From a virus (lineage: Duplodnaviria > Caudoviricetes), in IMG/VR virus record IMGVR_UViG_3300018405_000011: DNA of 64,000 nucleotides, one strand, 5' to 3'. The position numbers and the translations under genes were made by a program. Shown in pieces: positions 1 to 64,000 of this stretch. Each line of letters starts with the position of its first letter. The first letter of the stretch is position 1. The notes under the pieces were generated by a model. That model saw only the letters and a list, made by a program, of their open reading frames with translations, searched no databases and was not told where the DNA came from.

Positions 1-28
1 TTTCCTTTATACTAAGTACCGATGGTAA

Positions 29-760
29 TTAAACTTTCTTTTTGACAATAAGAAGGTCGGCTATAATATCTTCACTTAGTGTTTTAATCGCGTCTAAATC
101 TGTAAGGGCATTTAGCGAGTGTTTACGGGAGCGTACCACATTAAGTTCTGTTTTAGCTGCGCGAAGGGCTTTAGCTTTCTTAAGCACAGTAATAGCGGCC
201 GTTTTAGGACTGACACCTGCGGCAATACAGTACGCTGTGAGATTAGGCCCCATGTCACCGGTATAGTCTTGCTCTGTAAAAGCAATAGCTTCGGCTTCCG
301 TCTCAGCGTAACTGTCTGCAAACGCGGTCCATTGATTTAGAATGGAAAGTGCAGTAGTATCGATGTTTGTCTTAGCATCGCTAATAGCGGCATTGAGCTG
401 CTTAGAGTTACCGCTATCAGTTAGTACCCACTTATCATTTTCAAAGATGTGATATTTAGAAGGGCGTTCTAATAAAGTCCAACCCTCTTTAATAGGACCT
501 AATTCTTTAACAGTGTCGGTTTCTGTATTCGTAATAGAATAAATGGTTTTACCACGGTGGTCGGCGACGTATTCTGTCGATGTGGGTCGTCCATTTTCAA
601 AGTTACAAACACGAACGACGAAGCCCTCTTTAGGTTCTGACGGCTTAACGAGAAGTGCATCTCTTGGATATTCTCGTAGTGCAGAAAAACGAGTAGTTGA
701 AATACCTTTCTGATTAACAACCAGAGTCTCTTTGTTATAGGTGTAATAAAAGTCAATCAT
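29..760 (-). CDS. tail fibre assembly chaperone (Tfa/Caudo_TAP-like)
   Basis: Motifs 'EYVADHRGKTIYS' and 'ELGPIKEGWTLLERPSKYHIFENDKWVL' are typical of lambda Tfa-like chaperones. Likely start is MIDFYY at 760, an ATGA overlap with the upstream stop; the track extends it to 778. Lies directly after a fibre gene. Confidence 0.75.
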   Translation of the reverse strand: MIDFYYTYNKETLVVNQKGISTTRFSALREYPRDALLVKPSEPKEGFVVRVCNFENGRPTSTEYVADHRGKTIYSITNTETDTVKELGPIKEGWTLLERPSKYHIFENDKWVLTDSGNSKQLNAAISDAKTNIDTTALSILNQWTAFADSYAETEAEAIAFTEQDYTGDMGPNLTAYCIAAGVSPKTAAITVLKKAKALRAAKTELNVVRSRKHSLNALTDLDAIKTLSEDIIADLLIVKKKV

Positions 761-1476
761 AGTGCGTATCCTACCCATTCAATGTATGCCTTTGGTTGCG
801 TTTCTGCTCCTGTTCTTGCCACCCTTGAGGCATCAAAATTTGCGATACCATAAGATGATGCGCCCGTGTATGTTGTCGGGAACGCATAATACTGATTACC
901 ATGCATAGGTGCCCCGAAAATTGCCCCAGTTGCGGTACGCATCCAGCCAGCCGTTTCACTACCATGACCACCAAAGGAGCCGACAATATTCTGCAATTGG
1001 TCTTCATGCGTTTCACCCGCAAGCCATGCTGTACCATTGGCAGCACGAACAAAACGCCCTTGTCGGTCTGGAATATTGATTAATGTATTGTCTGTTTCAT
1101 CAATCCATTCAGGCTTTGCAGCAACCAGTGAGTGATACACCGCTACAGGTAATTGCTGACCAATACCTACCACCATATTTTCTGGAACATTGTCATTATC
1201 CCAGTACAATGTTTCACCTGGCTGTTTATTAACATACGGTTTCCAATAAAAAGGTTTTGTTACATCTACCCATCCAGGTCTACGGTTAGCCGTATCTAAA
1301 GGGTCTTTACCTGCCAACGATTCTACATTAGAATACCACTCCCAATAATGGAGTTGCCCGGTAGTAATATCGATAGTATAACAGACTTCCCCTAGTACAT
1401 ATGTCCGTGTAGGGTCATAGATACCAAACCGAGTTCTGTTTTCGGCATGCTGCCGTGCTAATGATTTAGCTGTCAT
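757..1476 (-). CDS. tail fibre protein with tail-collar-like domain
   Basis: 'GQQLPVAVYHSL...NIPDRQGRFVR...HEDQLQNIVGSFGG...ETQPK' resembles the collar plus C-terminal tip of P2 gpH-like fibres. Confidence 0.65.
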   Translation of the reverse strand: MTAKSLARQHAENRTRFGIYDPTRTYVLGEVCYTIDITTGQLHYWEWYSNVESLAGKDPLDTANRRPGWVDVTKPFYWKPYVNKQPGETLYWDNDNVPENMVVGIGQQLPVAVYHSLVAAKPEWIDETDNTLINIPDRQGRFVRAANGTAWLAGETHEDQLQNIVGSFGGHGSETAGWMRTATGAIFGAPMHGNQYYAFPTTYTGASSYGIANFDASRVARTGAETQPKAYIEWVGYAL

Positions 1477-1550
1477 TCTTATTTTCTCCTATGAGAAAAA
1501 GGCTCTTCTCTTTATAGAGAAGAGCAAGTATTATTTACTGTAAAAAGAGA
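1477..1550. repeat. intergenic direct repeat copy 1 (terminator plus RBS hairpin)
   Basis: CATTCTTATTTTCTCCTATGAGAAAAAGGCTCTTCTCT is identical at 1474 and 3750 (38 bp); TACTGTAAAAAGAGATTA is also shared. Confidence 0.9.
1502..1525 (-). terminator. intrinsic terminator-like hairpin
   Basis: GCTCTTCTCT-TTAT-AGAGAAGAGC, a 10-bp stem followed by a T run on the minus strand. Confidence 0.6.
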
Positions 1551-2486
1551 TTAGAGTTCTGCGTCTAAGTGAACGAATCCAATTAAATACCCATCAATGG
1601 TAAGATTACCGCCACCGCCAAAACTAACAAAGGTAGCTCCTAAATATGTGACGGTCATTACACGGTTTGCAATAATGCTGGAGCCTTGGTCATACTGCGT
1701 AAAGTAACCGGGCAGTTCATTATTAACGTTAGTAAGGGTCACCGTAGGGGTTTCTCTAAGTTTAACAGGGAATGTTATTGACGGCGCTGATAGAAGATAA
1801 ACCGTGTTTATGTTAGATTCAAAACGTATTCTTTGGTAGAAACGTTTACACCTCTGTAACGTCTCGCCTTCTCCCATCTGAGTCGTCTCAGTAGCCGTAT
1901 CCCCAAACTCTAACTTAGGTGACCCGATATAGGTTACATTTAAGTGTGTTTGCTGAGGAAAGATAAACAGTGACAAGTGATGGTTATTTGTACTTGTAAA
2001 GTCAAATCCCTGTTCATCAAACTCGGGGATTTCAAAGGTATAAGTGAAGTAATCAATCCCGCCTGTACAGACGCCTATCGTAACAGGCGATGTACTAAGT
2101 ACGTCTGTATAGATGGAATCCCTTACTTGAACCTGCGCTTGAATCTCTTGCCCGGCTACGCCCTGTACTAAACAGCTAAACGTAACGGTTTTCCCCTTAA
2201 AACGTAAAGCATTCTCTATACGCTGTTCCATGTTACGGTTACTGCCAATTACTGAGGCAGCCGCGAATGCAAAGGGACGAACATTATTCCAACCTGACGG
2301 CAGTATGCCAACCATGCGTGAAAATGCGGAAGTTTGACCACCTTGGTTTAATATCCATCGGTCAAAGGTATAGCCATCGGCAGTATAGGACCCGCCTATA
2401 CGCTGGTCGATTTCTCCCTCGGCATTAATCAGTAAGTTAGGATTAGAGTACCCTTTGATTAATGCGGGGTTTATTAATTGAGACAT
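1551..2486 (-). CDS. tail fibre / receptor-binding module protein
   Basis: 'NLLINAEGEIDQR...FDRW...PKLEFGDTAT...LQRCKRFYQR...LDAEL' is the same domain type as the C-terminus of 3828-6071. Confidence 0.65.
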   Translation of the reverse strand: MSQLINPALIKGYSNPNLLINAEGEIDQRIGGSYTADGYTFDRWILNQGGQTSAFSRMVGILPSGWNNVRPFAFAAASVIGSNRNMEQRIENALRFKGKTVTFSCLVQGVAGQEIQAQVQVRDSIYTDVLSTSPVTIGVCTGGIDYFTYTFEIPEFDEQGFDFTSTNNHHLSLFIFPQQTHLNVTYIGSPKLEFGDTATETTQMGEGETLQRCKRFYQRIRFESNINTVYLLSAPSITFPVKLRETPTVTLTNVNNELPGYFTQYDQGSSIIANRVMTVTYLGATFVSFGGGGNLTIDGYLIGFVHLDAEL

Positions 2487-2498
2487 TTGGTTTTACTC

Positions 2499-3752
2499 CT
2501 ATCCGCGACGACCGATCTTAAACTGGGTGTAAATATCATTACCATGTCCTTTATTTATACCTAGTCCATGCGGGGAGGCAGCAGCCATGGTATAATGTCT
2601 GATTTTTACACGGGTGATTTCGGTAAGTGTGAAATCATCATGTATTTCAGACCAAGTCATCGGGATATTAGTTCCGTAAGAATAGGCGTTGGTTCCGATA
2701 GAAATTACTTCGTCGGTATCCGCATTAACCATCTCGATCCAATGGCGGTCTACTGAATCGGCAGGGGCCTTGATTGCTATAGGGTAATATTCCCCAGGGC
2801 CTAAAGTCACAATCCCCGTATTAACATCGACCGATGCTCCTACCATGGTATTTTTTATAACGGTATTCAAGGCTCTATCCTGATAACCTGCGATGGATCC
2901 CCCAGCATAACCTGTACGTTTGTCGGCGACATGCAAAATCTGACTAGATAAAGATGCCATTCTGGCAATCTCTAAGGCATTTGCTTCTAACTGAGTTAAC
3001 CATTCTGGAGACGGGATAGGTAAAGCTGCGGTAGCATTACCGGAATAGATATACGGAACGTTTAAGCTCTCTGCTGACTGTACCTTAACCTTACGAATGC
3101 CGATAATGTATCGTAGCTCACCATTGTTAGTGGATGTTAATTTAATAGTCCTGTTATCTATAATGGTGAGTGTAACCTGAGTTTCAGTAACTGCCGTTGC
3201 TGAGTTCAGAGACAATATATTTCCGGAAAACAGAAACTCACTCGGATAGATTAGTGAGTTTCTAACAGTGTTCTCGGTATCCGGCGCGTACGCAATCCCG
3301 ATAATTAAGGAATCATACTCATCAATATCAATCCCTAAATTAAATTCGGTATTAATACCATATGTTCCTATATCCGCAATGACGTCTCTCGCATCATTAA
3401 AGACATCTACGGCTTCTGGACTTAATGGCATTCTAAAAGTCGTAGACCCGTCACCACTAGAGTACTCATTAACATACCCATCACTAAGCTGCTTAGCTAG
3501 CCATTCTGCATCACTGATAAAGTTTCCAGTAAGTTTAGCATGTTCCCATAAGGCAGGGTACGCAACACGTGATAAAGTATGTCCTTTTCTAGGTACCCAT
3601 GCAGGGTCAATAGACCCATTAACTACTGTAGGGGGAAAGTAAGACAATATTCCTACCATCCCTGTCTTAAAGGCATTAAAAGAAGCCGTAAGGGCTTGTA
3701 CTTGTGAAACTAAAGTACCGGATTTACCGGACAGTCTATTTGAATCAGACAT
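2499..3752 (-). CDS. tail fibre protein with tail-collar domain
   Basis: 'GHTLSRVAYPALW...ISDAEW...SSGDGSTTFRMP' is a collar motif. Confidence 0.65.
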   Translation of the reverse strand: MSDSNRLSGKSGTLVSQVQALTASFNAFKTGMVGILSYFPPTVVNGSIDPAWVPRKGHTLSRVAYPALWEHAKLTGNFISDAEWLAKQLSDGYVNEYSSGDGSTTFRMPLSPEAVDVFNDARDVIADIGTYGINTEFNLGIDIDEYDSLIIGIAYAPDTENTVRNSLIYPSEFLFSGNILSLNSATAVTETQVTLTIIDNRTIKLTSTNNGELRYIIGIRKVKVQSAESLNVPYIYSGNATAALPIPSPEWLTQLEANALEIARMASLSSQILHVADKRTGYAGGSIAGYQDRALNTVIKNTMVGASVDVNTGIVTLGPGEYYPIAIKAPADSVDRHWIEMVNADTDEVISIGTNAYSYGTNIPMTWSEIHDDFTLTEITRVKIRHYTMAAASPHGLGINKGHGNDIYTQFKIGRRG

Positions 3753-3827
3753 TCTTATTTTCTCCTATGAGAAAAAGGCTCTTCTCTATTAAGAGAAGAG
3801 CATCATTTATTTTACTGTAAAAAGAGA
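3753..3827. repeat. intergenic direct repeat copy 2 (terminator plus RBS hairpin)
   Basis: Near-identical to 1477-1550; hairpin GCTCTTCTCT-ATTA-AGAGAAGAGC at 3778-3801. Confidence 0.9.
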
Positions 3828-6071
3828 TTATAGCTCTGCATCCAATCGGAAGTCATTCAAGCCGAAACCTGCGGTATTGATACTAGTTCCTGAGAAATAA
3901 GCGTCGCCGGATGTAAATGCCAGAATCACCGAACCCGGATCAATATCTATTGTACTTCCGAAGGAGGCGGAAGGAACGGAACGCATTAAAAAGGCTTCCG
4001 ATACATCGCGGTGCGAGTAATTGCTTGTCCCGCTGTACCAAGCCTGCGCCCGCATGCGAGGATAACGGATGAAAAAGCGCTGGCACTGTCTCGCATTTAC
4101 TGAGTGTTCGACTGGAGTAAAGGCCGTCACTTTATCACCCTCTTCTACCTTAATATCAGCAAATAGGACAAAATGACTATTTGTTGCTACTCCAGTAAAA
4201 TAAGCACTAACCGATACACCGCGTTGAATCGCTTCATGGCTCGCGGTTGCCGTAACCTTAAAGTCTATCCATGTACCGTAGCTACCTAACGCTACGTTTT
4301 GAACCACAACGTCAGTAACAGAAGAAAAGTTATCTTTAGCATCTGCGGTAGCTACTTTTAAGTAGAATTGACTTAAGTCCACGTCACTGCCTAGAGTCCC
4401 GTCTACATATACCTTACCACTAAACGTAAAGATATTCTTAGTAAACGAGTTAGACTCAATACGCTGCTCAATACCTATCGTGCCTGATGTCGAGTCCCCT
4501 AGTTGAGCACACGGGCGTTTAGAAGGGGGTAACAAAGAAGCCGTATCCATCTTCTGAACATAGCCCCCCGCACCTAGCGTAATAAAGCGGTCAGGGCCAT
4601 AATCGCCTAAAGTTAATCCCGTCTCACCACGTTGCCAGTAACTAAAGTCACCGTTAATGATTTTATTCTCATTTACTAAAGCTTTAGGTACGGCTTCGAT
4701 TTTCCCATCGAGTTCATTAATATTCTCTTTAACGGTTAAACCCGTTAATGTAGAACCGGTGTTATCGGCACTAACACTCCCTGCCTCTAACTCGATGATT
4801 TTTAAATCACCTTCACTGAGCAAAAACCATTCTGCTGTAGTAATAGCAGGACTTGTTAAAACAACCTCATTGGTTGCTGAGGACACCGTGTAATCACGTT
4901 CAGGGCGTTGTAATACACCTCCGATAGTCAAACGATACATTTTGGCATTATCGTTTTCCAATCCTACCGCACTTAATCGGGTTTCACCAATATTGACTGT
5001 GCCTTCCCATATTTTGCGAGTATATCCAGCATCTTTAATCGTGCTGACGGACTGCCATGCTTTAATCTGCACAATAGTCTCGTCTGACAGAATACCGCCG
5101 CCGGTTAAAACTATTGTGGTACCGTTACTGAGGTATTCTTCGGTAGGCATTAACGTACCGTTAATGTACAAGTCTACCATGTCGACGATGTGGTCTACGT
5201 AAAACGTATCCGCCCCTGTACCAGGCTGGAATTCATAATTCTTAAAGATTTCCTGGCCGACCTCACTTTCACGAAAACCTGAGGTAATATGCCAGTTCTT
5301 AGCAACTTCATCAAAGCTCCATGTTAAGCGAGCGCCATCCATGTCGATAAAGTACTCAGTGTCATACTCCACTGTGTGGTCTGTACTAGGATGAGGGATA
5401 ATGCGGATGTTATGCACCGAAGCGTTTTCGTCGGTGTCACCAGTCACCGTGGTACTGCCACCATCTGGTTTCTCAGGTAAAGTAATGGTCACCATACCCG
5501 TAACGGCAACATTTTCAGTAGGTACTAAAGCACCGATACCAACGTCTAAAACTGTATCTGCGGTTACAGTAGCATTAATACTACCTCCGGTACCACCCGC
5601 ACCAGAAGCCCCGTACTGAACCCATCCTACACCAGGCATCTTAATTAAGCTAATGCCACCATTGCGTGTCTTTAACTCTAAGTTTTCATTAAGCCCATTA
5701 ATGTTTAATGTCGAAGATAGACTTACTGGGAAGTCCGCCCAACTCGAACCTAAATCAAAGAAAGAGACTCGCGCATAATCTGGCGCAGCATCATCCAGAG
5801 CAATAATAAAACTGCCGGCTGAACTGTTTACAGGATGTAACCAACCCGCTGCAGCAGTACCGGCTGCCGCGACCGTGGCGGCAGCTAAGGGCAAGCCGTT
5901 CATTGATACCCAGCGTCCATCGATGACGGCTTCAATAGCACGCTGGTCGGTAGAGATACGTATTGAACCTTCTAGCGGATTGCTTTGACGTTCTGCTGTC
6001 GTACCGTAAGGGAGAATTAAAGCCCCTAGACGGGCTAACTTTAATCCCCATTGTTTAATAATGGTATTCAT
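3828..6071 (-). CDS. long tail fibre / tail appendage protein (747 aa)
   Basis: 'GTTAERQ...EGSIRISTD...W' fibre motif, Gly-rich hinges, beta-rich repeats, and a C-terminal 'NKIINGDFSYWQRG...CQRFF...LDAEL' domain. Confidence 0.7.
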   Translation of the reverse strand: MNTIIKQWGLKLARLGALILPYGTTAERQSNPLEGSIRISTDQRAIEAVIDGRWVSMNGLPLAAATVAAAGTAAAGWLHPVNSSAGSFIIALDDAAPDYARVSFFDLGSSWADFPVSLSSTLNINGLNENLELKTRNGGISLIKMPGVGWVQYGASGAGGTGGSINATVTADTVLDVGIGALVPTENVAVTGMVTITLPEKPDGGSTTVTGDTDENASVHNIRIIPHPSTDHTVEYDTEYFIDMDGARLTWSFDEVAKNWHITSGFRESEVGQEIFKNYEFQPGTGADTFYVDHIVDMVDLYINGTLMPTEEYLSNGTTIVLTGGGILSDETIVQIKAWQSVSTIKDAGYTRKIWEGTVNIGETRLSAVGLENDNAKMYRLTIGGVLQRPERDYTVSSATNEVVLTSPAITTAEWFLLSEGDLKIIELEAGSVSADNTGSTLTGLTVKENINELDGKIEAVPKALVNENKIINGDFSYWQRGETGLTLGDYGPDRFITLGAGGYVQKMDTASLLPPSKRPCAQLGDSTSGTIGIEQRIESNSFTKNIFTFSGKVYVDGTLGSDVDLSQFYLKVATADAKDNFSSVTDVVVQNVALGSYGTWIDFKVTATASHEAIQRGVSVSAYFTGVATNSHFVLFADIKVEEGDKVTAFTPVEHSVNARQCQRFFIRYPRMRAQAWYSGTSNYSHRDVSEAFLMRSVPSASFGSTIDIDPGSVILAFTSGDAYFSGTSINTAGFGLNDFRLDAEL

Positions 6072-6082
6072 TGATTAACCTC

Positions 6083-7000
6083 TTAGAAATCGGCAAGGAC
6101 TTTATATTTCAACACACCTGAGACCGACGGAGTAAAGACGACATTGACGGTAGTGCCTGTTTGAGTATGAGACACGGCAACCTGTGGTCCAGCAGACTGA
6201 GCCACATTATCGACATTAATCGCCGATTGTCCGGTACCCACTACGGTAGTTACATTACCACCATCCAGTTCACCGGTCGTGGCTCTAAACACATAGGCAC
6301 CTCGATGTGAGGTTTTACCTGCCGCCGTAGTGTACACAGTTACAGGGGCGCCTGCAGTGACCGCTTGGCTGTAAACAACCTCCGTCAGTTTCGCTTCTAA
6401 ATCCGTTTTTAATACGGCATTTTCAATCTTCAAAGCCAGACGTGAGATTTCCACACCGTGGTTTTTACCACCGGAGTAGGGGTCTACAATCGCTTGCGTA
6501 ATTTTCTCTAGCTGACGCTGTAGGATTTCTAAGGCAGAAACCCCCACTAACGCTTGCTCACGTACCCGTGGTGAAAAGTCAATAGCATTGCCATGAAACG
6601 CTGCCCACTCCCACATGTTAGAACGGTCAAACACGGCGGTTGCTACTTGTACCAGCAGCGCCGAGTCTTCATAGCCACCTAGAGCCTGATACGTAATCCG
6701 CACTTCATCGACGTCAATAGCATCTTGATTTAACACGATGTAAGAGAATATACGCTGGCGGGTCGTGCGAGCAGACGCATTTAAAAAGAGCGGAGAGAAA
6801 CCAAAATGGGATTCCGGTATTAAAGGAAACCACACGCCCGCATTCTTACGTCCCTCTACTACGATACTGTCTCCGAAAAAAGGACCGTGTTCAGTAAAGA
6901 CAGAAACGTCGATGCTCATATCGACCGTGTGCAGTTCAGCGCTAATGAGGTTGGCTGGTGATTCACCAGTGGGGTCAAATGTATAATCGGTATAAGCCAT
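6083..7000 (-). CDS. virion structural protein (baseplate/fibre attachment region)
   Basis: N-terminus 'YTFDPTGESPANLISAELHTV' is paralogous to 7013-8005 ('PFDETGQLASNLKTETHVV'); structural cluster context. Confidence 0.5.
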   Translation of the reverse strand: MAYTDYTFDPTGESPANLISAELHTVDMSIDVSVFTEHGPFFGDSIVVEGRKNAGVWFPLIPESHFGFSPLFLNASARTTRQRIFSYIVLNQDAIDVDEVRITYQALGGYEDSALLVQVATAVFDRSNMWEWAAFHGNAIDFSPRVREQALVGVSALEILQRQLEKITQAIVDPYSGGKNHGVEISRLALKIENAVLKTDLEAKLTEVVYSQAVTAGAPVTVYTTAAGKTSHRGAYVFRATTGELDGGNVTTVVGTGQSAINVDNVAQSAGPQVAVSHTQTGTTVNVVFTPSVSGVLKYKVLADF

Positions 7001-7012
7001 GATTAATCGTCC

Positions 7013-8005
7013 TTAGTTTCCTAAACGCGTCGCAGACAATACTGCACCACGGCTAGTATCGCAGATAACACATTGGTTGCTAGACCCGCCGTTTAAACGC
7101 ATCTGTAGTTTTAAGTTTGTGTTTGCTGGGATAGAGTGTGAGATGTTATTGGTGTAAGAGCGACTTACCGTCGTGTTGTTAAGCATCCATCGGTATGAGA
7201 TACTTTCTACGCCAGCATCGACCACTGGGTCTAATGAATGCGAGACTTTATACGTTCCAGCACTGACGACTAGGGCAGTCAGCGGGGTATCAAACCACAC
7301 ATCGGCAGGCTGGGCACCTAAGTCTACATTTTCTACTCCACCAACGTTGGTAAAGAGAGCACTCTCATAATGCACGGTAGACCCGCCCATGCCGTTAGCC
7401 AGTATTGCAGAGGTAAGGCTATTAAGGTTTGTCATGAGTGGGCTAATAAACCCGGTGTCTAGGTCTTTAATATCATTAATACTCAGTTCCGTAAAATGCG
7501 CTTCTATCGCGGTACGGATACGTGTCATTTCTTCAATAACTCGGTTTACCCCGTCCATGTCTGTTACTACGTGCTGATGGCTCGTAGGAGGGAACGTAGG
7601 AGGCGTAATCAAATCTTCCCATAGCACGGTCTGTAAATCTGCTAACGTGCTTAGACCGCTTTCTAGGGCCTGTGTTACGTTAGTGACGAAATCACCACCT
7701 AGGGACTGAAGCTGCAGATGGAATGTCCCTGTCATGTTGACGTCTAACAGGGTAATTGAACCATAGACTTTTTCAGCCATGGCTACATCGGCTGCTTCAA
7801 AATAATGCGAGAAAAAGAAGTCTTCACCATCCACTAAATATCGACCGCTTTCCTCATGAAAGACAGAAAAGCCAGTTTTGAAGAAGGGTGCCCAGTCGGG
7901 GACTATGAACTGGTAGTTCACGCCGTTGATGGCGGAGACAACATGTGTTTCGGTTTTAAGGTTGGATGCCAGTTGACCGGTTTCATCAAACGGTAATAAG
8001 GACAT
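7013..8005 (-). CDS. virion structural protein (baseplate/fibre attachment region)
   Basis: Paralogous N-terminus to 6083-7000; 'PPTFPPTSHQH' motif is common in tail proteins. Confidence 0.5.
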   Translation of the reverse strand: MSLLPFDETGQLASNLKTETHVVSAINGVNYQFIVPDWAPFFKTGFSVFHEESGRYLVDGEDFFFSHYFEAADVAMAEKVYGSITLLDVNMTGTFHLQLQSLGGDFVTNVTQALESGLSTLADLQTVLWEDLITPPTFPPTSHQHVVTDMDGVNRVIEEMTRIRTAIEAHFTELSINDIKDLDTGFISPLMTNLNSLTSAILANGMGGSTVHYESALFTNVGGVENVDLGAQPADVWFDTPLTALVVSAGTYKVSHSLDPVVDAGVESISYRWMLNNTTVSRSYTNNISHSIPANTNLKLQMRLNGGSSNQCVICDTSRGAVLSATRLGN

Positions 8006-8129
8006 GGGTGTTACTCCTGTTTAAAAGGATAGGCTATAGCTCATAAAATTAGCTCTTCCAGACCCTGTCAGCGAATTCTATGCATTTTAAAACGATTCTT
8101 TTTCAGTCAGTTTTCAAGGACTATTAATC

Positions 8130-9368
8130 ATGTTCACAGTAATTGCTACTTATTCTAAAATTAACTATGGCTGGAAACCTTCAGACCTAGCAAACACCCC
8201 CTTAGAAGACATCCTTTTGTTACAGGACGCGCGCTTTACAGTAGAATGGGACGGAGACTTTGCCAGAGACTTTCTGGTTAGTGTAAACCGAACCCTAATG
8301 CGCAATGCAGAGTCTACACTTACATTGTCACAGTGGGTAGCTACGTTAGCAGAAGATGCTCTAATCATGACAGACCGAGCTAATGGGCTACGGGACTCGA
8401 GTGTGGTACTCTGCTACGATTTATATGACGTAGCCGAAACGGTAGAGAAGGGCAATGTTAACTATGGTAATGGAGTGGCCATCCCAGAAGGGTTAGAAGC
8501 CGACATCATCTTTAACACGTCGTTTAGTGCTCCAGATTACCGCAGTACGGAAAACTTCAGTAAGCAAATACTCGCGGTAGTCAATGGGCTGATACACCCA
8601 ACGATATATCAGCAAGGGTATATCCATATACTCGGTGCCTATCAGCGCTTCATTAATGAGAAAGACCAACTCATTAATCTGATTGATTTTGCTCAAGTTG
8701 GTGGTATCGATACTTACGAGATTACCGATAGTATGATTCATGAGGTTGAACGTACATTAACCGACCAAGCGCGTTATGTCACCCGCATGGTTGTCACTCT
8801 ACCTGTTGACATCGGTATGTATACCCCTCTATTAGTCTTAGATGGACACCTGCATGTCATTGACGATGAAACATATGAGATTGTAGATAAAGACAAACTC
8901 TTAATTGAAGTCGACCATTACTTAGCCCTACAGAGAGCCGCTAAGAAACCTCGTGATACTCGCACGTGGGTAGACCCGGCGAATCTACAGAAAGTAGGTA
9001 TTAATACCTTAAGCTTCGATGCCCGTAAGTACCTTTCTGACACTTATAGCTTTGTTGTGCTAGTAAAGACATCAGACTTGTCTATCATGCGTGAGCCATT
9101 AGGTGCCTGTATGCAACAGAATACCTACTATCACTATCGTGCACCTAAAGGCATTGTATATTTCGATGACATGTCTATGGCAAACGCCCGTGTTACAGAG
9201 TTTAATGAACACGAAGTGCAACTTTCGACCATGTCAAACAATCGTCCAAGCTGGACATATGAAACCACCCCAGTTACAGACTTAATTGGCTACAGTGAAA
9301 ATGGTTACCCAACACCGAGCCCTCGATATAAAGACGGCTTCGTATTAGAAATGTATTCATTCGCATAA
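8130..9368 (+). CDS. putative virion structural protein
   Basis: 412-aa ORF with RBS (AAGGA), divergent from the fibre operon; function from context only. Confidence 0.4.
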   Translation: MFTVIATYSKINYGWKPSDLANTPLEDILLLQDARFTVEWDGDFARDFLVSVNRTLMRNAESTLTLSQWVATLAEDALIMTDRANGLRDSSVVLCYDLYDVAETVEKGNVNYGNGVAIPEGLEADIIFNTSFSAPDYRSTENFSKQILAVVNGLIHPTIYQQGYIHILGAYQRFINEKDQLINLIDFAQVGGIDTYEITDSMIHEVERTLTDQARYVTRMVVTLPVDIGMYTPLLVLDGHLHVIDDETYEIVDKDKLLIEVDHYLALQRAAKKPRDTRTWVDPANLQKVGINTLSFDARKYLSDTYSFVVLVKTSDLSIMREPLGACMQQNTYYHYRAPKGIVYFDDMSMANARVTEFNEHEVQLSTMSNNRPSWTYETTPVTDLIGYSENGYPTPSPRYKDGFVLEMYSFA

Positions 9369-9378
9369 AAGAAAGAAA

Positions 9379-9408
9379 CTCTCTCCTTATCCTAGGATAA
9401 GGAGAGAG
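9379..9408. terminator. bidirectional terminator / perfect 30-bp palindrome
   Basis: CTCTCTCCTTATCCT|AGGATAAGGAGAGAG between convergent genes. Confidence 0.7.
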
Positions 9409-9410
9409 GG

Positions 9411-10013
9411 TTATGTGACGTATTTTTTTAACTGTTCAGTTAACAGGTTATTTCTTTCAACTAAAACCTGTTCTCTTTCTAGCGCTAACTTAAGTTGACG
9501 GGCATAGGTGTCGCGATAGTTAACGTTCGCTTGCCTTGCCACTTCTAAGTCCGCGTGTCTCGAGAAACTAACGGAATCAGCAATCAGGCCGGTCATTACC
9601 TTACCCGTGGAATTAATCCCGATATTCGCATCAAGCAATTCCTTTATTGCTGTTACGGTATCAGATAAGTCCATGTCGTTAGGCAAAGCACCTAAATCAA
9701 ACGTGACAAATGTTCGACTATATGGAACGGATTTTGTTGTTGGGAAACTAAGGATGTAACTCGAAGGAACACGTATGGGCGCTTCCGTGTTTGACAATAG
9801 CGTAATAATGTTTTCGTTATTACGCAGGTCACGCAGATAGTCGCTCGTACTTAACCCATGTGGGGCATAGTAAACCGCATAGATATCGACGCCCTCGGCA
9901 TTAAGGGCTTCGAAACCTTCAATCGATTCACAAATGTAAGTGGCCCCAGCCACGACCGTAAACGGCGTCTGGAGCTCATACGTTCCCACGGCTAAATGTG
10001 GAGGGGTAGCCAT
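9411..10013 (-). CDS. putative virion structural protein
   Basis: 200-aa ORF, 1-bp spacing from the upstream gene; context only. Confidence 0.4.
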   Translation of the reverse strand: MATPPHLAVGTYELQTPFTVVAGATYICESIEGFEALNAEGVDIYAVYYAPHGLSTSDYLRDLRNNENIITLLSNTEAPIRVPSSYILSFPTTKSVPYSRTFVTFDLGALPNDMDLSDTVTAIKELLDANIGINSTGKVMTGLIADSVSFSRHADLEVARQANVNYRDTYARQLKLALEREQVLVERNNLLTEQLKKYVT

Positions 10014-10014
10014 A

Positions 10015-11310
10015 TTAGATAGCCTCTAGGTAAGATGCACGTGTTGCCATGCGGTAAACAATATTGTTATCAGCCTTTTCTAAGAAACTGATACCTGAGA
10101 TTTGGTTTCTCGTAATACCTGTAGGTAAAACCTGCGTGCCCGTGTCGACTTCGGCGGCTCGCGCTAAACTGTCTAAGGTACTAATAATAGACTGAGTAGC
10201 TGCACTGACTCGGTTAATAGACTGGTCATTTAAGGCAATGATAGTGTAGTCAGGGAATAGTGCCTCAAAACTTTGAACGTTTACGTCATTCGTGTCACCG
10301 GCCAGTACAAAGACTGGTAAAGCACGGAAGAGTAAAGTAATGCCTTCACCTTGTCCTAGAATGTCTCCAGTATCACGCCCAATAAGAATTGGGTTAATTA
10401 AGGAAACCAGTTCGTTGAACTTAAACAGTGGACGCATCATGCTGTCGATACCAGGACCAGCACTTAAAGCAACTTTATTCCATAAAGGGACTAGATTAAA
10501 AACATCCAATGTTTGAATGTCGGGAAAGTATTCTTTCCACTCGTCCACCGTATATGGAGTTTCAGACTCCAAGTAAGTTCTGATAGCTTCTAAGGTCTTA
10601 TCTGTACGAAGCGCATCTTTACCATACCCCAGCACATACCATACTGTAGTAAACTGATTATTCAGGTTCGCTGGGTCATTCCACTTTAATGAAAACGTTG
10701 TGATTTCAGTAGGCTTCTCTTCCAGCGTCGCGGTATTTAATGCGTTTAACTTATTGATTTCCGTATAAGCATTAAGTGCAGCGAGTGCTCCAGCATAACC
10801 TTGATATAAGTTAGTAACTGGGCTACATGGAGGAAGTACTAATGTTTCAGAAGGTTCATACTCTTCTAAAAAGGCAGTGTTAGAAAACCATATCTCAAAG
10901 TTAGTAACTTCAAGGTCGGTATGCGTGCAGTTTAAAGACTGAGGTAAAGTAAAGCCATTCTCAGTAATCAAATTACCAAATGCAAAACCACTTAACGTAC
11001 TATCCGCATTGGTAGAGATAAAATCGATTAACGTCCCATTCGCTGGGATAAAGTCATTACGGATTTTGTTAATCAGCAATAACAAAGGTAAGCAGTCAGC
11101 CGCATCCAGCCCATCGACATCCTCACCAGAAATGTCTTTAGAATAAAAGACCGTAAGTTCTAAGCCCGGTGCCGTATCATCAGCGATGTACTGCTTCTTT
11201 CGACTGTAGGTACGGGCAATCGTACTGAGCTCGCCCAGTGCCGCAACCGCGTTGGGCGCATTGTTGGCATTAGACGGTATTTCAATAAAGCCCTTGATTG
11301 TTCTTGACAT
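10015..11310 (-). CDS. putative virion structural protein
   Basis: 431-aa ORF with GGAG RBS; context only. Confidence 0.4.
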   Translation of the reverse strand: MSRTIKGFIEIPSNANNAPNAVAALGELSTIARTYSRKKQYIADDTAPGLELTVFYSKDISGEDVDGLDAADCLPLLLLINKIRNDFIPANGTLIDFISTNADSTLSGFAFGNLITENGFTLPQSLNCTHTDLEVTNFEIWFSNTAFLEEYEPSETLVLPPCSPVTNLYQGYAGALAALNAYTEINKLNALNTATLEEKPTEITTFSLKWNDPANLNNQFTTVWYVLGYGKDALRTDKTLEAIRTYLESETPYTVDEWKEYFPDIQTLDVFNLVPLWNKVALSAGPGIDSMMRPLFKFNELVSLINPILIGRDTGDILGQGEGITLLFRALPVFVLAGDTNDVNVQSFEALFPDYTIIALNDQSINRVSAATQSIISTLDSLARAAEVDTGTQVLPTGITRNQISGISFLEKADNNIVYRMATRASYLEAI

Positions 11311-11415
11311 GGGTTCGCTCCAAAATAATAAATGCCTGTGGACACTATATATTTACAGGCTCAGAGAATTTGTTAGTGCATAAATATAACTGACGATTTT
11401 AAGGACACTCACTGT

Positions 11416-11832
11416 ATGAACATTAAACGTATCTTTGGCTATATCTTTAGCCAGGGCTGGTTCCAGCTAGTTATTACACTTCTGCTCCTGGCAAGCATTG
11501 CAGTCGGCGGCATGAAATACTTTGTCGATTCCACCCAAGCTAAATTAACCGCAGTAGAAACGGCGCAGGGCACTCCAGCACCAGACACGCGTGACGAAAC
11601 AATTCGGTTCCTCATGGCCCAGGTGGCACAGCTAGAAGCCGATAAGCGGCTAGAAACCGCCGCCTTATTAAAGGAACAGAAAGTATCCCGTGCGCAACAG
11701 TTAACCATCCAACAGTTAACCATCGAGAAGGGTGAACTGAGCAATCAGCTAAAAGTACAAGAATTCATGATTCGTGTGCTGACTAAAGAAAATAAAGAAA
11801 TGGGGGCAATTTATAATGAAGTCTTTAATTAG
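11416..11832 (+). CDS. putative inner-membrane spanin (Rz-like)
   Basis: One N-terminal TM helix followed by a coiled-coil; 3' end overlaps a lipoprotein gene. Confidence 0.6.
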   Translation: MNIKRIFGYIFSQGWFQLVITLLLLASIAVGGMKYFVDSTQAKLTAVETAQGTPAPDTRDETIRFLMAQVAQLEADKRLETAALLKEQKVSRAQQLTIQQLTIEKGELSNQLKVQEFMIRVLTKENKEMGAIYNEVFN

Positions 11833-12142
11833 CCTCCTTGCCGTATTGACCCTAAGTGGCTGCGTATCCATACAGCCTGTTATCGAGCGCACGGTTATCT
11901 ATGACGCGCCAGTTCCTACCGAGAGTCCCGTAATAGACCCCGTCATTCAAATGTCGGTCTGTGTCCCTATGGCTCTAGAGACGGTGTCGAAAACCCCCAT
12001 TAATAAAGACGTGTTTATTGCCATTCCAGATAAGGCACAGGGTATTGTCTCATATGTCGAAGCACTGGAAGAAAAAAACCGTGAGTTAGAATCGATTATA
12101 AGCGACTACTATGAGTTAAGGTTGAACTGTTATGATTTATAG
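11816..12142 (+). CDS. putative outer-membrane spanin lipoprotein (Rz1-like)
   Basis: Signal peptide with lipobox 'LSGC', Pro-rich linker, C-terminal helix; overlaps the upstream gene. Confidence 0.65.
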   Translation: MKSLISLLAVLTLSGCVSIQPVIERTVIYDAPVPTESPVIDPVIQMSVCVPMALETVSKTPINKDVFIAIPDKAQGIVSYVEALEEKNRELESIISDYYELRLNCYDL

Positions 12143-13568
12143 AGTTTATACAGACGGCGGCAGCCGACCGCATAATAACGTCGGTAATGCAGGTGGTTGG
12201 GGTGTATGGATAGAAGGGGATGATGTCCCCTATGGACTGTATGGTTCCGGTGGTGTACCCTGTACCAACAACATGGCCGAGATGATGGCGTACCTGAATG
12301 CGGTTCGTCAAGTCGTGTTACGTCAGCCTGACGAAGTCTGCTTTTATTTAGACTCCCGATATGTCATGGATAACTGTGGGCATGTTTTAGAAGGGTGGAA
12401 GAAGAAAGGCTGGTTGACCTCTAAAGGGGAACCTGTTAAAAACATTGGGTTATGGAAAGCCATCGATGAAGCTCAGCAAGACCTGCGCGCTATGTGTATT
12501 CCAGTCGAATACAAGTGGGTAAAAGGCCACAGTGGCATTTACGGGAATGAATGTGCCGACAGTTTAGCAACCGCAGGGATTGAGCGTGCCTGTAAGGGTA
12601 TTGACTACGGAGAAGTCGTCGAGACTAAAGAGCATTTCTACGTCGACCCGAAAGCACCGGCTGTGAAGGTAGAGACCGTACTGGCCACAGACGGTAAGAA
12701 AGCACCGAAAGTAAAAATCCCGGCATCTAACGCCTTTATATGTTTTAGCCGATTGCTGGACATCTCACATCGCCCTCAAGCACAAACTGCGGACGGGCGT
12801 ACTGTTTATATGGCACAGAACTTCACTACTCGTGCTAAGTCGGGGGACGACGATGGCGCAGCAACCAAAGCTAAGAAAGCCGAAGGGAAAACCCGTAACT
12901 TAGGGACGATAGACCCCGACGCCAGTGAAGGTGTGGTGGTGTCGAAAACACCATGTATGCAATACCAGCGACTGAGGGACTTTCAGAATGAGATTGCTCC
13001 GTTAACGGCGGACTATCCATTCATTGTAGCATGGGACACCTTTACGTCAAAAGCTCGATGGGAAGAACACTGTCAGCTCGATACACCCCCTTTTAAGAAG
13101 GTAAATAAGTCAGTCTTCTATAAGGATAAAACCACGCAGTTAACCTACTATCTAGAAGTCCCACGTCTAGCGTATAACGCCGTAGAAAGCTGTATGTCTA
13201 AGCTACAGATGATAGAAGCCTTTGAGCAAGGTAAGTTCGATGGGGATATCGAAGACATTACTGACATGTTCTTTACGACCGATAAGAAAGGGAAGTCGGT
13301 ACTTAAAAAGACAGCCGATGTCGATAAGGTTATTCTACACGAGACGGTTTACGAAGATAAACCTTTAGTAGTGCGCTTAACTCAGAAAATCCACATTCCT
13401 GAAATGACAGCGATTTCGCGTATGTTTAAGCAAGAAGGGGAATTGAAGATTTATTTTGTGAAGTTTATCAAAACCCCAGTATCGTTTAGACACGGTATAA
13501 TCATTGTCGGTAAAGATAACATTGGGTTCTATAACTCACCAACCTCCAGTCTTAGACTGGTACCATAG
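12132..13568 (+). CDS. rnhA: RNase HI with long C-terminal extension
   Basis: 'YTDGGS', 'TNNMAE', 'DSRYV', 'KNIGLW', 'WVKGHSGIYGNECADSLA' are RNase HI catalytic motifs. Confidence 0.92.
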   Translation: MIYRVYTDGGSRPHNNVGNAGGWGVWIEGDDVPYGLYGSGGVPCTNNMAEMMAYLNAVRQVVLRQPDEVCFYLDSRYVMDNCGHVLEGWKKKGWLTSKGEPVKNIGLWKAIDEAQQDLRAMCIPVEYKWVKGHSGIYGNECADSLATAGIERACKGIDYGEVVETKEHFYVDPKAPAVKVETVLATDGKKAPKVKIPASNAFICFSRLLDISHRPQAQTADGRTVYMAQNFTTRAKSGDDDGAATKAKKAEGKTRNLGTIDPDASEGVVVSKTPCMQYQRLRDFQNEIAPLTADYPFIVAWDTFTSKARWEEHCQLDTPPFKKVNKSVFYKDKTTQLTYYLEVPRLAYNAVESCMSKLQMIEAFEQGKFDGDIEDITDMFFTTDKKGKSVLKKTADVDKVILHETVYEDKPLVVRLTQKIHIPEMTAISRMFKQEGELKIYFVKFIKTPVSFRHGIIIVGKDNIGFYNSPTSSLRLVP

Positions 13569-13574
13569 ATAATG

Positions 13575-13611
13575 CCTCTATCTCCTTTACGCTGTGTAAA
13601 GGAGATAGAGG
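13575..13611. terminator. bidirectional terminator
   Basis: 16-bp stem CCTCTATCTCCTTTAC / GTAAAGGAGATAGAGG between convergent genes. Confidence 0.7.
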
Positions 13612-13618
13612 ATTTCTT

Positions 13619-14701
13619 TTAAGCGATAGGACCTGTTTGAGAATCCCACGTAATAGTATTCGTATTGATGTTGTCAAATCCACCTTGGTTGGCATAGAGG
13701 TCGGTCGTTTTAAACTGACCTGTAGTCTGGTTTAATCCGCCTTCAATGGTTCCAACAAAACCACCTGAAGCGGCGGCCATAGGTGAAGCATTTGGTCCAC
13801 AAGCAAACGATGGGAAGGTAACGATTGCATCATGCCCTTCTGGGCCTTCTATCATACTAAGGGTGGCTGAGCGTTTGTATTGTTCCGTGCTGTTTGTATA
13901 GCCCTGACTATTGACCGTATAATCCTTACCATTGTGTGTATATGTATCAGAGGTCTCCGTGTAGGTCGACGTTTCTGTTGTAATACTGTCTTTAGCTATA
14001 AGCTTATAGCGGTTCGTTTCAAGATTAATTTCATCTTTTGTAAAGAGGTTAAAGACAGTCTTATTAATCTCTAGGAAACTTTCGTCTGGGTTCTCTATTC
14101 GAAAGTGATGTTCCGGGCTATCCAAATAGAAACGGTTGCCGATATCGTCTTCTAAAACGAACTTACCGTCGCCAGTATTGAACTGCATGGTATAGGATGC
14201 TTTCTCGCCATTAGCTCGACTTGTCGTTAAGGTAATGTGTTTATCATGCGTGCTGACTTCTAAGGCATAGGAGTTATCACGACTAAAGGTAGTGTCTCTG
14301 TTCTTAGGGTCACCTGACCAAGCCCATACTACCGTTTCTAGACGGCGTAGGTCTAAGTCCTTTTGACGCCCCATAGCGTCCCAATAATAACCCTCTGCGG
14401 AATCCCCAGACTGATAGATAATGACCTGTTCACCGCGACGTACGTCAGGTGAAGTACGGCGGTTGTTCTCACCTAACCATTGCGCGGGAATGGTTTCCCC
14501 TAGTCCAATTTCGACTTTATAGAAGTCTCCATTATTATCGATGCCGTTTGTGGATGTCTCTAGAGTGTCAATGTTGACTTCCCCTGAGAAATTACTCACA
14601 AGCTCTACAGGCCATACGTGTACAATGTCTGTACCTCGCTTTTTGTTCTCCGCGACAATCCCGATGGAGACGGGACGAAATCGAGACATGTCATGTTGCA
14701 T
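13619..14701 (-). CDS. putative baseplate central spike (gpV/gp5-like)
   Basis: N-terminal OB-like region ('DVRRGEQVIIY') and a C-terminal T/S-rich beta-repeat; probable start MSRF at 14689; divergent from SbcC as in phiKZ-like order. Confidence 0.55.
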   Translation of the reverse strand: MQHDMSRFRPVSIGIVAENKKRGTDIVHVWPVELVSNFSGEVNIDTLETSTNGIDNNGDFYKVEIGLGETIPAQWLGENNRRTSPDVRRGEQVIIYQSGDSAEGYYWDAMGRQKDLDLRRLETVVWAWSGDPKNRDTTFSRDNSYALEVSTHDKHITLTTSRANGEKASYTMQFNTGDGKFVLEDDIGNRFYLDSPEHHFRIENPDESFLEINKTVFNLFTKDEINLETNRYKLIAKDSITTETSTYTETSDTYTHNGKDYTVNSQGYTNSTEQYKRSATLSMIEGPEGHDAIVTFPSFACGPNASPMAAASGGFVGTIEGGLNQTTGQFKTTDLYANQGGFDNINTNTITWDSQTGPIA

Positions 14702-14772
14702 GTTAAAACCCTTGTATTAAAGAACCTACTAGACGATTTGTTTAGAGCAATTAAGCATAGTGATTACGAATT

Positions 14773-17256
14773 ATGAAGTTAGTGCGTTTATATCTAAAAG
14801 GGTTTAAGCCCCTTTCTTTATCGAACATTGAGGAATTTGACTATTCCCCACAGGCCCCATGGCAATTAATCTTAGGCACAAATGGTTCTGGTAAGTCATC
14901 GATACTCCGTGCAGCTACACCTACCGTGACTGACCGCAGTGAGTTTAGACCTGGCGGACAGAAGCTAACCGTATGGGAGCTTGATGATGGTACAGTGTAT
15001 GAACTGACGTCGATTTATAACAGCAGTGCTAAGCACAGCTTTAAACGCAATGGTGAAGAACTGAATGACGGTGGTACAGGCACAGTACAGACTGAGTTGG
15101 TTGAGCAACATTTAGGCTACACTAATACATTGCATAAACTGCTTACGCAAGAAGTCCGCTTTACGGAGATGAATAAGTCGGCTCGTGAAAGTTTACTGTT
15201 AGACATCTCAGGAAATAACTTTGAGTATGGACTCGGTTTGTTCGATGAACTCAAACGCACGCACCGTGATACGGTAGGAGCAAGTAAACACCTATCAGTT
15301 AAGTTTACTGACCTGTGTCAACAGCTCGACTCCATGGGTGATATGGAAACCTTAGCTCAAACCTTAACCCATGAAGAAGAAGAGGTTGCTCGACTGACTC
15401 AGTTTACTAACTGGTCACTACCTACCCAGAACCCCATTGAGTCTAAACTGGAGGCTAACTACCGTGGGTTAAATGATAACCTAATTAAAGCCGAGCGATT
15501 ACGTAAGCAAATTCAAACCTTTCTTAATGAACATTCTTTAAAAACATCCGCATGGGACGGATACAGCCATTTTAAGAATGAAATCGTTAGTCAGCAGCAA
15601 TTACGCAATCATGTCGATGGCTCACTTAAAGAGCTCGAGTCGGAAATGACCGAGCTGTCGAGCATCCTACTGCGGTTAGAGGAATGTCCTGAGTCTATTG
15701 ATGCTGAAGCATTAAAGACGCAGATAGCCCAGTTAGAATCTGCGCATGCTCAGTATGTCAGTCATGTTAAATCGACGGTTACTGACATCGCTGCATCAAA
15801 AAATAATTGCATGTCGCTGCTGCATGAGTTTAGTTCTATCAGTGACCGGATTCCTTCTGGGTTGACTTTCTATAGTGAAGAGGCTATACGTAAACACGGT
15901 GACACTATAGCGTCAGTACAAGGTAACATTACCGAACTGGAACTTAAACTACGGCGAATTGATGAAATCGAACATCATGCTGCGCTCGCCGCAGAAAAGG
16001 ACGTAACGTGCCCTAAATGTAATACCCGTATTTTAAGTGAGCACTCACTAAACGAAGAACGCATGGCGGCATTAGTCAGCAAACGTAATGAAGGTAAGGG
16101 TAAGGTAGAGGGTTTAAAAGCTGAGTTAGAGAAACATAATGAACTCATGGCGTCTATGAAGACTTTAGGGTTTCTTAGAAACCAAGTACGTGACTTGCTT
16201 TCTCGCTATACGGCCTTTCGTCCTCTATGGGAAGACATCGGTAAAGTCGATGACTTACTCGCGTCGCCTACATTGTTACTTAATGCCTTATCGGCAGAGT
16301 TTACCGCATTAGAGCTAGAAGAGGCTCATATGCGCAGTGTACACGATTTAGAGAAGCTTAAAGAGTATCAGTACCTAATTGCCTTACGCGATGGAGAAAA
16401 CACTCAGGGGCGCCTACAGAGCTTACAGCAGCAATACGAAAAACTGATTGCTTCACGTAATGAAACGAGTCGCTTGATTCAACTCTATGGTAAACTGGAG
16501 TCATTGTTTGATGCGTTAGGAGATATCTGTAAGGAGATGGATACGCAGGTAGGTGAGCGAGAGCGGCTGTTCTATGAGTGGGCAAACACCGAAGGGACTA
16601 TCGAAGTGAATCGCTACGTGCGGACAAAGCAAACGCAGTTAGGTCAGATGCGTAATGCTCTAACCACATGGAAGGATTTAGAATCCCGTAAGCAGTATCT
16701 GTCTGCGGGTAATGAGGAACTTAAAGATAAGAAGGCTAAGCTAGAAGTTCTAATTAAGTTGCTGAGTCCTACTACAGGACTTATTGCTAGACAACTTAGG
16801 TCATCTCTGGATGACTTCTGCGATATGGTCAATGTGATTCTTTCTGAGATATGGGAACATGAACTGTCTATTAGCGTCCCTAAGGATGAGAAGAAACTGA
16901 GCTTTAACTTTAACTTACATGTGGATGGGGAAACCCGTGAAGATGTAAAGAAAGGAAGTAAAGGGGAACAAGAGGTCATCAACATGGCGGTAACATTAGT
17001 CATCATGGCTCAAAAGCAATTGCAAAACTATCCGATGTTTATGGATGAAATAGGGGCAAGCTTTGACCATGCCCACCGACGTAACTTGTTAACCTTTATT
17101 CGTAAGCTTATTACTAGTGGCAGCATTAATCAACTCTTTATGATTTCTCACTTCTGTGCAGACTACGGCGGTATCAGTAACAACGATATCATTGCGCTGA
17201 ATACCAGTAATATCCAGCTCAACATGCCATACAACGAAGTCGTAAGTATAAAATAA
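14773..17256 (+). CDS. sbcC: SbcC/Rad50-like SMC ATPase
   Basis: Walker A 'GTNGSGKS', coiled coils, zinc hook 'CPKC', signature 'GSKGEQ', Walker B 'MFMDE', H-loop 'ISH'. Confidence 0.9.
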   Translation: MKLVRLYLKGFKPLSLSNIEEFDYSPQAPWQLILGTNGSGKSSILRAATPTVTDRSEFRPGGQKLTVWELDDGTVYELTSIYNSSAKHSFKRNGEELNDGGTGTVQTELVEQHLGYTNTLHKLLTQEVRFTEMNKSARESLLLDISGNNFEYGLGLFDELKRTHRDTVGASKHLSVKFTDLCQQLDSMGDMETLAQTLTHEEEEVARLTQFTNWSLPTQNPIESKLEANYRGLNDNLIKAERLRKQIQTFLNEHSLKTSAWDGYSHFKNEIVSQQQLRNHVDGSLKELESEMTELSSILLRLEECPESIDAEALKTQIAQLESAHAQYVSHVKSTVTDIAASKNNCMSLLHEFSSISDRIPSGLTFYSEEAIRKHGDTIASVQGNITELELKLRRIDEIEHHAALAAEKDVTCPKCNTRILSEHSLNEERMAALVSKRNEGKGKVEGLKAELEKHNELMASMKTLGFLRNQVRDLLSRYTAFRPLWEDIGKVDDLLASPTLLLNALSAEFTALELEEAHMRSVHDLEKLKEYQYLIALRDGENTQGRLQSLQQQYEKLIASRNETSRLIQLYGKLESLFDALGDICKEMDTQVGERERLFYEWANTEGTIEVNRYVRTKQTQLGQMRNALTTWKDLESRKQYLSAGNEELKDKKAKLEVLIKLLSPTTGLIARQLRSSLDDFCDMVNVILSEIWEHELSISVPKDEKKLSFNFNLHVDGETREDVKKGSKGEQEVINMAVTLVIMAQKQLQNYPMFMDEIGASFDHAHRRNLLTFIRKLITSGSINQLFMISHFCADYGGISNNDIIALNTSNIQLNMPYNEVVSIK

Positions 17257-17258
17257 AA

Positions 17259-17297
17259 GACATTACTCTCCTTCCCTGTTAAAGGAAGGAGAGTAAT
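17259..17297. terminator. bidirectional terminator, near-identical to 58104-58142
   Basis: GACATTACTCTCCTTCCCTGTTAAAGGAAGGAGAGTAAT; 38 of 39 positions match the second copy. Confidence 0.75.
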
Positions 17298-17302
17298 CTT
17301 TA

Positions 17303-18487
17303 TTATTTAACCATTGCTTTTAGCGTAGAGACATACTTATCGATTACGTCAGTGCGGTAATAATAGAAACTGATTAGCGAACTGTCGAGTAGTTCAAATA
17401 TGGCTAACATAGCTTTGACTGCAGCACTTGAAACCCAGTCCGTAGACAGTTGTTCTTGTGTGATTACTTTATCATAAGCATCGTAGACTGCGTAGTAGCC
17501 GTCCATAACGTCGTTTAGCGCGCCATCGCCATTCTCTGTTGCTTCAATAATCGATTCTAGTGCTTTAATCATGTCTTCTTTAGAAAGAACATCGATTTCA
17601 CCCATGGCTTTGACTTCATCGGACTTTTTGTCATCGAATTTATGAGTGATGCTAGTTGCATAAGGAACGACTGACGAGCCTATCGGGTAGTTCTTAACGA
17701 CGTAACCCATTGCAAAACCACCAGGCAAGCCTAGGTCAGATACCATGATCTTTTCGTCTGCCTTTGCTTTAATCCAGTCGGATTTATCAGCCGGCTTATA
17801 ATCAAACGCTTTGACTAGGATTTCATAAACCTCGACTAACTCATCGGCGGTAGACTTGTCATCAAAAGCTGCAGACTTAATGGCTTTCATCATTGCCGGA
17901 GCCGCTTCAGTTAAGCCAGTCACAGCCGGAGACTTATCGATGATATCCATGCCTTCTGGAATCGAAATCGCTTTGCCTTTAACCTGGAAGAATTTAGCAC
18001 CGCCACCAGTAGACACTTTACCTTCTTTTAGCTCAGTACCATCTTTACCTAACTCAGTAATCAGATTCTTAGCGATAGTGTTATTGCTGCGGAAAATGTC
18101 GCCAAACCCTTTAAAGGCTTTCTTCATGGCCTTCATCATAGCCACGGATTGCTTTTTAATCCAGTCTTTAAGCTTAGTGATGGTTTCACTGATACCTTCC
18201 ATTGCGACTTCGTAACCTAAGTCATCAGCGCTTTCCATTCCTGGAATAACCAGTTGGAGTTCAGGCAGCTCGGTTAGGATTTCATTGGCGGCATATTGAA
18301 GCATGTTGCCAGACGCGCCTTTACTGTGCGCCTGTAACTCTTCCAGCTTTTGACAGATGGTATTCGCTTCAGTTATTGCGTCTTTAAGCCCCATAGCTTC
18401 CTGAATGGATGCTCTGGCTTCATCTACGGACATAGTCGGCTCATGTGGCTTTAGAGATGCCATAATGGCTTGTTTTAATAGAGACAT
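17303..18487 (-). CDS. internal head protein (phiKZ inner-head family)
   Basis: Acidic propeptide ending 'GMES...AMEG' followed by 'ISETITKLKDWIKK', the typical architecture of processed head proteins. Confidence 0.6.
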   Translation of the reverse strand: MSLLKQAIMASLKPHEPTMSVDEARASIQEAMGLKDAITEANTICQKLEELQAHSKGASGNMLQYAANEILTELPELQLVIPGMESADDLGYEVAMEGISETITKLKDWIKKQSVAMMKAMKKAFKGFGDIFRSNNTIAKNLITELGKDGTELKEGKVSTGGGAKFFQVKGKAISIPEGMDIIDKSPAVTGLTEAAPAMMKAIKSAAFDDKSTADELVEVYEILVKAFDYKPADKSDWIKAKADEKIMVSDLGLPGGFAMGYVVKNYPIGSSVVPYATSITHKFDDKKSDEVKAMGEIDVLSKEDMIKALESIIEATENGDGALNDVMDGYYAVYDAYDKVITQEQLSTDWVSSAAVKAMLAIFELLDSSLISFYYYRTDVIDKYVSTLKAMVK

Positions 18488-18498
18488 GTTACGGTTCC

Positions 18499-19395
18499 TT
18501 AATTTTCAGTTTCGTTTAAATGTAGAGCAATCTTCTTCATGCTATCATTCCACGCCGTAATGGCGATAACCAACATGTAGTTAATAGCAACTAAGTATTC
18601 CGTTTCCGTCGCTACGTGACGAAGGGCATTAGCTAGCTTCTGTTTAGTAGCTTTAGGAATTTCATTGATGTCGCCGTGTGCCTCAGACTGAGACGTAACG
18701 TCAATCATCTCTTTAACATACAGCGTTAGTTTTTCTTCTTGTGCCTTTAGCGCTTTTAAATCTAGGTCTTTACCTACTAGCGCAGCTTGTAGTAAGAAAC
18801 CATAGGTGGCTTCCATTTGACGCAGTGAGCCATAGAGTTCACTGCATACCGCCATGTCTGTACCATGCTCATCGCGAGTACGTTTATAGAACTTAGCGAT
18901 ATCATCTTGCATGTCGTCAATATCATTGAGCTCTAATAGCTTGTCATTCCAGACTTTCTGTAGGTGGTCTGGATTACTCACGCCTTGAGCAAACCACTTA
19001 ATCAGCGGCTGGTAAAGCGTATCGCCAATTTTTGACATAGCGGTATACTGCTCCGCTACGGCCTTTGTGTAGTCAGCCATGGCACCAGACATCTTTTCAG
19101 GACGATACAGGACCAGTCCCTCAATGTCTTTAAAACCTTTCTTTTGCCCTGCCAGTAACTTTTCCAAGTCACGGTAGTTTGTAGGCATCACTTCGATGCC
19201 ACGAAAGTCTTCATTAATAGCCTTGTTAAAAAGACTCCGTACAGCCGCAATGGATGAACTCACGAAATCCAGAAAGCTATCAAAGCCTTCCATGCCGATT
19301 TCGTCTTCAGTTTCCAATTGCCTGGCTAGACGCTCAGCAACTTGTGTAATTTTCATTTTGGGTACCTGAAAGTGATTTAAGATGACCACTACCAA
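18499..19395 (-). CDS. internal head / virion protein
   Basis: 'EIGMEGFDSFLDF' putative protease site near the N-terminus; probable start MKITQ at 19356. Confidence 0.5.
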   Translation of the reverse strand: MVVVILNHFQVPKMKITQVAERLARQLETEDEIGMEGFDSFLDFVSSSIAAVRSLFNKAINEDFRGIEVMPTNYRDLEKLLAGQKKGFKDIEGLVLYRPEKMSGAMADYTKAVAEQYTAMSKIGDTLYQPLIKWFAQGVSNPDHLQKVWNDKLLELNDIDDMQDDIAKFYKRTRDEHGTDMAVCSELYGSLRQMEATYGFLLQAALVGKDLDLKALKAQEEKLTLYVKEMIDVTSQSEAHGDINEIPKATKQKLANALRHVATETEYLVAINYMLVIAITAWNDSMKKIALHLNETEN

Positions 19396-19450
19396 TGGTC
19401 TAGGAAAAGATTGTTAACCTATAATATTTAAGCCTTTCGGAGACAGACCT

Positions 19451-20911
19451 ATGTTAAATCTATTCAAAGGAAAGGAGTTCATTACTCCGATTACACGCGC
19501 CTACCACAACATCGGTTGCTTGTTTGATATCCCTACTGGTACTTATTTTACAGGCACCCGCGGGGAGCGTGTATTGATGGGCGGTCAAGGCCCAATTAAC
19601 TCCTTTACCGGCCCAGGCAACTCATTTAAAACGGACTTAGTGCTTTATGCACCGCTCACGTGCTTAGACCGCTATCCATCACATCGTGCGATTGTCTACG
19701 ATACTGAGAACTCGCTTAAGTACTCGCGCTTTAATCGTATTGCTCAAAACATGCCTAACCTAAAGAGCTATGATTTTGCTGAGCACGCGTATGATGAAGA
19801 CCCGTTGCTCATGTTTATTCAGAAAGCGGACCTAGAAGGCGATGCCTATTTTGACCTATTAAAAGAAATGGGTAAAGAGAAGCAGAAGAATCGTCGCATG
19901 CTAGAGCGTACCCTGCCGATACGGGATGGTAATGGTACCCTGATGAAAGTCATGGCAGCGACACACGCGATATGTGACTCACTGTCCGCCTTCTCAGTGT
20001 CTTCCGTAGACGACGGAATCATCGACAAGAACGCTATCGGTGACTCTAAGAACAACACCATGTTCATGAAAGACGGTGCGGCTAAGACGCAGATGATCAT
20101 CCAGTTACCTAACGTAACGATGCAAAGCGACATCTATTTCCAATGTACCGCACATATCGGTAACCGCATTGAGATGGACCCTTATGCTCCTAAACCTATC
20201 GAGCTCACGTTCTCTAAGAACGGGACTAAGGCAAAAGGGGTACCTGAGAAGTTCCAGTACATCAATGACCATTTGGTCGAAGTACTGAACACTAAACCAC
20301 TCACTAACCCATCCGATAAAGCACCCATGTTCCCTTCACGCGAAGAAGACCGTGAGAAGGGCAATGACTTGTTCTTGATTACCGCGGTGAACTCACGTAA
20401 TAAGGGCGGGCAGTCAGGCATCTATTTCCCAATCGTTGTTTCACAAACTGAAGGGATTAAAGTTGGATTGACCGAGTATCTCTATTTAAAAGAGAATAAG
20501 AAGTTCGGTATAGGCGGAAATGACCGTCGTTACTTCTTAGAACTACGCCCTGGTGTAGTGATGGAGCGTACGACTATCCGTGGTATCGTAGAGAATGATG
20601 CGAAACTCAAACGTGCGTTAGAAATCACCAGTGAAATGCTACAGATGCGTAAAGTATGGCGTGCCGCTGATGAACTTCATATTACACCAGCGGAGCTCTA
20701 TCAGAAAATCATTGACTTAGGGTATGACTGGGAAATCCTCTTAGATACTCGCGGTTACTGGATGTATCACGAAGACGAAGTAGACCAAAAACCGTTCTTA
20801 TCTACCATGGACTTATTGCGTATGGCGGCTGGCCTATACCACCCTTATTTCCTAAAAGAAGATAAGAAAACGATTATTGACAAGCATTGGCTATTAGGCG
20901 ACTGGAAGTAA
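19451..20911 (+). CDS. uvsX: UvsX/RecA-like recombinase (phiKZ type)
   Basis: Walker A 'GPGNSFKT', 'YDTE', 'DSLSA', 'AHIG'; size and position match phiKZ-like RecA homologues. Confidence 0.8.
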   Translation: MLNLFKGKEFITPITRAYHNIGCLFDIPTGTYFTGTRGERVLMGGQGPINSFTGPGNSFKTDLVLYAPLTCLDRYPSHRAIVYDTENSLKYSRFNRIAQNMPNLKSYDFAEHAYDEDPLLMFIQKADLEGDAYFDLLKEMGKEKQKNRRMLERTLPIRDGNGTLMKVMAATHAICDSLSAFSVSSVDDGIIDKNAIGDSKNNTMFMKDGAAKTQMIIQLPNVTMQSDIYFQCTAHIGNRIEMDPYAPKPIELTFSKNGTKAKGVPEKFQYINDHLVEVLNTKPLTNPSDKAPMFPSREEDREKGNDLFLITAVNSRNKGGQSGIYFPIVVSQTEGIKVGLTEYLYLKENKKFGIGGNDRRYFLELRPGVVMERTTIRGIVENDAKLKRALEITSEMLQMRKVWRAADELHITPAELYQKIIDLGYDWEILLDTRGYWMYHEDEVDQKPFLSTMDLLRMAAGLYHPYFLKEDKKTIIDKHWLLGDWK

Positions 20912-20915
20912 AACT

Positions 20916-21278
20916 ATGGAACTGAGCACCTGCCACGTGGCAAAGCACCGTAAGGTGGATAAAGAAACCACTGTCTTTATAGACACCACGGTAAAAAGCG
21001 GCGTTCAGTTCTTAGCCCCTAGCTGGGAGATGGTCATGGGGCATAAAGCTGGCACGTTAAGTAATGAAGCCTATACCGACCTTTTTCTGAAAAGGATGGA
21101 GCGCTCATTAAAACGGTTTCCTTACGAATGGGGCGTACTATTAAGTCACCCTTCGGTATGCTTAGCGTGCTATTGTCCCAGTGGCTGTTTTTGTCATCGT
21201 TTATTACTGGTGTCTTTTATTAAATCTCTTTGTCTAGAACGAGGGGAGCCCTTCATATACCGGGGAGAAATCTTATAA
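20916..21278 (+). CDS. DUF488/YeaO-like small protein
   Basis: 'LAPSWEMV...YTDLFLKRM...VCLACYCPSGCFCHRLLL' pattern. Confidence 0.5.
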   Translation: MELSTCHVAKHRKVDKETTVFIDTTVKSGVQFLAPSWEMVMGHKAGTLSNEAYTDLFLKRMERSLKRFPYEWGVLLSHPSVCLACYCPSGCFCHRLLLVSFIKSLCLERGEPFIYRGEIL

Positions 21279-21583
21279 TGGAACGGAATTTATTTGCTGT
21301 TACACATGGCTTATTGTTAAGTCGCTGTGACGGAGAACACGCTACGTGCTTTGAAGCCGTAGCCCTAAAGCACCAACGTGACTATAAAGACTTTGTAGGC
21401 GCGAAAACCTTTTTGGCAGGATACTGGTCAAATCAACTCTTTGAACACGGCCTATCGGCAGAAGGCTCTTTAGCCTACATGCATCTAATGACCTGCCGTA
21501 ATGGGGTAGAATACGAACGACAATTAACAGAGTACGTATTACCCATTCTTAATGAACGCAATCTTTCCATCTCCTCGCCTTAA
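21278..21583 (+). CDS. hypothetical protein
   Basis: Probable start at the TAATG overlap at 21278 with GGGGAG RBS; the track gives 21230. Confidence 0.55.
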   Translation: MERNLFAVTHGLLLSRCDGEHATCFEAVALKHQRDYKDFVGAKTFLAGYWSNQLFEHGLSAEGSLAYMHLMTCRNGVEYERQLTEYVLPILNERNLSISSP

Positions 21584-21614
21584 TGACGGGGAGATTCACT
21601 AAAGGAAATCTCCT

Positions 21615-22280
21615 ATGTCTAGACGTACTGTTTTTGAAACCGAATGGTTTCAGTTTCTCAAAGCCCTAGGGGCTGACCCCCGCAATACTGAGTTATATAA
21701 GCTGACCTTTACCCGCATGAGCGATGATGAGTTTACAAACATGGTTCGCCTCATAGCTTCCGGTGAGTTAGTACTCCCTGTGCTGTCCTTTAACATGGAA
21801 GGGAAAAAGCTTAATGTAGAGCAGGTAATGAAGGTAGGGGAGAGCATCGGAATTCAATGGTTTAACCGCTTAGAGCTTACTGATGCGATTACCCGCGAGA
21901 GCAATCTGACTCCTGTGACATATTTGGTCTTAGAACTTCAAGTTCGTCGTCAAATCCAACACCTGGTTAAGAAGCGTTCTACAGCAGACTCTAACCGCGT
22001 GGTCGATGTACTGAGTGGTCAGGTAACCGGTGACTCTAAAGCCGCAGGGATTTCATTACCTGAACTAACAGCGCTAAACGCTAAAGGTAACACGAACGGG
22101 ATTGTAGAACTGATTAAGGTCCGTGGCGGTGATAAAGAAGCGCACCGGATGATGCTTGACCAGCTTCGTGATACCGGCAGTTACTCCCTCGAACCGATAC
22201 TGCAAGCAGGAACCCGTCCTAAAGTACTCACTACGACCAACAGTTTACTGCACGGGATGATGATTGAATCTAACTTATAA
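21615..22280 (+). CDS. conserved phiKZ-like hypothetical/virion protein
   Basis: 221-aa ORF with AAGGA RBS; 'RRQIQHLVKKRS...DVLSGQVTGDSK' resembles a conserved jumbo-phage protein (recalled, not searched). Confidence 0.5.
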   Translation: MSRRTVFETEWFQFLKALGADPRNTELYKLTFTRMSDDEFTNMVRLIASGELVLPVLSFNMEGKKLNVEQVMKVGESIGIQWFNRLELTDAITRESNLTPVTYLVLELQVRRQIQHLVKKRSTADSNRVVDVLSGQVTGDSKAAGISLPELTALNAKGNTNGIVELIKVRGGDKEAHRMMLDQLRDTGSYSLEPILQAGTRPKVLTTTNSLLHGMMIESNL

Positions 22281-22285
22281 AAGGC

Positions 22286-22705
22286 ATGACGATGTTTGAC
22301 CCAAAAGAGAAAAAGGTAAAAGTAGAGCGGCAGTACTTAGACATACTGCCTAAGTTCCGCGACATCATTATTGGCGATATGAAAGCTTGTCTTAATGACC
22401 AAACCGCCCCTTTCTTCAAGAAATTACAGGGACTGGAATATGACCTCTTAAAAGACAATAAAGAAAACGTAAAGCGAGCAGAGTGTTTACGGACTATTGC
22501 ATATTACGAGCTAGGCGGAAGAATGGAGCGAGTAGTCGATAAGGCTTTAGCCATGACGGTACAAGACGCACGTGAACTGGACACCCTACTTAAAGGTCTT
22601 ACTACGTCATTAAGACTGACGGAACGGGAACAGGAAGCCGTTATTAAACTCTTTAAGTCTAACCCATCGCTACTGTACTGCCGCATCATCGAGCTCACGA
22701 GGTAG
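22286..22705 (+). CDS. hypothetical protein
   Basis: 139-aa ORF in a tight operon. Confidence 0.55.
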   Translation: MTMFDPKEKKVKVERQYLDILPKFRDIIIGDMKACLNDQTAPFFKKLQGLEYDLLKDNKENVKRAECLRTIAYYELGGRMERVVDKALAMTVQDARELDTLLKGLTTSLRLTEREQEAVIKLFKSNPSLLYCRIIELTR

Positions 22706-22708
22706 TTT

Positions 22709-23410
22709 ATGTTTAGTCAAGTATCTTCACAAGGCGATGTCTTTGTAGAACTGGATTGTTTACTGGACACCCGTATAGCTCTGATACAGGGTATATGGCC
22801 GAAGTGGGCAGAACAGCTCGCCAGTTCTGCAAAATACTTTCGGCGCATAGACGATAATTTCGCTAAGCATTGGCCAGACTTTCCACAGGTAGACTTTAAC
22901 GATACCTATAGGGCCCGTACCTATGCGCATATCCGCGGGCGGGCAGCATGGACTCCCGTAGCAAAGCGTATCCAAACTTTTAGTCGACTTATTAAAGCTA
23001 AGACGGTAACTCTGTCAAACGACGCCCCTCTAACGTTAACGGTGAACCTTTATCCGTACCGGGTTCCTATGGAAGATAAAGACGTGCTAGAGGAAGTCCT
23101 ACTCGACATGTTCGCGTTTGATTGTATACGGTTTGTTAACATGTCTCCCGACATGGTCACCCCGCTGTATTTAGATAAAAACTTTAAAGAGTTTGTTATC
23201 TATAACTTTGATGAATGGATTTGCTTACATTCCGAGGCATTAGGGAAACACCCTTTACCTCATGTAACAGCGACACATCCACTCATAGTTATCAAAGACC
23301 ACGGCATCCCTATCTCTAAAGTCGTCGAGCAAGCCATTGAAACGTTACGACCGGTCATTAACCTACAGCCTTTGCCTTTAGATAACTTCAGTTTTAAAGC
23401 AGAAGCATAG
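22709..23410 (+). CDS. hypothetical protein, possibly degenerate HAD fold
   Basis: N-terminal 'VFVELDCLLDT' resembles HAD motif I with D replaced by E. Confidence 0.4.
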   Translation: MFSQVSSQGDVFVELDCLLDTRIALIQGIWPKWAEQLASSAKYFRRIDDNFAKHWPDFPQVDFNDTYRARTYAHIRGRAAWTPVAKRIQTFSRLIKAKTVTLSNDAPLTLTVNLYPYRVPMEDKDVLEEVLLDMFAFDCIRFVNMSPDMVTPLYLDKNFKEFVIYNFDEWICLHSEALGKHPLPHVTATHPLIVIKDHGIPISKVVEQAIETLRPVINLQPLPLDNFSFKAEA

Positions 23411-23412
23411 TG

Positions 23413-23445
23413 TATGTACCTACCCCGAGATGGAGTAGGTACATA
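23413..23445. terminator. hairpin between convergent genes
   Basis: TATGTACCTAC ... GTAGGTACATA, 11-bp stem. Confidence 0.55.
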
Positions 23446-23451
23446 TCACCA

Positions 23452-23886
23452 TTAGTCATCTTTAATGATTTCGCTATATTCAGGACTGCCCAGCTCCTGT
23501 GATAGAGACCATGACTCTACCGGCTTATCACCTAAAGCATCCAGTGCTAAGGTAGGAGCTTTTACAGCATCCAGTACTTGTCCAGCAACGCGATGAGGGT
23601 CAGTAGCAGTTCGGAAAAGTTCCGATACGGCTTTAGACATTTCGGTAAAGGACTGGGAATTGTCTTTATCGACTTCGAGACGTAAAATACCTAAGTCAGT
23701 CTGAGACATGTCTTTTAGTAGTTTGGCGGCTTCTTTATCGATATAGCCTTGGGTGCGTAATAAATGGGCACGAACCTGTTGGACTTGGGCTAACCGCTTA
23801 GAGGGGTCTTCCTCTAAATAGTCAAGGAAGGAATAGGAATCTACCCCTTCAGTGACAGGAACTGCGTCGTCTGCTACTTCACTCAT
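23452..23886 (-). CDS. hypothetical acidic protein
   Basis: 144-aa ORF with AGGTG RBS. Confidence 0.55.
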   Translation of the reverse strand: MSEVADDAVPVTEGVDSYSFLDYLEEDPSKRLAQVQQVRAHLLRTQGYIDKEAAKLLKDMSQTDLGILRLEVDKDNSQSFTEMSKAVSELFRTATDPHRVAGQVLDAVKAPTLALDALGDKPVESWSLSQELGSPEYSEIIKDD

Positions 23887-23916
23887 GATGTCACCTGTAA
23901 TTAATCGAGATTTATT

Positions 23917-23937
23917 AAAACCTATATTACCTTAATG
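23917..23937 (+). promoter_or_regulatory. putative early (virion-RNAP) promoter
   Basis: AAAACCTATATTACCTTAATG contains the phiKZ early core TATATTAC; one of four related intergenic copies. Confidence 0.65.
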
Positions 23938-23990
23938 TATTACCCACGCTAGGCGTGGTCTACGTTTCTATAGAATTTAGGAGATTTATA

Positions 23991-24482
23991 ATGAAGAATC
24001 CCTTTAAGCGCTTAAAGGTTCGGTTCTTTCAAAAGGTATGTCTGTGGGAATTATCTCAATATAACACCCTGCCCCGCATAGACTTTCCTAGTACGGAATG
24101 TATAGCGGAGATTGTGCAAAGACTGCAGTATTTTAAAGAACTCCATGTGGACGAGATGTGTCTGTTTCATCAACCCATCAGCGTTTACCATACCTCCTTA
24201 TCCCATCTTACCCAAGAAGTAAAAGACGCCCAGTCATGTTTAAACAATGTGGGTGCCTATAAAGGGAGTGCCCAACCCCTTACTAAAACAGAAATAGGGA
24301 AATGGGCAAAAGGAGAGCATGGTAAATCCATTCTTGAACTCACGCAAGAATTAATGAAAGAACTAGCTACTCTTTCTGAGATTTTAGCGAGACATCAAGA
24401 AACCTACAGTAACGGGGATAAGCGTTACTTTTACCGTATCGCTCATGATACACTCGCGTGGCTTTCGGCCATATATAAATAA
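23991..24482 (+). CDS. hypothetical protein (putative early)
   Basis: Start MKNPF at 23991 with AGGAG RBS; the track extends it to 23955. Confidence 0.6.
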   Translation: MKNPFKRLKVRFFQKVCLWELSQYNTLPRIDFPSTECIAEIVQRLQYFKELHVDEMCLFHQPISVYHTSLSHLTQEVKDAQSCLNNVGAYKGSAQPLTKTEIGKWAKGEHGKSILELTQELMKELATLSEILARHQETYSNGDKRYFYRIAHDTLAWLSAIYK

Positions 24483-24494
24483 AAGAGGTGCTGT

Positions 24495-25157
24495 ATGTCG
24501 GACGAGAAAAGTCAGCTACACAGGCTAATGGAGCAAGACGTTGCCCTTATTAGTAATGCGAACTGTGTACTTGCTCGACTTTGGCGATTGACACTATACA
24601 ACCTTGAAGTCCGGGCTCCCATATGGGAAGCACTTTTAGATAATTACGTTCTTACCTGTCAGTCGCAGATAGGGGAGAAAAAAGCCAACAATCTAAAAGG
24701 GAATTTACCGAAAGGTTTAGCAGGTAATGAAGTGACATGGCAGAGGTTCTGTGAAGGACTGAGTGTCTTTAACTTCGATGACGTCATATTTACTATCTAT
24801 ACGGTAGAGAATGGAGTAGAAGTCGAGTCTTCTATTCATATACCGGTGATTGTTACTGAAGTCCCAGGCACCCTACTCCGGGTTCTATGGGACATGATTA
24901 ACAAAGCCTACCCAGAAAAAGCAGGTAAGCAATGGGGAACGCTGATAGACAGATATGCCGAGCAGTGTAAAGAAAGAGACGGTCAAGTGCCTACCTTTTT
25001 AAAGGGTAACTTAAAACGGGCGTTGAGCGAAGATACGCTAATGTGGAACATGTTCTATCGAGGACTGGCCATCTATGCGTTTGAAAAGATTAAGATAGAA
25101 CTGAAGGTGAAGCCAAAACGCCGACCTTATGAAGTCATTCGTCTTAACTTATCATAA
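24495..25157 (+). CDS. hypothetical protein with internal two-domain repeat
   Basis: Two copies of 'W..L.D.Y...C...LKGNL...L...W..F..GL...F'. Confidence 0.6.
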   Translation: MSDEKSQLHRLMEQDVALISNANCVLARLWRLTLYNLEVRAPIWEALLDNYVLTCQSQIGEKKANNLKGNLPKGLAGNEVTWQRFCEGLSVFNFDDVIFTIYTVENGVEVESSIHIPVIVTEVPGTLLRVLWDMINKAYPEKAGKQWGTLIDRYAEQCKERDGQVPTFLKGNLKRALSEDTLMWNMFYRGLAIYAFEKIKIELKVKPKRRPYEVIRLNLS

Positions 25158-25158
25158 A

Positions 25159-25188
25159 AGAGTAGGGAGCCTTAGGGTTCCCTACTCT
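25159..25188 (+). terminator. terminator hairpin
   Basis: AGAGTAGGGAGCC-TTAG-GGTTCCCTACTCT with a T tract downstream. Confidence 0.55.
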
Positions 25189-25246
25189 ACACATCTACCC
25201 TCTTTCTTTTTTTGTTAAAATCCTATAGAACTAAGAGGATTTAATC

Positions 25247-26293
25247 ATGAGTGCAATATCTAAATTAAAGAACACGTCTTTTGGCAGTGTCCCTAAACAA
25301 GGACTAGAAGTCATCGATGTGTATGAGCAAGGTAGGCTAGATGCCTTCTTAGCCAATCCCGATACCGCAGAAGGAACAAAATTAGTCGGGGAGCTTTATC
25401 CTGACCTACCGGCAGACAAAGTCTTAAAGGCACTTAATGACCCACGCACCGCTGAGTACTTAGATAAAGCCGGGGTGACGCTAAAAGGCGCCCTAGGGGC
25501 AATCGACCGTAATTTACCCGACGGGATGGATGTTGGGGAACTGATGGGGGATTTTGATGTTCCTTTCTTATCGGAGTGGGGGAGCCAATTAAAGGCAGCA
25601 ATGCCTTCGGATATGTTTAATGGGTCAAACCTCGATGACTTTAAGGAACTGTTTGGTTCCATTAAAAAGTATAACCTTGAAGGCTATGGGGCACAAGCAA
25701 AGCAGCTATGGGCACTATGGGGAAAATCCTCTGGCGTTTTAGGACGAGAGATTTCTTCTACTAACCCATCCGTACTGGCTGCGATTAAAACCCTAACTGC
25801 TAAGAAACTAATTTTATCAGGAGAAAGTGATAAGGTATTAGACTGGATAGAGGCAGATGAGAACATCCCAGATGACATTAAAAAGCAGATATATGCCGAC
25901 TTATTAGACGCGGCCGCGTCAGTCGGAAACACAGACCTTATAGAAGAGCTGTTAAATCGAGCTGGGAGCGCTGCTACACCCGCTAAACGCCAAGCCACGA
26001 TAAAGAGTATGCTTTTTGGTTATCGTTTACCAGGGACGTTTACAGAGGCTTCTCTGGCAACTGAAGCAGACGGGTTAATTACTCGATGTAATATCCTCGA
26101 TGCGAATTGGGCAAAGACAGAAAGACATGGGGTCACTGTAGACTCCTTAAAGAACTTTACTTATGCCTCACAACATGCACTGACCGTACTGGCTAAAGAC
26201 CTAAGAACGTCAGAACTTGCTCAAGCCTACATTATGTTTAACCCGTACAAAGAAAAAGAAGTCAGTCTGTCTAATCGCTTTATTTATAATTAA
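25247..26293 (+). CDS. putative virion structural protein
   Basis: 348-aa ORF with GAGG RBS, next to the tail-initiation cluster. Confidence 0.45.
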   Translation: MSAISKLKNTSFGSVPKQGLEVIDVYEQGRLDAFLANPDTAEGTKLVGELYPDLPADKVLKALNDPRTAEYLDKAGVTLKGALGAIDRNLPDGMDVGELMGDFDVPFLSEWGSQLKAAMPSDMFNGSNLDDFKELFGSIKKYNLEGYGAQAKQLWALWGKSSGVLGREISSTNPSVLAAIKTLTAKKLILSGESDKVLDWIEADENIPDDIKKQIYADLLDAAASVGNTDLIEELLNRAGSAATPAKRQATIKSMLFGYRLPGTFTEASLATEADGLITRCNILDANWAKTERHGVTVDSLKNFTYASQHALTVLAKDLRTSELAQAYIMFNPYKEKEVSLSNRFIYN

Positions 26294-26304
26294 GAAAAAA
26301 GAAC

Positions 26305-26340
26305 CTATCTCTCTTACGGCCTTTACCGTAAGAGAGATAG
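26305..26340. terminator. bidirectional terminator
   Basis: 15-bp stem CTATCTCTCTTACGG / CCGTAAGAGAGATAG. Confidence 0.7.
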
Positions 26341-26421
26341 AGTTACTGTATTACTGTCCGCGAAGAGAATGACTAGACCCCATCGGTACGGTTTAGTCGT
26401 TTGGCATCTCAGCACTAATGG

Positions 26422-28416
26422 CTACAAACCTCGAAGTGAGGGGCTTGAGGCCATCAGCCCTGATACAATCTGCCCTGGAAGGGTATTTGCCGTCCACATC
26501 GCATATTGAGACGGTGAGGTAAAATTGTCCCAGTTCGCTGCCGTTTTTGCCCATGCCAACTCTAAACGAGGCATCATGTAAAACTGACTATATAAGTCAA
26601 GTCCACTAATCGTAGAAAGGTAATCGGATAAAGCGGTATCCTCATCGAAGAATGAGAAGGAAGTCACTGTATCCAACAAGCTGTCACTGATAGGGACATG
26701 CATGATGTTGTTTAGATTCTTCACCGTAAAGGTAATGTCTACTGCCGTAGGTAATCCATCCACTGAAAAGCCGATATTAGAGGTTCCGCGTTCAATAGAG
26801 ATACTATCGATAATACCGAGTTTAATATCGTTCCTGCCCTGTGAATGTAAACTGCATAGGAAAGGTGGACCGTAGGATGACTTACCTGTGGAACGAGGTA
26901 AAGCCCCCGCGAGCAAACACATCATCGGAATAATGATTTTTGTAAAGATAGACATCTTATTGCCATAGGGCGTAGACAAGCGGATGGTGTACGATTCGCT
27001 CGGTAAGTCGGCCGTTGCATTATCCCATACTTCTGGGATGTCTACAAAGCCAGCCCCGCCTAGTGAAGCAAGACCACCAAACCCTATCTTTTCAGCTACC
27101 CCAGCTAAAAGACCTTTTACTGCTCCAATCGCCATCTCGGCCGCGCCACCTATTAATCCATCACCTACGTTACCGCCGGCAAAGTTAACAAAGGTATCGC
27201 GCATAGAGGAAGCGGCAGAGTTAATCTGCTCAGCTAAACCAGACTCTTTCGTCGAGTTACTAAAACTTTCTCCTATAGACCCGTTATAGTCGACTTCAAA
27301 AGTTACAAAGGCAGAACCCTCACGTAGTTCTGACATAAGCAGTTCTTTTAGGCCTGGCTCTTCAGTACGAATAGCTTCATCGGTTAACTGTTCCTTTTGC
27401 TCACCATCTACGACTGGGGTCACCGAGTTATTCTTTTTCTCCGTACCCAATGGAGAGGCCTGATAAGCATTAAGATATGTATTTAAATCGCCATAGCTAG
27501 TCGTCTTTGCTGATAAGCTGTTACTGCGTAGCCTTTCTTGTACGGCGGCTGCATAGCCTTCGGCATCTAGACTTTCATCACGTGCAATTTCATCCAGGAC
27601 ATTGTGATACTGGTTCTGTAAGCGCTGTGCTCTTGATGCCATCGACTTAACGTCGATAACCGAAGCACTATCGGACTTAAACACGTCGGGCAGAATGGCA
27701 TTCAGAGTTTTAATCTCACTCGGAGATAAGCCTGTCTCTGGCTGCGTTTTTCCGTCGATTTCGACTAAGTCGTTAGCTTGATAACCGTGCACTAAACCCA
27801 TGTTAACCGCAACTTGGTTCACCAATGTATTCACTGCCGTCCAGTAAAGTGGCATGGTAGGGTTCATATAGTAATATTTACTATAAGGCCTTCCCGTTAA
27901 CACTGAGTCAATTCTCGTAAAAAGGTAACTGACCCCAAAATAGACTTGCAGTGGTAGCGTATAGATAGTGGCTAATACCTTTCCGAGAGTATAGGTAGAA
28001 AACAGTCCGTCTCTTACCTCACCAGTATTAACAAGCTGAGCGAGACTTCTATCGAAGTACCCTGATAGAAATCGACTTAGCGGGTTATAGGCCGGTACAC
28101 CAAACCTTAATGAAATCCGCGTTGCGGCGTCATCGAAAGCTTCCGAGTAGTAGTGCCCCATGCCTTTGGAGCCTACAGCAAGTGACGGAGCACGTGGGTC
28201 GGCATGTCTGGTAAATTGAGACTTAGGGTTAATGGATTTATTACCACCAGGGGTGGTATCGTAATACTTCATTTCTGCCGTAGTAAAGGCTTTGGTTATC
28301 TGTTGTCCAGCGCCACCAAACCGTTTAGGAGAGAAGAACGCCTGACGTATCCAATACTTGTCCTTTAACTCGTCGGCGGCTTTAATAATCGCCATGTAAA
28401 ACTCCTTGATTAACAA
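26422..28416 (-). CDS. virion tail/baseplate protein (phiKZ gp182-like position)
   Basis: 664-aa ORF directly downstream of the tape-measure-like gene; C-terminal 'GIIDSISIERG...PTAVDITFTV' is tube/hub-like. Confidence 0.55.
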   Translation of the reverse strand: MLIKEFYMAIIKAADELKDKYWIRQAFFSPKRFGGAGQQITKAFTTAEMKYYDTTPGGNKSINPKSQFTRHADPRAPSLAVGSKGMGHYYSEAFDDAATRISLRFGVPAYNPLSRFLSGYFDRSLAQLVNTGEVRDGLFSTYTLGKVLATIYTLPLQVYFGVSYLFTRIDSVLTGRPYSKYYYMNPTMPLYWTAVNTLVNQVAVNMGLVHGYQANDLVEIDGKTQPETGLSPSEIKTLNAILPDVFKSDSASVIDVKSMASRAQRLQNQYHNVLDEIARDESLDAEGYAAAVQERLRSNSLSAKTTSYGDLNTYLNAYQASPLGTEKKNNSVTPVVDGEQKEQLTDEAIRTEEPGLKELLMSELREGSAFVTFEVDYNGSIGESFSNSTKESGLAEQINSAASSMRDTFVNFAGGNVGDGLIGGAAEMAIGAVKGLLAGVAEKIGFGGLASLGGAGFVDIPEVWDNATADLPSESYTIRLSTPYGNKMSIFTKIIIPMMCLLAGALPRSTGKSSYGPPFLCSLHSQGRNDIKLGIIDSISIERGTSNIGFSVDGLPTAVDITFTVKNLNNIMHVPISDSLLDTVTSFSFFDEDTALSDYLSTISGLDLYSQFYMMPRLELAWAKTAANWDNFTSPSQYAMWTANTLPGQIVSGLMASSPSLRGL

Positions 28417-28445
28417 AAAGGACTAGGGGGGCTGTGCCCCCTAGT

Positions 28446-31400
28446 TTAGTCGGTCATCTTAACTACGCCGTTTACACGGTTAGTTGCAGGACGCTTGGTT
28501 GCAGAGGTAGGTTTACTTACACTGCTAAGATATCCAGGCATGTCAACTAAGGCTTGATGAATCGCGTCAAGCTTCTCTAAAGAAGCCGTTTGGTTTGCAA
28601 TCATCACTTCTCGTTGCGCGTATGCCTTCTCTAGTGCACCCATCTGTACATCGAGTGCTTTAGCGGACTCTTTAGCGGTTGCAGTTGCCTGCGCCTGAGC
28701 TCTCTCTTTTTCCATAACTGGATTAGGGGTCGCATTGGTTGATGGAGCCGTATCTAAAGGCTTATTGTCTTCAACCGATTTTGGAATCAATGTCGAACGA
28801 AGTGTATCTTGGCCTTCTAGTGTGGTATCAGAAGACTCTTTCTCCGCCGCTATCTCATCCTTAACAATGGCTTTCTCTTCCTTCGCTAAATCGGATTTGA
28901 CATTCCCGCCTACTAGTGTCAATGGGTCGATGGTATCTGCCCACTGTGCTGAAGTCACACGGACTTCCCAGTGCAAATGGTCTCCAGCAGAAGCGCCCGT
29001 GTTCCCCACATAACCAATGACTTGACCTTGTTTAACTCGGTCACCCATGGCTAAACCTACCGCAAAGTTATCCATGTGAGCATAGCGAGAAGCCATCCCG
29101 TTTTCATGTTTTAGATAAATAACCTTACCATAACTCTTAGAGATGTACAGACGGTATATAATACCATCAGCCGCAGCCACAATCGGCGTACCTTTAGGAG
29201 CAGCAATATCTACGCCATTATGCATTTTACGGGCCCCCGTGATAGGGTGTACGCGCATGCCATAAGGCGAGCTAATTCTGCCCTCACATGGCATAATCAT
29301 CCGTATGCTGCCTCCAGTTGCTTTAGCTGACGCCCCAACAATAGCAGAGTCTAAGCCGCCTTTTGCCGCGAGCTGTCCTGTAGAGGAATAACTGCTTGGC
29401 TTAGGTGCGGTATTTGCGCCATACTGAGTAACCGGACTTTTTGCTTTCATGTAGTCAGTTGCAGGTCTAGTGGTCTCCGATGAGTTTTCACTAGGCGCGG
29501 TGTTAAACTCTCCTTCGTATTTCTCATCACCTTTACCCATGGAGGCGATGTTATGAATCGCAATGCTAATGTCCGATGGCATAACCGGACTACCTTTACC
29601 TGGGTAAGGGGACATGGTGTTGTTCCATGGCAGTTTACCTCCAGTATAGTTAGCAGGTGAGGCTAAAGCCGTAGCAAACTCAGCTTTACGCTCCTTATCT
29701 AAGGCACTGTCGATTTCCAATAAGTCAATCGATTTATCAATCCCTTTAGACAGATTTAAGTTCACCATAAACACCGGGAAGAATCGGCGTGTAAACCACT
29801 CACCCCATCGTTGTAAGTCATAACTGCTTTCCATGTCTACGCCAAATATCTTCGCGTAGCGACTTACTGCGTCGCCTACAGATAGTGCAAACGTAGGACC
29901 ACGTGAAGTAAAGGAAACTTCATCAATCGCGTCAGATTCCATTTCTCGGATTTTAACTACGTCGTCCATGTCTTCGGGGTTAATACCGTACATAAGGAAA
30001 CGTAATCGTTCCAGTTCTTTTGGCTTAGAGCGTTTAGAGAAATAGCTATAGACTTCATACCCAGCATAAGCAAGTCCACCTACCGTAATGGCGGCGGCGA
30101 TAACTGGGGCACCTGCGACACCAGCAATTGCTGCAGCTCCTGTAGTCAGTAATTTCTTACCTCCCCACTTAGCGGCAGCCATAGCAACCGGTGCCGCTCC
30201 GCGTACCAAATTTAATCCCTTACCAACTAAGTTTTTAGCGCCACCCAGTATCTTACTCATGAACCCCTTTTTACCTGGAGTCTTACGGCCTGGTCCATCC
30301 CCTGCCGCACCGGTCAAGTCACCGAGGATATCACTAGCAGCTTCTCCAGTGGCCGATGCCTTATTAAAAGCAAACCAGGTAGCAATGGTAGTCCCAATAC
30401 CTTTTAAGGCTTCCATGAGTCCACCGAAGCCAGAAGTAATACTTCCGATAAGTGGCATTATAAAACTGAGTAAGCCACCCGAGGATTTCTCTTCTTTCTC
30501 TTCGGTGTCTACAGCAGCAGTTGGCTCAGCAGCACTGTCTTCACTACGTGAAAGAATATCTTGCCATGAGTTATCCCGTATGCCATCGTCATCTCTATCA
30601 GCATCGAGGTTCATGTCTGAGTAAACACTTTCTCCCTCTAATGGCCAACGGCGACGCATATGGTCATAGATTTTAGTGATAACGTCTGAGCCGCCGCCTT
30701 CGCCATAACCCATTTTGTTAATGGTAATACCGCCCATTACCATGTCTTTAATGCCAGACATGAAATCGTAGGTTCCAGAAACAATACGGTTACCTTGGTC
30801 AATAGAGAACGCTGCAAGACGAGACGCTAAGTCCATCCCTGTAGTAGTGATGTTTTTAGCTAGTTGAACTAAACGGTTACCGCCAATTGGCGTACCGATA
30901 TTATCAACCAATCCTGTCACTAAGTCATCATTGCTGATAATCACGTTACCTGCTGCATCCAGTACTTCACCGTCGATATCTTCGGCTTTATATATCGGCT
31001 TACCAGTCACGGCAGAAAAGTAACTCCCGTTCTTTAATAATAGCGCCTGTAGACGCGGGCGGGTTTCTCCACGTACGTAGATATCCCTTACGCGTTTAGT
31101 GATGGCGTCGTATCCGGCTTTTGGTAATGACATTAGCTTAGAGACCAGCATGTTTTGAAAACCGATGGTATTTAGCAGTTTGTCTTTAACAAAACCTAAC
31201 CCTTTATTAAAGAGTTCAGTAATGTTTTCACCTGTGGCTAGATAGATTCCGTCATCAACATCACTTTGAGTAATGACCACGTTTCCATTTGCGTCAACGA
31301 TTTCACCGTCGATTTCATCGATTGAAAAGATAGGTTTCCCAGTCTCTTTGTTTCGATAAAAGCCTTTCTTTAAGAGATTGGCACGAATGGCAGGTTCTTT

Positions 31401-33845
31401 ACGTCCCGCTACATAAACGTCGGAGTCACCGGGTTTACGTCGCCCCGTCACTGACCCAAGAATAGTTCCTATAGCACCTGCACCTGCTGTTGTAAAGTCG
31501 GCGATGCCGCCATACCAGCCACGTGTAAAGTTACCCATCCCACTAAGCGTGGATTCAATGATGCCGCCAATCCCTCGTTTACGTTTAGGCATCGAACCAT
31601 CAGCCGAACCCTCACCTCCACCTACACCGGCTTCCATTCTCAGGATACCGCCCAGTATAGCATCTAGCAATTGAATTTGGTCACTAAAACCACTGCGTGT
31701 AGTTTCAAGCAATTCCAGTTCAGCGTCTTGTGTACGTGTAGAGATATGAACCGGTAATGACGATACCCCATTCATGTCTACCATGAACTGACTTAAATCA
31801 CTATTACCACCTGAAGCTACAGTAGGACGCTGGGCCACAAATGACTCTGCTACGGTATACGCATCCGGTGATTCATTGCCGTAGGCCATGCGTGCCGCAG
31901 TTGCTTGGTCGACTTTTAAATCGCCGTACTTATTACGTCCTACCAGTCCCATAGATTTAAGAACATCTAACTGTCCGCTGTTTACAGCAAAGTTTAACAT
32001 TTGCTGGTTTTCGCGCTGACCTTTAGCAAGCTCTTTCTGGATGCGCGCCCCAGATAGATTGCGCTGACTTAGATTCCCTTTAGATTGGTTAATCATGGAA
32101 AGGATTTCTGAGGTAACTGCTTCGTCCCCATAATCCATCTCTTTTAGGCTTTCTATGTTAAACGCTTTTCCTTTTTGAGACTGTCCCAGTAATACGGCAC
32201 GTAAAGCCTCATCCGCTTCCGGTGAAAGCTCTACTCCAGACCCTACGCCTAGTAATCTTACCAGGGCATCGGCGTAACGATTACGGCTACGCGTATCATC
32301 ACCGAATATAGTTTTCTGGAGCTGTTGCTTAGCTTCACTTTCACGGACAATACCACCTTCCTCGAAGGAGTACATTTGACGTTCAGCGCTTTGCCCTGTT
32401 CGGATTTGTTCGAGTTCCTGTAACTGTCTAGATAAGAAGGAAGGGATAATGTCAACCAAACTGCGGCGTTCTAGTTCACTCCATGTAACTGGGGCGGCTA
32501 ACTCATCCAACTTAGGCTGGTCTATCTGTAGCCCTTTAACGGTATTACGAGGAATGATATCCCGTAGCCCATCCTTAATAAAGGACGCATCTAACGCCCC
32601 TAAGGCAGGTACCTTATCCAGTATGCTCTGTGGAAGAACCTTACCATCCCAGTTACGTAACTCCTCGTTAAAGATAGAAGGGAAGTTTTCGAACAAATAC
32701 ATGAGTTCATTAGACTTCGTCTTTAACGAGGGAGAGCGCTCTATGTACTTTCTAAGCTTATTACCGATACCTTTACTTAACTTAACCCCTACGGTACTCT
32801 GTAGCACATCACCGGCTAGCGAACCCCCTAGACGAAGTTTTTCTTCTAAAGACATGTCACCTAAGTCTAAGCCATCGGAAGAAATAATGTCCGTGATAGT
32901 GCCCATGTTCGTTGCTAAATCTTGAACAAAGCCATCGATTTTCTTACGGATGTTTTCTTTGGTTTTACCCAGAAACTTATCCTGATACTCTTCGATAGTA
33001 TCCCCTACATTACCATAGAGCCTTTGTTTCTGAGACTGCATAAACCCTTCAGTCGTCTGGATTTTTACAGCTTCAGGTAATGCAGTGTTATGAACAATAG
33101 ACGCTAGTTGTGCATCTACGTCACGGGAATGCCCTGTAAAGATACGCAATAGGTCACGCTGAGCAAAGTATTGTAAATGTTGAAGCTCGAGTGATTTCTG
33201 TTGCCATTTAAAGTTGACAGTGTCATTATAGCCGACGAGTCGACTGACTTGGTCAAGTACCAGACGTGTCGATTCTAAAGAGCTGCTATTAAACAAGTCC
33301 GCTTTAGCTTCTACCGCGGCTGCACGTTCGCCACTCAGTGCGTTCTGTTCGACAAGAGCACGCTGTGCCCCAAATACCGATTTAAGGGTACTGTCGATTA
33401 ATAGACGGTCGGCACTATAAGCACCTTTTGCTTCTGGTATGGTTTCTTCATCTGGGCTCCAGCTTTTTAGAAGATCTTTTATCTTCCCATCGACTAAGTC
33501 TGGTAAACTGTCGGCCTTTTTTGCAATGGCTTTTCTAAGGTCTTTTAGTGGTTTTTCTAGCTGCTTCATCGAACCATTGTATAGGTCCATAAAGAAAGCT
33601 GCGCCTTGGTCGGCTGCGCCTAATGCGCTGCTATACCCTTCTGGCAAAGCATTTTTTGCAATGATGCCAGCATGCTTAGAAACCGTATTCTTTTCAGTTA
33701 TTGAGTCCTTTGCCCCTAGGGCTATTGACTCAATAACTTTTCTTGTTCCCAGCTCTTTGGGCGTCTTTGGTTCACTTGGCTGGCTGTCATCCAGTGAATC
33801 TAAAATAGAATCCAAATCATCCAAATCGAATTTATCGTTTGCCAT
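28446..33845 (-). CDS. tape-measure-like tail protein with C-terminal M23 peptidase (phiKZ gp181-like position)
   Basis: 1799 aa, helical, with repeated 'YV.G...P.....L...G.Y...TGK.I...DIDGE..D..GN' units. M23 motifs 'HNGVD', 'YAHM' and 'HLHWEV' lie at about 28959-29300. Confidence 0.75.
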   Translation of the reverse strand: MANDKFDLDDLDSILDSLDDSQPSEPKTPKELGTRKVIESIALGAKDSITEKNTVSKHAGIIAKNALPEGYSSALGAADQGAAFFMDLYNGSMKQLEKPLKDLRKAIAKKADSLPDLVDGKIKDLLKSWSPDEETIPEAKGAYSADRLLIDSTLKSVFGAQRALVEQNALSGERAAAVEAKADLFNSSSLESTRLVLDQVSRLVGYNDTVNFKWQQKSLELQHLQYFAQRDLLRIFTGHSRDVDAQLASIVHNTALPEAVKIQTTEGFMQSQKQRLYGNVGDTIEEYQDKFLGKTKENIRKKIDGFVQDLATNMGTITDIISSDGLDLGDMSLEEKLRLGGSLAGDVLQSTVGVKLSKGIGNKLRKYIERSPSLKTKSNELMYLFENFPSIFNEELRNWDGKVLPQSILDKVPALGALDASFIKDGLRDIIPRNTVKGLQIDQPKLDELAAPVTWSELERRSLVDIIPSFLSRQLQELEQIRTGQSAERQMYSFEEGGIVRESEAKQQLQKTIFGDDTRSRNRYADALVRLLGVGSGVELSPEADEALRAVLLGQSQKGKAFNIESLKEMDYGDEAVTSEILSMINQSKGNLSQRNLSGARIQKELAKGQRENQQMLNFAVNSGQLDVLKSMGLVGRNKYGDLKVDQATAARMAYGNESPDAYTVAESFVAQRPTVASGGNSDLSQFMVDMNGVSSLPVHISTRTQDAELELLETTRSGFSDQIQLLDAILGGILRMEAGVGGGEGSADGSMPKRKRGIGGIIESTLSGMGNFTRGWYGGIADFTTAGAGAIGTILGSVTGRRKPGDSDVYVAGRKEPAIRANLLKKGFYRNKETGKPIFSIDEIDGEIVDANGNVVITQSDVDDGIYLATGENITELFNKGLGFVKDKLLNTIGFQNMLVSKLMSLPKAGYDAITKRVRDIYVRGETRPRLQALLLKNGSYFSAVTGKPIYKAEDIDGEVLDAAGNVIISNDDLVTGLVDNIGTPIGGNRLVQLAKNITTTGMDLASRLAAFSIDQGNRIVSGTYDFMSGIKDMVMGGITINKMGYGEGGGSDVITKIYDHMRRRWPLEGESVYSDMNLDADRDDDGIRDNSWQDILSRSEDSAAEPTAAVDTEEKEEKSSGGLLSFIMPLIGSITSGFGGLMEALKGIGTTIATWFAFNKASATGEAASDILGDLTGAAGDGPGRKTPGKKGFMSKILGGAKNLVGKGLNLVRGAAPVAMAAAKWGGKKLLTTGAAAIAGVAGAPVIAAAITVGGLAYAGYEVYSYFSKRSKPKELERLRFLMYGINPEDMDDVVKIREMESDAIDEVSFTSRGPTFALSVGDAVSRYAKIFGVDMESSYDLQRWGEWFTRRFFPVFMVNLNLSKGIDKSIDLLEIDSALDKERKAEFATALASPANYTGGKLPWNNTMSPYPGKGSPVMPSDISIAIHNIASMGKGDEKYEGEFNTAPSENSSETTRPATDYMKAKSPVTQYGANTAPKPSSYSSTGQLAAKGGLDSAIVGASAKATGGSIRMIMPCEGRISSPYGMRVHPITGARKMHNGVDIAAPKGTPIVAAADGIIYRLYISKSYGKVIYLKHENGMASRYAHMDNFAVGLAMGDRVKQGQVIGYVGNTGASAGDHLHWEVRVTSAQWADTIDPLTLVGGNVKSDLAKEEKAIVKDEIAAEKESSDTTLEGQDTLRSTLIPKSVEDNKPLDTAPSTNATPNPVMEKERAQAQATATAKESAKALDVQMGALEKAYAQREVMIANQTASLEKLDAIHQALVDMPGYLSSVSKPTSATKRPATNRVNGVVKMTD

Positions 33846-33942
33846 ATGTGTTCTCCGGAGAACAATGATATATTGATGTACGTGCTTTGGGCGTCCCCAA
33901 GGCGCGTATAAGTCTCAAAGGATTTGCCACTAAGGAATCACC

Positions 33943-35391
33943 ATGAAACCGAAATTACTTCCCTTTAACATCAGTTTTGTCAGGGATGTCGATAATACCT
34001 TTGCCGGTCTATTGCCCGTGCAGTCCCTACAGCTCTTCGAAGGAAAGAATGGCGACTTTAACCCACAGGGGTTATACTCTAATGTTATTTTTGGTCGTCA
34101 GGGCGATAGTGCCCGTGAAACCAAAGAATCTTACATTAATCTAAAGGTTCCTATTTTCCATCCCTTATATTTTAAAGAACTGATTGCCTTAAAGCAACTG
34201 TATCTAGACATACTCACACGTCAAGGCTATGCAACCTGGGATGCTGAAGAAAAAGACTTTGTACGCGCTGACATCATGACAGGGGAAACCGGCTTTGCAT
34301 TCTTTACTTCTCATTTTAACGAGATTGAGTTTAAACGCAATAAGTCACAGCGACGTGACCTGCGTATCGACCTGTTAGAGAAATATCGCCATCAGGCTTT
34401 TATTAAGCGTCTCTTTGTCATCCCTGCCGGTATTCGTGATATCGAAATTACAGAAGATGGGCAACCTAAAGAAGAAGACATTAACCCACTGTATCGACGT
34501 GTGATTTCCGTAGCCAATACCATTAACGTGGATTTTGAGCAGCGTAATAGCTCACTCTTAGACGAAGCTAAAGCTAACTTACAGAAAGCCGTTGTAAACA
34601 TCTACGACTACATCTTTAACATGTTAGAAGGTAAGCGAGGGATTCTACAGGGTAAGCTAGCCTCACGTAAAATCATTGGCTCTACACGTAACGTACTTTC
34701 GTCTATGGAAGTGGGTTCGTCTTATCTAGGCGATGAACGCCAGCCCGGTTTAAACACGACGATTATTGGCCTGTTTCAATACATCAAAGGAAACGAAGCC
34801 TATGTTACGGAATACGCATTCCGTAAGCTGTTTCTTTCTGACTTATTTGACGAGTATGAAGACCCGCGTCTGATAGACCGAGAATCACTTAAAGCGGTAG
34901 CTGTCACCCTTTCTGACAAAGCTAGAGAGAAATGGTTAACCAGTGAGGGATTAGAAGGCATCATCAATGGCTTTGCAGATGCCACCCTTAGACATAACCC
35001 AGTTACTATCGACGGTAAGTATTTAAGACTCATCTATAATGACGGAAAACAATATCGGATTATGCAAGACATCCGTGAGTTACCGGAAGGATACGATAAG
35101 GCGTATGTTACCCCGATGTCATGGGCAGAGATGTTCTATTTATTATCTAAAGATAACATTAAAAAGAACATGGCGTTCTGTACCCGGTACCCAGTAACGG
35201 GACTAGGCTCTATTTATGCATCAGAGATTTATGTTAAAACAACAGTCAATGGCTTACTGTTAGAAGAACTGGATGCGGACTTTAACCCTACGGGCAACAA
35301 AGCCCTAGAATTTCCGGATACAAAAAATAAACTGCCTTTCTTTGATACCATGGCGGTTAGCCCATATATGCTAAAGCCATTAGGTGCGGAT
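33943..35391 (+). CDS. virion RNA polymerase beta'-like subunit, exon 1
   Basis: 'GLYSNVIFG', 'IPAGIRD', 'GKRGILQGK...RNV', 'TRYP' are beta' motifs. Ends in LGAD, the first half of the DFDGD catalytic motif. Confidence 0.9.
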
Positions 35392-35889
35392 AAAATTAAT
35401 GTAAACCATTAGAAGTCCGCCTGCGCAGTAATGTGCAGTAAATAAACTCCTCTAATTGCGGGAAGTTCTTGTTAGGTCTCAAGTACTCCCTTTACATGGA
35501 AACATCGTAAAGGTTAAAGTTAACGACTTTGGTTTTATAGTGATAATCTTGAGAATAGAGAAAATCGACGCAGCGAAGTTCCTAAGTCTATTAACAGATA
35601 TGGAATGAGTTCAACGACTATCGAAAGCTTAACTCCAGGAGAAATACCCGGAGGGATAATAGCCTAAGGTCAACATGCCTTAGGGGAAGCGAGTAGAGTA
35701 CGCCCACAAGTGAATGGTGGGGCTGTGATGGCTTAAATGGAAATGGGGAGCCCCTATAGCGCGGTAACAGTTCTATAGGGTGATGATATAGTCTCTTCGG
35801 CGAAAGCCCTTCCTGGGGTACTCCAGGTCGTCTAGCGAGAGCTAGAGCTGTATAACAGTAGGTGCGTTACGAGCACCTAGAAGACAAAG
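35392..35889 (+). ncRNA. group I self-splicing intron, ORF-less (498 nt)
   Basis: Exon U35391 precedes the intron and the intron ends in G35889. P1: GCGGAU pairs with GUCCGC (35415-35420) with a U.G wobble. P10: CAUUAGA (35407-35413) pairs with exon-2 UUUGAUG. Core elements: P AAUUGCGGGAAG (35454), Q AAUCGACGCAGC (~35562), R GUUCAACGACUA (~35609), S GAUAUAGUC (~35785). P7 GACUA/UAGUC, P9 GGC-GAAA-GCC. Confidence 0.93.
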
Positions 35890-36060
35890 TTTGATGGAGA
35901 TGTACTATCCTGTACACTCATTAATAGTGATGAGGGGGTTGCCGAGGCGAAAGCTAGACTGGCTGCTAAATCTACCTACATCTCGCCTAACGGCGGTTTA
36001 ACGTATAACCTCACAACGGACGTCAGCGACCTTGTGTTAAAAATAATGACGGGTGATTAA
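35890..36060 (+). CDS. virion RNA polymerase beta'-like subunit, exon 2 (56 aa, FDGDVLSC...IMTGD)
   Basis: In-frame joining restores LGADFDGD and gives a 539-aa spliced protein; not present in the ORF track. Confidence 0.9.
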   Translation, partial: FDGDVLSCTLINSDEGVAEAKARLAAKSTYISPNGGLTYNLTTDVSDLVLKIMTGD

Positions 36061-36062
36061 CC

Positions 36063-39000
36063 ATGACACTGATTAATGTCGATAATTTCATGCGACGCTT
36101 AGGGGCAAGGGAGAACCTACTGCTTACTTCAACCCCGCTAGTTGACATGATTAACTTAACGATGCCTAAAGGTACGTTATTGCATTATGTACCATTAAGT
36201 CCTGACGACCGAGGGTTCCGTGCAGACAGTTTACTTGCTGTACACTGGCCTACACGGATTCGCGTTAATCTAATTACAGAAGGGCTTTATCCTAACGGTA
36301 GAACACAGAACATTCAGTTTAACGCAATGAAGTATACTAAAGAGTACTTTAAGCGTCAGCCCGGTTTAAAGCGCAGTCGTAATTTAGAGCGTGACATTAT
36401 GGATGAACGTGACATGGTCGTCTTAGACTATACGTTGATTCCGCGTATGGTGCGCTATGCTCACAGTGTAGATGTGTATCAAAACTTCTGGGCTAACATG
36501 GCAGAAACGGTCATCCAGCAGATTAACCGAGTTAATGGACGTCGCCCACAGTTCATTCAGATTCCTATTGGTGGACATTGGATGACCGAAGCGGAGTTTA
36601 AAGTAAACTTAGAAGGTATCAGCGTTTCACACCGTGAACGACTTAGAGACCCAGCACTTCAATGGGTACTGGAAATCTACCGCATGTTAAAAGGGGCACC
36701 GAGCCTCATTGAGAAGATTACATCGGAAGACGTTTACTTTATATTCACCGTGGACACTAAGTCAGTCTTCTTGCCATTATCGGTACTTTATACTTTTGCA
36801 GATACCGATGCGCTTGCCGGGGCTAAGTTTCATGACCTGTTAGAAAAGCTTTTGATGACGCGCACGGTTTCTGACGAAGAAGCGGGGGCGATTTCAAAAG
36901 AAGCCGATACAGAAGATGCAAGTGATGAAGCCGTATCAAAACTGATGCCACCTGCATTACAGCAGCAGCTAGGGGAAATGGTAGAAGTCGGGTTATTAAC
37001 GGCGGCTCAGCAGAAACGCTATGCAAACGCAATTGTTGCTATGGCAGAGATTCCATCTCCGGATGGTAAAACTACTCTGGCTGAGTTTGCTACTGTTACT
37101 CCAGAAGACACGGTCATTGACCCAGACATCAATGTGCCGATTGATACTCCCATAGTACCAGAAAAAGCATTAAAGTCTACAGTCGCGAACATGAAGTCTA
37201 AGTATGTGCGTGAAGTCATGGACAAAGACATCGCTAATGTGTTCCTATCGTTAAACCGAGGCGGGGTTATCTTACGCGACTATAATGTCACTAAAACCGC
37301 AGACGCGTTAGAAGAAACGCAGACGCTGGAGATTACACTCCTGCCGGTGGTAGGGCGTGAAACCACCTTTAAAATAGAACTTCCTGTATTTAATGAAGAC
37401 GGAACGTTTATGGTAGGGGGGATCCGATACAGCATAGATAACCAAAAAACCGACATCCCGATTCGTAAGACAAAATCGAACCAAGCAGGCATTACTTCTT
37501 ACGCGGGTAAAATCTTTATCAATCGAAGTGGGTTAGCTAAGAACGACAGTGACCGATGGTTGCGTAAAGTTATCCGTGAAACTGCCATGAGTACGGCGGA
37601 TGAGCGAGTAACTAGCTTACGTTATGGCACTAACGCCGTACCTAACGTACTGCTGCCAAGAGACTACACTGCACTTATGGTTGACTACAGTGGGTTTAAG
37701 TCTGGTGACCTAACCTTTGACTTTGTATACAGTGGACGCATTGAGCGTTACGGTAAAGAAGTTGTTTCTCGTTTAGAGAAGAAAGGTTCAGTTATCTGCG
37801 GCACCTATAAAGGTGAGCCAATGGTCATGGATGTAAATGGGTTCATTACTGGTAAAGACTTACCTGGACTAGACATCTTAGGTACGCTAGGTGGTAGCTG
37901 GGGTAAACGCCCTGGTGACATTGCTGTCTTTAAGTCGGGTCGACGTGAAGTACCGGTTATTTATTTCATTGCCTACCATTTGGGTTTGGACAAGACTCTA
38001 CGTAAGTTAAAGGTACCTCATCGCTGGGAGACCTTAGACAAACGTTTAAGTCCAGGACTTAATGAAATCGCGGTAAACTTTGCCGATGAACGCATATACA
38101 TTACCGTATCAGACCCGCTACAAGCGATACTGTGGAATGGCTTAGCCGACATGGAGGACATGACGCGGCGCCTTAACAGTGCCGAGTTTAACCGTAAAGA
38201 CGGTTGGATGGCTTCCTTAAGTCATTACGGGGCGAATAAGTGGCATACTGATAACTGGACATTAATGAACGATTTGTTTTTAGACCCTATCACGTTAGAA
38301 GTATTGCGTGACATGAAAGAGCCTGAAAACTTAATTGACTTGTTTATTCGTGCTGCCGACCTGGTTAAGACCAATGATGCCCCTCGTGAATCCGACCCTA
38401 AATACATGCGTATTCGTGGGCTAGAACGTGTATCTGGACTTATCTATCTTGCCATGTACGAAGCTATTGCTGAGCAACGACGTAAGCCTAACGCGCGTAA
38501 TGAACCTATTACCATCGCGCCTACGGAGATATTGCGACGTCTAAATGAAGATGCATCCGTGCAACTTGTGTCTGAGATTAACCCTATCCATGCACTAAAG
38601 GAACAAGAGGCAGTTACCCTATCAGGAACAGGCGGACGTACCGCTCGTACACTGGTAAAACGTAACCGTGTCTTTGACCAAAACGACTTAGGAATTTTAA
38701 GTGAAAGTACCCCGGACTCTGCTAAAGTAGGGATACGTGGGTTCTTAACCCCAAATGCTAAAGTCCAGAGTCTTCGTGGTATGTATGGCGAGTATGATCC
38801 AGATGACGGTTCGAGTTCATTACTATCTACAACCGCATTAACGCTACCTGACATGGACCGTGATGATGGGAAACGCGCCGCTTTAGGGGCAATACAGCAG
38901 TCAGCGGTTGTCCCTACGGTCGGCAGTGAACCCATGCCGTATCGTACTGGATATGACGCTGTTATTGCTTCCCGCCTATCTGACTTCTTTGTCTTTAGGG

Positions 39001-39998
39001 CAAAGCAAGATGGTGAAGTCGTTAAAGTTACCGATAATGTCATTCAGGTAAAATACGAAGACGGGAGTAAGGAAGGTTACCGACTGGGTACAAAACATGG
39101 CGTTGTAGCCGGGGAACTCATCCCTCATAATTACGTTACGGATAAGGTAAAAGGAAGTCGGTTTAAAATAGGATATGTATTGGCCTGGAACAGTGGTTTC
39201 TTTACCCGTGATTTCTTTAACCCAGAAAACGTCATTATGTTGTCGGGTGTACCCGCTGTTGTCGCTCTAAAGGAAGGTAACGATACGTTAGAAGATGGTT
39301 CAGCTATCAGTGATGCCTTTAGAAGAAAACTGATGACTTCAGTTTCTAAGAATAAAGGGATTATGGTTGACTTTGACCAGGAAATTGAAGGATTAGTTTC
39401 AGTAGGGGACGTAGTTGAGTTTGATACTAAACTGGTAACCATTAAGGAAGCGGGTACTTTAGGGTTAGAGAAAACCGATGCGGCTCTATTAGCCCTAAGT
39501 AAACTGTCCAGTCAATCTCCTAAAGCTAAAGTAGGGGGTAAAGTTTCCCGCATTGAAGTCTTCTATATGGGAGACCCTTCCGAAATGAGTCCTTCATTAA
39601 AAGCTTTAGTTGAAGCAGACAATGCTCGACGTGAGAAAGAGGTCAAGGACTTAAATCGAAGCACGGCTGGTAAAACCGGACTCGTACGTAAACCTACGTT
39701 TATCTCAGGTGAAAAACTGGTTCCGGGTAAAGTGATTATCAGTATTTATATTGATATGGAACTGGAGTCGGGCATCGGTGATAAGTCAGTCGTGGCTAAC
39801 CAGCTTAAAACGGTGCATGGGCGTACACTGGAAGGGATTAACCGAACCGAAGACGGGCGAGACATTGACCTGATATTCGGCGCTCAATCAGTGAATAACC
39901 GAATTGTATTATCCTGTATTATCCAAGGGGTAATGAACATGACGGTGCGGAAAAAGAATCAGCTTTTAGCCGAAGCTTATCTGGCAGCAGGGGAGTAA
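36063..39998 (+). CDS. virion RNA polymerase beta-like subunit (phiKZ gp178-like)
   Basis: 1311 aa; 'ESTPDSAKVG', 'EDGSAIS', 'GDKSVVANQLK', 'DIDLIF' correspond to conserved beta regions. Confidence 0.88.
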   Translation: MTLINVDNFMRRLGARENLLLTSTPLVDMINLTMPKGTLLHYVPLSPDDRGFRADSLLAVHWPTRIRVNLITEGLYPNGRTQNIQFNAMKYTKEYFKRQPGLKRSRNLERDIMDERDMVVLDYTLIPRMVRYAHSVDVYQNFWANMAETVIQQINRVNGRRPQFIQIPIGGHWMTEAEFKVNLEGISVSHRERLRDPALQWVLEIYRMLKGAPSLIEKITSEDVYFIFTVDTKSVFLPLSVLYTFADTDALAGAKFHDLLEKLLMTRTVSDEEAGAISKEADTEDASDEAVSKLMPPALQQQLGEMVEVGLLTAAQQKRYANAIVAMAEIPSPDGKTTLAEFATVTPEDTVIDPDINVPIDTPIVPEKALKSTVANMKSKYVREVMDKDIANVFLSLNRGGVILRDYNVTKTADALEETQTLEITLLPVVGRETTFKIELPVFNEDGTFMVGGIRYSIDNQKTDIPIRKTKSNQAGITSYAGKIFINRSGLAKNDSDRWLRKVIRETAMSTADERVTSLRYGTNAVPNVLLPRDYTALMVDYSGFKSGDLTFDFVYSGRIERYGKEVVSRLEKKGSVICGTYKGEPMVMDVNGFITGKDLPGLDILGTLGGSWGKRPGDIAVFKSGRREVPVIYFIAYHLGLDKTLRKLKVPHRWETLDKRLSPGLNEIAVNFADERIYITVSDPLQAILWNGLADMEDMTRRLNSAEFNRKDGWMASLSHYGANKWHTDNWTLMNDLFLDPITLEVLRDMKEPENLIDLFIRAADLVKTNDAPRESDPKYMRIRGLERVSGLIYLAMYEAIAEQRRKPNARNEPITIAPTEILRRLNEDASVQLVSEINPIHALKEQEAVTLSGTGGRTARTLVKRNRVFDQNDLGILSESTPDSAKVGIRGFLTPNAKVQSLRGMYGEYDPDDGSSSLLSTTALTLPDMDRDDGKRAALGAIQQSAVVPTVGSEPMPYRTGYDAVIASRLSDFFVFRAKQDGEVVKVTDNVIQVKYEDGSKEGYRLGTKHGVVAGELIPHNYVTDKVKGSRFKIGYVLAWNSGFFTRDFFNPENVIMLSGVPAVVALKEGNDTLEDGSAISDAFRRKLMTSVSKNKGIMVDFDQEIEGLVSVGDVVEFDTKLVTIKEAGTLGLEKTDAALLALSKLSSQSPKAKVGGKVSRIEVFYMGDPSEMSPSLKALVEADNARREKEVKDLNRSTAGKTGLVRKPTFISGEKLVPGKVIISIYIDMELESGIGDKSVVANQLKTVHGRTLEGINRTEDGRDIDLIFGAQSVNNRIVLSCIIQGVMNMTVRKKNQLLAEAYLAAGE

Positions 39999-40113
39999 TC
40001 CCCTGCATTTCCACGAATTAGATGACCCTAAAGTACTTTAAGGGGAAATCTTATTTTTGCATTTTACGCTGCATTGAGCGGCGACTATATTTAAACCACT
40101 GGAGTTTATAGTG

Positions 40114-40287
40114 ATGAAACAGAATCTTCAGAATGTTGCTATCGCCGCGACAACAATTGAAGTTGCAGTAACGGCTATTCGTGACTTAGCCGGGACGAAC
40201 TTAAGTGGCTCCGACATGAAAGACCTTGAGGATATCTATGCTCAAGAACTACACGCCCAGGTAATGGAGGCGGCAAATGCTCAGTAA
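40114..40287 (+). CDS. small hypothetical protein (57 aa), not in ORF track
   Basis: MKQNLQNVAIAATTIEVAVTAIRDLAG...MEAANAQ; GGAG RBS at 40101; stop overlaps the next gene's start. Confidence 0.6.
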   Translation: MKQNLQNVAIAATTIEVAVTAIRDLAGTNLSGSDMKDLEDIYAQELHAQVMEAANAQ

Positions 40288-41704
40288 TCAAACCATGCAT
40301 GCGGCTACGTCGTTTGCAAACAGCCTAGCGGCTTCTAACATCGCCCTGGATGTACATCGTAATGGCCCGATTGATTTAATCATGGCTACGATGAACCCTA
40401 TTGAAGAAAACCCAAATGATAGTGAAGCTATCATGCAGGCAGCGCGTCCTTTAAATAGTGGTTTTGACCCACACACGGCAGAAGTTCGCCGTGTAGCGAC
40501 TATGCTGGCAGCGCGTGTAGCGGGTAACATTAAACTTGCACGTAATGAAATCAACCCGATGATTCGCGATATTATTGCGACATGTGAAAAGAGAAAGCAC
40601 GAAATCGAAAGTGATTCTCCATTAAACATTCGTATTAAGAATATTGCCGTTTTGCCAACCTTTACTTCTAGTGAACTAGAGGGCATGTACGAGCGCTTTA
40701 AGTTAGGAACGTTCCGTCCGGTGACACTCGGTGGCCCTATCCGTACTAAACTCATCGGGGCAATGACCGATGACCTTTTGTATGAAGGTCTAAAGCGTGG
40801 CAATGATGTTTGGAACACCGGCATTATGCAAGCGCTAAAAGAAGGTCGTGAGTGTTGTGGTTTTACCAATGCCTCTGACTTACTATTACGTGACGCAGAG
40901 TTAGCGTACGGGTCAGTAAAGTGGTTCCATGACCCAACGAACTTAATTAACTTCCTGTTTGTTTCCTCAGTACTCAATGGAAAAATGCCATCGGTTAATA
41001 TCGAAGACTTCTCCATGACTGAACGAGCTGAGCTTGCTAAGCTACAGGCGTATTACGGAAATAAACTGGCGATTCAGATTCGCACAGTGACGGATTTTGC
41101 CGCATCCGGTAACTTTATCTTTGTTGCGGAAAGTACTCGTAAAGAACTCTATGTTTATACGAAGAACTATCTGAAGTGGATTGAAGACGGCGGTAACGCT
41201 GATGCCTTAATCGGTGCAGTAGCTTCTGGTGAAGAAAGTATTGCCGGTGTGTCTTTCAGTATCAAAGATAAGACTGAGCACTACATGAATGTCTATAAGA
41301 CACTGGAGTCTCGCTACCGTGCTAAGCAGCGCATGATTACTACTACCGAAATGAAAGATGTGATTGAGACATCGGTCTATCGCACTATTCATTCTACGCT
41401 ACTGGATGACCAGATGCGTACGGCTGTAGCAAACGCAAAAGCCTTCTTCTCAAAACACCCACTGCAAACAAACGAAGACATTTTGGGCTATACCCGCCGT
41501 GCGGTGTGTCGTACATTTGCAGCGAATACTTCATGTCTAGAAATCTTAAACGACATTGACGCGTTTATGGAAGATAATGAAGGTATGACAATTGAACGTG
41601 CTGCGGTATTAGCCGGTATTCGTCTACTCGCGAAATGGAGTGCAGCGCAATTGAGTGTATGTCGTACTGCGGTGCGTGGGCCTGCGCCTGTCACTTCTCT
41701 TTAA
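40277..41704 (+). CDS. conserved phiKZ-like protein (gp177-like position)
   Basis: 475-aa ORF with GGAGG RBS, between RNAP beta and the protease cluster; synteny only. Confidence 0.55.
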   Translation: MLSNQTMHAATSFANSLAASNIALDVHRNGPIDLIMATMNPIEENPNDSEAIMQAARPLNSGFDPHTAEVRRVATMLAARVAGNIKLARNEINPMIRDIIATCEKRKHEIESDSPLNIRIKNIAVLPTFTSSELEGMYERFKLGTFRPVTLGGPIRTKLIGAMTDDLLYEGLKRGNDVWNTGIMQALKEGRECCGFTNASDLLLRDAELAYGSVKWFHDPTNLINFLFVSSVLNGKMPSVNIEDFSMTERAELAKLQAYYGNKLAIQIRTVTDFAASGNFIFVAESTRKELYVYTKNYLKWIEDGGNADALIGAVASGEESIAGVSFSIKDKTEHYMNVYKTLESRYRAKQRMITTTEMKDVIETSVYRTIHSTLLDDQMRTAVANAKAFFSKHPLQTNEDILGYTRRAVCRTFAANTSCLEILNDIDAFMEDNEGMTIERAAVLAGIRLLAKWSAAQLSVCRTAVRGPAPVTSL

Positions 41705-41721
41705 ACTCAATAACGAATAAG

Positions 41722-41750
41722 ACCTCTCTCTTACGAGGGAGGTTTTTATT
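41722..41750 (+). terminator. intrinsic terminator
   Basis: ACCTCTCTC-TTAC-GAGGGAGGT followed by TTTTATT. Confidence 0.6.
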
Positions 41751-41764
41751 CCATAGGTTTTCTT

Positions 41765-42490
41765 ATGGACGTAACACAATTAAAACGTGATGCTTCACGT
41801 ATCCATAAAGCCATTCATGTCGATTTAGAAAATCAAGTACTCGTGGCGAAAGAGCGTCTAGAGCTCATGGTACCGGAACACTATTTCAATGGTAAACTAG
41901 GAACAATTGACGAAGACTGGCGGGTCGCAGGCATTGTTGCGTGGATTGTCGATGGACATTATGGAGTATCATTAGTGAACTCCATGATATCATTAAGTCC
42001 TGAAGAAACCACCATTGTTAAAGTGGACGACGTCAACTACTTTCACTTTACTTGGACAACAGGGGCTTTGATTACCAAGAACTTTAACCTACCTCAACAA
42101 AAGTCACTGGTGTTTGAAATCTACGATGAAATCGTGGCAAAAGGGAAACAGCCATGGTATGTAAAGCACTTAGACCGAGCAGAGCTCTTTTACAGTGCGC
42201 CTAAGTTTGCTGGGGTTGACTTACGGTCTTCTCAGTCCATGCAATCCATCTTCTGTTCGTCGTGTATGCGTGACCCTAGAGACCGCAGTAAGCCAGCCCG
42301 TGAAAGCTTCGAGACACAGGACGACTACATGAATGCGGAAATCGACGTCATTCCTTTACGAAGTGTGGCCTTCGGTGCCGATAATGCGGCATCGCGTCTT
42401 CTAGGTTCATACTTAAGCACCGGTGTGGTTTCAGAGCTGGTTAACCCGTCTGAAACTGTCGAAGAAATAGAAACCCTTTTAAGGATGTAA
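41765..42490 (+). CDS. conserved phiKZ-like protein (gp176-like position)
   Basis: 241-aa ORF directly upstream of the head protease. Confidence 0.55.
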   Translation: MDVTQLKRDASRIHKAIHVDLENQVLVAKERLELMVPEHYFNGKLGTIDEDWRVAGIVAWIVDGHYGVSLVNSMISLSPEETTIVKVDDVNYFHFTWTTGALITKNFNLPQQKSLVFEIYDEIVAKGKQPWYVKHLDRAELFYSAPKFAGVDLRSSQSMQSIFCSSCMRDPRDRSKPARESFETQDDYMNAEIDVIPLRSVAFGADNAASRLLGSYLSTGVVSELVNPSETVEEIETLLRM

Positions 42491-42493
42491 ACG

Positions 42494-43288
42494 ATGAGTA
42501 CTATTGCGCTATACGAATGCAACATACTGAAAAGTAAAAATAAGGTTGGTCGATTAAAGACTGATGCAAATGGCTATCGTGAGATATGTCTAGGGGCGTT
42601 TAACTGCTTAACCGAGAAGGGGGAATTCTATCCTTTTACACAGGCGGTTAAAAACATGTTTAAACCCGGTTCCCGTCTACTACACCAAATCGAAACAGGT
42701 CGTCTGCGTGGGGAAATTGAGCACCCTTACCCAGTACCAGGCATGACATTCCCACAATACCTCAACCGCGTAAAGATGGTTCACAATCAGTTTGTCGCCC
42801 ATCATATCAAATCTGTACGTTTAGAGACGGCTAAAGACCATCGCGGTAATAATGTCGTTAGTGTTATCGGTATGGTAAAAGGTTCAGGTCCATATGGAGA
42901 ACAACTCGATAAGAAATTTGAGAACCCAGATGAGAACGTAGATTTCTCGGTACGTACGTTAACTACCCCTACTCCTGAAATCAATGGTGTTCCTCAAAAG
43001 GTGATTAATTTACTGATTACTTGGGACCAAGTTAACATGGGCGGTGTAGCTATTGCTAACCGTTATGATACTCCTTCTCTAGAATCTATGGATAGTGACA
43101 TCATATGGACACCAGAAAACGCACAGCGCTTTGAAATTACAGAAGCGACTCTAGCGGCGGCTGAACTCTGTGAGTCTGTAGGTACGGGCATGGAAAGCGA
43201 TATGCTCATTGACTCTACACTTATCCGCACCAGTCTAGGCTGGGAAAAGGTACAGCTTATTGGTCCTCGTAGCTCAGTAAACTGGTAA
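42494..43288 (+). CDS. prohead (head maturation) protease, phiKZ gp175/T4 gp21-like
   Basis: Catalytic motifs 'GEIEHP', 'FSVR', 'TWDQV'; C-terminal 'SLES' and 'GMES' are candidate self-cleavage sites. Confidence 0.85.
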   Translation: MSTIALYECNILKSKNKVGRLKTDANGYREICLGAFNCLTEKGEFYPFTQAVKNMFKPGSRLLHQIETGRLRGEIEHPYPVPGMTFPQYLNRVKMVHNQFVAHHIKSVRLETAKDHRGNNVVSVIGMVKGSGPYGEQLDKKFENPDENVDFSVRTLTTPTPEINGVPQKVINLLITWDQVNMGGVAIANRYDTPSLESMDSDIIWTPENAQRFEITEATLAAAELCESVGTGMESDMLIDSTLIRTSLGWEKVQLIGPRSSVNW

Positions 43289-43297
43289 GGGGGGATT

Positions 43298-43597
43298 ATG
43301 GAGTATATTGATATTGCTTTTGGGGTCACCTATGTAGTACTGATAGCGGCACTTCAATATGTTAAGCTGTTTATGACCGAGAAAGAACTTCAGTTCTGGG
43401 CTCCGATACTCCGTCAACTTATCCTAGTGATGGCTGGGTTTCGTGTACAAGTCGGTGCTAACGGTAATGTTACCTTTACCCAAGGCACGGCTTATGTAAG
43501 TCACGATACCGTTAAAGGAAGGACGGGTAAACTCATATTAGCCATCCAGTCCATTGCAACGGCTTTGGCCGGTGGCGGCGCATACGTTACAGGGTAA
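43298..43597 (+). CDS. small membrane-associated hypothetical protein
   Basis: 99 aa with hydrophobic segments; GGGGG RBS. Confidence 0.55.
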   Translation: MEYIDIAFGVTYVVLIAALQYVKLFMTEKELQFWAPILRQLILVMAGFRVQVGANGNVTFTQGTAYVSHDTVKGRTGKLILAIQSIATALAGGGAYVTG

Positions 43598-43662
43598 ATG
43601 TTAGGTGGCTAGGGGCTTAGAGTGCCTCTAGCTGCTGTTTTTCTGTGTTTCAAGAAAACGTG

Positions 43663-43682
43663 ACACCTATATAACCATAATG
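43663..43682 (+). promoter_or_regulatory. putative early promoter
   Basis: ACACCTATATAACCATAATG, a variant of the CCTATATTACCTTAATG motif, heading the small-gene island. Confidence 0.55.
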
Positions 43683-43708
43683 AATTAACCAATATAAAAC
43701 GAAAGTTT

Positions 43709-43744
43709 TCTCTCCTCTAGATACTTAAGTATCTAGAGGAGAGA
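43709..43744. repeat. perfect 36-bp palindrome
   Basis: TCTCTCCTCTAGATACTT|AAGTATCTAGAGGAGAGA with no spacer. Confidence 0.9.
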
Positions 43745-43771
43745 GAGACTTTTTTATTTAGAGGAGTCACC

Positions 43772-44047
43772 ATGTACGCTTTTATATTACGTGCGATTAA
43801 CTATACGCCCAAAGGGGAGCACCCTACTAAAACCAGTAAGGTCAAAATGGCTTTAGGTGTATTTCTACTGATTGGCTTCTTTCTATCAATAGCATGGCTT
43901 ACTGTTACAGGGCACCCACTGGAAGCCCTAGAACTGATTACGGCACTTATAGTCGTCTATGTACTAGCAACACCCAAACCGCGTGTTGAAAAGAAAAAGC
44001 CTGCTAAAAAAGAAACCGAAACTAAAACTGATACAGATACGGAGTAA
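43772..44047 (+). CDS. small membrane protein (2 TM, charged tail)
   Basis: GAGGAG RBS; two hydrophobic helices and a K/E/T-rich C-terminus. Confidence 0.7.
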   Translation: MYAFILRAINYTPKGEHPTKTSKVKMALGVFLLIGFFLSIAWLTVTGHPLEALELITALIVVYVLATPKPRVEKKKPAKKETETKTDTDTE

Positions 44048-44053
44048 TATCAC

Positions 44054-44302
44054 ATGTTTGCAACTATTAAATCTCGCATGATTCGCCTTGGGAACTTTCT
44101 TATTTTTAACTACTTAGATTGTGCAATCGAAAGACCTATCTCACTTATTATCAATATACTCGTAGCAACTGCGATTGTTTATGCACTTGCCTTTATGGGC
44201 ATTACTGGCTTTATAGGCGCATTACTAGGAGCTATCATTAACATTTCTCTTAAACGTGCTGTACTGCTGTTTTGTTTAAATCGCTCATGTGCTTATGCAT
44301 AA
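44054..44302 (+). CDS. small membrane protein, MFATIK family
   Basis: GGAG RBS; hydrophobic; shared N-terminus. Confidence 0.7.
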   Translation: MFATIKSRMIRLGNFLIFNYLDCAIERPISLIINILVATAIVYALAFMGITGFIGALLGAIINISLKRAVLLFCLNRSCAYA

Positions 44303-44350
44303 GCACTGATTCATAACTCCACCACCAACCCATTAAGAAGGAACACTATT

Positions 44351-44608
44351 ATGTTTGCCGCTATTAAAAATACGTTTAACCGTACCGTTAACGACTTTAA
44401 ACACTCAGGTGTTTACATTACATGTAGTGCGTTTGCATCAGTCTATCTGCTTGTTATGCTAGTATGTATCGCCGTTCTAGCAATTTCCATTATGCTAGAA
44501 TCCATCTTCCATATGGCAGGGATGCTATGCATCGTAGCACTCGTTGCGTTTATCGTCGATTGCGCTCTAACTTACTACAAATCTGACCTTAGTACTGTAC
44601 TTGCTTAA
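44351..44608 (+). CDS. small membrane protein, MFATIK family
   Basis: TTAAGAAGGAACA leader; two TM helices. Confidence 0.7.
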   Translation: MFAAIKNTFNRTVNDFKHSGVYITCSAFASVYLLVMLVCIAVLAISIMLESIFHMAGMLCIVALVAFIVDCALTYYKSDLSTVLA

Positions 44609-44655
44609 GTACACTCTAAACTACAACCATTACTTTATTAAGAAGGAACATTACC

Positions 44656-44994
44656 ATGTTTGCTACTATTAAAAACGCTTTAACTGTTGCGCTAGAAGCA
44701 ACAAAAGAATTCTTCATGGGCTTAAATCTAACAATGGTGTTAGGTGCAGTCGGTCTATTAGCTGCGGCTGCCTTAACTTGGTCCCTATGTAAACGTTACC
44801 TTGCTAAGAAAAACTCTACTGAGTCTAACGACTCGGCAGCAACCGAAGAGGTAGTAAAGCCTGCGGAAACTAACGCGACTGTATCCGAACAAGCTAAAGA
44901 GTTTAGTGCTGTAAAAGAGTCCATCGCAAAAATCCACGGGGACATTGAAGAGGTTCTAGAACAACTCGACGGTACCGCTGTGGCTAACGCTTAA
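44656..44994 (+). CDS. small membrane-anchored protein, MFATIK family
   Basis: TTAAGAAGGAACA leader; one TM helix and an acidic coiled tail. Confidence 0.7.
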   Translation: MFATIKNALTVALEATKEFFMGLNLTMVLGAVGLLAAAALTWSLCKRYLAKKNSTESNDSAATEEVVKPAETNATVSEQAKEFSAVKESIAKIHGDIEEVLEQLDGTAVANA

Positions 44995-45079
44995 CACAAC
45001 AATTAAGGTCGCTAGCGCAACCAGAAGGCATCTCTGCAGGGGTGCCTTCGACTGGCGCTATAGGCCGACTGGAGGACAT

Positions 45080-45832
45080 ATGTTTAGTACACTCATTAAT
45101 AAAATTACCCAACACGCCAGACGAGTAGGAATGGCCATACTGGTTATATTAACCCTAGGTTTCTACTCTCCAGCAGATTATGCTTTCCGGGTTCAAGTCG
45201 ACGTCGCCATGCCAGAGCCGCGTACTGTAGAAGTGCCATGCTGCTATAAAGAATCTCCGGTACATAAAACTGCGCCTATGCAAACAAATTCACCGGTGGA
45301 TAAAGAGAGCCATGCTTTTGACTTTCTTTCGAGTGACACAATGCCAACTCCTAAAAAGGAAACGGTAGAAAGCGCTCCTGTAGCCTCCCCTTATGTGAAT
45401 CAGCGACCAGTAATAGGTGCACGTAAACGCGCTTATATTACGGCGTCAGAGCACGAGGAACGTATTCGTCAAAGAGGACTTTACTCTAACACTCCTGTAA
45501 ACAGTATGGTGTATGAGGATGGGAATATATTTCAATTAGACCACCGTCAGTATACGCCTCGCTTTTCTATAAATCCAGGCGACATCGCGATGGAAGGTTT
45601 TCAGAAGAACATTACCGACTATTACTTACTAACCGGTGTAACGATAGACGACCATCCTTTAAATGAGGAAGAAACGGTACGTTTAGATTTACCACGGGAC
45701 CATCCATACTATGGCATGCGTCAAATCGATATATGGAAAGCTCTAAATTACCCTGACTTACGCCCTGGCGTACCAGGTGATGCGCGATATGCCCGTTATG
45801 GCTTATTATCCGTGAACGAGACCCTCGTTTAA
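45080..45832 (+). CDS. hypothetical protein with N-terminal TM/signal segment
   Basis: GGAGG RBS; starts MFSTLINKI; Pro/Thr-rich linker. Confidence 0.65.
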   Translation: MFSTLINKITQHARRVGMAILVILTLGFYSPADYAFRVQVDVAMPEPRTVEVPCCYKESPVHKTAPMQTNSPVDKESHAFDFLSSDTMPTPKKETVESAPVASPYVNQRPVIGARKRAYITASEHEERIRQRGLYSNTPVNSMVYEDGNIFQLDHRQYTPRFSINPGDIAMEGFQKNITDYYLLTGVTIDDHPLNEEETVRLDLPRDHPYYGMRQIDIWKALNYPDLRPGVPGDARYARYGLLSVNETLV

Positions 45833-45915
45833 TTTCGCAATAATTAACCACCCTGGGGCTTTCTATAGAGCCCCCCTTTTGTTCAAACTACAACTCTAGA
45901 TGGTAAGGAAACAAC

Positions 45916-46206
45916 ATGAAACACCTTAAAACTATAAGAACTACGCTAGGTAACCGAAAAGAAATGGACGATTTCTTTCTACGATTTAAGACCACTAAAA
46001 CCCTCAGCCACGCTTTTGAAAGTGTCTTACGTCGAAACAATGTTGATTTAAACTGTGAAACCTTTAAGTGTGCTAAAGAAAGCGCCATTCGTCGAAAAGC
46101 CCCTGCCGTAGTACTTGAGTTTATTGAGGCAGCGGAGGCAAGAGAAGAAGCCTTAGCTAAACATTCATTACAGGTAAGTACAGACGGTTGGTTTATTGAC
46201 CTCTAA
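45916..46206 (+). CDS. hypothetical protein
   Basis: AAGGA RBS; 96 aa. Confidence 0.65.
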   Translation: MKHLKTIRTTLGNRKEMDDFFLRFKTTKTLSHAFESVLRRNNVDLNCETFKCAKESAIRRKAPAVVLEFIEAAEAREEALAKHSLQVSTDGWFIDL

Positions 46207-46234
46207 ACGCGACAGTTGCATTTATAAAGCAAGT

Positions 46235-46255
46235 AAAACCTATATTTCCATAATG
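46235..46255 (+). promoter_or_regulatory. putative early promoter
   Basis: AAAACCTATATTTCCATAATG. Confidence 0.6.
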
Positions 46256-46277
46256 ATAATCAACCCACAATCAGAGA

Positions 46278-46709
46278 GTGAAAACTATGAATAGTACAGT
46301 ATCCGCACTAGCTAAACTACTAAAAGGTAAAGTACGTGAAGACGATGGTCTTATTGTAGCTGGTAAAGAAACCTATGTGGAATTAAGACCTGAAGGCGTT
46401 ACTGAAGAACAACTAGACAAAGTCAATCAGTACAATACGGATTACCTGGCGGCTTCAGCATTGGTTACCGGTGAACTTGCACATGCGTCACCTCATGATA
46501 CCGTTAATGGTGCATTTGAAGGCGGTGACCATATTGGCTTTGAACATCTCTTTCAAAGAAAGGTCACTATCGAAGGGGAAGAGCGTCATAACTACATGAC
46601 ATCTGCCATTATGAATGACTTCGGTACATCTAAAGATGGTATTGCTGCGGTACATAGCCATATTGCCCAGCTAATTACTTCTGAAGAAACCGTCGCTGAA
46701 GAAGAGTAA
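46278..46709 (+). CDS. acidic hypothetical protein (putative early)
   Basis: GTG start at 46278 (or ATG at 46287); ends 'EETVAEEE'; followed by a hairpin at 46723-46754. Confidence 0.65.
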   Translation: MKTMNSTVSALAKLLKGKVREDDGLIVAGKETYVELRPEGVTEEQLDKVNQYNTDYLAASALVTGELAHASPHDTVNGAFEGGDHIGFEHLFQRKVTIEGEERHNYMTSAIMNDFGTSKDGIAAVHSHIAQLITSEETVAEEE

Positions 46710-46789
46710 GGTCCCTATTGGCTAGATGAGGGAGGGAAAACCTTCCCTCATCTAATAAAGTCTGCTTTTATTAATAGAAGGAAAGTGCC

Positions 46790-47035
46790 GTGATATATCT
46801 AGGACGATTGGAAACTCCTAAACAAGTTAACAATGAGCGCGTTGCGCTGATTGCAAAATTCATGCGATTAACTAACCGCATTAGCCAATTAAAGAAAAAG
46901 TACGTAGGGAAAGTCCCGTACTGCAAAACTAAAATTACTCCGGTCAGTGGTGACTGCACCATTGAAAGTATTACCATGCAAATTACTCAAGCGGAACAGG
47001 TATTACGCGAACTTCAGGAAGGGGCGGCGACATGA
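46790..47035 (+). CDS. small hypothetical protein
   Basis: GTG start with AAGGA RBS; basic, coiled-coil-like. Confidence 0.55.
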   Translation: MIYLGRLETPKQVNNERVALIAKFMRLTNRISQLKKKYVGKVPYCKTKITPVSGDCTIESITMQITQAEQVLRELQEGAAT

Positions 47036-47211
47036 CCATGAAAGACCCGATTTCTGGTGAGCTCATGGATGTATTTGCTCCTATTCTTTTTATTGAAGAA
47101 GATGAAGAGCCGGTCGATGTGTTAGGGAACATCGATTTCGATGAGTACTTCTTTGACCCTACCCATCTCATCGATATGGAAGATGCGGTTCCCCCAGAAC
47201 CAGAACCATAA
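47032..47211 (+). CDS. very acidic 59-aa protein, not in ORF track
   Basis: MTMKDPISGELMDVFAPILFIEEDEEPVDVLGNIDFDEYFFDPTHLIDMEDAVPPEPEP; ATGA overlap with the upstream stop, GGAAGGGG RBS, ends just before a terminator. Confidence 0.65.
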   Translation: MTMKDPISGELMDVFAPILFIEEDEEPVDVLGNIDFDEYFFDPTHLIDMEDAVPPEPEP

Positions 47212-47219
47212 AAGAACTC

Positions 47220-47251
47220 TTCCTCTCTAGTGCCTAGGCACTAGAGAGGAA
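47220..47251. terminator. bidirectional terminator / perfect 32-bp palindrome
   Basis: TTCCTCTCTAGTGCCT|AGGCACTAGAGAGGAA between convergent genes. Confidence 0.75.
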
Positions 47252-47272
47252 AGAGTCATCTTATTTTTTTTA

Positions 47273-48133
47273 TTACAAGCTAGATGCTACGTTGTTTACA
47301 GCAGCACGCCCACCAATAGGCACAGCATCATCCGCTACGTTAACCGATAGCCCTGAAGTAAATGCAGTTAATGAGCGTGGCGCTAGGCCCTGCTTATTCA
47401 CTGAATCCAAATACTCCATGGCCATTGCGTTAACGGCGTCGCCTACCATAGTAAATGCCGTGAACTCTACTGACTGTTCTAGACCTTCTAAGGCTTCGCC
47501 TACCGCACGTTGCGATTCGTCTGTAAAGCCCTTAGGCATCATGTTTGAGCACAGGAACGCTGAAGTTACACCTGTCATTGAACGGTTAGGTTCAATAAAC
47601 AACACAACCATTGACTGGAAGTCTGGAGTAATCGCAGGCGAACCTGCTTCTTCATACGACGGTTTATTAATGATTGAAGGGTGACCTAAGTCGCCTTCTT
47701 GCATTAACTCATCCATCCAGTCTTCGATGATGCGAGTAATCGGCTTACCGTCTAACTCGTCCCATACGAAAGTAGGAGTAGAACGGTCACGAGTAACCTT
47801 AGTTACCGTTTCAAACATCTCGCCGCCATTGGATGCAATTGTTTCTAAGAATTCGGCGTTCTTAGAACGTACGAGGCCCGTAATGGATTTTGGTAACAAT
47901 TCAACCATTGCCTTTAAAAAGGCAATGCGGTCCGTACCGTCATCCTGTAGCTGCATACCTGTAGGTTCTTGAATAAGAACCGCAATTAAGCGGCCCTTAA
48001 CCAGTTTACCTGCATTTGCCCAGTTAGCAAAATCAGGGATGAAGCCGTTTTGACCGCCCACACGTGGGTCAGCCACACCTGAGTTTGAATTACGGTTCAA
48101 ACTGTGGGCGCTGTCTAATAAAACCTGTGACAT
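47273..48133 (-). CDS. tail tube protein (phiKZ gp30-like)
   Basis: 286 aa immediately downstream of the sheath; 'FIEPNRSMT.V..AFLCSNMMPK' and 'QSVEFTA'. Confidence 0.75.
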   Translation of the reverse strand: MSQVLLDSAHSLNRNSNSGVADPRVGGQNGFIPDFANWANAGKLVKGRLIAVLIQEPTGMQLQDDGTDRIAFLKAMVELLPKSITGLVRSKNAEFLETIASNGGEMFETVTKVTRDRSTPTFVWDELDGKPITRIIEDWMDELMQEGDLGHPSIINKPSYEEAGSPAITPDFQSMVVLFIEPNRSMTGVTSAFLCSNMMPKGFTDESQRAVGEALEGLEQSVEFTAFTMVGDAVNAMAMEYLDSVNKQGLAPRSLTAFTSGLSVNVADDAVPIGGRAAVNNVASSL

Positions 48134-48148
48134 TTATCCGGCCTCCGG

Positions 48149-50182
48149 TTACGCATCGAGGTCGCTACGGCGACGAGCGATGATGTTAAATTGCTGAACA
48201 GTGCGCATAACATCTGCATAGACTTCAATGTCCATGTTAGAGCTATATCCACGCAGTTCGTCGGCGGCGGTCTTATAAGACGTTCCACGAATCGTCACGC
48301 GACCGTCGTAACGGTTAGCGACTTTACCATCGAACGTTTCTTCTACACGTTGATGATATTGGGAATCTGTCTCTTTAGAACCACCTGACGTCTGTGCCCA
48401 AGTCAGTGCTGCTTGTTTAGTCACATCCACCATGATTTGCATCACGATGTCTGAGTTTAGTACCGAAGTACTGTTCTCATAGATGGACTGAATAGCCGGC
48501 CAACCGATTTCAGTACGGCCTAGGTATTCAACACCGTTGACGCCATAATCCCAGAAGTTGTCTTTTGGTGTCTGTGGCACATACGTGTTAGTCACACCTG
48601 ACAACTCAGTAACCAGTTTTGCTGGGTACTCGTCATAAGACTCAACCGACTTCATAATGCCGCTACCAGCACCTAGGTACTTAGCACGTTTATGGATTAA
48701 GTCAATGATGAGTGGTACGGTACGTTTACGTAAAGAAGACGTCCATGTACCTACAGAGCGAGTAATGGTAGCACGGCAGACACCCGTACCATAGACGCTA
48801 GACTCTGGAGTCAGACGTGCGGCGTTAAGTAGCACTAACGCTACTGAGCTTTCAGCAGCAATGTCATTTGGAACCGTACCTTCGACATGTGTACAGATAC
48901 CAACGTGGATGTCCGGTCTTTGACCTAGAGTCGCCAACATTGATTTCTTAGTGTCTAATGTAAAGCCAGTGTCGTACATTACTGAGAATGGGAATCGCAA
49001 CATGTCCTTTACAGGGTTCAGTGGGTTTTCCCAACCAGTTTCAAGCTCACTGCGTACAAGATCGTCGTACGTAGCATCTGTCATGTCACCGTCATCACCA
49101 CCTTTTAAGTAGTGTGTTGTTGCGCTATTTAGGGCAACAGAGTCCGATGATAGACGCACGGTTTCGTGCTCGATACCTTCCCAGCTAATCGCGGTAAATG
49201 GGTTGATTAGATGTGCGTCGGCAATGGCCGTGCCCGTTTCTGCTTCTTCAGTTACCTTAATGGCATCGAGGATAGTTTTTAGGTTATCTTCGTAGAAGTA
49301 GATTTGACCAAAAGGACCATAGCGCTTGACTTGACCCGCTGTAAAGTCTTGCCAGTCTTCCACTAGACGCTCTAGACCAAATGTTTGACCCGTGTTCTTA
49401 TTAGTAACACCTGGCTTAAAGCTCACATCAATCGAACGGTCAGCATTAATAGAAGGAACCACGACAGGTGTACTTTCTGCAGTTTCACGCTCAACGATCG
49501 CAAAGCGGTACATCATGGTGTTTTGGTCTTCTACTACAAATGCATCGGCTGGGTCAGCCGTTTTCAAATGTGGTACCGACATACGCATGCCGATGTTATT
49601 GCCGTATTTACCTTTAGAAGACGCTTCGAATTCTAAAATAGGGTAAATAGTCGATTCTTCACCGACTTTACCCACTAAGGTACCCGGAGTTTGATTTGGA
49701 ATCGCACCGGCTTCGAGTTCATCGACTGGGGATACTGTCCAGCGGATTAAAGAACCATCAAAGGTTACACCACTGTTGGTAATAGGGCCGTTCTCATCCG
49801 AAGTAACAGTGCCATCGGTAGCACGTACGTATTCTTCGAATGTTTGAACTACGACTTCTGCGCTTAGTACAAAGCGCCCTTTCTTAGCCGTTTCACTTAG
49901 GATACGGTGGACATAAAAAGCATTACCCGCAGCGTTAGCTGTGAGTGCGGCTACGGTTTGGTGTGAGAAGTATTCTTTCAGTTCGTCTGCGGCATCTTTA
50001 CCATACATACGTAGGAAATCTGCGCCAACCACCAACTCATCCGTCTCAGGACCTTTTGGTGTACGAAGGAAAAAGCGTGGTAAGTGGATAGGCAACTCGT
50101 CGCGCTCTGCAGGTAACGCACGGGTTGACAAATCTTGCCAGCCTTTGAATACTGCTCTTGGAGTACTTTTATTAAGAGACAT
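48149..50182 (-). CDS. contractile tail sheath protein (phiKZ gp29-like)
   Basis: 677 aa; 'PIHLPRFF', 'YLKGGDDG', 'PFSVMYDTGFTLDTKK', 'QSIYENSTSVLNS'. Confidence 0.8.
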   Translation of the reverse strand: MSLNKSTPRAVFKGWQDLSTRALPAERDELPIHLPRFFLRTPKGPETDELVVGADFLRMYGKDAADELKEYFSHQTVAALTANAAGNAFYVHRILSETAKKGRFVLSAEVVVQTFEEYVRATDGTVTSDENGPITNSGVTFDGSLIRWTVSPVDELEAGAIPNQTPGTLVGKVGEESTIYPILEFEASSKGKYGNNIGMRMSVPHLKTADPADAFVVEDQNTMMYRFAIVERETAESTPVVVPSINADRSIDVSFKPGVTNKNTGQTFGLERLVEDWQDFTAGQVKRYGPFGQIYFYEDNLKTILDAIKVTEEAETGTAIADAHLINPFTAISWEGIEHETVRLSSDSVALNSATTHYLKGGDDGDMTDATYDDLVRSELETGWENPLNPVKDMLRFPFSVMYDTGFTLDTKKSMLATLGQRPDIHVGICTHVEGTVPNDIAAESSVALVLLNAARLTPESSVYGTGVCRATITRSVGTWTSSLRKRTVPLIIDLIHKRAKYLGAGSGIMKSVESYDEYPAKLVTELSGVTNTYVPQTPKDNFWDYGVNGVEYLGRTEIGWPAIQSIYENSTSVLNSDIVMQIMVDVTKQAALTWAQTSGGSKETDSQYHQRVEETFDGKVANRYDGRVTIRGTSYKTAADELRGYSSNMDIEVYADVMRTVQQFNIIARRRSDLDA

Positions 50183-50397
50183 CTATGAAATCCTCAAGAC
50201 AGTTTATAAACTTGTTTGCTCTAACGTTAAAGCGGCTAAATCCCATAGGGAATACCCTAGGGCGTAACTCCGCCACGAGTCACTTTTTAACAGACTGATT
50301 AGTGTTCACCTTATTACAGCAGGGTAAACTCTATAAGATTGGTATTAAATAAAAACAGGCCTAGCTAATCTGTTTTTCTTACACTCTGGATATAATC

Positions 50398-51330
50398 ATG
50401 ATTGATACAGCATATGAAACTACCTACGGGCGTCAGTTTAAAAACCTTTTTACTGAAGCCATGGATTTCTCCATTAAAAACATTCTAAGACGCAGTGACA
50501 ATATTCTTCCTTTCGGAGAGAAAGAAAACCTCTTTAAAATCTCTCCTGAGATTACGACTGATGAACTCCTGCCTTTCCGTTTACCGGTTTCTTTTACTTA
50601 CCGAGACAAGTTCTATACGGTAGTTGACACACGTGCATTCGAAGGGGCAGACGGTAAGATTCGTCAGCAGCGTGAACTTGATGCTTTAGCGATGCGTGCT
50701 AAATACATGCACAGTTGGATTGAAGAGCCAAGTCTCTATGAATCTGTCTTACCCGAACTGTCCATTCTTTTTGCGGAATGGATGGTTCAATCCATTACTC
50801 AACGCCACGGTCCTACCATTGCCCAGCAAGAAATTATTCGCATTTATCTAGCATGTTATTACCGTACCCTTATGTTTACGGCGGACGACTTAAAACAAGT
50901 CGATGCAGATTATCTCGGTGAAGTCCTATTTAAGTTTGCAGTGACTCAACTTAAAATGCCGCGTGACTTTGTTACTAGCGTTATGGAAGATGAGAACTTT
51001 ATTAAGGTTCTTAACAACCTGATTGCCGTAGGTAAAAGCGACTTAAATAACTGGTTGACTGGGCTTAACCTCTATCTAGATACACCGGCAATACGTTTAG
51101 ACAGTTCGGCGTTAATTATCCTGACGGTATCCGCGAGCTGGATGGGTTGGGGTGCACAAGACATTGCCGGTACGGCTATTGAGTATCCGCCTATGTTAGC
51201 CTACATGGCCAATATGGCGATGACCCTAGGGGTCTATCGACGCACCAAGATAGGAATGGCTGTAGAAGCCTGTAAGCGTCGACGTGTGAAAATGGAGACC
51301 TTAACCAGTTGGGCAAAGGAAATCATCTAA
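50398..51330 (+). CDS. virion protein (phiKZ gp28-like position)
   Basis: 310 aa, divergent from the sheath; synteny. Confidence 0.5.
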   Translation: MIDTAYETTYGRQFKNLFTEAMDFSIKNILRRSDNILPFGEKENLFKISPEITTDELLPFRLPVSFTYRDKFYTVVDTRAFEGADGKIRQQRELDALAMRAKYMHSWIEEPSLYESVLPELSILFAEWMVQSITQRHGPTIAQQEIIRIYLACYYRTLMFTADDLKQVDADYLGEVLFKFAVTQLKMPRDFVTSVMEDENFIKVLNNLIAVGKSDLNNWLTGLNLYLDTPAIRLDSSALIILTVSASWMGWGAQDIAGTAIEYPPMLAYMANMAMTLGVYRRTKIGMAVEACKRRRVKMETLTSWAKEII

Positions 51331-51348
51331 CCATTTTAGGGGCGCACC

Positions 51349-54222
51349 ATGATTGATTTATCAACGGCCTTAATTCGAGACGCACTGACAAATGCCTGGG
51401 CAAACCCTGCCCAGGATAGACAGGTCCTAATTAAGCCAAAACAAGTAACCTCTGCACGAGGAACCATAGGGGCTTACCGTACGCCTTACAGTAGCTATCC
51501 GGTTCCCGATACCACCCATCGATGGATGCTTTATGAGTATGGGCAACTGCCGCCTCGATTTATTGGGTTAGACTTAGATAACTCAGTGTGGCGTTCTCTT
51601 AAAGAAGTCATGTCCCAGGAGGACGTGATCGCATTTCCAATGATACGTCATCGTATGCTTATGACGTCTACGGTAAAGGTAATTCGTCTTAATAACAATA
51701 ACCTTTTGTTTGCCGTAGAGATGGCATCCAATGCAGCGTTAATGAAAACAGATACTGACCTCTATGTTCGTTTTTACAGTAATGCGTTCTTTAGTACTGT
51801 AGAAGGCAGTGCCTATGGCGGTATTGAAACAGACGGCATTTTTGCGACAGATGGGACTGAAGCCGCGGCTCTACTGTCAGTATACAATACTTCTGGATAT
51901 GCAAACAGCGGTACGACATGGTGGTTTAAAAACGGTTATCTTACAGATAAGCCGACAGTTAACGACATTGCTATTGGCGATAACCTCCAGTACATATGGG
52001 ACTCATCGGGTATTCAGTACTACGATGTCCAGTTGAAGAACCTAACTTCCTTTACTAGCATTAAAGATCAAGTCTCTAAACTGTTGTTGGTAACGCCCGG
52101 TTACGTAGATACTGACTTAGTGTTCTATGACGATATCGAAATCTTCTTATACTCCGTTGATTTAAATGGTAAGAAGAAAGGTTGCTACTATGATCGTCAA
52201 CGCGTATCGGATTTAAGTCAAGTCACTTATCGTGACTGGAGTTTAGATGGTACACGCCTATCCGAAGTCATCTTAGAGCAAAATGGAGAGATTAACTACT
52301 CCTCGGCTTTTGTTCGAGTATACCTGCGTAAAACGGTAGCGATTACAACCGATATCGGTGACGGGTCTTACCTCGGTGACTTTTATAATATTGATGCGGC
52401 TGACCGCTATCGCATTCTTACCGGAAGCTACGGTAGCTTAACACGCTGGAAAGCGGCTGAGCTGGAAAACTCTCCGTTCATGAAATGGCTAGGAAGTGTA
52501 GGTACGGCATTAACGGAAGAGGACGTGCATCAGGTCTATAATTACTACGGGCTTCAACGTGCTGTACAGTTACCGGTTAAAAATGCAGGGGCATGGATTT
52601 TACCAGAAATGGCAAAGCAAGGCTGCCTTGTGGTTAATCTAGATTCCAATGGCGAATACCTAAGCCAGCAAGTCTATACTGAGGCAAGTTTTGGTATCGG
52701 GGTCCATACCCCAGTAGGGGATGTTGCAGATATCCTTGTCTACTGTGGTAACCTAATCACGACTCCAGTAGCAATGGACTTACCCGTGGTGTTAGGAAAT
52801 GATATTCCAGGTATCTTTGATGAAGAGCGGTTTTATTATGTCGGTGCGACACAGCAATGGGTAATTGCCACACAAGGGGCAGATTACACGTATACCGCCT
52901 CTACAGGGGCGATAGAGTGGTCATCGACTCATAACAGTACTTCTAAACTAAAACGCAGTGCTGGGCATTACACGCATCGTGAGCTTACCATTCCCTACAG
53001 TTCACTCTGTACACCAATCGATATCTTTGCGAATGGCACCCTTCCATCATCTAAACATGACTTTGGTCGAGTAGATGTATGGATAGATAACCAACGTGCT
53101 GTACCGGGATTGGATTATTTCGTGGATGGCTTTAAGTTGTACCTAACCACGAAAGAGTACATCGATTTAGAAACCGATGTAGACTCTAATCCACAACTTG
53201 CCCACGTTCGTTTTATTGCCCATGGTTTACCTAAGGATAGCGAAGCAGGTCAATATGGCTTTGTCGTGGAAGGAATGGTGAATCACGATAACGATATTGA
53301 TTTGGTTAAGAACCGCAATCAGACGTTGTTTATTAATGGCCGTAAGACGGATGTAAGTCAAGTATGGCTTGCTGAGGACTATCGTGGGGAATACGCGGTT
53401 AGATTTTCTACCGGGACTCTAGTGTCGTGGAGGGAAGGGACTGAGTATGTAGAGTACACACCTGTCGTCTATGACCGTGTTCTGTATGTTGCGCCATTAG
53501 GTGGCGTTGGCGCAACCCAGGTCTTTGATGAGACATTGTGGTTACGTGTATGGGAACTTAGTCATTTTACCTATGATGATAATGGGGTTACCCGCCACGT
53601 GAAGATTCACGCCGGTAAAGATACTGTACTAGTACGAAGTGTTGCCGTAGATGGCATTGAGGAAGAACCCGATACGTTTATTCCGCTGGCTTTGGGGGCT
53701 GACTATCAGCTTACCCCAGGATTGCCACTATCTGCTCCTCCAGCAAATGCCAGTACTTATCAGTTCACCAGTACTGCCAATGTCATTTCTCGTTTTGTCG
53801 CGCAGACCCTCGCTGAAAATGAAGCAGATAGTCGGACTATGACATCGACCATCTCTGCTTACCTAGAGGCACTCAGTCCGTCATATGAACTTAAAGGACC
53901 GATTAATATCCCTAGGCAGCACAGAGTCGTCAGTCCATTTATATCAGCGCTTACTAAGGCTATTCAAGCCGGGGAAATCAACCTGACCAGCGCTGACTTA
54001 AGTGAAGCGGCGGTCGATTTTCTTACTCGGGACTATCAGTATCTCTTTCATTATGACCCAGTCTATGACGATACGCAAAACCATGACTTTATTACTGGTT
54101 ATGGGCACTGTGAACTAGAAGCCATTGCGCTGCCAGCAAGGGCAGTCAACTTCCTAGCAAAATGCAGTGAGTATTTCTTTGACGGGCGTATACAAATTAA
54201 CCGCGACTTTACCATCGCGTAA
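51349..54222 (+). CDS. virion structural protein (phiKZ gp27-like position)
   Basis: 957 aa, beta-rich; synteny between sheath and terminase. Confidence 0.55.
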   Translation: MIDLSTALIRDALTNAWANPAQDRQVLIKPKQVTSARGTIGAYRTPYSSYPVPDTTHRWMLYEYGQLPPRFIGLDLDNSVWRSLKEVMSQEDVIAFPMIRHRMLMTSTVKVIRLNNNNLLFAVEMASNAALMKTDTDLYVRFYSNAFFSTVEGSAYGGIETDGIFATDGTEAAALLSVYNTSGYANSGTTWWFKNGYLTDKPTVNDIAIGDNLQYIWDSSGIQYYDVQLKNLTSFTSIKDQVSKLLLVTPGYVDTDLVFYDDIEIFLYSVDLNGKKKGCYYDRQRVSDLSQVTYRDWSLDGTRLSEVILEQNGEINYSSAFVRVYLRKTVAITTDIGDGSYLGDFYNIDAADRYRILTGSYGSLTRWKAAELENSPFMKWLGSVGTALTEEDVHQVYNYYGLQRAVQLPVKNAGAWILPEMAKQGCLVVNLDSNGEYLSQQVYTEASFGIGVHTPVGDVADILVYCGNLITTPVAMDLPVVLGNDIPGIFDEERFYYVGATQQWVIATQGADYTYTASTGAIEWSSTHNSTSKLKRSAGHYTHRELTIPYSSLCTPIDIFANGTLPSSKHDFGRVDVWIDNQRAVPGLDYFVDGFKLYLTTKEYIDLETDVDSNPQLAHVRFIAHGLPKDSEAGQYGFVVEGMVNHDNDIDLVKNRNQTLFINGRKTDVSQVWLAEDYRGEYAVRFSTGTLVSWREGTEYVEYTPVVYDRVLYVAPLGGVGATQVFDETLWLRVWELSHFTYDDNGVTRHVKIHAGKDTVLVRSVAVDGIEEEPDTFIPLALGADYQLTPGLPLSAPPANASTYQFTSTANVISRFVAQTLAENEADSRTMTSTISAYLEALSPSYELKGPINIPRQHRVVSPFISALTKAIQAGEINLTSADLSEAAVDFLTRDYQYLFHYDPVYDDTQNHDFITGYGHCELEAIALPARAVNFLAKCSEYFFDGRIQINRDFTIA

Positions 54223-54237
54223 TGGGGATGAAAACCA

Positions 54238-55896
54238 ATGGCTTCAAGTCTATATATCCATACACCGGACACGAACCGTTTTAATATTTGGCATATTAGC
54301 GATTTGTACTTCGGTGAGCCGCCTTCTAAAGAAGTGTGGCGCCCTAATGTTAACGACATGGTAATTGACTGGGATGTCGGCATCTATCGTGTGCTATCGG
54401 TAAACGAGGAATCCATTCCAGTATTGCAGCTTATCAGTCGTTTCAGTCAGGACAGCCGCTTTAACACAGAGTCTACTTCTCTTATTACAGCACTGTCAGA
54501 TTACCAGCCTTCGGCGGCTACTAAAATCTTTATCGATACTAGCGTTAGTCCAGCTATCCTTAGTGTTGACGGTCGGTTTGTCTGTTATGGGAGTGAGCCT
54601 ACGCGCTGCGTATTCTTCCGTGGCACAGACACCTCTATCAATGGAGAGGTCATTTCTGAAGTCTACAATGGTTCAGGCGATCTTATCGGTGACCAAGTCC
54701 CTCTAGAGCTTATTAATGCAGAGGGCACCATTAAGCGACCAGTACAGTTTAAAACCACTAAGGCGATTGAAGCTGGTGAGGTGGTTACTGCAGTATTTTA
54801 TACCGACTCTAATGGCGTCTATAGCAAACAGCCATTTTTGGTATCGAGTTCTGCAGGTTTTAGACCTGGCGATATTTCTGAGAAATACATCGACAGTATC
54901 TCCCTACGAGGAGACGCCCTGTCTGATACTCAGGAAGACCTCATTGAAAACACCGTGGGTACGCCACTGAACGTGGCCCTTCTAAAAGGGGTACTGCACT
55001 ATAATGACGGCAGTGAAACCGAAGTAGGAATTGACGGAGTGAAAATGGTCCTACGTGGACTGAACAACTTCGATACGTCTTACGTAGGTACACCGACCAG
55101 CGTAGTGCTGCAGTACTACCCTAGTCTAAATGAGAAGTTTATCAATGGGAGCATTAACGGGTCACCGTCAATCTCTCATGTCTATAAACTGGCGAATATC
55201 GCACGTGACAGTTCATTCAGTCTGAAAATCTTCATTGTTCCAGTATGGGATGCGGGTACCACTAGTTATAGCTATCGCTATTTCTTAGTAAACCTAGAAG
55301 GGGATTTGTTTACAGAAGTTACGGCTGACGTAGACGCGATGTTGGAAGGTGGTGGGTTATTATCTGGTACAGACTTTACGACGCGTCAAGACGCGGTGTT
55401 TAGTCTAGACATGAGTACGATTTCACCGACTATCTATGGCACGTATGTACATACCCAGAAGACGGATATTACGATTGACCAACCAGGGGCTATCTCTGGA
55501 CAAACCTGGTTAATTGACTACATCGGAGATCAAACTAACATGTTTGGTCAAGACCTGAAGGCGTCATGTAATGCTATCGGTGACACCATTAACATTGCTA
55601 ATGGCATTGGTATTCTAGAGAACTGGTTAACGGAACTCTACTATGCCATCGAACCACTGTACGATAACACGGTACTGACTCAAGCACCAACACCAACGCA
55701 CTTCTCACTCATCTACGATGACGTCGAGACAGACAAGGTGGTGCTCACTGACTACAGCTCTAATATTCCACTCTCGGTAGGTATGGGTAACTTTACCAAC
55801 CAAGACACCGTCATGGTACGCTGGATTTTAGAAACTGTAGATGGGGATAAAACCCTAGGTATCACACCGTTGTTTATTAAGAACGACCTAGCCTAA
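54238..55896 (+). CDS. virion structural protein (phiKZ gp26-like position)
   Basis: 552 aa directly upstream of terminase. Confidence 0.55.
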   Translation: MASSLYIHTPDTNRFNIWHISDLYFGEPPSKEVWRPNVNDMVIDWDVGIYRVLSVNEESIPVLQLISRFSQDSRFNTESTSLITALSDYQPSAATKIFIDTSVSPAILSVDGRFVCYGSEPTRCVFFRGTDTSINGEVISEVYNGSGDLIGDQVPLELINAEGTIKRPVQFKTTKAIEAGEVVTAVFYTDSNGVYSKQPFLVSSSAGFRPGDISEKYIDSISLRGDALSDTQEDLIENTVGTPLNVALLKGVLHYNDGSETEVGIDGVKMVLRGLNNFDTSYVGTPTSVVLQYYPSLNEKFINGSINGSPSISHVYKLANIARDSSFSLKIFIVPVWDAGTTSYSYRYFLVNLEGDLFTEVTADVDAMLEGGGLLSGTDFTTRQDAVFSLDMSTISPTIYGTYVHTQKTDITIDQPGAISGQTWLIDYIGDQTNMFGQDLKASCNAIGDTINIANGIGILENWLTELYYAIEPLYDNTVLTQAPTPTHFSLIYDDVETDKVVLTDYSSNIPLSVGMGNFTNQDTVMVRWILETVDGDKTLGITPLFIKNDLA

Positions 55897-55961
55897 ATAA
55901 AATCCTATAGAGGGGTGCCTTCGGGTACCCCCTATATTTTTATATCTTAGGAGTGTAAGAG

Positions 55962-58100
55962 ATGATTCTACATGCCGGAGACTGGGGATATTATCCTAAC
56001 GCCATAGCGGATACCACAACTAAGAACGCTAGCTTTCTCCATTATGCGAAAACCCTAACCGCCTTAGGGGTAGAAAACCACGCATGGCCATTGGCTCTGC
56101 ATAACCCTGAAATCCAGGGCATAGACCCCTTCAACAGTAAACTCACTGTAGAAGAAGTCGCTGCTATCTCGTATGAATCTAAATTTAACTATTGGTATTT
56201 CTTACGGGAAGTCTCTAGGGTTCCACAAACCGGTACCACCATCCCTTCTTGCTATTTAGCAAACCGAGCTAATATGGCACTGAACTGGTGTTTCTTAAAT
56301 AACATTGACTTCGCTAACATTATGCCCCGTCAGTGTGGTAAGTCGGTCGGAGCTGACGTATTAAACAACTGGTTAATGCATGTTAGTGGCGTTAACTTAA
56401 ACATACAGCTCATTACGCGCGGTGATGACCTGCGTGTTAAAAACATTAAGCGGCTAAAAGCCATCCGGGATTTACTCCCTCCTTATCTAAACTTTTACCG
56501 TCCAGGCAAGGACGCTAATAACACCGAGCGCTTAACCTGTATGGCGCTTGAGAATGAATATGTGACTGCTGTTGCACAAAAAGATAAAGCAGCAGCAGAT
56601 AACCTAGGGCGTGGATTGACATCGTCCATTATTCAGGCGGATGAACCACCATACTGTGCAAACATACATATATCTTTGCCTGTAGCGCTGGCAGGTGCCG
56701 GTACGGCTCGTGATTTGGCTGAAGCGAACGGTACGTTCTATGGTAACATCTATACAACAACGGCTGGTAAAAAGGATACGCCGGAAGGGAAGTACATGTA
56801 CGACCTTATCCACTCCGGTATGTACTGGACTGAAAAGCTATTAGATGCCGGTAGCCGTGAACAAGCCTGGGACATGATTGCACTGCACAGTAAACGTCGG
56901 TTGGTAAACGGTACGTTCTCACATCGCCAGATAGGTAAAGACGATGAATGGTTACGCAAGAAGATTATCGACTCTACAGGGGATAAAGATGCGGCGGAGC
57001 GCGACTATCTGAACCAATGGACATCCGGTAGTGAGAGCTCACCTTTATCAGTAGCGCTTAACAGAGCCGTAGCGCAGTCTAAGAAAGAAGCTACCTATAC
57101 GCAACGCTTTAAACAGAACTACCTCTTAGATTGGTTTATAGGGCGTGCCGACATGCAGTCTAGGCTCATGAACAATGAAATCATTCTAAACATCGACCCG
57201 TCTCAGCTTGTAGGGGAAGACGGTAACGGAGTGGTGATAGAAGACCTGCGTAATATGGAAGTAATTGCCGGTACAGATATTACGACTTCTAATATCTTCA
57301 GTTTTGCCAGTTGGGTGACTGACATGTTGGTGATGTTTAAGAAAATGACCTTAGTCATTGAGAATGCGGCATCCGGACAAGCCATACTTGACATCGTGGC
57401 ACACCAACTCATGCAGTTAGGTATTAACCCATTCAGACGTATCTTTAACCGCGTTATCGATAACCCTATCTCCATGAAGGCAGCCTATCTTGACGTCGTT
57501 GAAAACAGTGACAAGTGTGAACCTGAGCTTTATGAGAAATACAAAAAGTATTTTGGGTTTAATACGAATGGGGCGACTCGCCCACTACTGTACGGAATGG
57601 TACTTCAGAAAGCGGCTAAATCCACTGCTCATTTATGTAACCATCCTGCTCTAGTAGAACAGATACTGAGTTTGGTGAAAAAGAATGGGCGTGTAGACCA
57701 CCCATCAGGCGGTCACGATGATATGGTTATCGCGTGGTTGCTTGGACACTGGTTCAGTACTTATGCTCAAAACTTAGCCTGGTACGGAATCCGCCCAGGG
57801 GTCGTGCAGTCACTGGTGAGTGAGTTAGGCGCCGAACTGAGTGACGAAGAGATACGTGACCGTATCTTTAGGGAAGGATTGATTAAGCGCATTAACGGCT
57901 TAAAAGAGAAACTGGAGACTTGTAATGACATTGTACTGACACAGTCATACTCAATGCAGATTAAGTTGCTGGTGGCTCAACTTGACGATACTGACTTTGA
58001 AGCTAAGGTTATGGCAGACATCCGGGCTATTAGTGAAGAGAAAGGTAAGGAGAAACGTTCGTTAAGTCAAATCCTTAAAGAAGAAAATAAGTATTACTAA
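55962..58100 (+). CDS. terL: terminase large subunit
   Basis: Walker A 'PRQCGKS', Walker B 'IQADE', coupling motif 'TTT', nuclease 'IDPS' and 'GHDD'. Confidence 0.9.
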   Translation: MILHAGDWGYYPNAIADTTTKNASFLHYAKTLTALGVENHAWPLALHNPEIQGIDPFNSKLTVEEVAAISYESKFNYWYFLREVSRVPQTGTTIPSCYLANRANMALNWCFLNNIDFANIMPRQCGKSVGADVLNNWLMHVSGVNLNIQLITRGDDLRVKNIKRLKAIRDLLPPYLNFYRPGKDANNTERLTCMALENEYVTAVAQKDKAAADNLGRGLTSSIIQADEPPYCANIHISLPVALAGAGTARDLAEANGTFYGNIYTTTAGKKDTPEGKYMYDLIHSGMYWTEKLLDAGSREQAWDMIALHSKRRLVNGTFSHRQIGKDDEWLRKKIIDSTGDKDAAERDYLNQWTSGSESSPLSVALNRAVAQSKKEATYTQRFKQNYLLDWFIGRADMQSRLMNNEIILNIDPSQLVGEDGNGVVIEDLRNMEVIAGTDITTSNIFSFASWVTDMLVMFKKMTLVIENAASGQAILDIVAHQLMQLGINPFRRIFNRVIDNPISMKAAYLDVVENSDKCEPELYEKYKKYFGFNTNGATRPLLYGMVLQKAAKSTAHLCNHPALVEQILSLVKKNGRVDHPSGGHDDMVIAWLLGHWFSTYAQNLAWYGIRPGVVQSLVSELGAELSDEEIRDRIFREGLIKRINGLKEKLETCNDIVLTQSYSMQIKLLVAQLDDTDFEAKVMADIRAISEEKGKEKRSLSQILKEENKYY

Positions 58101-58103
58101 AAC

Positions 58104-58142
58104 GACATTACTCTCCTTCCCCGTTAAAGGAAGGAGAGTAAT
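58104..58142. terminator. bidirectional terminator, near-identical to 17259-17297
   Basis: GACATTACTCTCCTTCCCCGTTAAAGGAAGGAGAGTAAT between convergent genes. Confidence 0.75.
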
Positions 58143-58154
58143 TGTCTATTCTGG

Positions 58155-59381
58155 TTAAGTTGAAGAACTGCCGCCGGATTTAAGGGTAAAGATACGCAGG
58201 ATGAGATAGATGTAAAGGGCAACGCCTGTGGCGACCCGCATAGCTGGTCTAGCTCTAGGTACCGCTTCTTCTACGAGTTCAACACATAGGCGCTTAATCG
58301 TAATCAAATCTTTGCGTTTGGTACGTGAAGAACGATAGTAGTCTCGGCATTTACTAATCATAGCAGGGACATCCGTAAGCGATATACCGTCACCACGAGA
58401 GACATCAAACAACATGATAACTAGTTCTTCGGATAGCTCATCGAGTTGAGGACGTAAGACACGGCTGTTTTCTGACATGTAAGATAAGGTATCTCTAAGG
58501 TAACGAATGTCAGCAGTTGTGACCACTGTCATTGTGTCTTCTAGTAACGACTCCTTAATGAGTTCGGCTTTAGTCTTGTAGCGTCCCTTTAAGTCCTCAA
58601 TGAGTTCTCTTTGGAAGCTACGGACGTTACCGACGACCTTAACACCTTCATGTTCACCTATGCGGCTAAAACTACCAATGCGTGCTTCTTGGTCTTTAAT
58701 GCGATGGAAGGATTCCGTTAAAGCGTTTAAGACGTCGGTTAAACGGTCCTGTAGGTCATTTGCCCACTTAGCCACATCATAGGTGCCTTGGAATGTTTGA
58801 AGCTGCTGACGCCATAGGAACTTATCTGAAACGACTTGTTCACCACGCATCTTAAGTAGTTCAAACCAGCTCCCTGCTTTCTTTAAATCCGACCGATAGT
58901 CCAATGACTCATAGTGAGCCATGGCAATGGATTCATTGGCTTTAAATCGAAAACGGTTACGCATGCCTGATGTTAAGTGTTTCATGTGGGCGCCGATAAT
59001 GGTGTATACAATACCAATCTCTTTTTCGTCTTGAGAAAGACGGCTGGTAGCAATACGGTGAGCCACATATAGAAACGAAAGGTTCATGAGACTAGAAGCC
59101 ACGCGCCAGCGAGATTCAATCCCGTCTAGCTCGTAGATGTCATTCTGGCAATCTTCAATATCGATAATACCACAGATTTCTTCTAGCCAATAGCGACCGT
59201 CGACTTCGTCCATCCATACCGCACGGTAAACCCCTAAGAGGTGCCCACCGAAAAAATTGGTGTGTTCTTCATTTTTGTTTGCGAACTTCTGGACGAACTG
59301 AAGTACGCGATTGATAAATTGCTTATCGACCTCAATGTTGGTATAGGTATCCATTAGGTCTTTGAGTGATGGAAATGCCAT
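58155..59381 (-). CDS. conserved phiKZ-like hypothetical/virion protein
   Basis: 408-aa helical ORF convergent with terL; 'KNEEHTNFFGGHLLGVY'. Confidence 0.55.
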   Translation of the reverse strand: MAFPSLKDLMDTYTNIEVDKQFINRVLQFVQKFANKNEEHTNFFGGHLLGVYRAVWMDEVDGRYWLEEICGIIDIEDCQNDIYELDGIESRWRVASSLMNLSFLYVAHRIATSRLSQDEKEIGIVYTIIGAHMKHLTSGMRNRFRFKANESIAMAHYESLDYRSDLKKAGSWFELLKMRGEQVVSDKFLWRQQLQTFQGTYDVAKWANDLQDRLTDVLNALTESFHRIKDQEARIGSFSRIGEHEGVKVVGNVRSFQRELIEDLKGRYKTKAELIKESLLEDTMTVVTTADIRYLRDTLSYMSENSRVLRPQLDELSEELVIMLFDVSRGDGISLTDVPAMISKCRDYYRSSRTKRKDLITIKRLCVELVEEAVPRARPAMRVATGVALYIYLILRIFTLKSGGSSST

Positions 59382-59446
59382 AAAGTTATCCTATCAGTGA
59401 GGATGAATAAAAAGAGTATCTAGAGGATTCGTTTTCGGCACGGGTT

Positions 59447-59467
59447 AAAACCCATATTACCTTAACG
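59447..59467 (+). promoter_or_regulatory. putative early promoter
   Basis: AAAACCCATATTACCTTAACG. Confidence 0.6.
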
Positions 59468-59544
59468 CATAAACACTACCTGTTAACTATAGGGAATACT
59501 TATAACCATGTTCAACATTTTAACTTTACTGTGCGAGGCACATT

Positions 59545-60312
59545 ATGAATGCAAAGAAAGAGCAAGAAGCTCGAGTTGCCGCCATGCGGCTAGTACTCGA
59601 CCACTACAGGCGAGATACCGTCAGTCCCATTTTTATTACGCCGGAGATACTTAGGGAATACCACTACCAGCTAAAGGATGTTGACCGTGTAGTTGTGTTT
59701 ATTGGGTTTGACATTAACAGCCCATTAATGATACCGACAGGAACGCACTTTAAACAAGATGTATGGGTGGTAGAGTCCATCTATCGCTCCGCAATTGACG
59801 TAACTATCGAAGGTGACATGTATTTCATGGACACTGAGATTAGATTACGTTATGGAACCGACATCGTAATTAATACCCACCCTCTGGCTGAAGTCAAAGG
59901 TATCCACCGCTTCGATGCAGTGAGTTGGGAGCACTGGAAGTCTGAAAAGATACGGACACGACTTATGGGTAACAAAGCTGTTAGAGTCTTTCATAACGAA
60001 ACCGACGCTAAAGTGTTACAACAGAAGTTCCGCGATGTCTTTTTAGCCCTCCCTACATTTCCACTGAAAGATTTTATTAAACTCCTTCCGTCAGTCAAAC
60101 TTTTGTATAATAAAAATAAGGGGCTACATAAAGTAGTCGGTGATATCATCATAAAAGGACCTTACCGATACACCATACCCGAAAACCTATTATTCACAGG
60201 AGACGTCAGTCATCTAGATTACATCCAGCAAGACTATCCATCAACCACTCGGATAGAAGGCGGTAAAATCGAGATGCTGAGTTACTTCAACTATGCTGAC
60301 AACAACCCTTAA
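59545..60312 (+). CDS. hypothetical protein (putative early)
   Basis: 255 aa with GAGG RBS, downstream of the early-type promoter. Confidence 0.6.
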   Translation: MNAKKEQEARVAAMRLVLDHYRRDTVSPIFITPEILREYHYQLKDVDRVVVFIGFDINSPLMIPTGTHFKQDVWVVESIYRSAIDVTIEGDMYFMDTEIRLRYGTDIVINTHPLAEVKGIHRFDAVSWEHWKSEKIRTRLMGNKAVRVFHNETDAKVLQQKFRDVFLALPTFPLKDFIKLLPSVKLLYNKNKGLHKVVGDIIIKGPYRYTIPENLLFTGDVSHLDYIQQDYPSTTRIEGGKIEMLSYFNYADNNP

Positions 60313-60652
60313 TCAAAAGAAACTTATCGTAGTCGGTAATTTCTTCTCCTGTAACGGGGAGATAGGAAACCCACTGCGCGTGGCCTATACGGGAGCGGAT
60401 GTTGCCCCGTGGCTAAAAGAAGCCTTTGATAATAACGTATCTGAAGAAGACTATGGCGCACTCGCCCAACACCCAGACCCTCATGTGAGGTGTCTGGTTG
60501 CTCGTAATCTAGAATGTCTGGATATACTGGCAAATGATGTCGATGCTTCAGTACGTCAAATTGCAAAGGAAGCTTTGCGCTATACTAGAGGACCCATGCG
60601 GGACCCGATTGATATAAAGCGTGAATTTCACCATGAATGGGTGCGGCAGTAA
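60293..60652 (+). CDS. small protein with LRV/HEAT-like helical repeats
   Basis: 'LAQHPDPHVRCLVARN' and 'LANDVDASVRQIA'. Confidence 0.5.
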   Translation: MLTTTLNQKKLIVVGNFFSCNGEIGNPLRVAYTGADVAPWLKEAFDNNVSEEDYGALAQHPDPHVRCLVARNLECLDILANDVDASVRQIAKEALRYTRGPMRDPIDIKREFHHEWVRQ

Positions 60653-60739
60653 TCCCATAGACTCAGGACAATAAATTAAACCTTTAATTTATGCCCTCTT
60701 CGTATTTTAAACCCACTAATCCGTAAACAGGAGTTTTAC

Positions 60740-61690
60740 ATGAGTAATTGGCAAGGCGGTGGCGGTAACTGGGGCGGTAAACGCGCTCCTAAGCCACGTC
60801 CACAACACGGTCCAGAGCACGAACTAGAGCCACGCATTGAAGCTATCTTACGCAAAGACCGTAATGTCCCTAAGAACTATCACAGTCCAGGTGAATCTCC
60901 ATCGCGTGAAACCATACTGTTAGAAGGTGACCCAGAACGTCAAAGTATTGAAGTACCAAAAGCGGCAATGTTGTTTAAGCAAGCAGGCTACCCACTGAAC
61001 CACGACCAGTATCCACCGATTAAGAAGTTTAATTCTGAATACCCAGATTCAAACTACTACTTCGTACACAGCGGTCCTGTATTCTGGAAGAAAGACGAAA
61101 ACTTCCGTCATATCCCGACATACTCACGTTATGTCATCGACCGCTTCGGTCGTGTACTCAATGCCTGCACTGGTGTTGCTGTACAACCTGAAAACGATCG
61201 TATGTATAAACTGGTGGCTGATGGTCCTGCCTTTAGCAATAACCCATACTGGGCAGCTAAAGACACACTGCTGATGTTAGCATTCAGTACCTTACCTGAA
61301 AACTTCATTGACTATGGCGGTGGTACATACAGCCATGAGCTTAAAGTTGATGCAGAGAAAGGTGAGTACACATGGGTTGCTCGTCCAGCAGTGAAAGTCC
61401 GCAATGGCGAAACTGGTCAAACGAAGTTATATCGTAATTTCCCTGAGTTTATTGAATGTGCGGTAAAAGACTTCCAGCAAGCCGGTGATTTACGACGTCA
61501 AATCCGTACACCGATTGATGGCGTTCTGACCGTAGGTCCGTTCCAAATCAAGCTAGCAGAAGAAACGGCGATGCCTGAACTTCCAGTGGCTAGCGAAAGC
61601 AGTTCTACTGCGGCAGTCAGTGAGCCTGCTCCAGCAGCAGCCACACAAGAAGAAACCGTCGATATTGATTTCGATGATTTAGAATTCTAA
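60740..61690 (+). CDS. NUMOD4/degenerate-HNH-like protein with acidic SSB-like tail
   Basis: 'FRHIPTYSRYVIDRFGRVLN' is NUMOD4-like; no intact HNH; ends 'DIDFDDLEF'; strong AGGAG RBS. Confidence 0.55.
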   Translation: MSNWQGGGGNWGGKRAPKPRPQHGPEHELEPRIEAILRKDRNVPKNYHSPGESPSRETILLEGDPERQSIEVPKAAMLFKQAGYPLNHDQYPPIKKFNSEYPDSNYYFVHSGPVFWKKDENFRHIPTYSRYVIDRFGRVLNACTGVAVQPENDRMYKLVADGPAFSNNPYWAAKDTLLMLAFSTLPENFIDYGGGTYSHELKVDAEKGEYTWVARPAVKVRNGETGQTKLYRNFPEFIECAVKDFQQAGDLRRQIRTPIDGVLTVGPFQIKLAEETAMPELPVASESSSTAAVSEPAPAAATQEETVDIDFDDLEF

Positions 61691-61697
61691 CATGAAC

Positions 61698-61733
61698 TAG
61701 TGTACTGTCTGATTTCGGTCAGACAGTACACTA
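61698..61733 (+). terminator. 15-bp hairpin with TTCG-type loop
   Basis: TAGTGTACTGTCTGA-TTTCGG-TCAGACAGTACACTA just upstream of the cca RBS. Confidence 0.55.
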
Positions 61734-61745
61734 ATAGGAGCTTTT

Positions 61746-63023
61746 ATGAAAATATACTTAGTAGGTGGTGCAGTACGTGACATAGCAATGGGCTTAAGTC
61801 CAAAGGACTTTGACTATGTGGCTGTTGGCGGTAATCCCGATTATTTTCAGGAATGGAAGATGGTCGGTAAAGACTTTCCGGTTTTTATTGAACCGGCACA
61901 TGGATGGGAAGTTGCATTAGCACGTAAAGAAAGTAAGACAGGACTAGGGTATACCGGTTTTTCTATAGAGTGGGAAGGGGTGACTCTAGAAGAAGATTTA
62001 GCTCGACGTGACCTGACCATCAATGCAATGGCGCAGGAAGTTGACTGGGAGCAAACGGTTGAGAAAGGGTACCCTATAACAACCGGGGATATCATAGACC
62101 CCTACGGTGGCTTAGACAGTCTTAAGAACCGATTGTTGCATCCGACCTCAGTGCGGTTCGAAGAGGACCCAGTGAGGCTATTACGCGCCGGGCGCTTTCT
62201 AGCACGGTATACTGAGTTTAAGCCGAGTGTCCAGTTAATCGAAGTTTGTAAAAGAATGGCGCGACAGGGTACAATGGGTGAACTTAATGCGGCCCGTGTA
62301 TGGAAAGAAACGGAAAAGGCCCTAACTGAGCACTTTCCAGTGAACTACTTCGACTTCATTACCCAGTTTGACTTTCCCTTTGTACGGTTCTTACGGGCAA
62401 TGAAACATACCCGTGAGGACAATGCTTATCATCGTGAAGAGTCTGTCTATGACCATACAATGATGGTATTAGCTCATGCCAGTCAAACCGATAATAATCC
62501 TAGGCTTAACTTTGCCTGCTTAATGCATGACATTGCTAAACCCTATTGTTATGCAACTCAAGGGAATGGACATGGACATGAAGAGGTAGGAGTAGGGATG
62601 GTTAAAGAGTTCTGCTCTACATGGAGTATACCTAAGGCATATCGAGATTCGGCCATTGCAGTTACACGTTACCACCAAATGGTACATTCTGCACTAGGAC
62701 GTAATGGCGATAGTCCGCTTAGACCACGCAGTGTTATGACTCTCTTCAATGGCATCCATGCCTTTAATCAACCCGATAATTTAGAGTTTCTACTGCAAGC
62801 ATGTTTCGCTGACCATTACGGACGCATTGGCGATGAGCCCCCAGCCGTTTATCGCAATAGCGAGTTTCTAAAGGAGTGTTATGCCGCAGCTTCGCAGGTT
62901 GACGCACAAGCTTTAGCCGCTCGTCTTATCGAGAAGGGGAACTGCGCAGGACACGTCATTGGTGAACGTATCAATGAAGCGAGATGTAAAGCTATCTCGG
63001 TGGTCCGTAACCAATGGGTTTAA
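61746..63023 (+). CDS. cca: multifunctional CCA tRNA nucleotidyltransferase with HD domain
   Basis: 'YLVGGAVRD', 'DFDYV', 'EDLARRDLTINAMA', 'EEDPVRLLRAGRF', and HD motif 'LMHDIAK'. Confidence 0.93.
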   Translation: MKIYLVGGAVRDIAMGLSPKDFDYVAVGGNPDYFQEWKMVGKDFPVFIEPAHGWEVALARKESKTGLGYTGFSIEWEGVTLEEDLARRDLTINAMAQEVDWEQTVEKGYPITTGDIIDPYGGLDSLKNRLLHPTSVRFEEDPVRLLRAGRFLARYTEFKPSVQLIEVCKRMARQGTMGELNAARVWKETEKALTEHFPVNYFDFITQFDFPFVRFLRAMKHTREDNAYHREESVYDHTMMVLAHASQTDNNPRLNFACLMHDIAKPYCYATQGNGHGHEEVGVGMVKEFCSTWSIPKAYRDSAIAVTRYHQMVHSALGRNGDSPLRPRSVMTLFNGIHAFNQPDNLEFLLQACFADHYGRIGDEPPAVYRNSEFLKECYAAASQVDAQALAARLIEKGNCAGHVIGERINEARCKAISVVRNQWV

Positions 63024-63033
63024 TAAGTTAGAT

Positions 63034-63070
63034 TAGGTTATCTGCGTGATAGCAGATAACCTATCTTTTT
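63034..63070 (+). terminator. intrinsic terminator
   Basis: TAGGTTATCTGC-GTGATA-GCAGATAACCTA followed by TCTTTTT. Confidence 0.7.
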
Positions 63071-64000
63071 AACTTAACTTATTTTTCTCTCTATAAAAGC
63101 CCAGAAGGCGGTTTAGATATAAATCAACCCACTTGCCTTAGTTAACTAAAATAACCCTCTTAGAAATCGATACAATGCGTTTTAAGCTATATTTGAATAC
63201 AAAGATTAAAGTAAGTTAAAAACATCCTGTTAAAGTTATGTTTTCTTAGTAGGTAATTTTGACTCTTGTAAAATACCCAATTTTGACCTAAATATTTTTA
63301 AGTGCGATGACTTTCTAAAATTAGGACATTTCTCTCTATCCATTGCCCCACCTTTAGTATGCCTTAATTTGTAAAAATTTACAGAGCCGATCAAATTAAG
63401 ATGAGGAGCTTTTCTAGATCTATTTTTTTCTAAAGAAAAAAATAAGTAATTATTAATATATATAGAAAAAAATATTTTAATAAGATTAGTCATATAAAGA
63501 TATTAAAAAAAAACAACTGAAAGTTGTTTTTAAAGAATATAAAACCTAAAAGAAAAAGATCAGGAACTCGAACTACGTTCTCATTCTGGAAATTAGATCG
63601 GTTTAAATATATCTCGAAGAGTCTGCTATGAGTGTAAGCACTCATAGACTCACTAGGAAGATTCTAGAGAAAAGTTTAGTAGGTTTATATAAAAACTCAA
63701 CATTTACACTCTACTCCTCCTGAGGACTACCTCAGGAGAGATGAAGTAAACTTTCAAAAAACATTGGATTATAACTGATGCCTCCCTTGAGGGGAGTCAT
63801 AGAAAGTCCCGGAGGGAGATCTAAAATAAACAAAATATATTTGGGCCGCGACGCGACGCCGTCGGGCACACCTCTGGCAAAAATAAAGTCCCTAATGCCC
63901 TCTAAAAGTTCCTGTATCGAACGTAGAGCCACGTTAAAGTATTAAGGTGATAGATTGCTTACCTTTTACATTATCGTCGCTCTAATCGCTTTACAGAGAA
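63071..64000. other. long AT-rich, hairpin-rich non-coding region
   Basis: No credible ORF; A/T tracts at 63420-63560; several stem-loops at 63619-63860. Confidence 0.55.

Follow-up and report, generated by a model that had tools for sequence, protein, structure and literature searches.

An endonuclease-less group I intron between the catalytic aspartate codons of a jumbo-phage virion RNA polymerase gene

Within the 64,000-nt stretch of phage DNA analyzed here (the window, which covers 64 kb of the roughly 215-kb genome; IMG/VR record IMGVR_UViG_3300018405_000011), the virion RNA polymerase (RNAP) beta'-N gene is interrupted in the codons for its catalytic DxDGD loop. We consider it highly probable that the interruption, at 35392-35889, is a group I intron of the IA type that lacks an endonuclease and belongs to the lineage seated at the same site in phiKZ and Yong, and that only spliced RNA yields the full-length subunit. 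The comparisons below establish that it is an intron, where it begins and ends, that its structure is conserved and covarying, and that it is homologous to the phiKZ and Yong introns and occupies one common site with them; the coordinates are collected in Table 1.

The reading frame on both sides supplies the most direct evidence for the boundaries. Read on from exon 1 without splicing, the plus-strand ORF at 33943-35412 ends ...MLKPLGAD and then KINVNH before its stop; 498 nt after the end of exon 1 and in its frame, TTT GAT GGA GAT at 35890 resumes the protein as FDGDVLSCTLINSDEG...IMTGD (FDGDVLSC...MTGD); this frame closes with its stop at 36060, and only two bases separate it from the ATG of the following gene. 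The intron thus lies between the codon of the first aspartate (GAT, which ends at 35391) and those for FDGD in the DxDGD loop. In a profile search with phrog_2986, a jumbo-phage RNAP profile of 539 positions labelled "RNA polymerase beta subunit", exon 1 covers positions 1-484 (E 1.7e-163) and exon 2 covers positions 485-538, and the two pieces are therefore exactly contiguous in the family, which bears out the preliminary description of a split RNAP beta' gene. An intron-less relative, the contig L002 (a Logan contig of SRR22535648), encodes an uninterrupted 539-amino-acid protein that is 88% identical at the amino acid level. Exons 1 and 2 of the window together comprise 1620 nt, the exact length of the L002 gene (5001-6620), and the spliced ORF aligns to it without a gap at 75% nucleotide and 88% amino acid identity; exon 1 is 88% identical to residues 1-483 of the L002 protein and exon 2 is 77% identical to residues 484-539. 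A 20-nt block across the junction, TTAGGTGCGGAT before it and TTTGATGG after it, is identical in the window and L002. Since GAT TTT GAT is obtained from no other junction, the intron is 35392-35889, and the exact junctions and 498-nt gap proposed earlier hold against this colinear, gapless relative. Excision leaves a continuous, conserved reading frame, both in the 1620-nt alignment and in the contiguous profile coverage. A second, independent public assembly contains the intron with 100% identity.

Table 1. Positions of the intron, its helices, the two exons and the neighboring genes (window coordinates; a slash separates the two strands of a helix)
Feature	Position	Strand	Remarks
Tail-associated protein (context)	28446..33845	-	1799 aa, Peptidase_M23 domain; phiKZ gp181 position and orientation
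Exon 1 of virion RNAP beta'-N gene	33943..35391	+	483 codons, end ...PLGAD
P1	35386..35420	+	exon GCGGAU 35386-35391 / guide GUCCGC 35415-35420; 6 bp; U35391.G35415 at 5' splice site
Group I intron without endonuclease ORF	35392..35889	+	498 nt; RF00028
P1 loop	35392-35414	+	contains P10 guide CCAUUAGA 35406-35413
P10	35406-35413 / 35890-35897		CCAUUAGA / exon 2 UUUGAUGG; 8 bp including 2 G.U
In-frame TAG	35410..35412	+	six codons into intron; ends unspliced translation; inside P10 guide segment
P2 hairpin	35421-35427 / 35432-35438	+	one compensatory G-C to A-U change vs Yong
P3	35447..35452 / 35745..35750	+	5' strand / 3' strand
P4-P5 with long P5 extension	35456..35573	+	35456-35470/35558-35573; 35477-35487/35539-35554
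P6/P6a	35578..35606	+	35578-35582/35602-35606; 35586-35589/35596-35599; one compensatory change
P7	35616-35620 / 35789-35793	+	GACUA / UAGUC
Three P7.1/P7.2-type hairpins	35633..35734	+	35633-35639/35647-35653; 35663-35669/35678-35684; 35691-35694/35731-35734
P8	35752..35780	+	35752-35762/35770-35780; three compensatory changes
P9	about 35798-35807	+	GGC-GAAA-GCC, GAAA-capped hairpin
Peripheral P9.x hairpins	within 35798..35889	+	e.g. 35831-35836/35841-35846; terminal G at 35889
Exon 2	35890..36060	+	56 codons and stop, FDGD...; first 8 nt form P10
Virion RNAP beta gene (context)	36063..39998	+	1311 aa, phrog_3148, phiKZ gp178 homolog; uninterrupted

The insert itself reads out as a complete group I ribozyme. 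The Rfam model RF00028 matches 35393-35810 on the plus strand over its full length (1-253) with 56.4 bits (E 1.2e-11), a score only modestly above the gathering score of 50, and this is the sole Rfam match in the whole 64-kb window; with the match at these coordinates the feature is present, and chance is no explanation for it. All the core helices from P3 to P8, including P7, could be placed, and covariation against the Yong intron supports them in this comparison of two sequences. Both sides have changed and still pair in 18 of the 104 predicted pairs, with statistics that are necessarily thin for two sequences; these pairs include positions in P2, P6, P7.1 (four), P8 (three) and P9.x (three). 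The segment preceding the 5' strand of P7, the conserved J6/7 sequence GUUCAAC, is invariant in the window, Yong and phiKZ. At the splice sites, the U.G pair in a 6-bp P1 and the terminal G that had been drawn from the sequence by eye are both present as drawn, the last intron base being G35889. The P10 pairing is likewise there, separated from P1 by one unpaired A, but it computes to 8 bp with two G.U pairs rather than the 7 bp first given.

Subgroup IA introns are recognized by hairpins that lie between P7 and P3', and the preliminary description had placed about 130 extra nt in that interval. About 115 nt separate the 5' strand of P7 from the 3' strand of P3 in the window, and they form three hairpins of the P7.1/P7.2 type, with four, one and one compensatory changes relative to Yong (six in total). 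Such extra helices between P7 and P3' are also found in the IA introns of T4 td, nrdB and sunY, of Twort and of K-like Staphylococcus phages, and the P3-P7 core is 71-75% identical to Staphylococcus phage introns. The intron is accordingly placed in subgroup IA, where it may be of subclass IA2 or of another. One consequence of the conserved core was seen in read data: contig depth at 35598-35629 is far above that of the flanks in both freshwater and wastewater runs, and assemblies break there, because the core of about 30 nt from J6/7 to P7 is common to many different, unrelated group I introns of those communities.

The host gene is the homolog of phiKZ gp180. Exon 1 is 36% identical to phiKZ gp180 end-to-end (E 4e-97), PLGAD ending both, and exon 2 can be aligned to the phiKZ exon 2; the homolog in Erwinia phage RAY is annotated as "vRNAP beta' subunit 1". 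The gene order of the window is that of phiKZ gp181, gp180, (gp179) and gp178, with the 1799-amino-acid tail-associated protein as the divergent gene upstream of beta'-N, and phiKZ gp178 and gp180 both carry the annotation of structural head protein. A PDB sequence search with the intron-less relative returned only a cellular beta' subunit, matched weakly over NADFDGD, and no virion RNAP structure that could prove the joining of the exons. The motif falls on the cellular NADFDGD and is the DxDGD loop, in which three aspartates hold the catalytic Mg2+ (PMC7598289). Neither a second copy of beta'-N nor any other DxDGD motif occurs in the 64 kb of the window, consistent with the expectation that no complete DFDGD-containing beta' gene would be found elsewhere.

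From these pairings a conventional splicing pathway can be predicted. The pre-mRNA would fold such that the guide GUCCGC binds the six bases at the end of exon 1 to form P1 with its U.G wobble; an external guanosine would attack after U35391; P10 would then align exon 2, and the exons would be joined after G35889. The predicted spliced junction is GGTGCGGAT/TTTGATGGAGAT, and the spliced mRNA would be translated into a 539-amino-acid protein reading ...LGADFDGDV..., with PLGADFDGDVLSC as the peptide spanning the junction and PLGADFDGDVLSCTLINSDEGVAEAK as the predicted tryptic peptide of the virion protein. The unspliced mRNA, on the other hand, would give a product of 489 amino acids without two of the three catalytic aspartates (D2 and D3) and without the last 56 residues, and for this reason we infer that the full-length subunit comes from spliced RNA alone. 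The intron is presumably catalytically active and its removal presumably needed in vivo. The preliminary description had called splicing an "obligatory gate" on the polymerase; that is a sound inference, though such a gate would come with any intron that interrupts an essential gene and would imply no special regulatory device.

The site itself is already known, since phiKZ and Yong XC31 are occupied there, and here the precedent that the preliminary description saw in phiKZ-related phages proved to be exact. The phiKZ gp180/gp179 intron (NC_004629, about 186346-187788) lies in the same gene at the identical insertion, GAT/TTY between D and FDGD. The 490-amino-acid gp180 ends ...PLGAD at GGCGGAT/TAA and is followed by gp179 (HNH_3, 357 amino acids), then by an RF00028 match of 92.2 bits and then by exon 2; the intron ends ...CATAACG/TTCGACGGGGAC, and exon 2 opens FDGDTVSF... 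and runs to just before gp178. In the literature, gp179 counts as a homing endonuclease encoded by an intron of the virion RNAP operon (PMC10914365, PMC12676376, PMC11512511), a statement credited in PMC10914365 to Mesyanzhinov 2002; it is deletable (PMC12676376), and introns are listed in phiKZ gp55 and gp180 (PMC11512511). In phiKZ the intron measures 1443 nt, with gp179 in its P1 loop, whereas that of the window has 498 nt and no ORF; the phiKZ ribozyme, more compact, has neither the long P5 extension nor the P7.1/P7.2 block of three hairpins. The two have common core blocks and a common P1' context, and a 20-nt P9.x hairpin block, TCTAGCGAGAGCTAGAGCTG, is identical in both.

The closest relative of host gene and intron alike is Yong XC31 (MK308674, between QAX96132 and QAX96130), with 70.7% amino acid identity over exon 1. 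Among phage records, nucleotide similarity to the region is confined to four of Vibrio mediterranei phages vB_VmeM-Yong, and in them the intron is matched and the exons are not; the intron core, at the same site, is 82.8% identical by megablast and 81.7% identical over 383 nt by blastn. In XC31 the homologous gene stops at ...GLGAD, the junction is GGTGCGGAT/.../TTTGATGGCGAT, and the insert of 1430 nt holds a 315-amino-acid HNH_3 ORF between the 5' splice site and P1', with the same GUCCGC guide just after that ORF and a ribozyme core of 69.9 bits against RF00028. The peripheral helices are the same as in the window, although the Yong 3' tail after P7' has diverged, and the intron is not annotated as such in its record. 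The Yong HNH_3 protein and phiKZ gp179 are distant homologs (25% identity, E 6e-10).

From these comparisons, the window intron is an endonuclease-less form of the phiKZ gp179-type lineage. Its only internal ORF is a 50-amino-acid TTG frame with no Pfam match, in agreement with the ORF-less character noted at the outset, and it encodes no homing endonuclease of the kind that defines a mobile intron. The endonuclease-bearing state is found in phiKZ, Yong and several metagenomic loci, and the window retains CCATTAGAAGTCCGCCTGCGCAGTAA, the counterpart of the 3' end of the ORF in Yong; on both grounds the sequences suggest that the P1 loop once held an HNH gene and has lost it, and that the ORF-less state does not reflect a failure to gain one. 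A tblastn search of the 64-kb window with the Yong, phiKZ and L002 endonucleases found no convincing homolog. A free-standing endonuclease acting in trans was considered at 61103-61303, where a weak tblastn match falls in a 316-amino-acid ORF without a Pfam match, and was rejected; the neighbor of this ORF is a PolyA_pol/HD protein. That adjoining ORF, of 425 amino acids at 61746-63023 on the plus strand, has PolyA_pol head and HD domains like those of a CCA-adding enzyme or poly(A) polymerase.

How well the intron splices is a separate matter from its descent. The public runs comprised four freshwater DNA runs, which are possible sources of the phage, and four wastewater runs labelled RNA-Seq that are probably DNA. 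No spliced junction was present in the reads or contigs of these eight runs, probably all of DNA, and in three 151-nt contigs, likewise of probable DNA origin, exon 1 continues unspliced into the intron. The missing junction is neither support for splicing nor a refutation of it. An ONT-cappable-seq long-read transcriptome of phiKZ likewise contained no spliced reads for the homologous intron under its conditions (PMC10914365), which we treat as missing evidence and not as evidence against splicing. These same phiKZ data could be read differently, with the intron retained by descent and its splicing in vivo being inefficient, conditional or dependent on a helper, such that it acts as a real throttle on the virion RNAP and not as a neutral passenger. 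The RF00028 score of the window intron, lower at 56.4 bits than the 92.2 bits of phiKZ and the scores of several other same-site introns, would fit such a throttle. We think this unlikely: the core helices are intact and covarying, phiKZ makes a functional virion RNAP and its gp180 is annotated as a structural head protein, and low read depth is sufficient to explain the missing junction reads. In 201phi2-1, a known intron was supported by only two reads (PMC11512511).

More radical readings would deny that splicing occurs at all. Were the intron a dead remnant, beta'-N would be a pseudogene or only the truncated 489-amino-acid protein would be made, and it is indeed this product alone that gene callers report, with no spliced RNA seen in the public runs (probably DNA). 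This is very improbable given the conservation of exon 2 at the protein level, where it is 77% identical to the intron-less relative and fits the family profile, and given that all the pairings required for catalysis are present with compensatory changes; moreover, this core gene has no second copy within the window, and phiKZ and Yong XC31, both viable phages, have the same arrangement. The notion that the exons are translated as separate polypeptides that assemble later, with the locus a split gene and not an intron, draws on the fact that jumbo-phage RNAP subunits are naturally encoded in several genes (PMC7598289). It strikes us as more improbable still. The 5' end of exon 2 has neither an in-frame start codon nor a ribosome-binding site, the insert is a full group I ribozyme, and the known split sites follow the DPBB domain, with none inside the metal-binding loop (PMC7598289).

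Similar interruptions are widespread at this motif. Our survey covered 80 IMG/VR loci (L005-L084), which came from an alignment-based search, a search of IMG/VR with the single protein having yielded no close relatives, and the 120 best database homologs of exon 1 (P0003-P0122). About 47-50 of these 120 best homologs (roughly 40%) end within or right after the motif, the ends falling after D, after DxD or after DxDGD. Among the IMG/VR loci, 14 of 80 are interrupted in the DxDGD codons, and RF00028 scored above cut-off in 11 of the 12 interrupted loci that were scanned with Rfam. With the junctions set by the rule that the exon ends in U and the intron in G, at least five insertion positions are found within 15 nt: GAY/TTY, GAY T/TY, GAY TT/Y, after DxD and after DxDGD. 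Every long insert encodes an HNH_3 endonuclease, and the short ones (about 340-510 nt) are ORF-less. Two loci carry twin introns around a micro-exon, of 6 nt (TTCGAT, encoding FD) in L069 (IMGVR_UViG_3300021440_000015, 4947-5700) and of 12 nt (TACGACGGCGAT, encoding YDGD) in L007 (IMGVR_UViG_3300031933_000228, 4956-6845). Both L069 introns end in CUGGACAAUA(A/G)G, and they look like paralogs adapted to neighboring sites. For the other site-A introns, in L025, L071 and L084, a simple search gave no clear P1 guide of 5-6 bp; these may belong to different lineages or have shorter P1 helices. The 15-nt stretch of virion beta'-N that encodes DxDGD is an intron hotspot.

Related introns occur in neighboring and paralogous polymerase genes as well. 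Rfam finds three group I introns in phiKZ (NC_004629), at 50168-50489 (gp55/56), 65391-65617 (gp71-73/72) and 186396-186717 (gp180/179). The gp55/gp56 intron, which bears an HNH gene, interrupts the same catalytic loop in the paralogous non-virion RNAP beta'-N; it differs from the window intron in the gene and in its insertion two codons upstream, at N/ADFDGD. Over about 50 nt at their 3' ends, the gp56 and gp179 introns are nearly identical, suggesting that a single intron lineage has passed between the paralogous beta' genes of the virion and non-virion polymerases of phiKZ. PhiPA3 gp210 has an HNH-bearing group I intron in a chimallivirus virion RNAP gene at conserved active-site aspartates (PMC11620839), and from this case it is known that such endonucleases can act in phage-phage competition (Birkholz et al. 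2024, Science; PMC11620839). That intron sits in the beta gene, the gp178 homolog, and not in beta'-N, and its site, PDMDRDD/G, is uninterrupted in the window (38840-38870) and occupied in L002.

Occupancy forms a mosaic across these relatives. In the window, beta'-N carries the ORF-less intron and beta is intact; in L002, beta'-N is uninterrupted and beta carries, after PDMDRDD (9440-11103), an HNH_3 group I intron that comprises an HNH_3/NUMOD1 endonuclease and a group I core of 73.2 bits; and in Yong XC31 both genes contain introns. The homing cycle, with its repeated invasion, decay of the endonuclease and loss, would be expected to leave such a pattern. A more speculative possibility, which we raise tentatively and consider doubtful, is that by splitting the target TTAGGTGCGGAT/TTTGATGG the ORF-less intron protects the polymerase gene from the same-site HNH endonucleases of co-infecting relatives. 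If so, it would be the defensive counterpart to the "weaponised intron" of PhiPA3 gp210 and not merely a decaying passenger, and the at least five insertion positions and the twin introns would mark the DxDGD stretch as a battleground of intron lineages.

For annotation, the practical lesson is that the gene model for this phage and its relatives should join 33943-35391 to 35890-36060. As anticipated in the preliminary description, gene callers miss exon 2, the public calls consisting of the 489-amino-acid product and then the next gene; automatic annotation thus yields a protein with an incomplete active site, and the same error stands in GenBank for Yong XC31 and phiKZ. The case opens no new question; it adds an endonuclease-free member to an intron lineage common to Pseudomonas, Vibrio and freshwater chimalliviruses. 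In Yong XC31 the beta gene is split after ...QKVD, at the equivalent of window beta residue 463 (L001 6023-7510; MK308674, about 130357-131844), by an insert with a 234-amino-acid ORF that matches a DUF723/CapR-like zinc ribbon and a sub-threshold RF00028 score of 43.3 bits, and all the Yong beta pieces are annotated in GenBank as hypothetical proteins.
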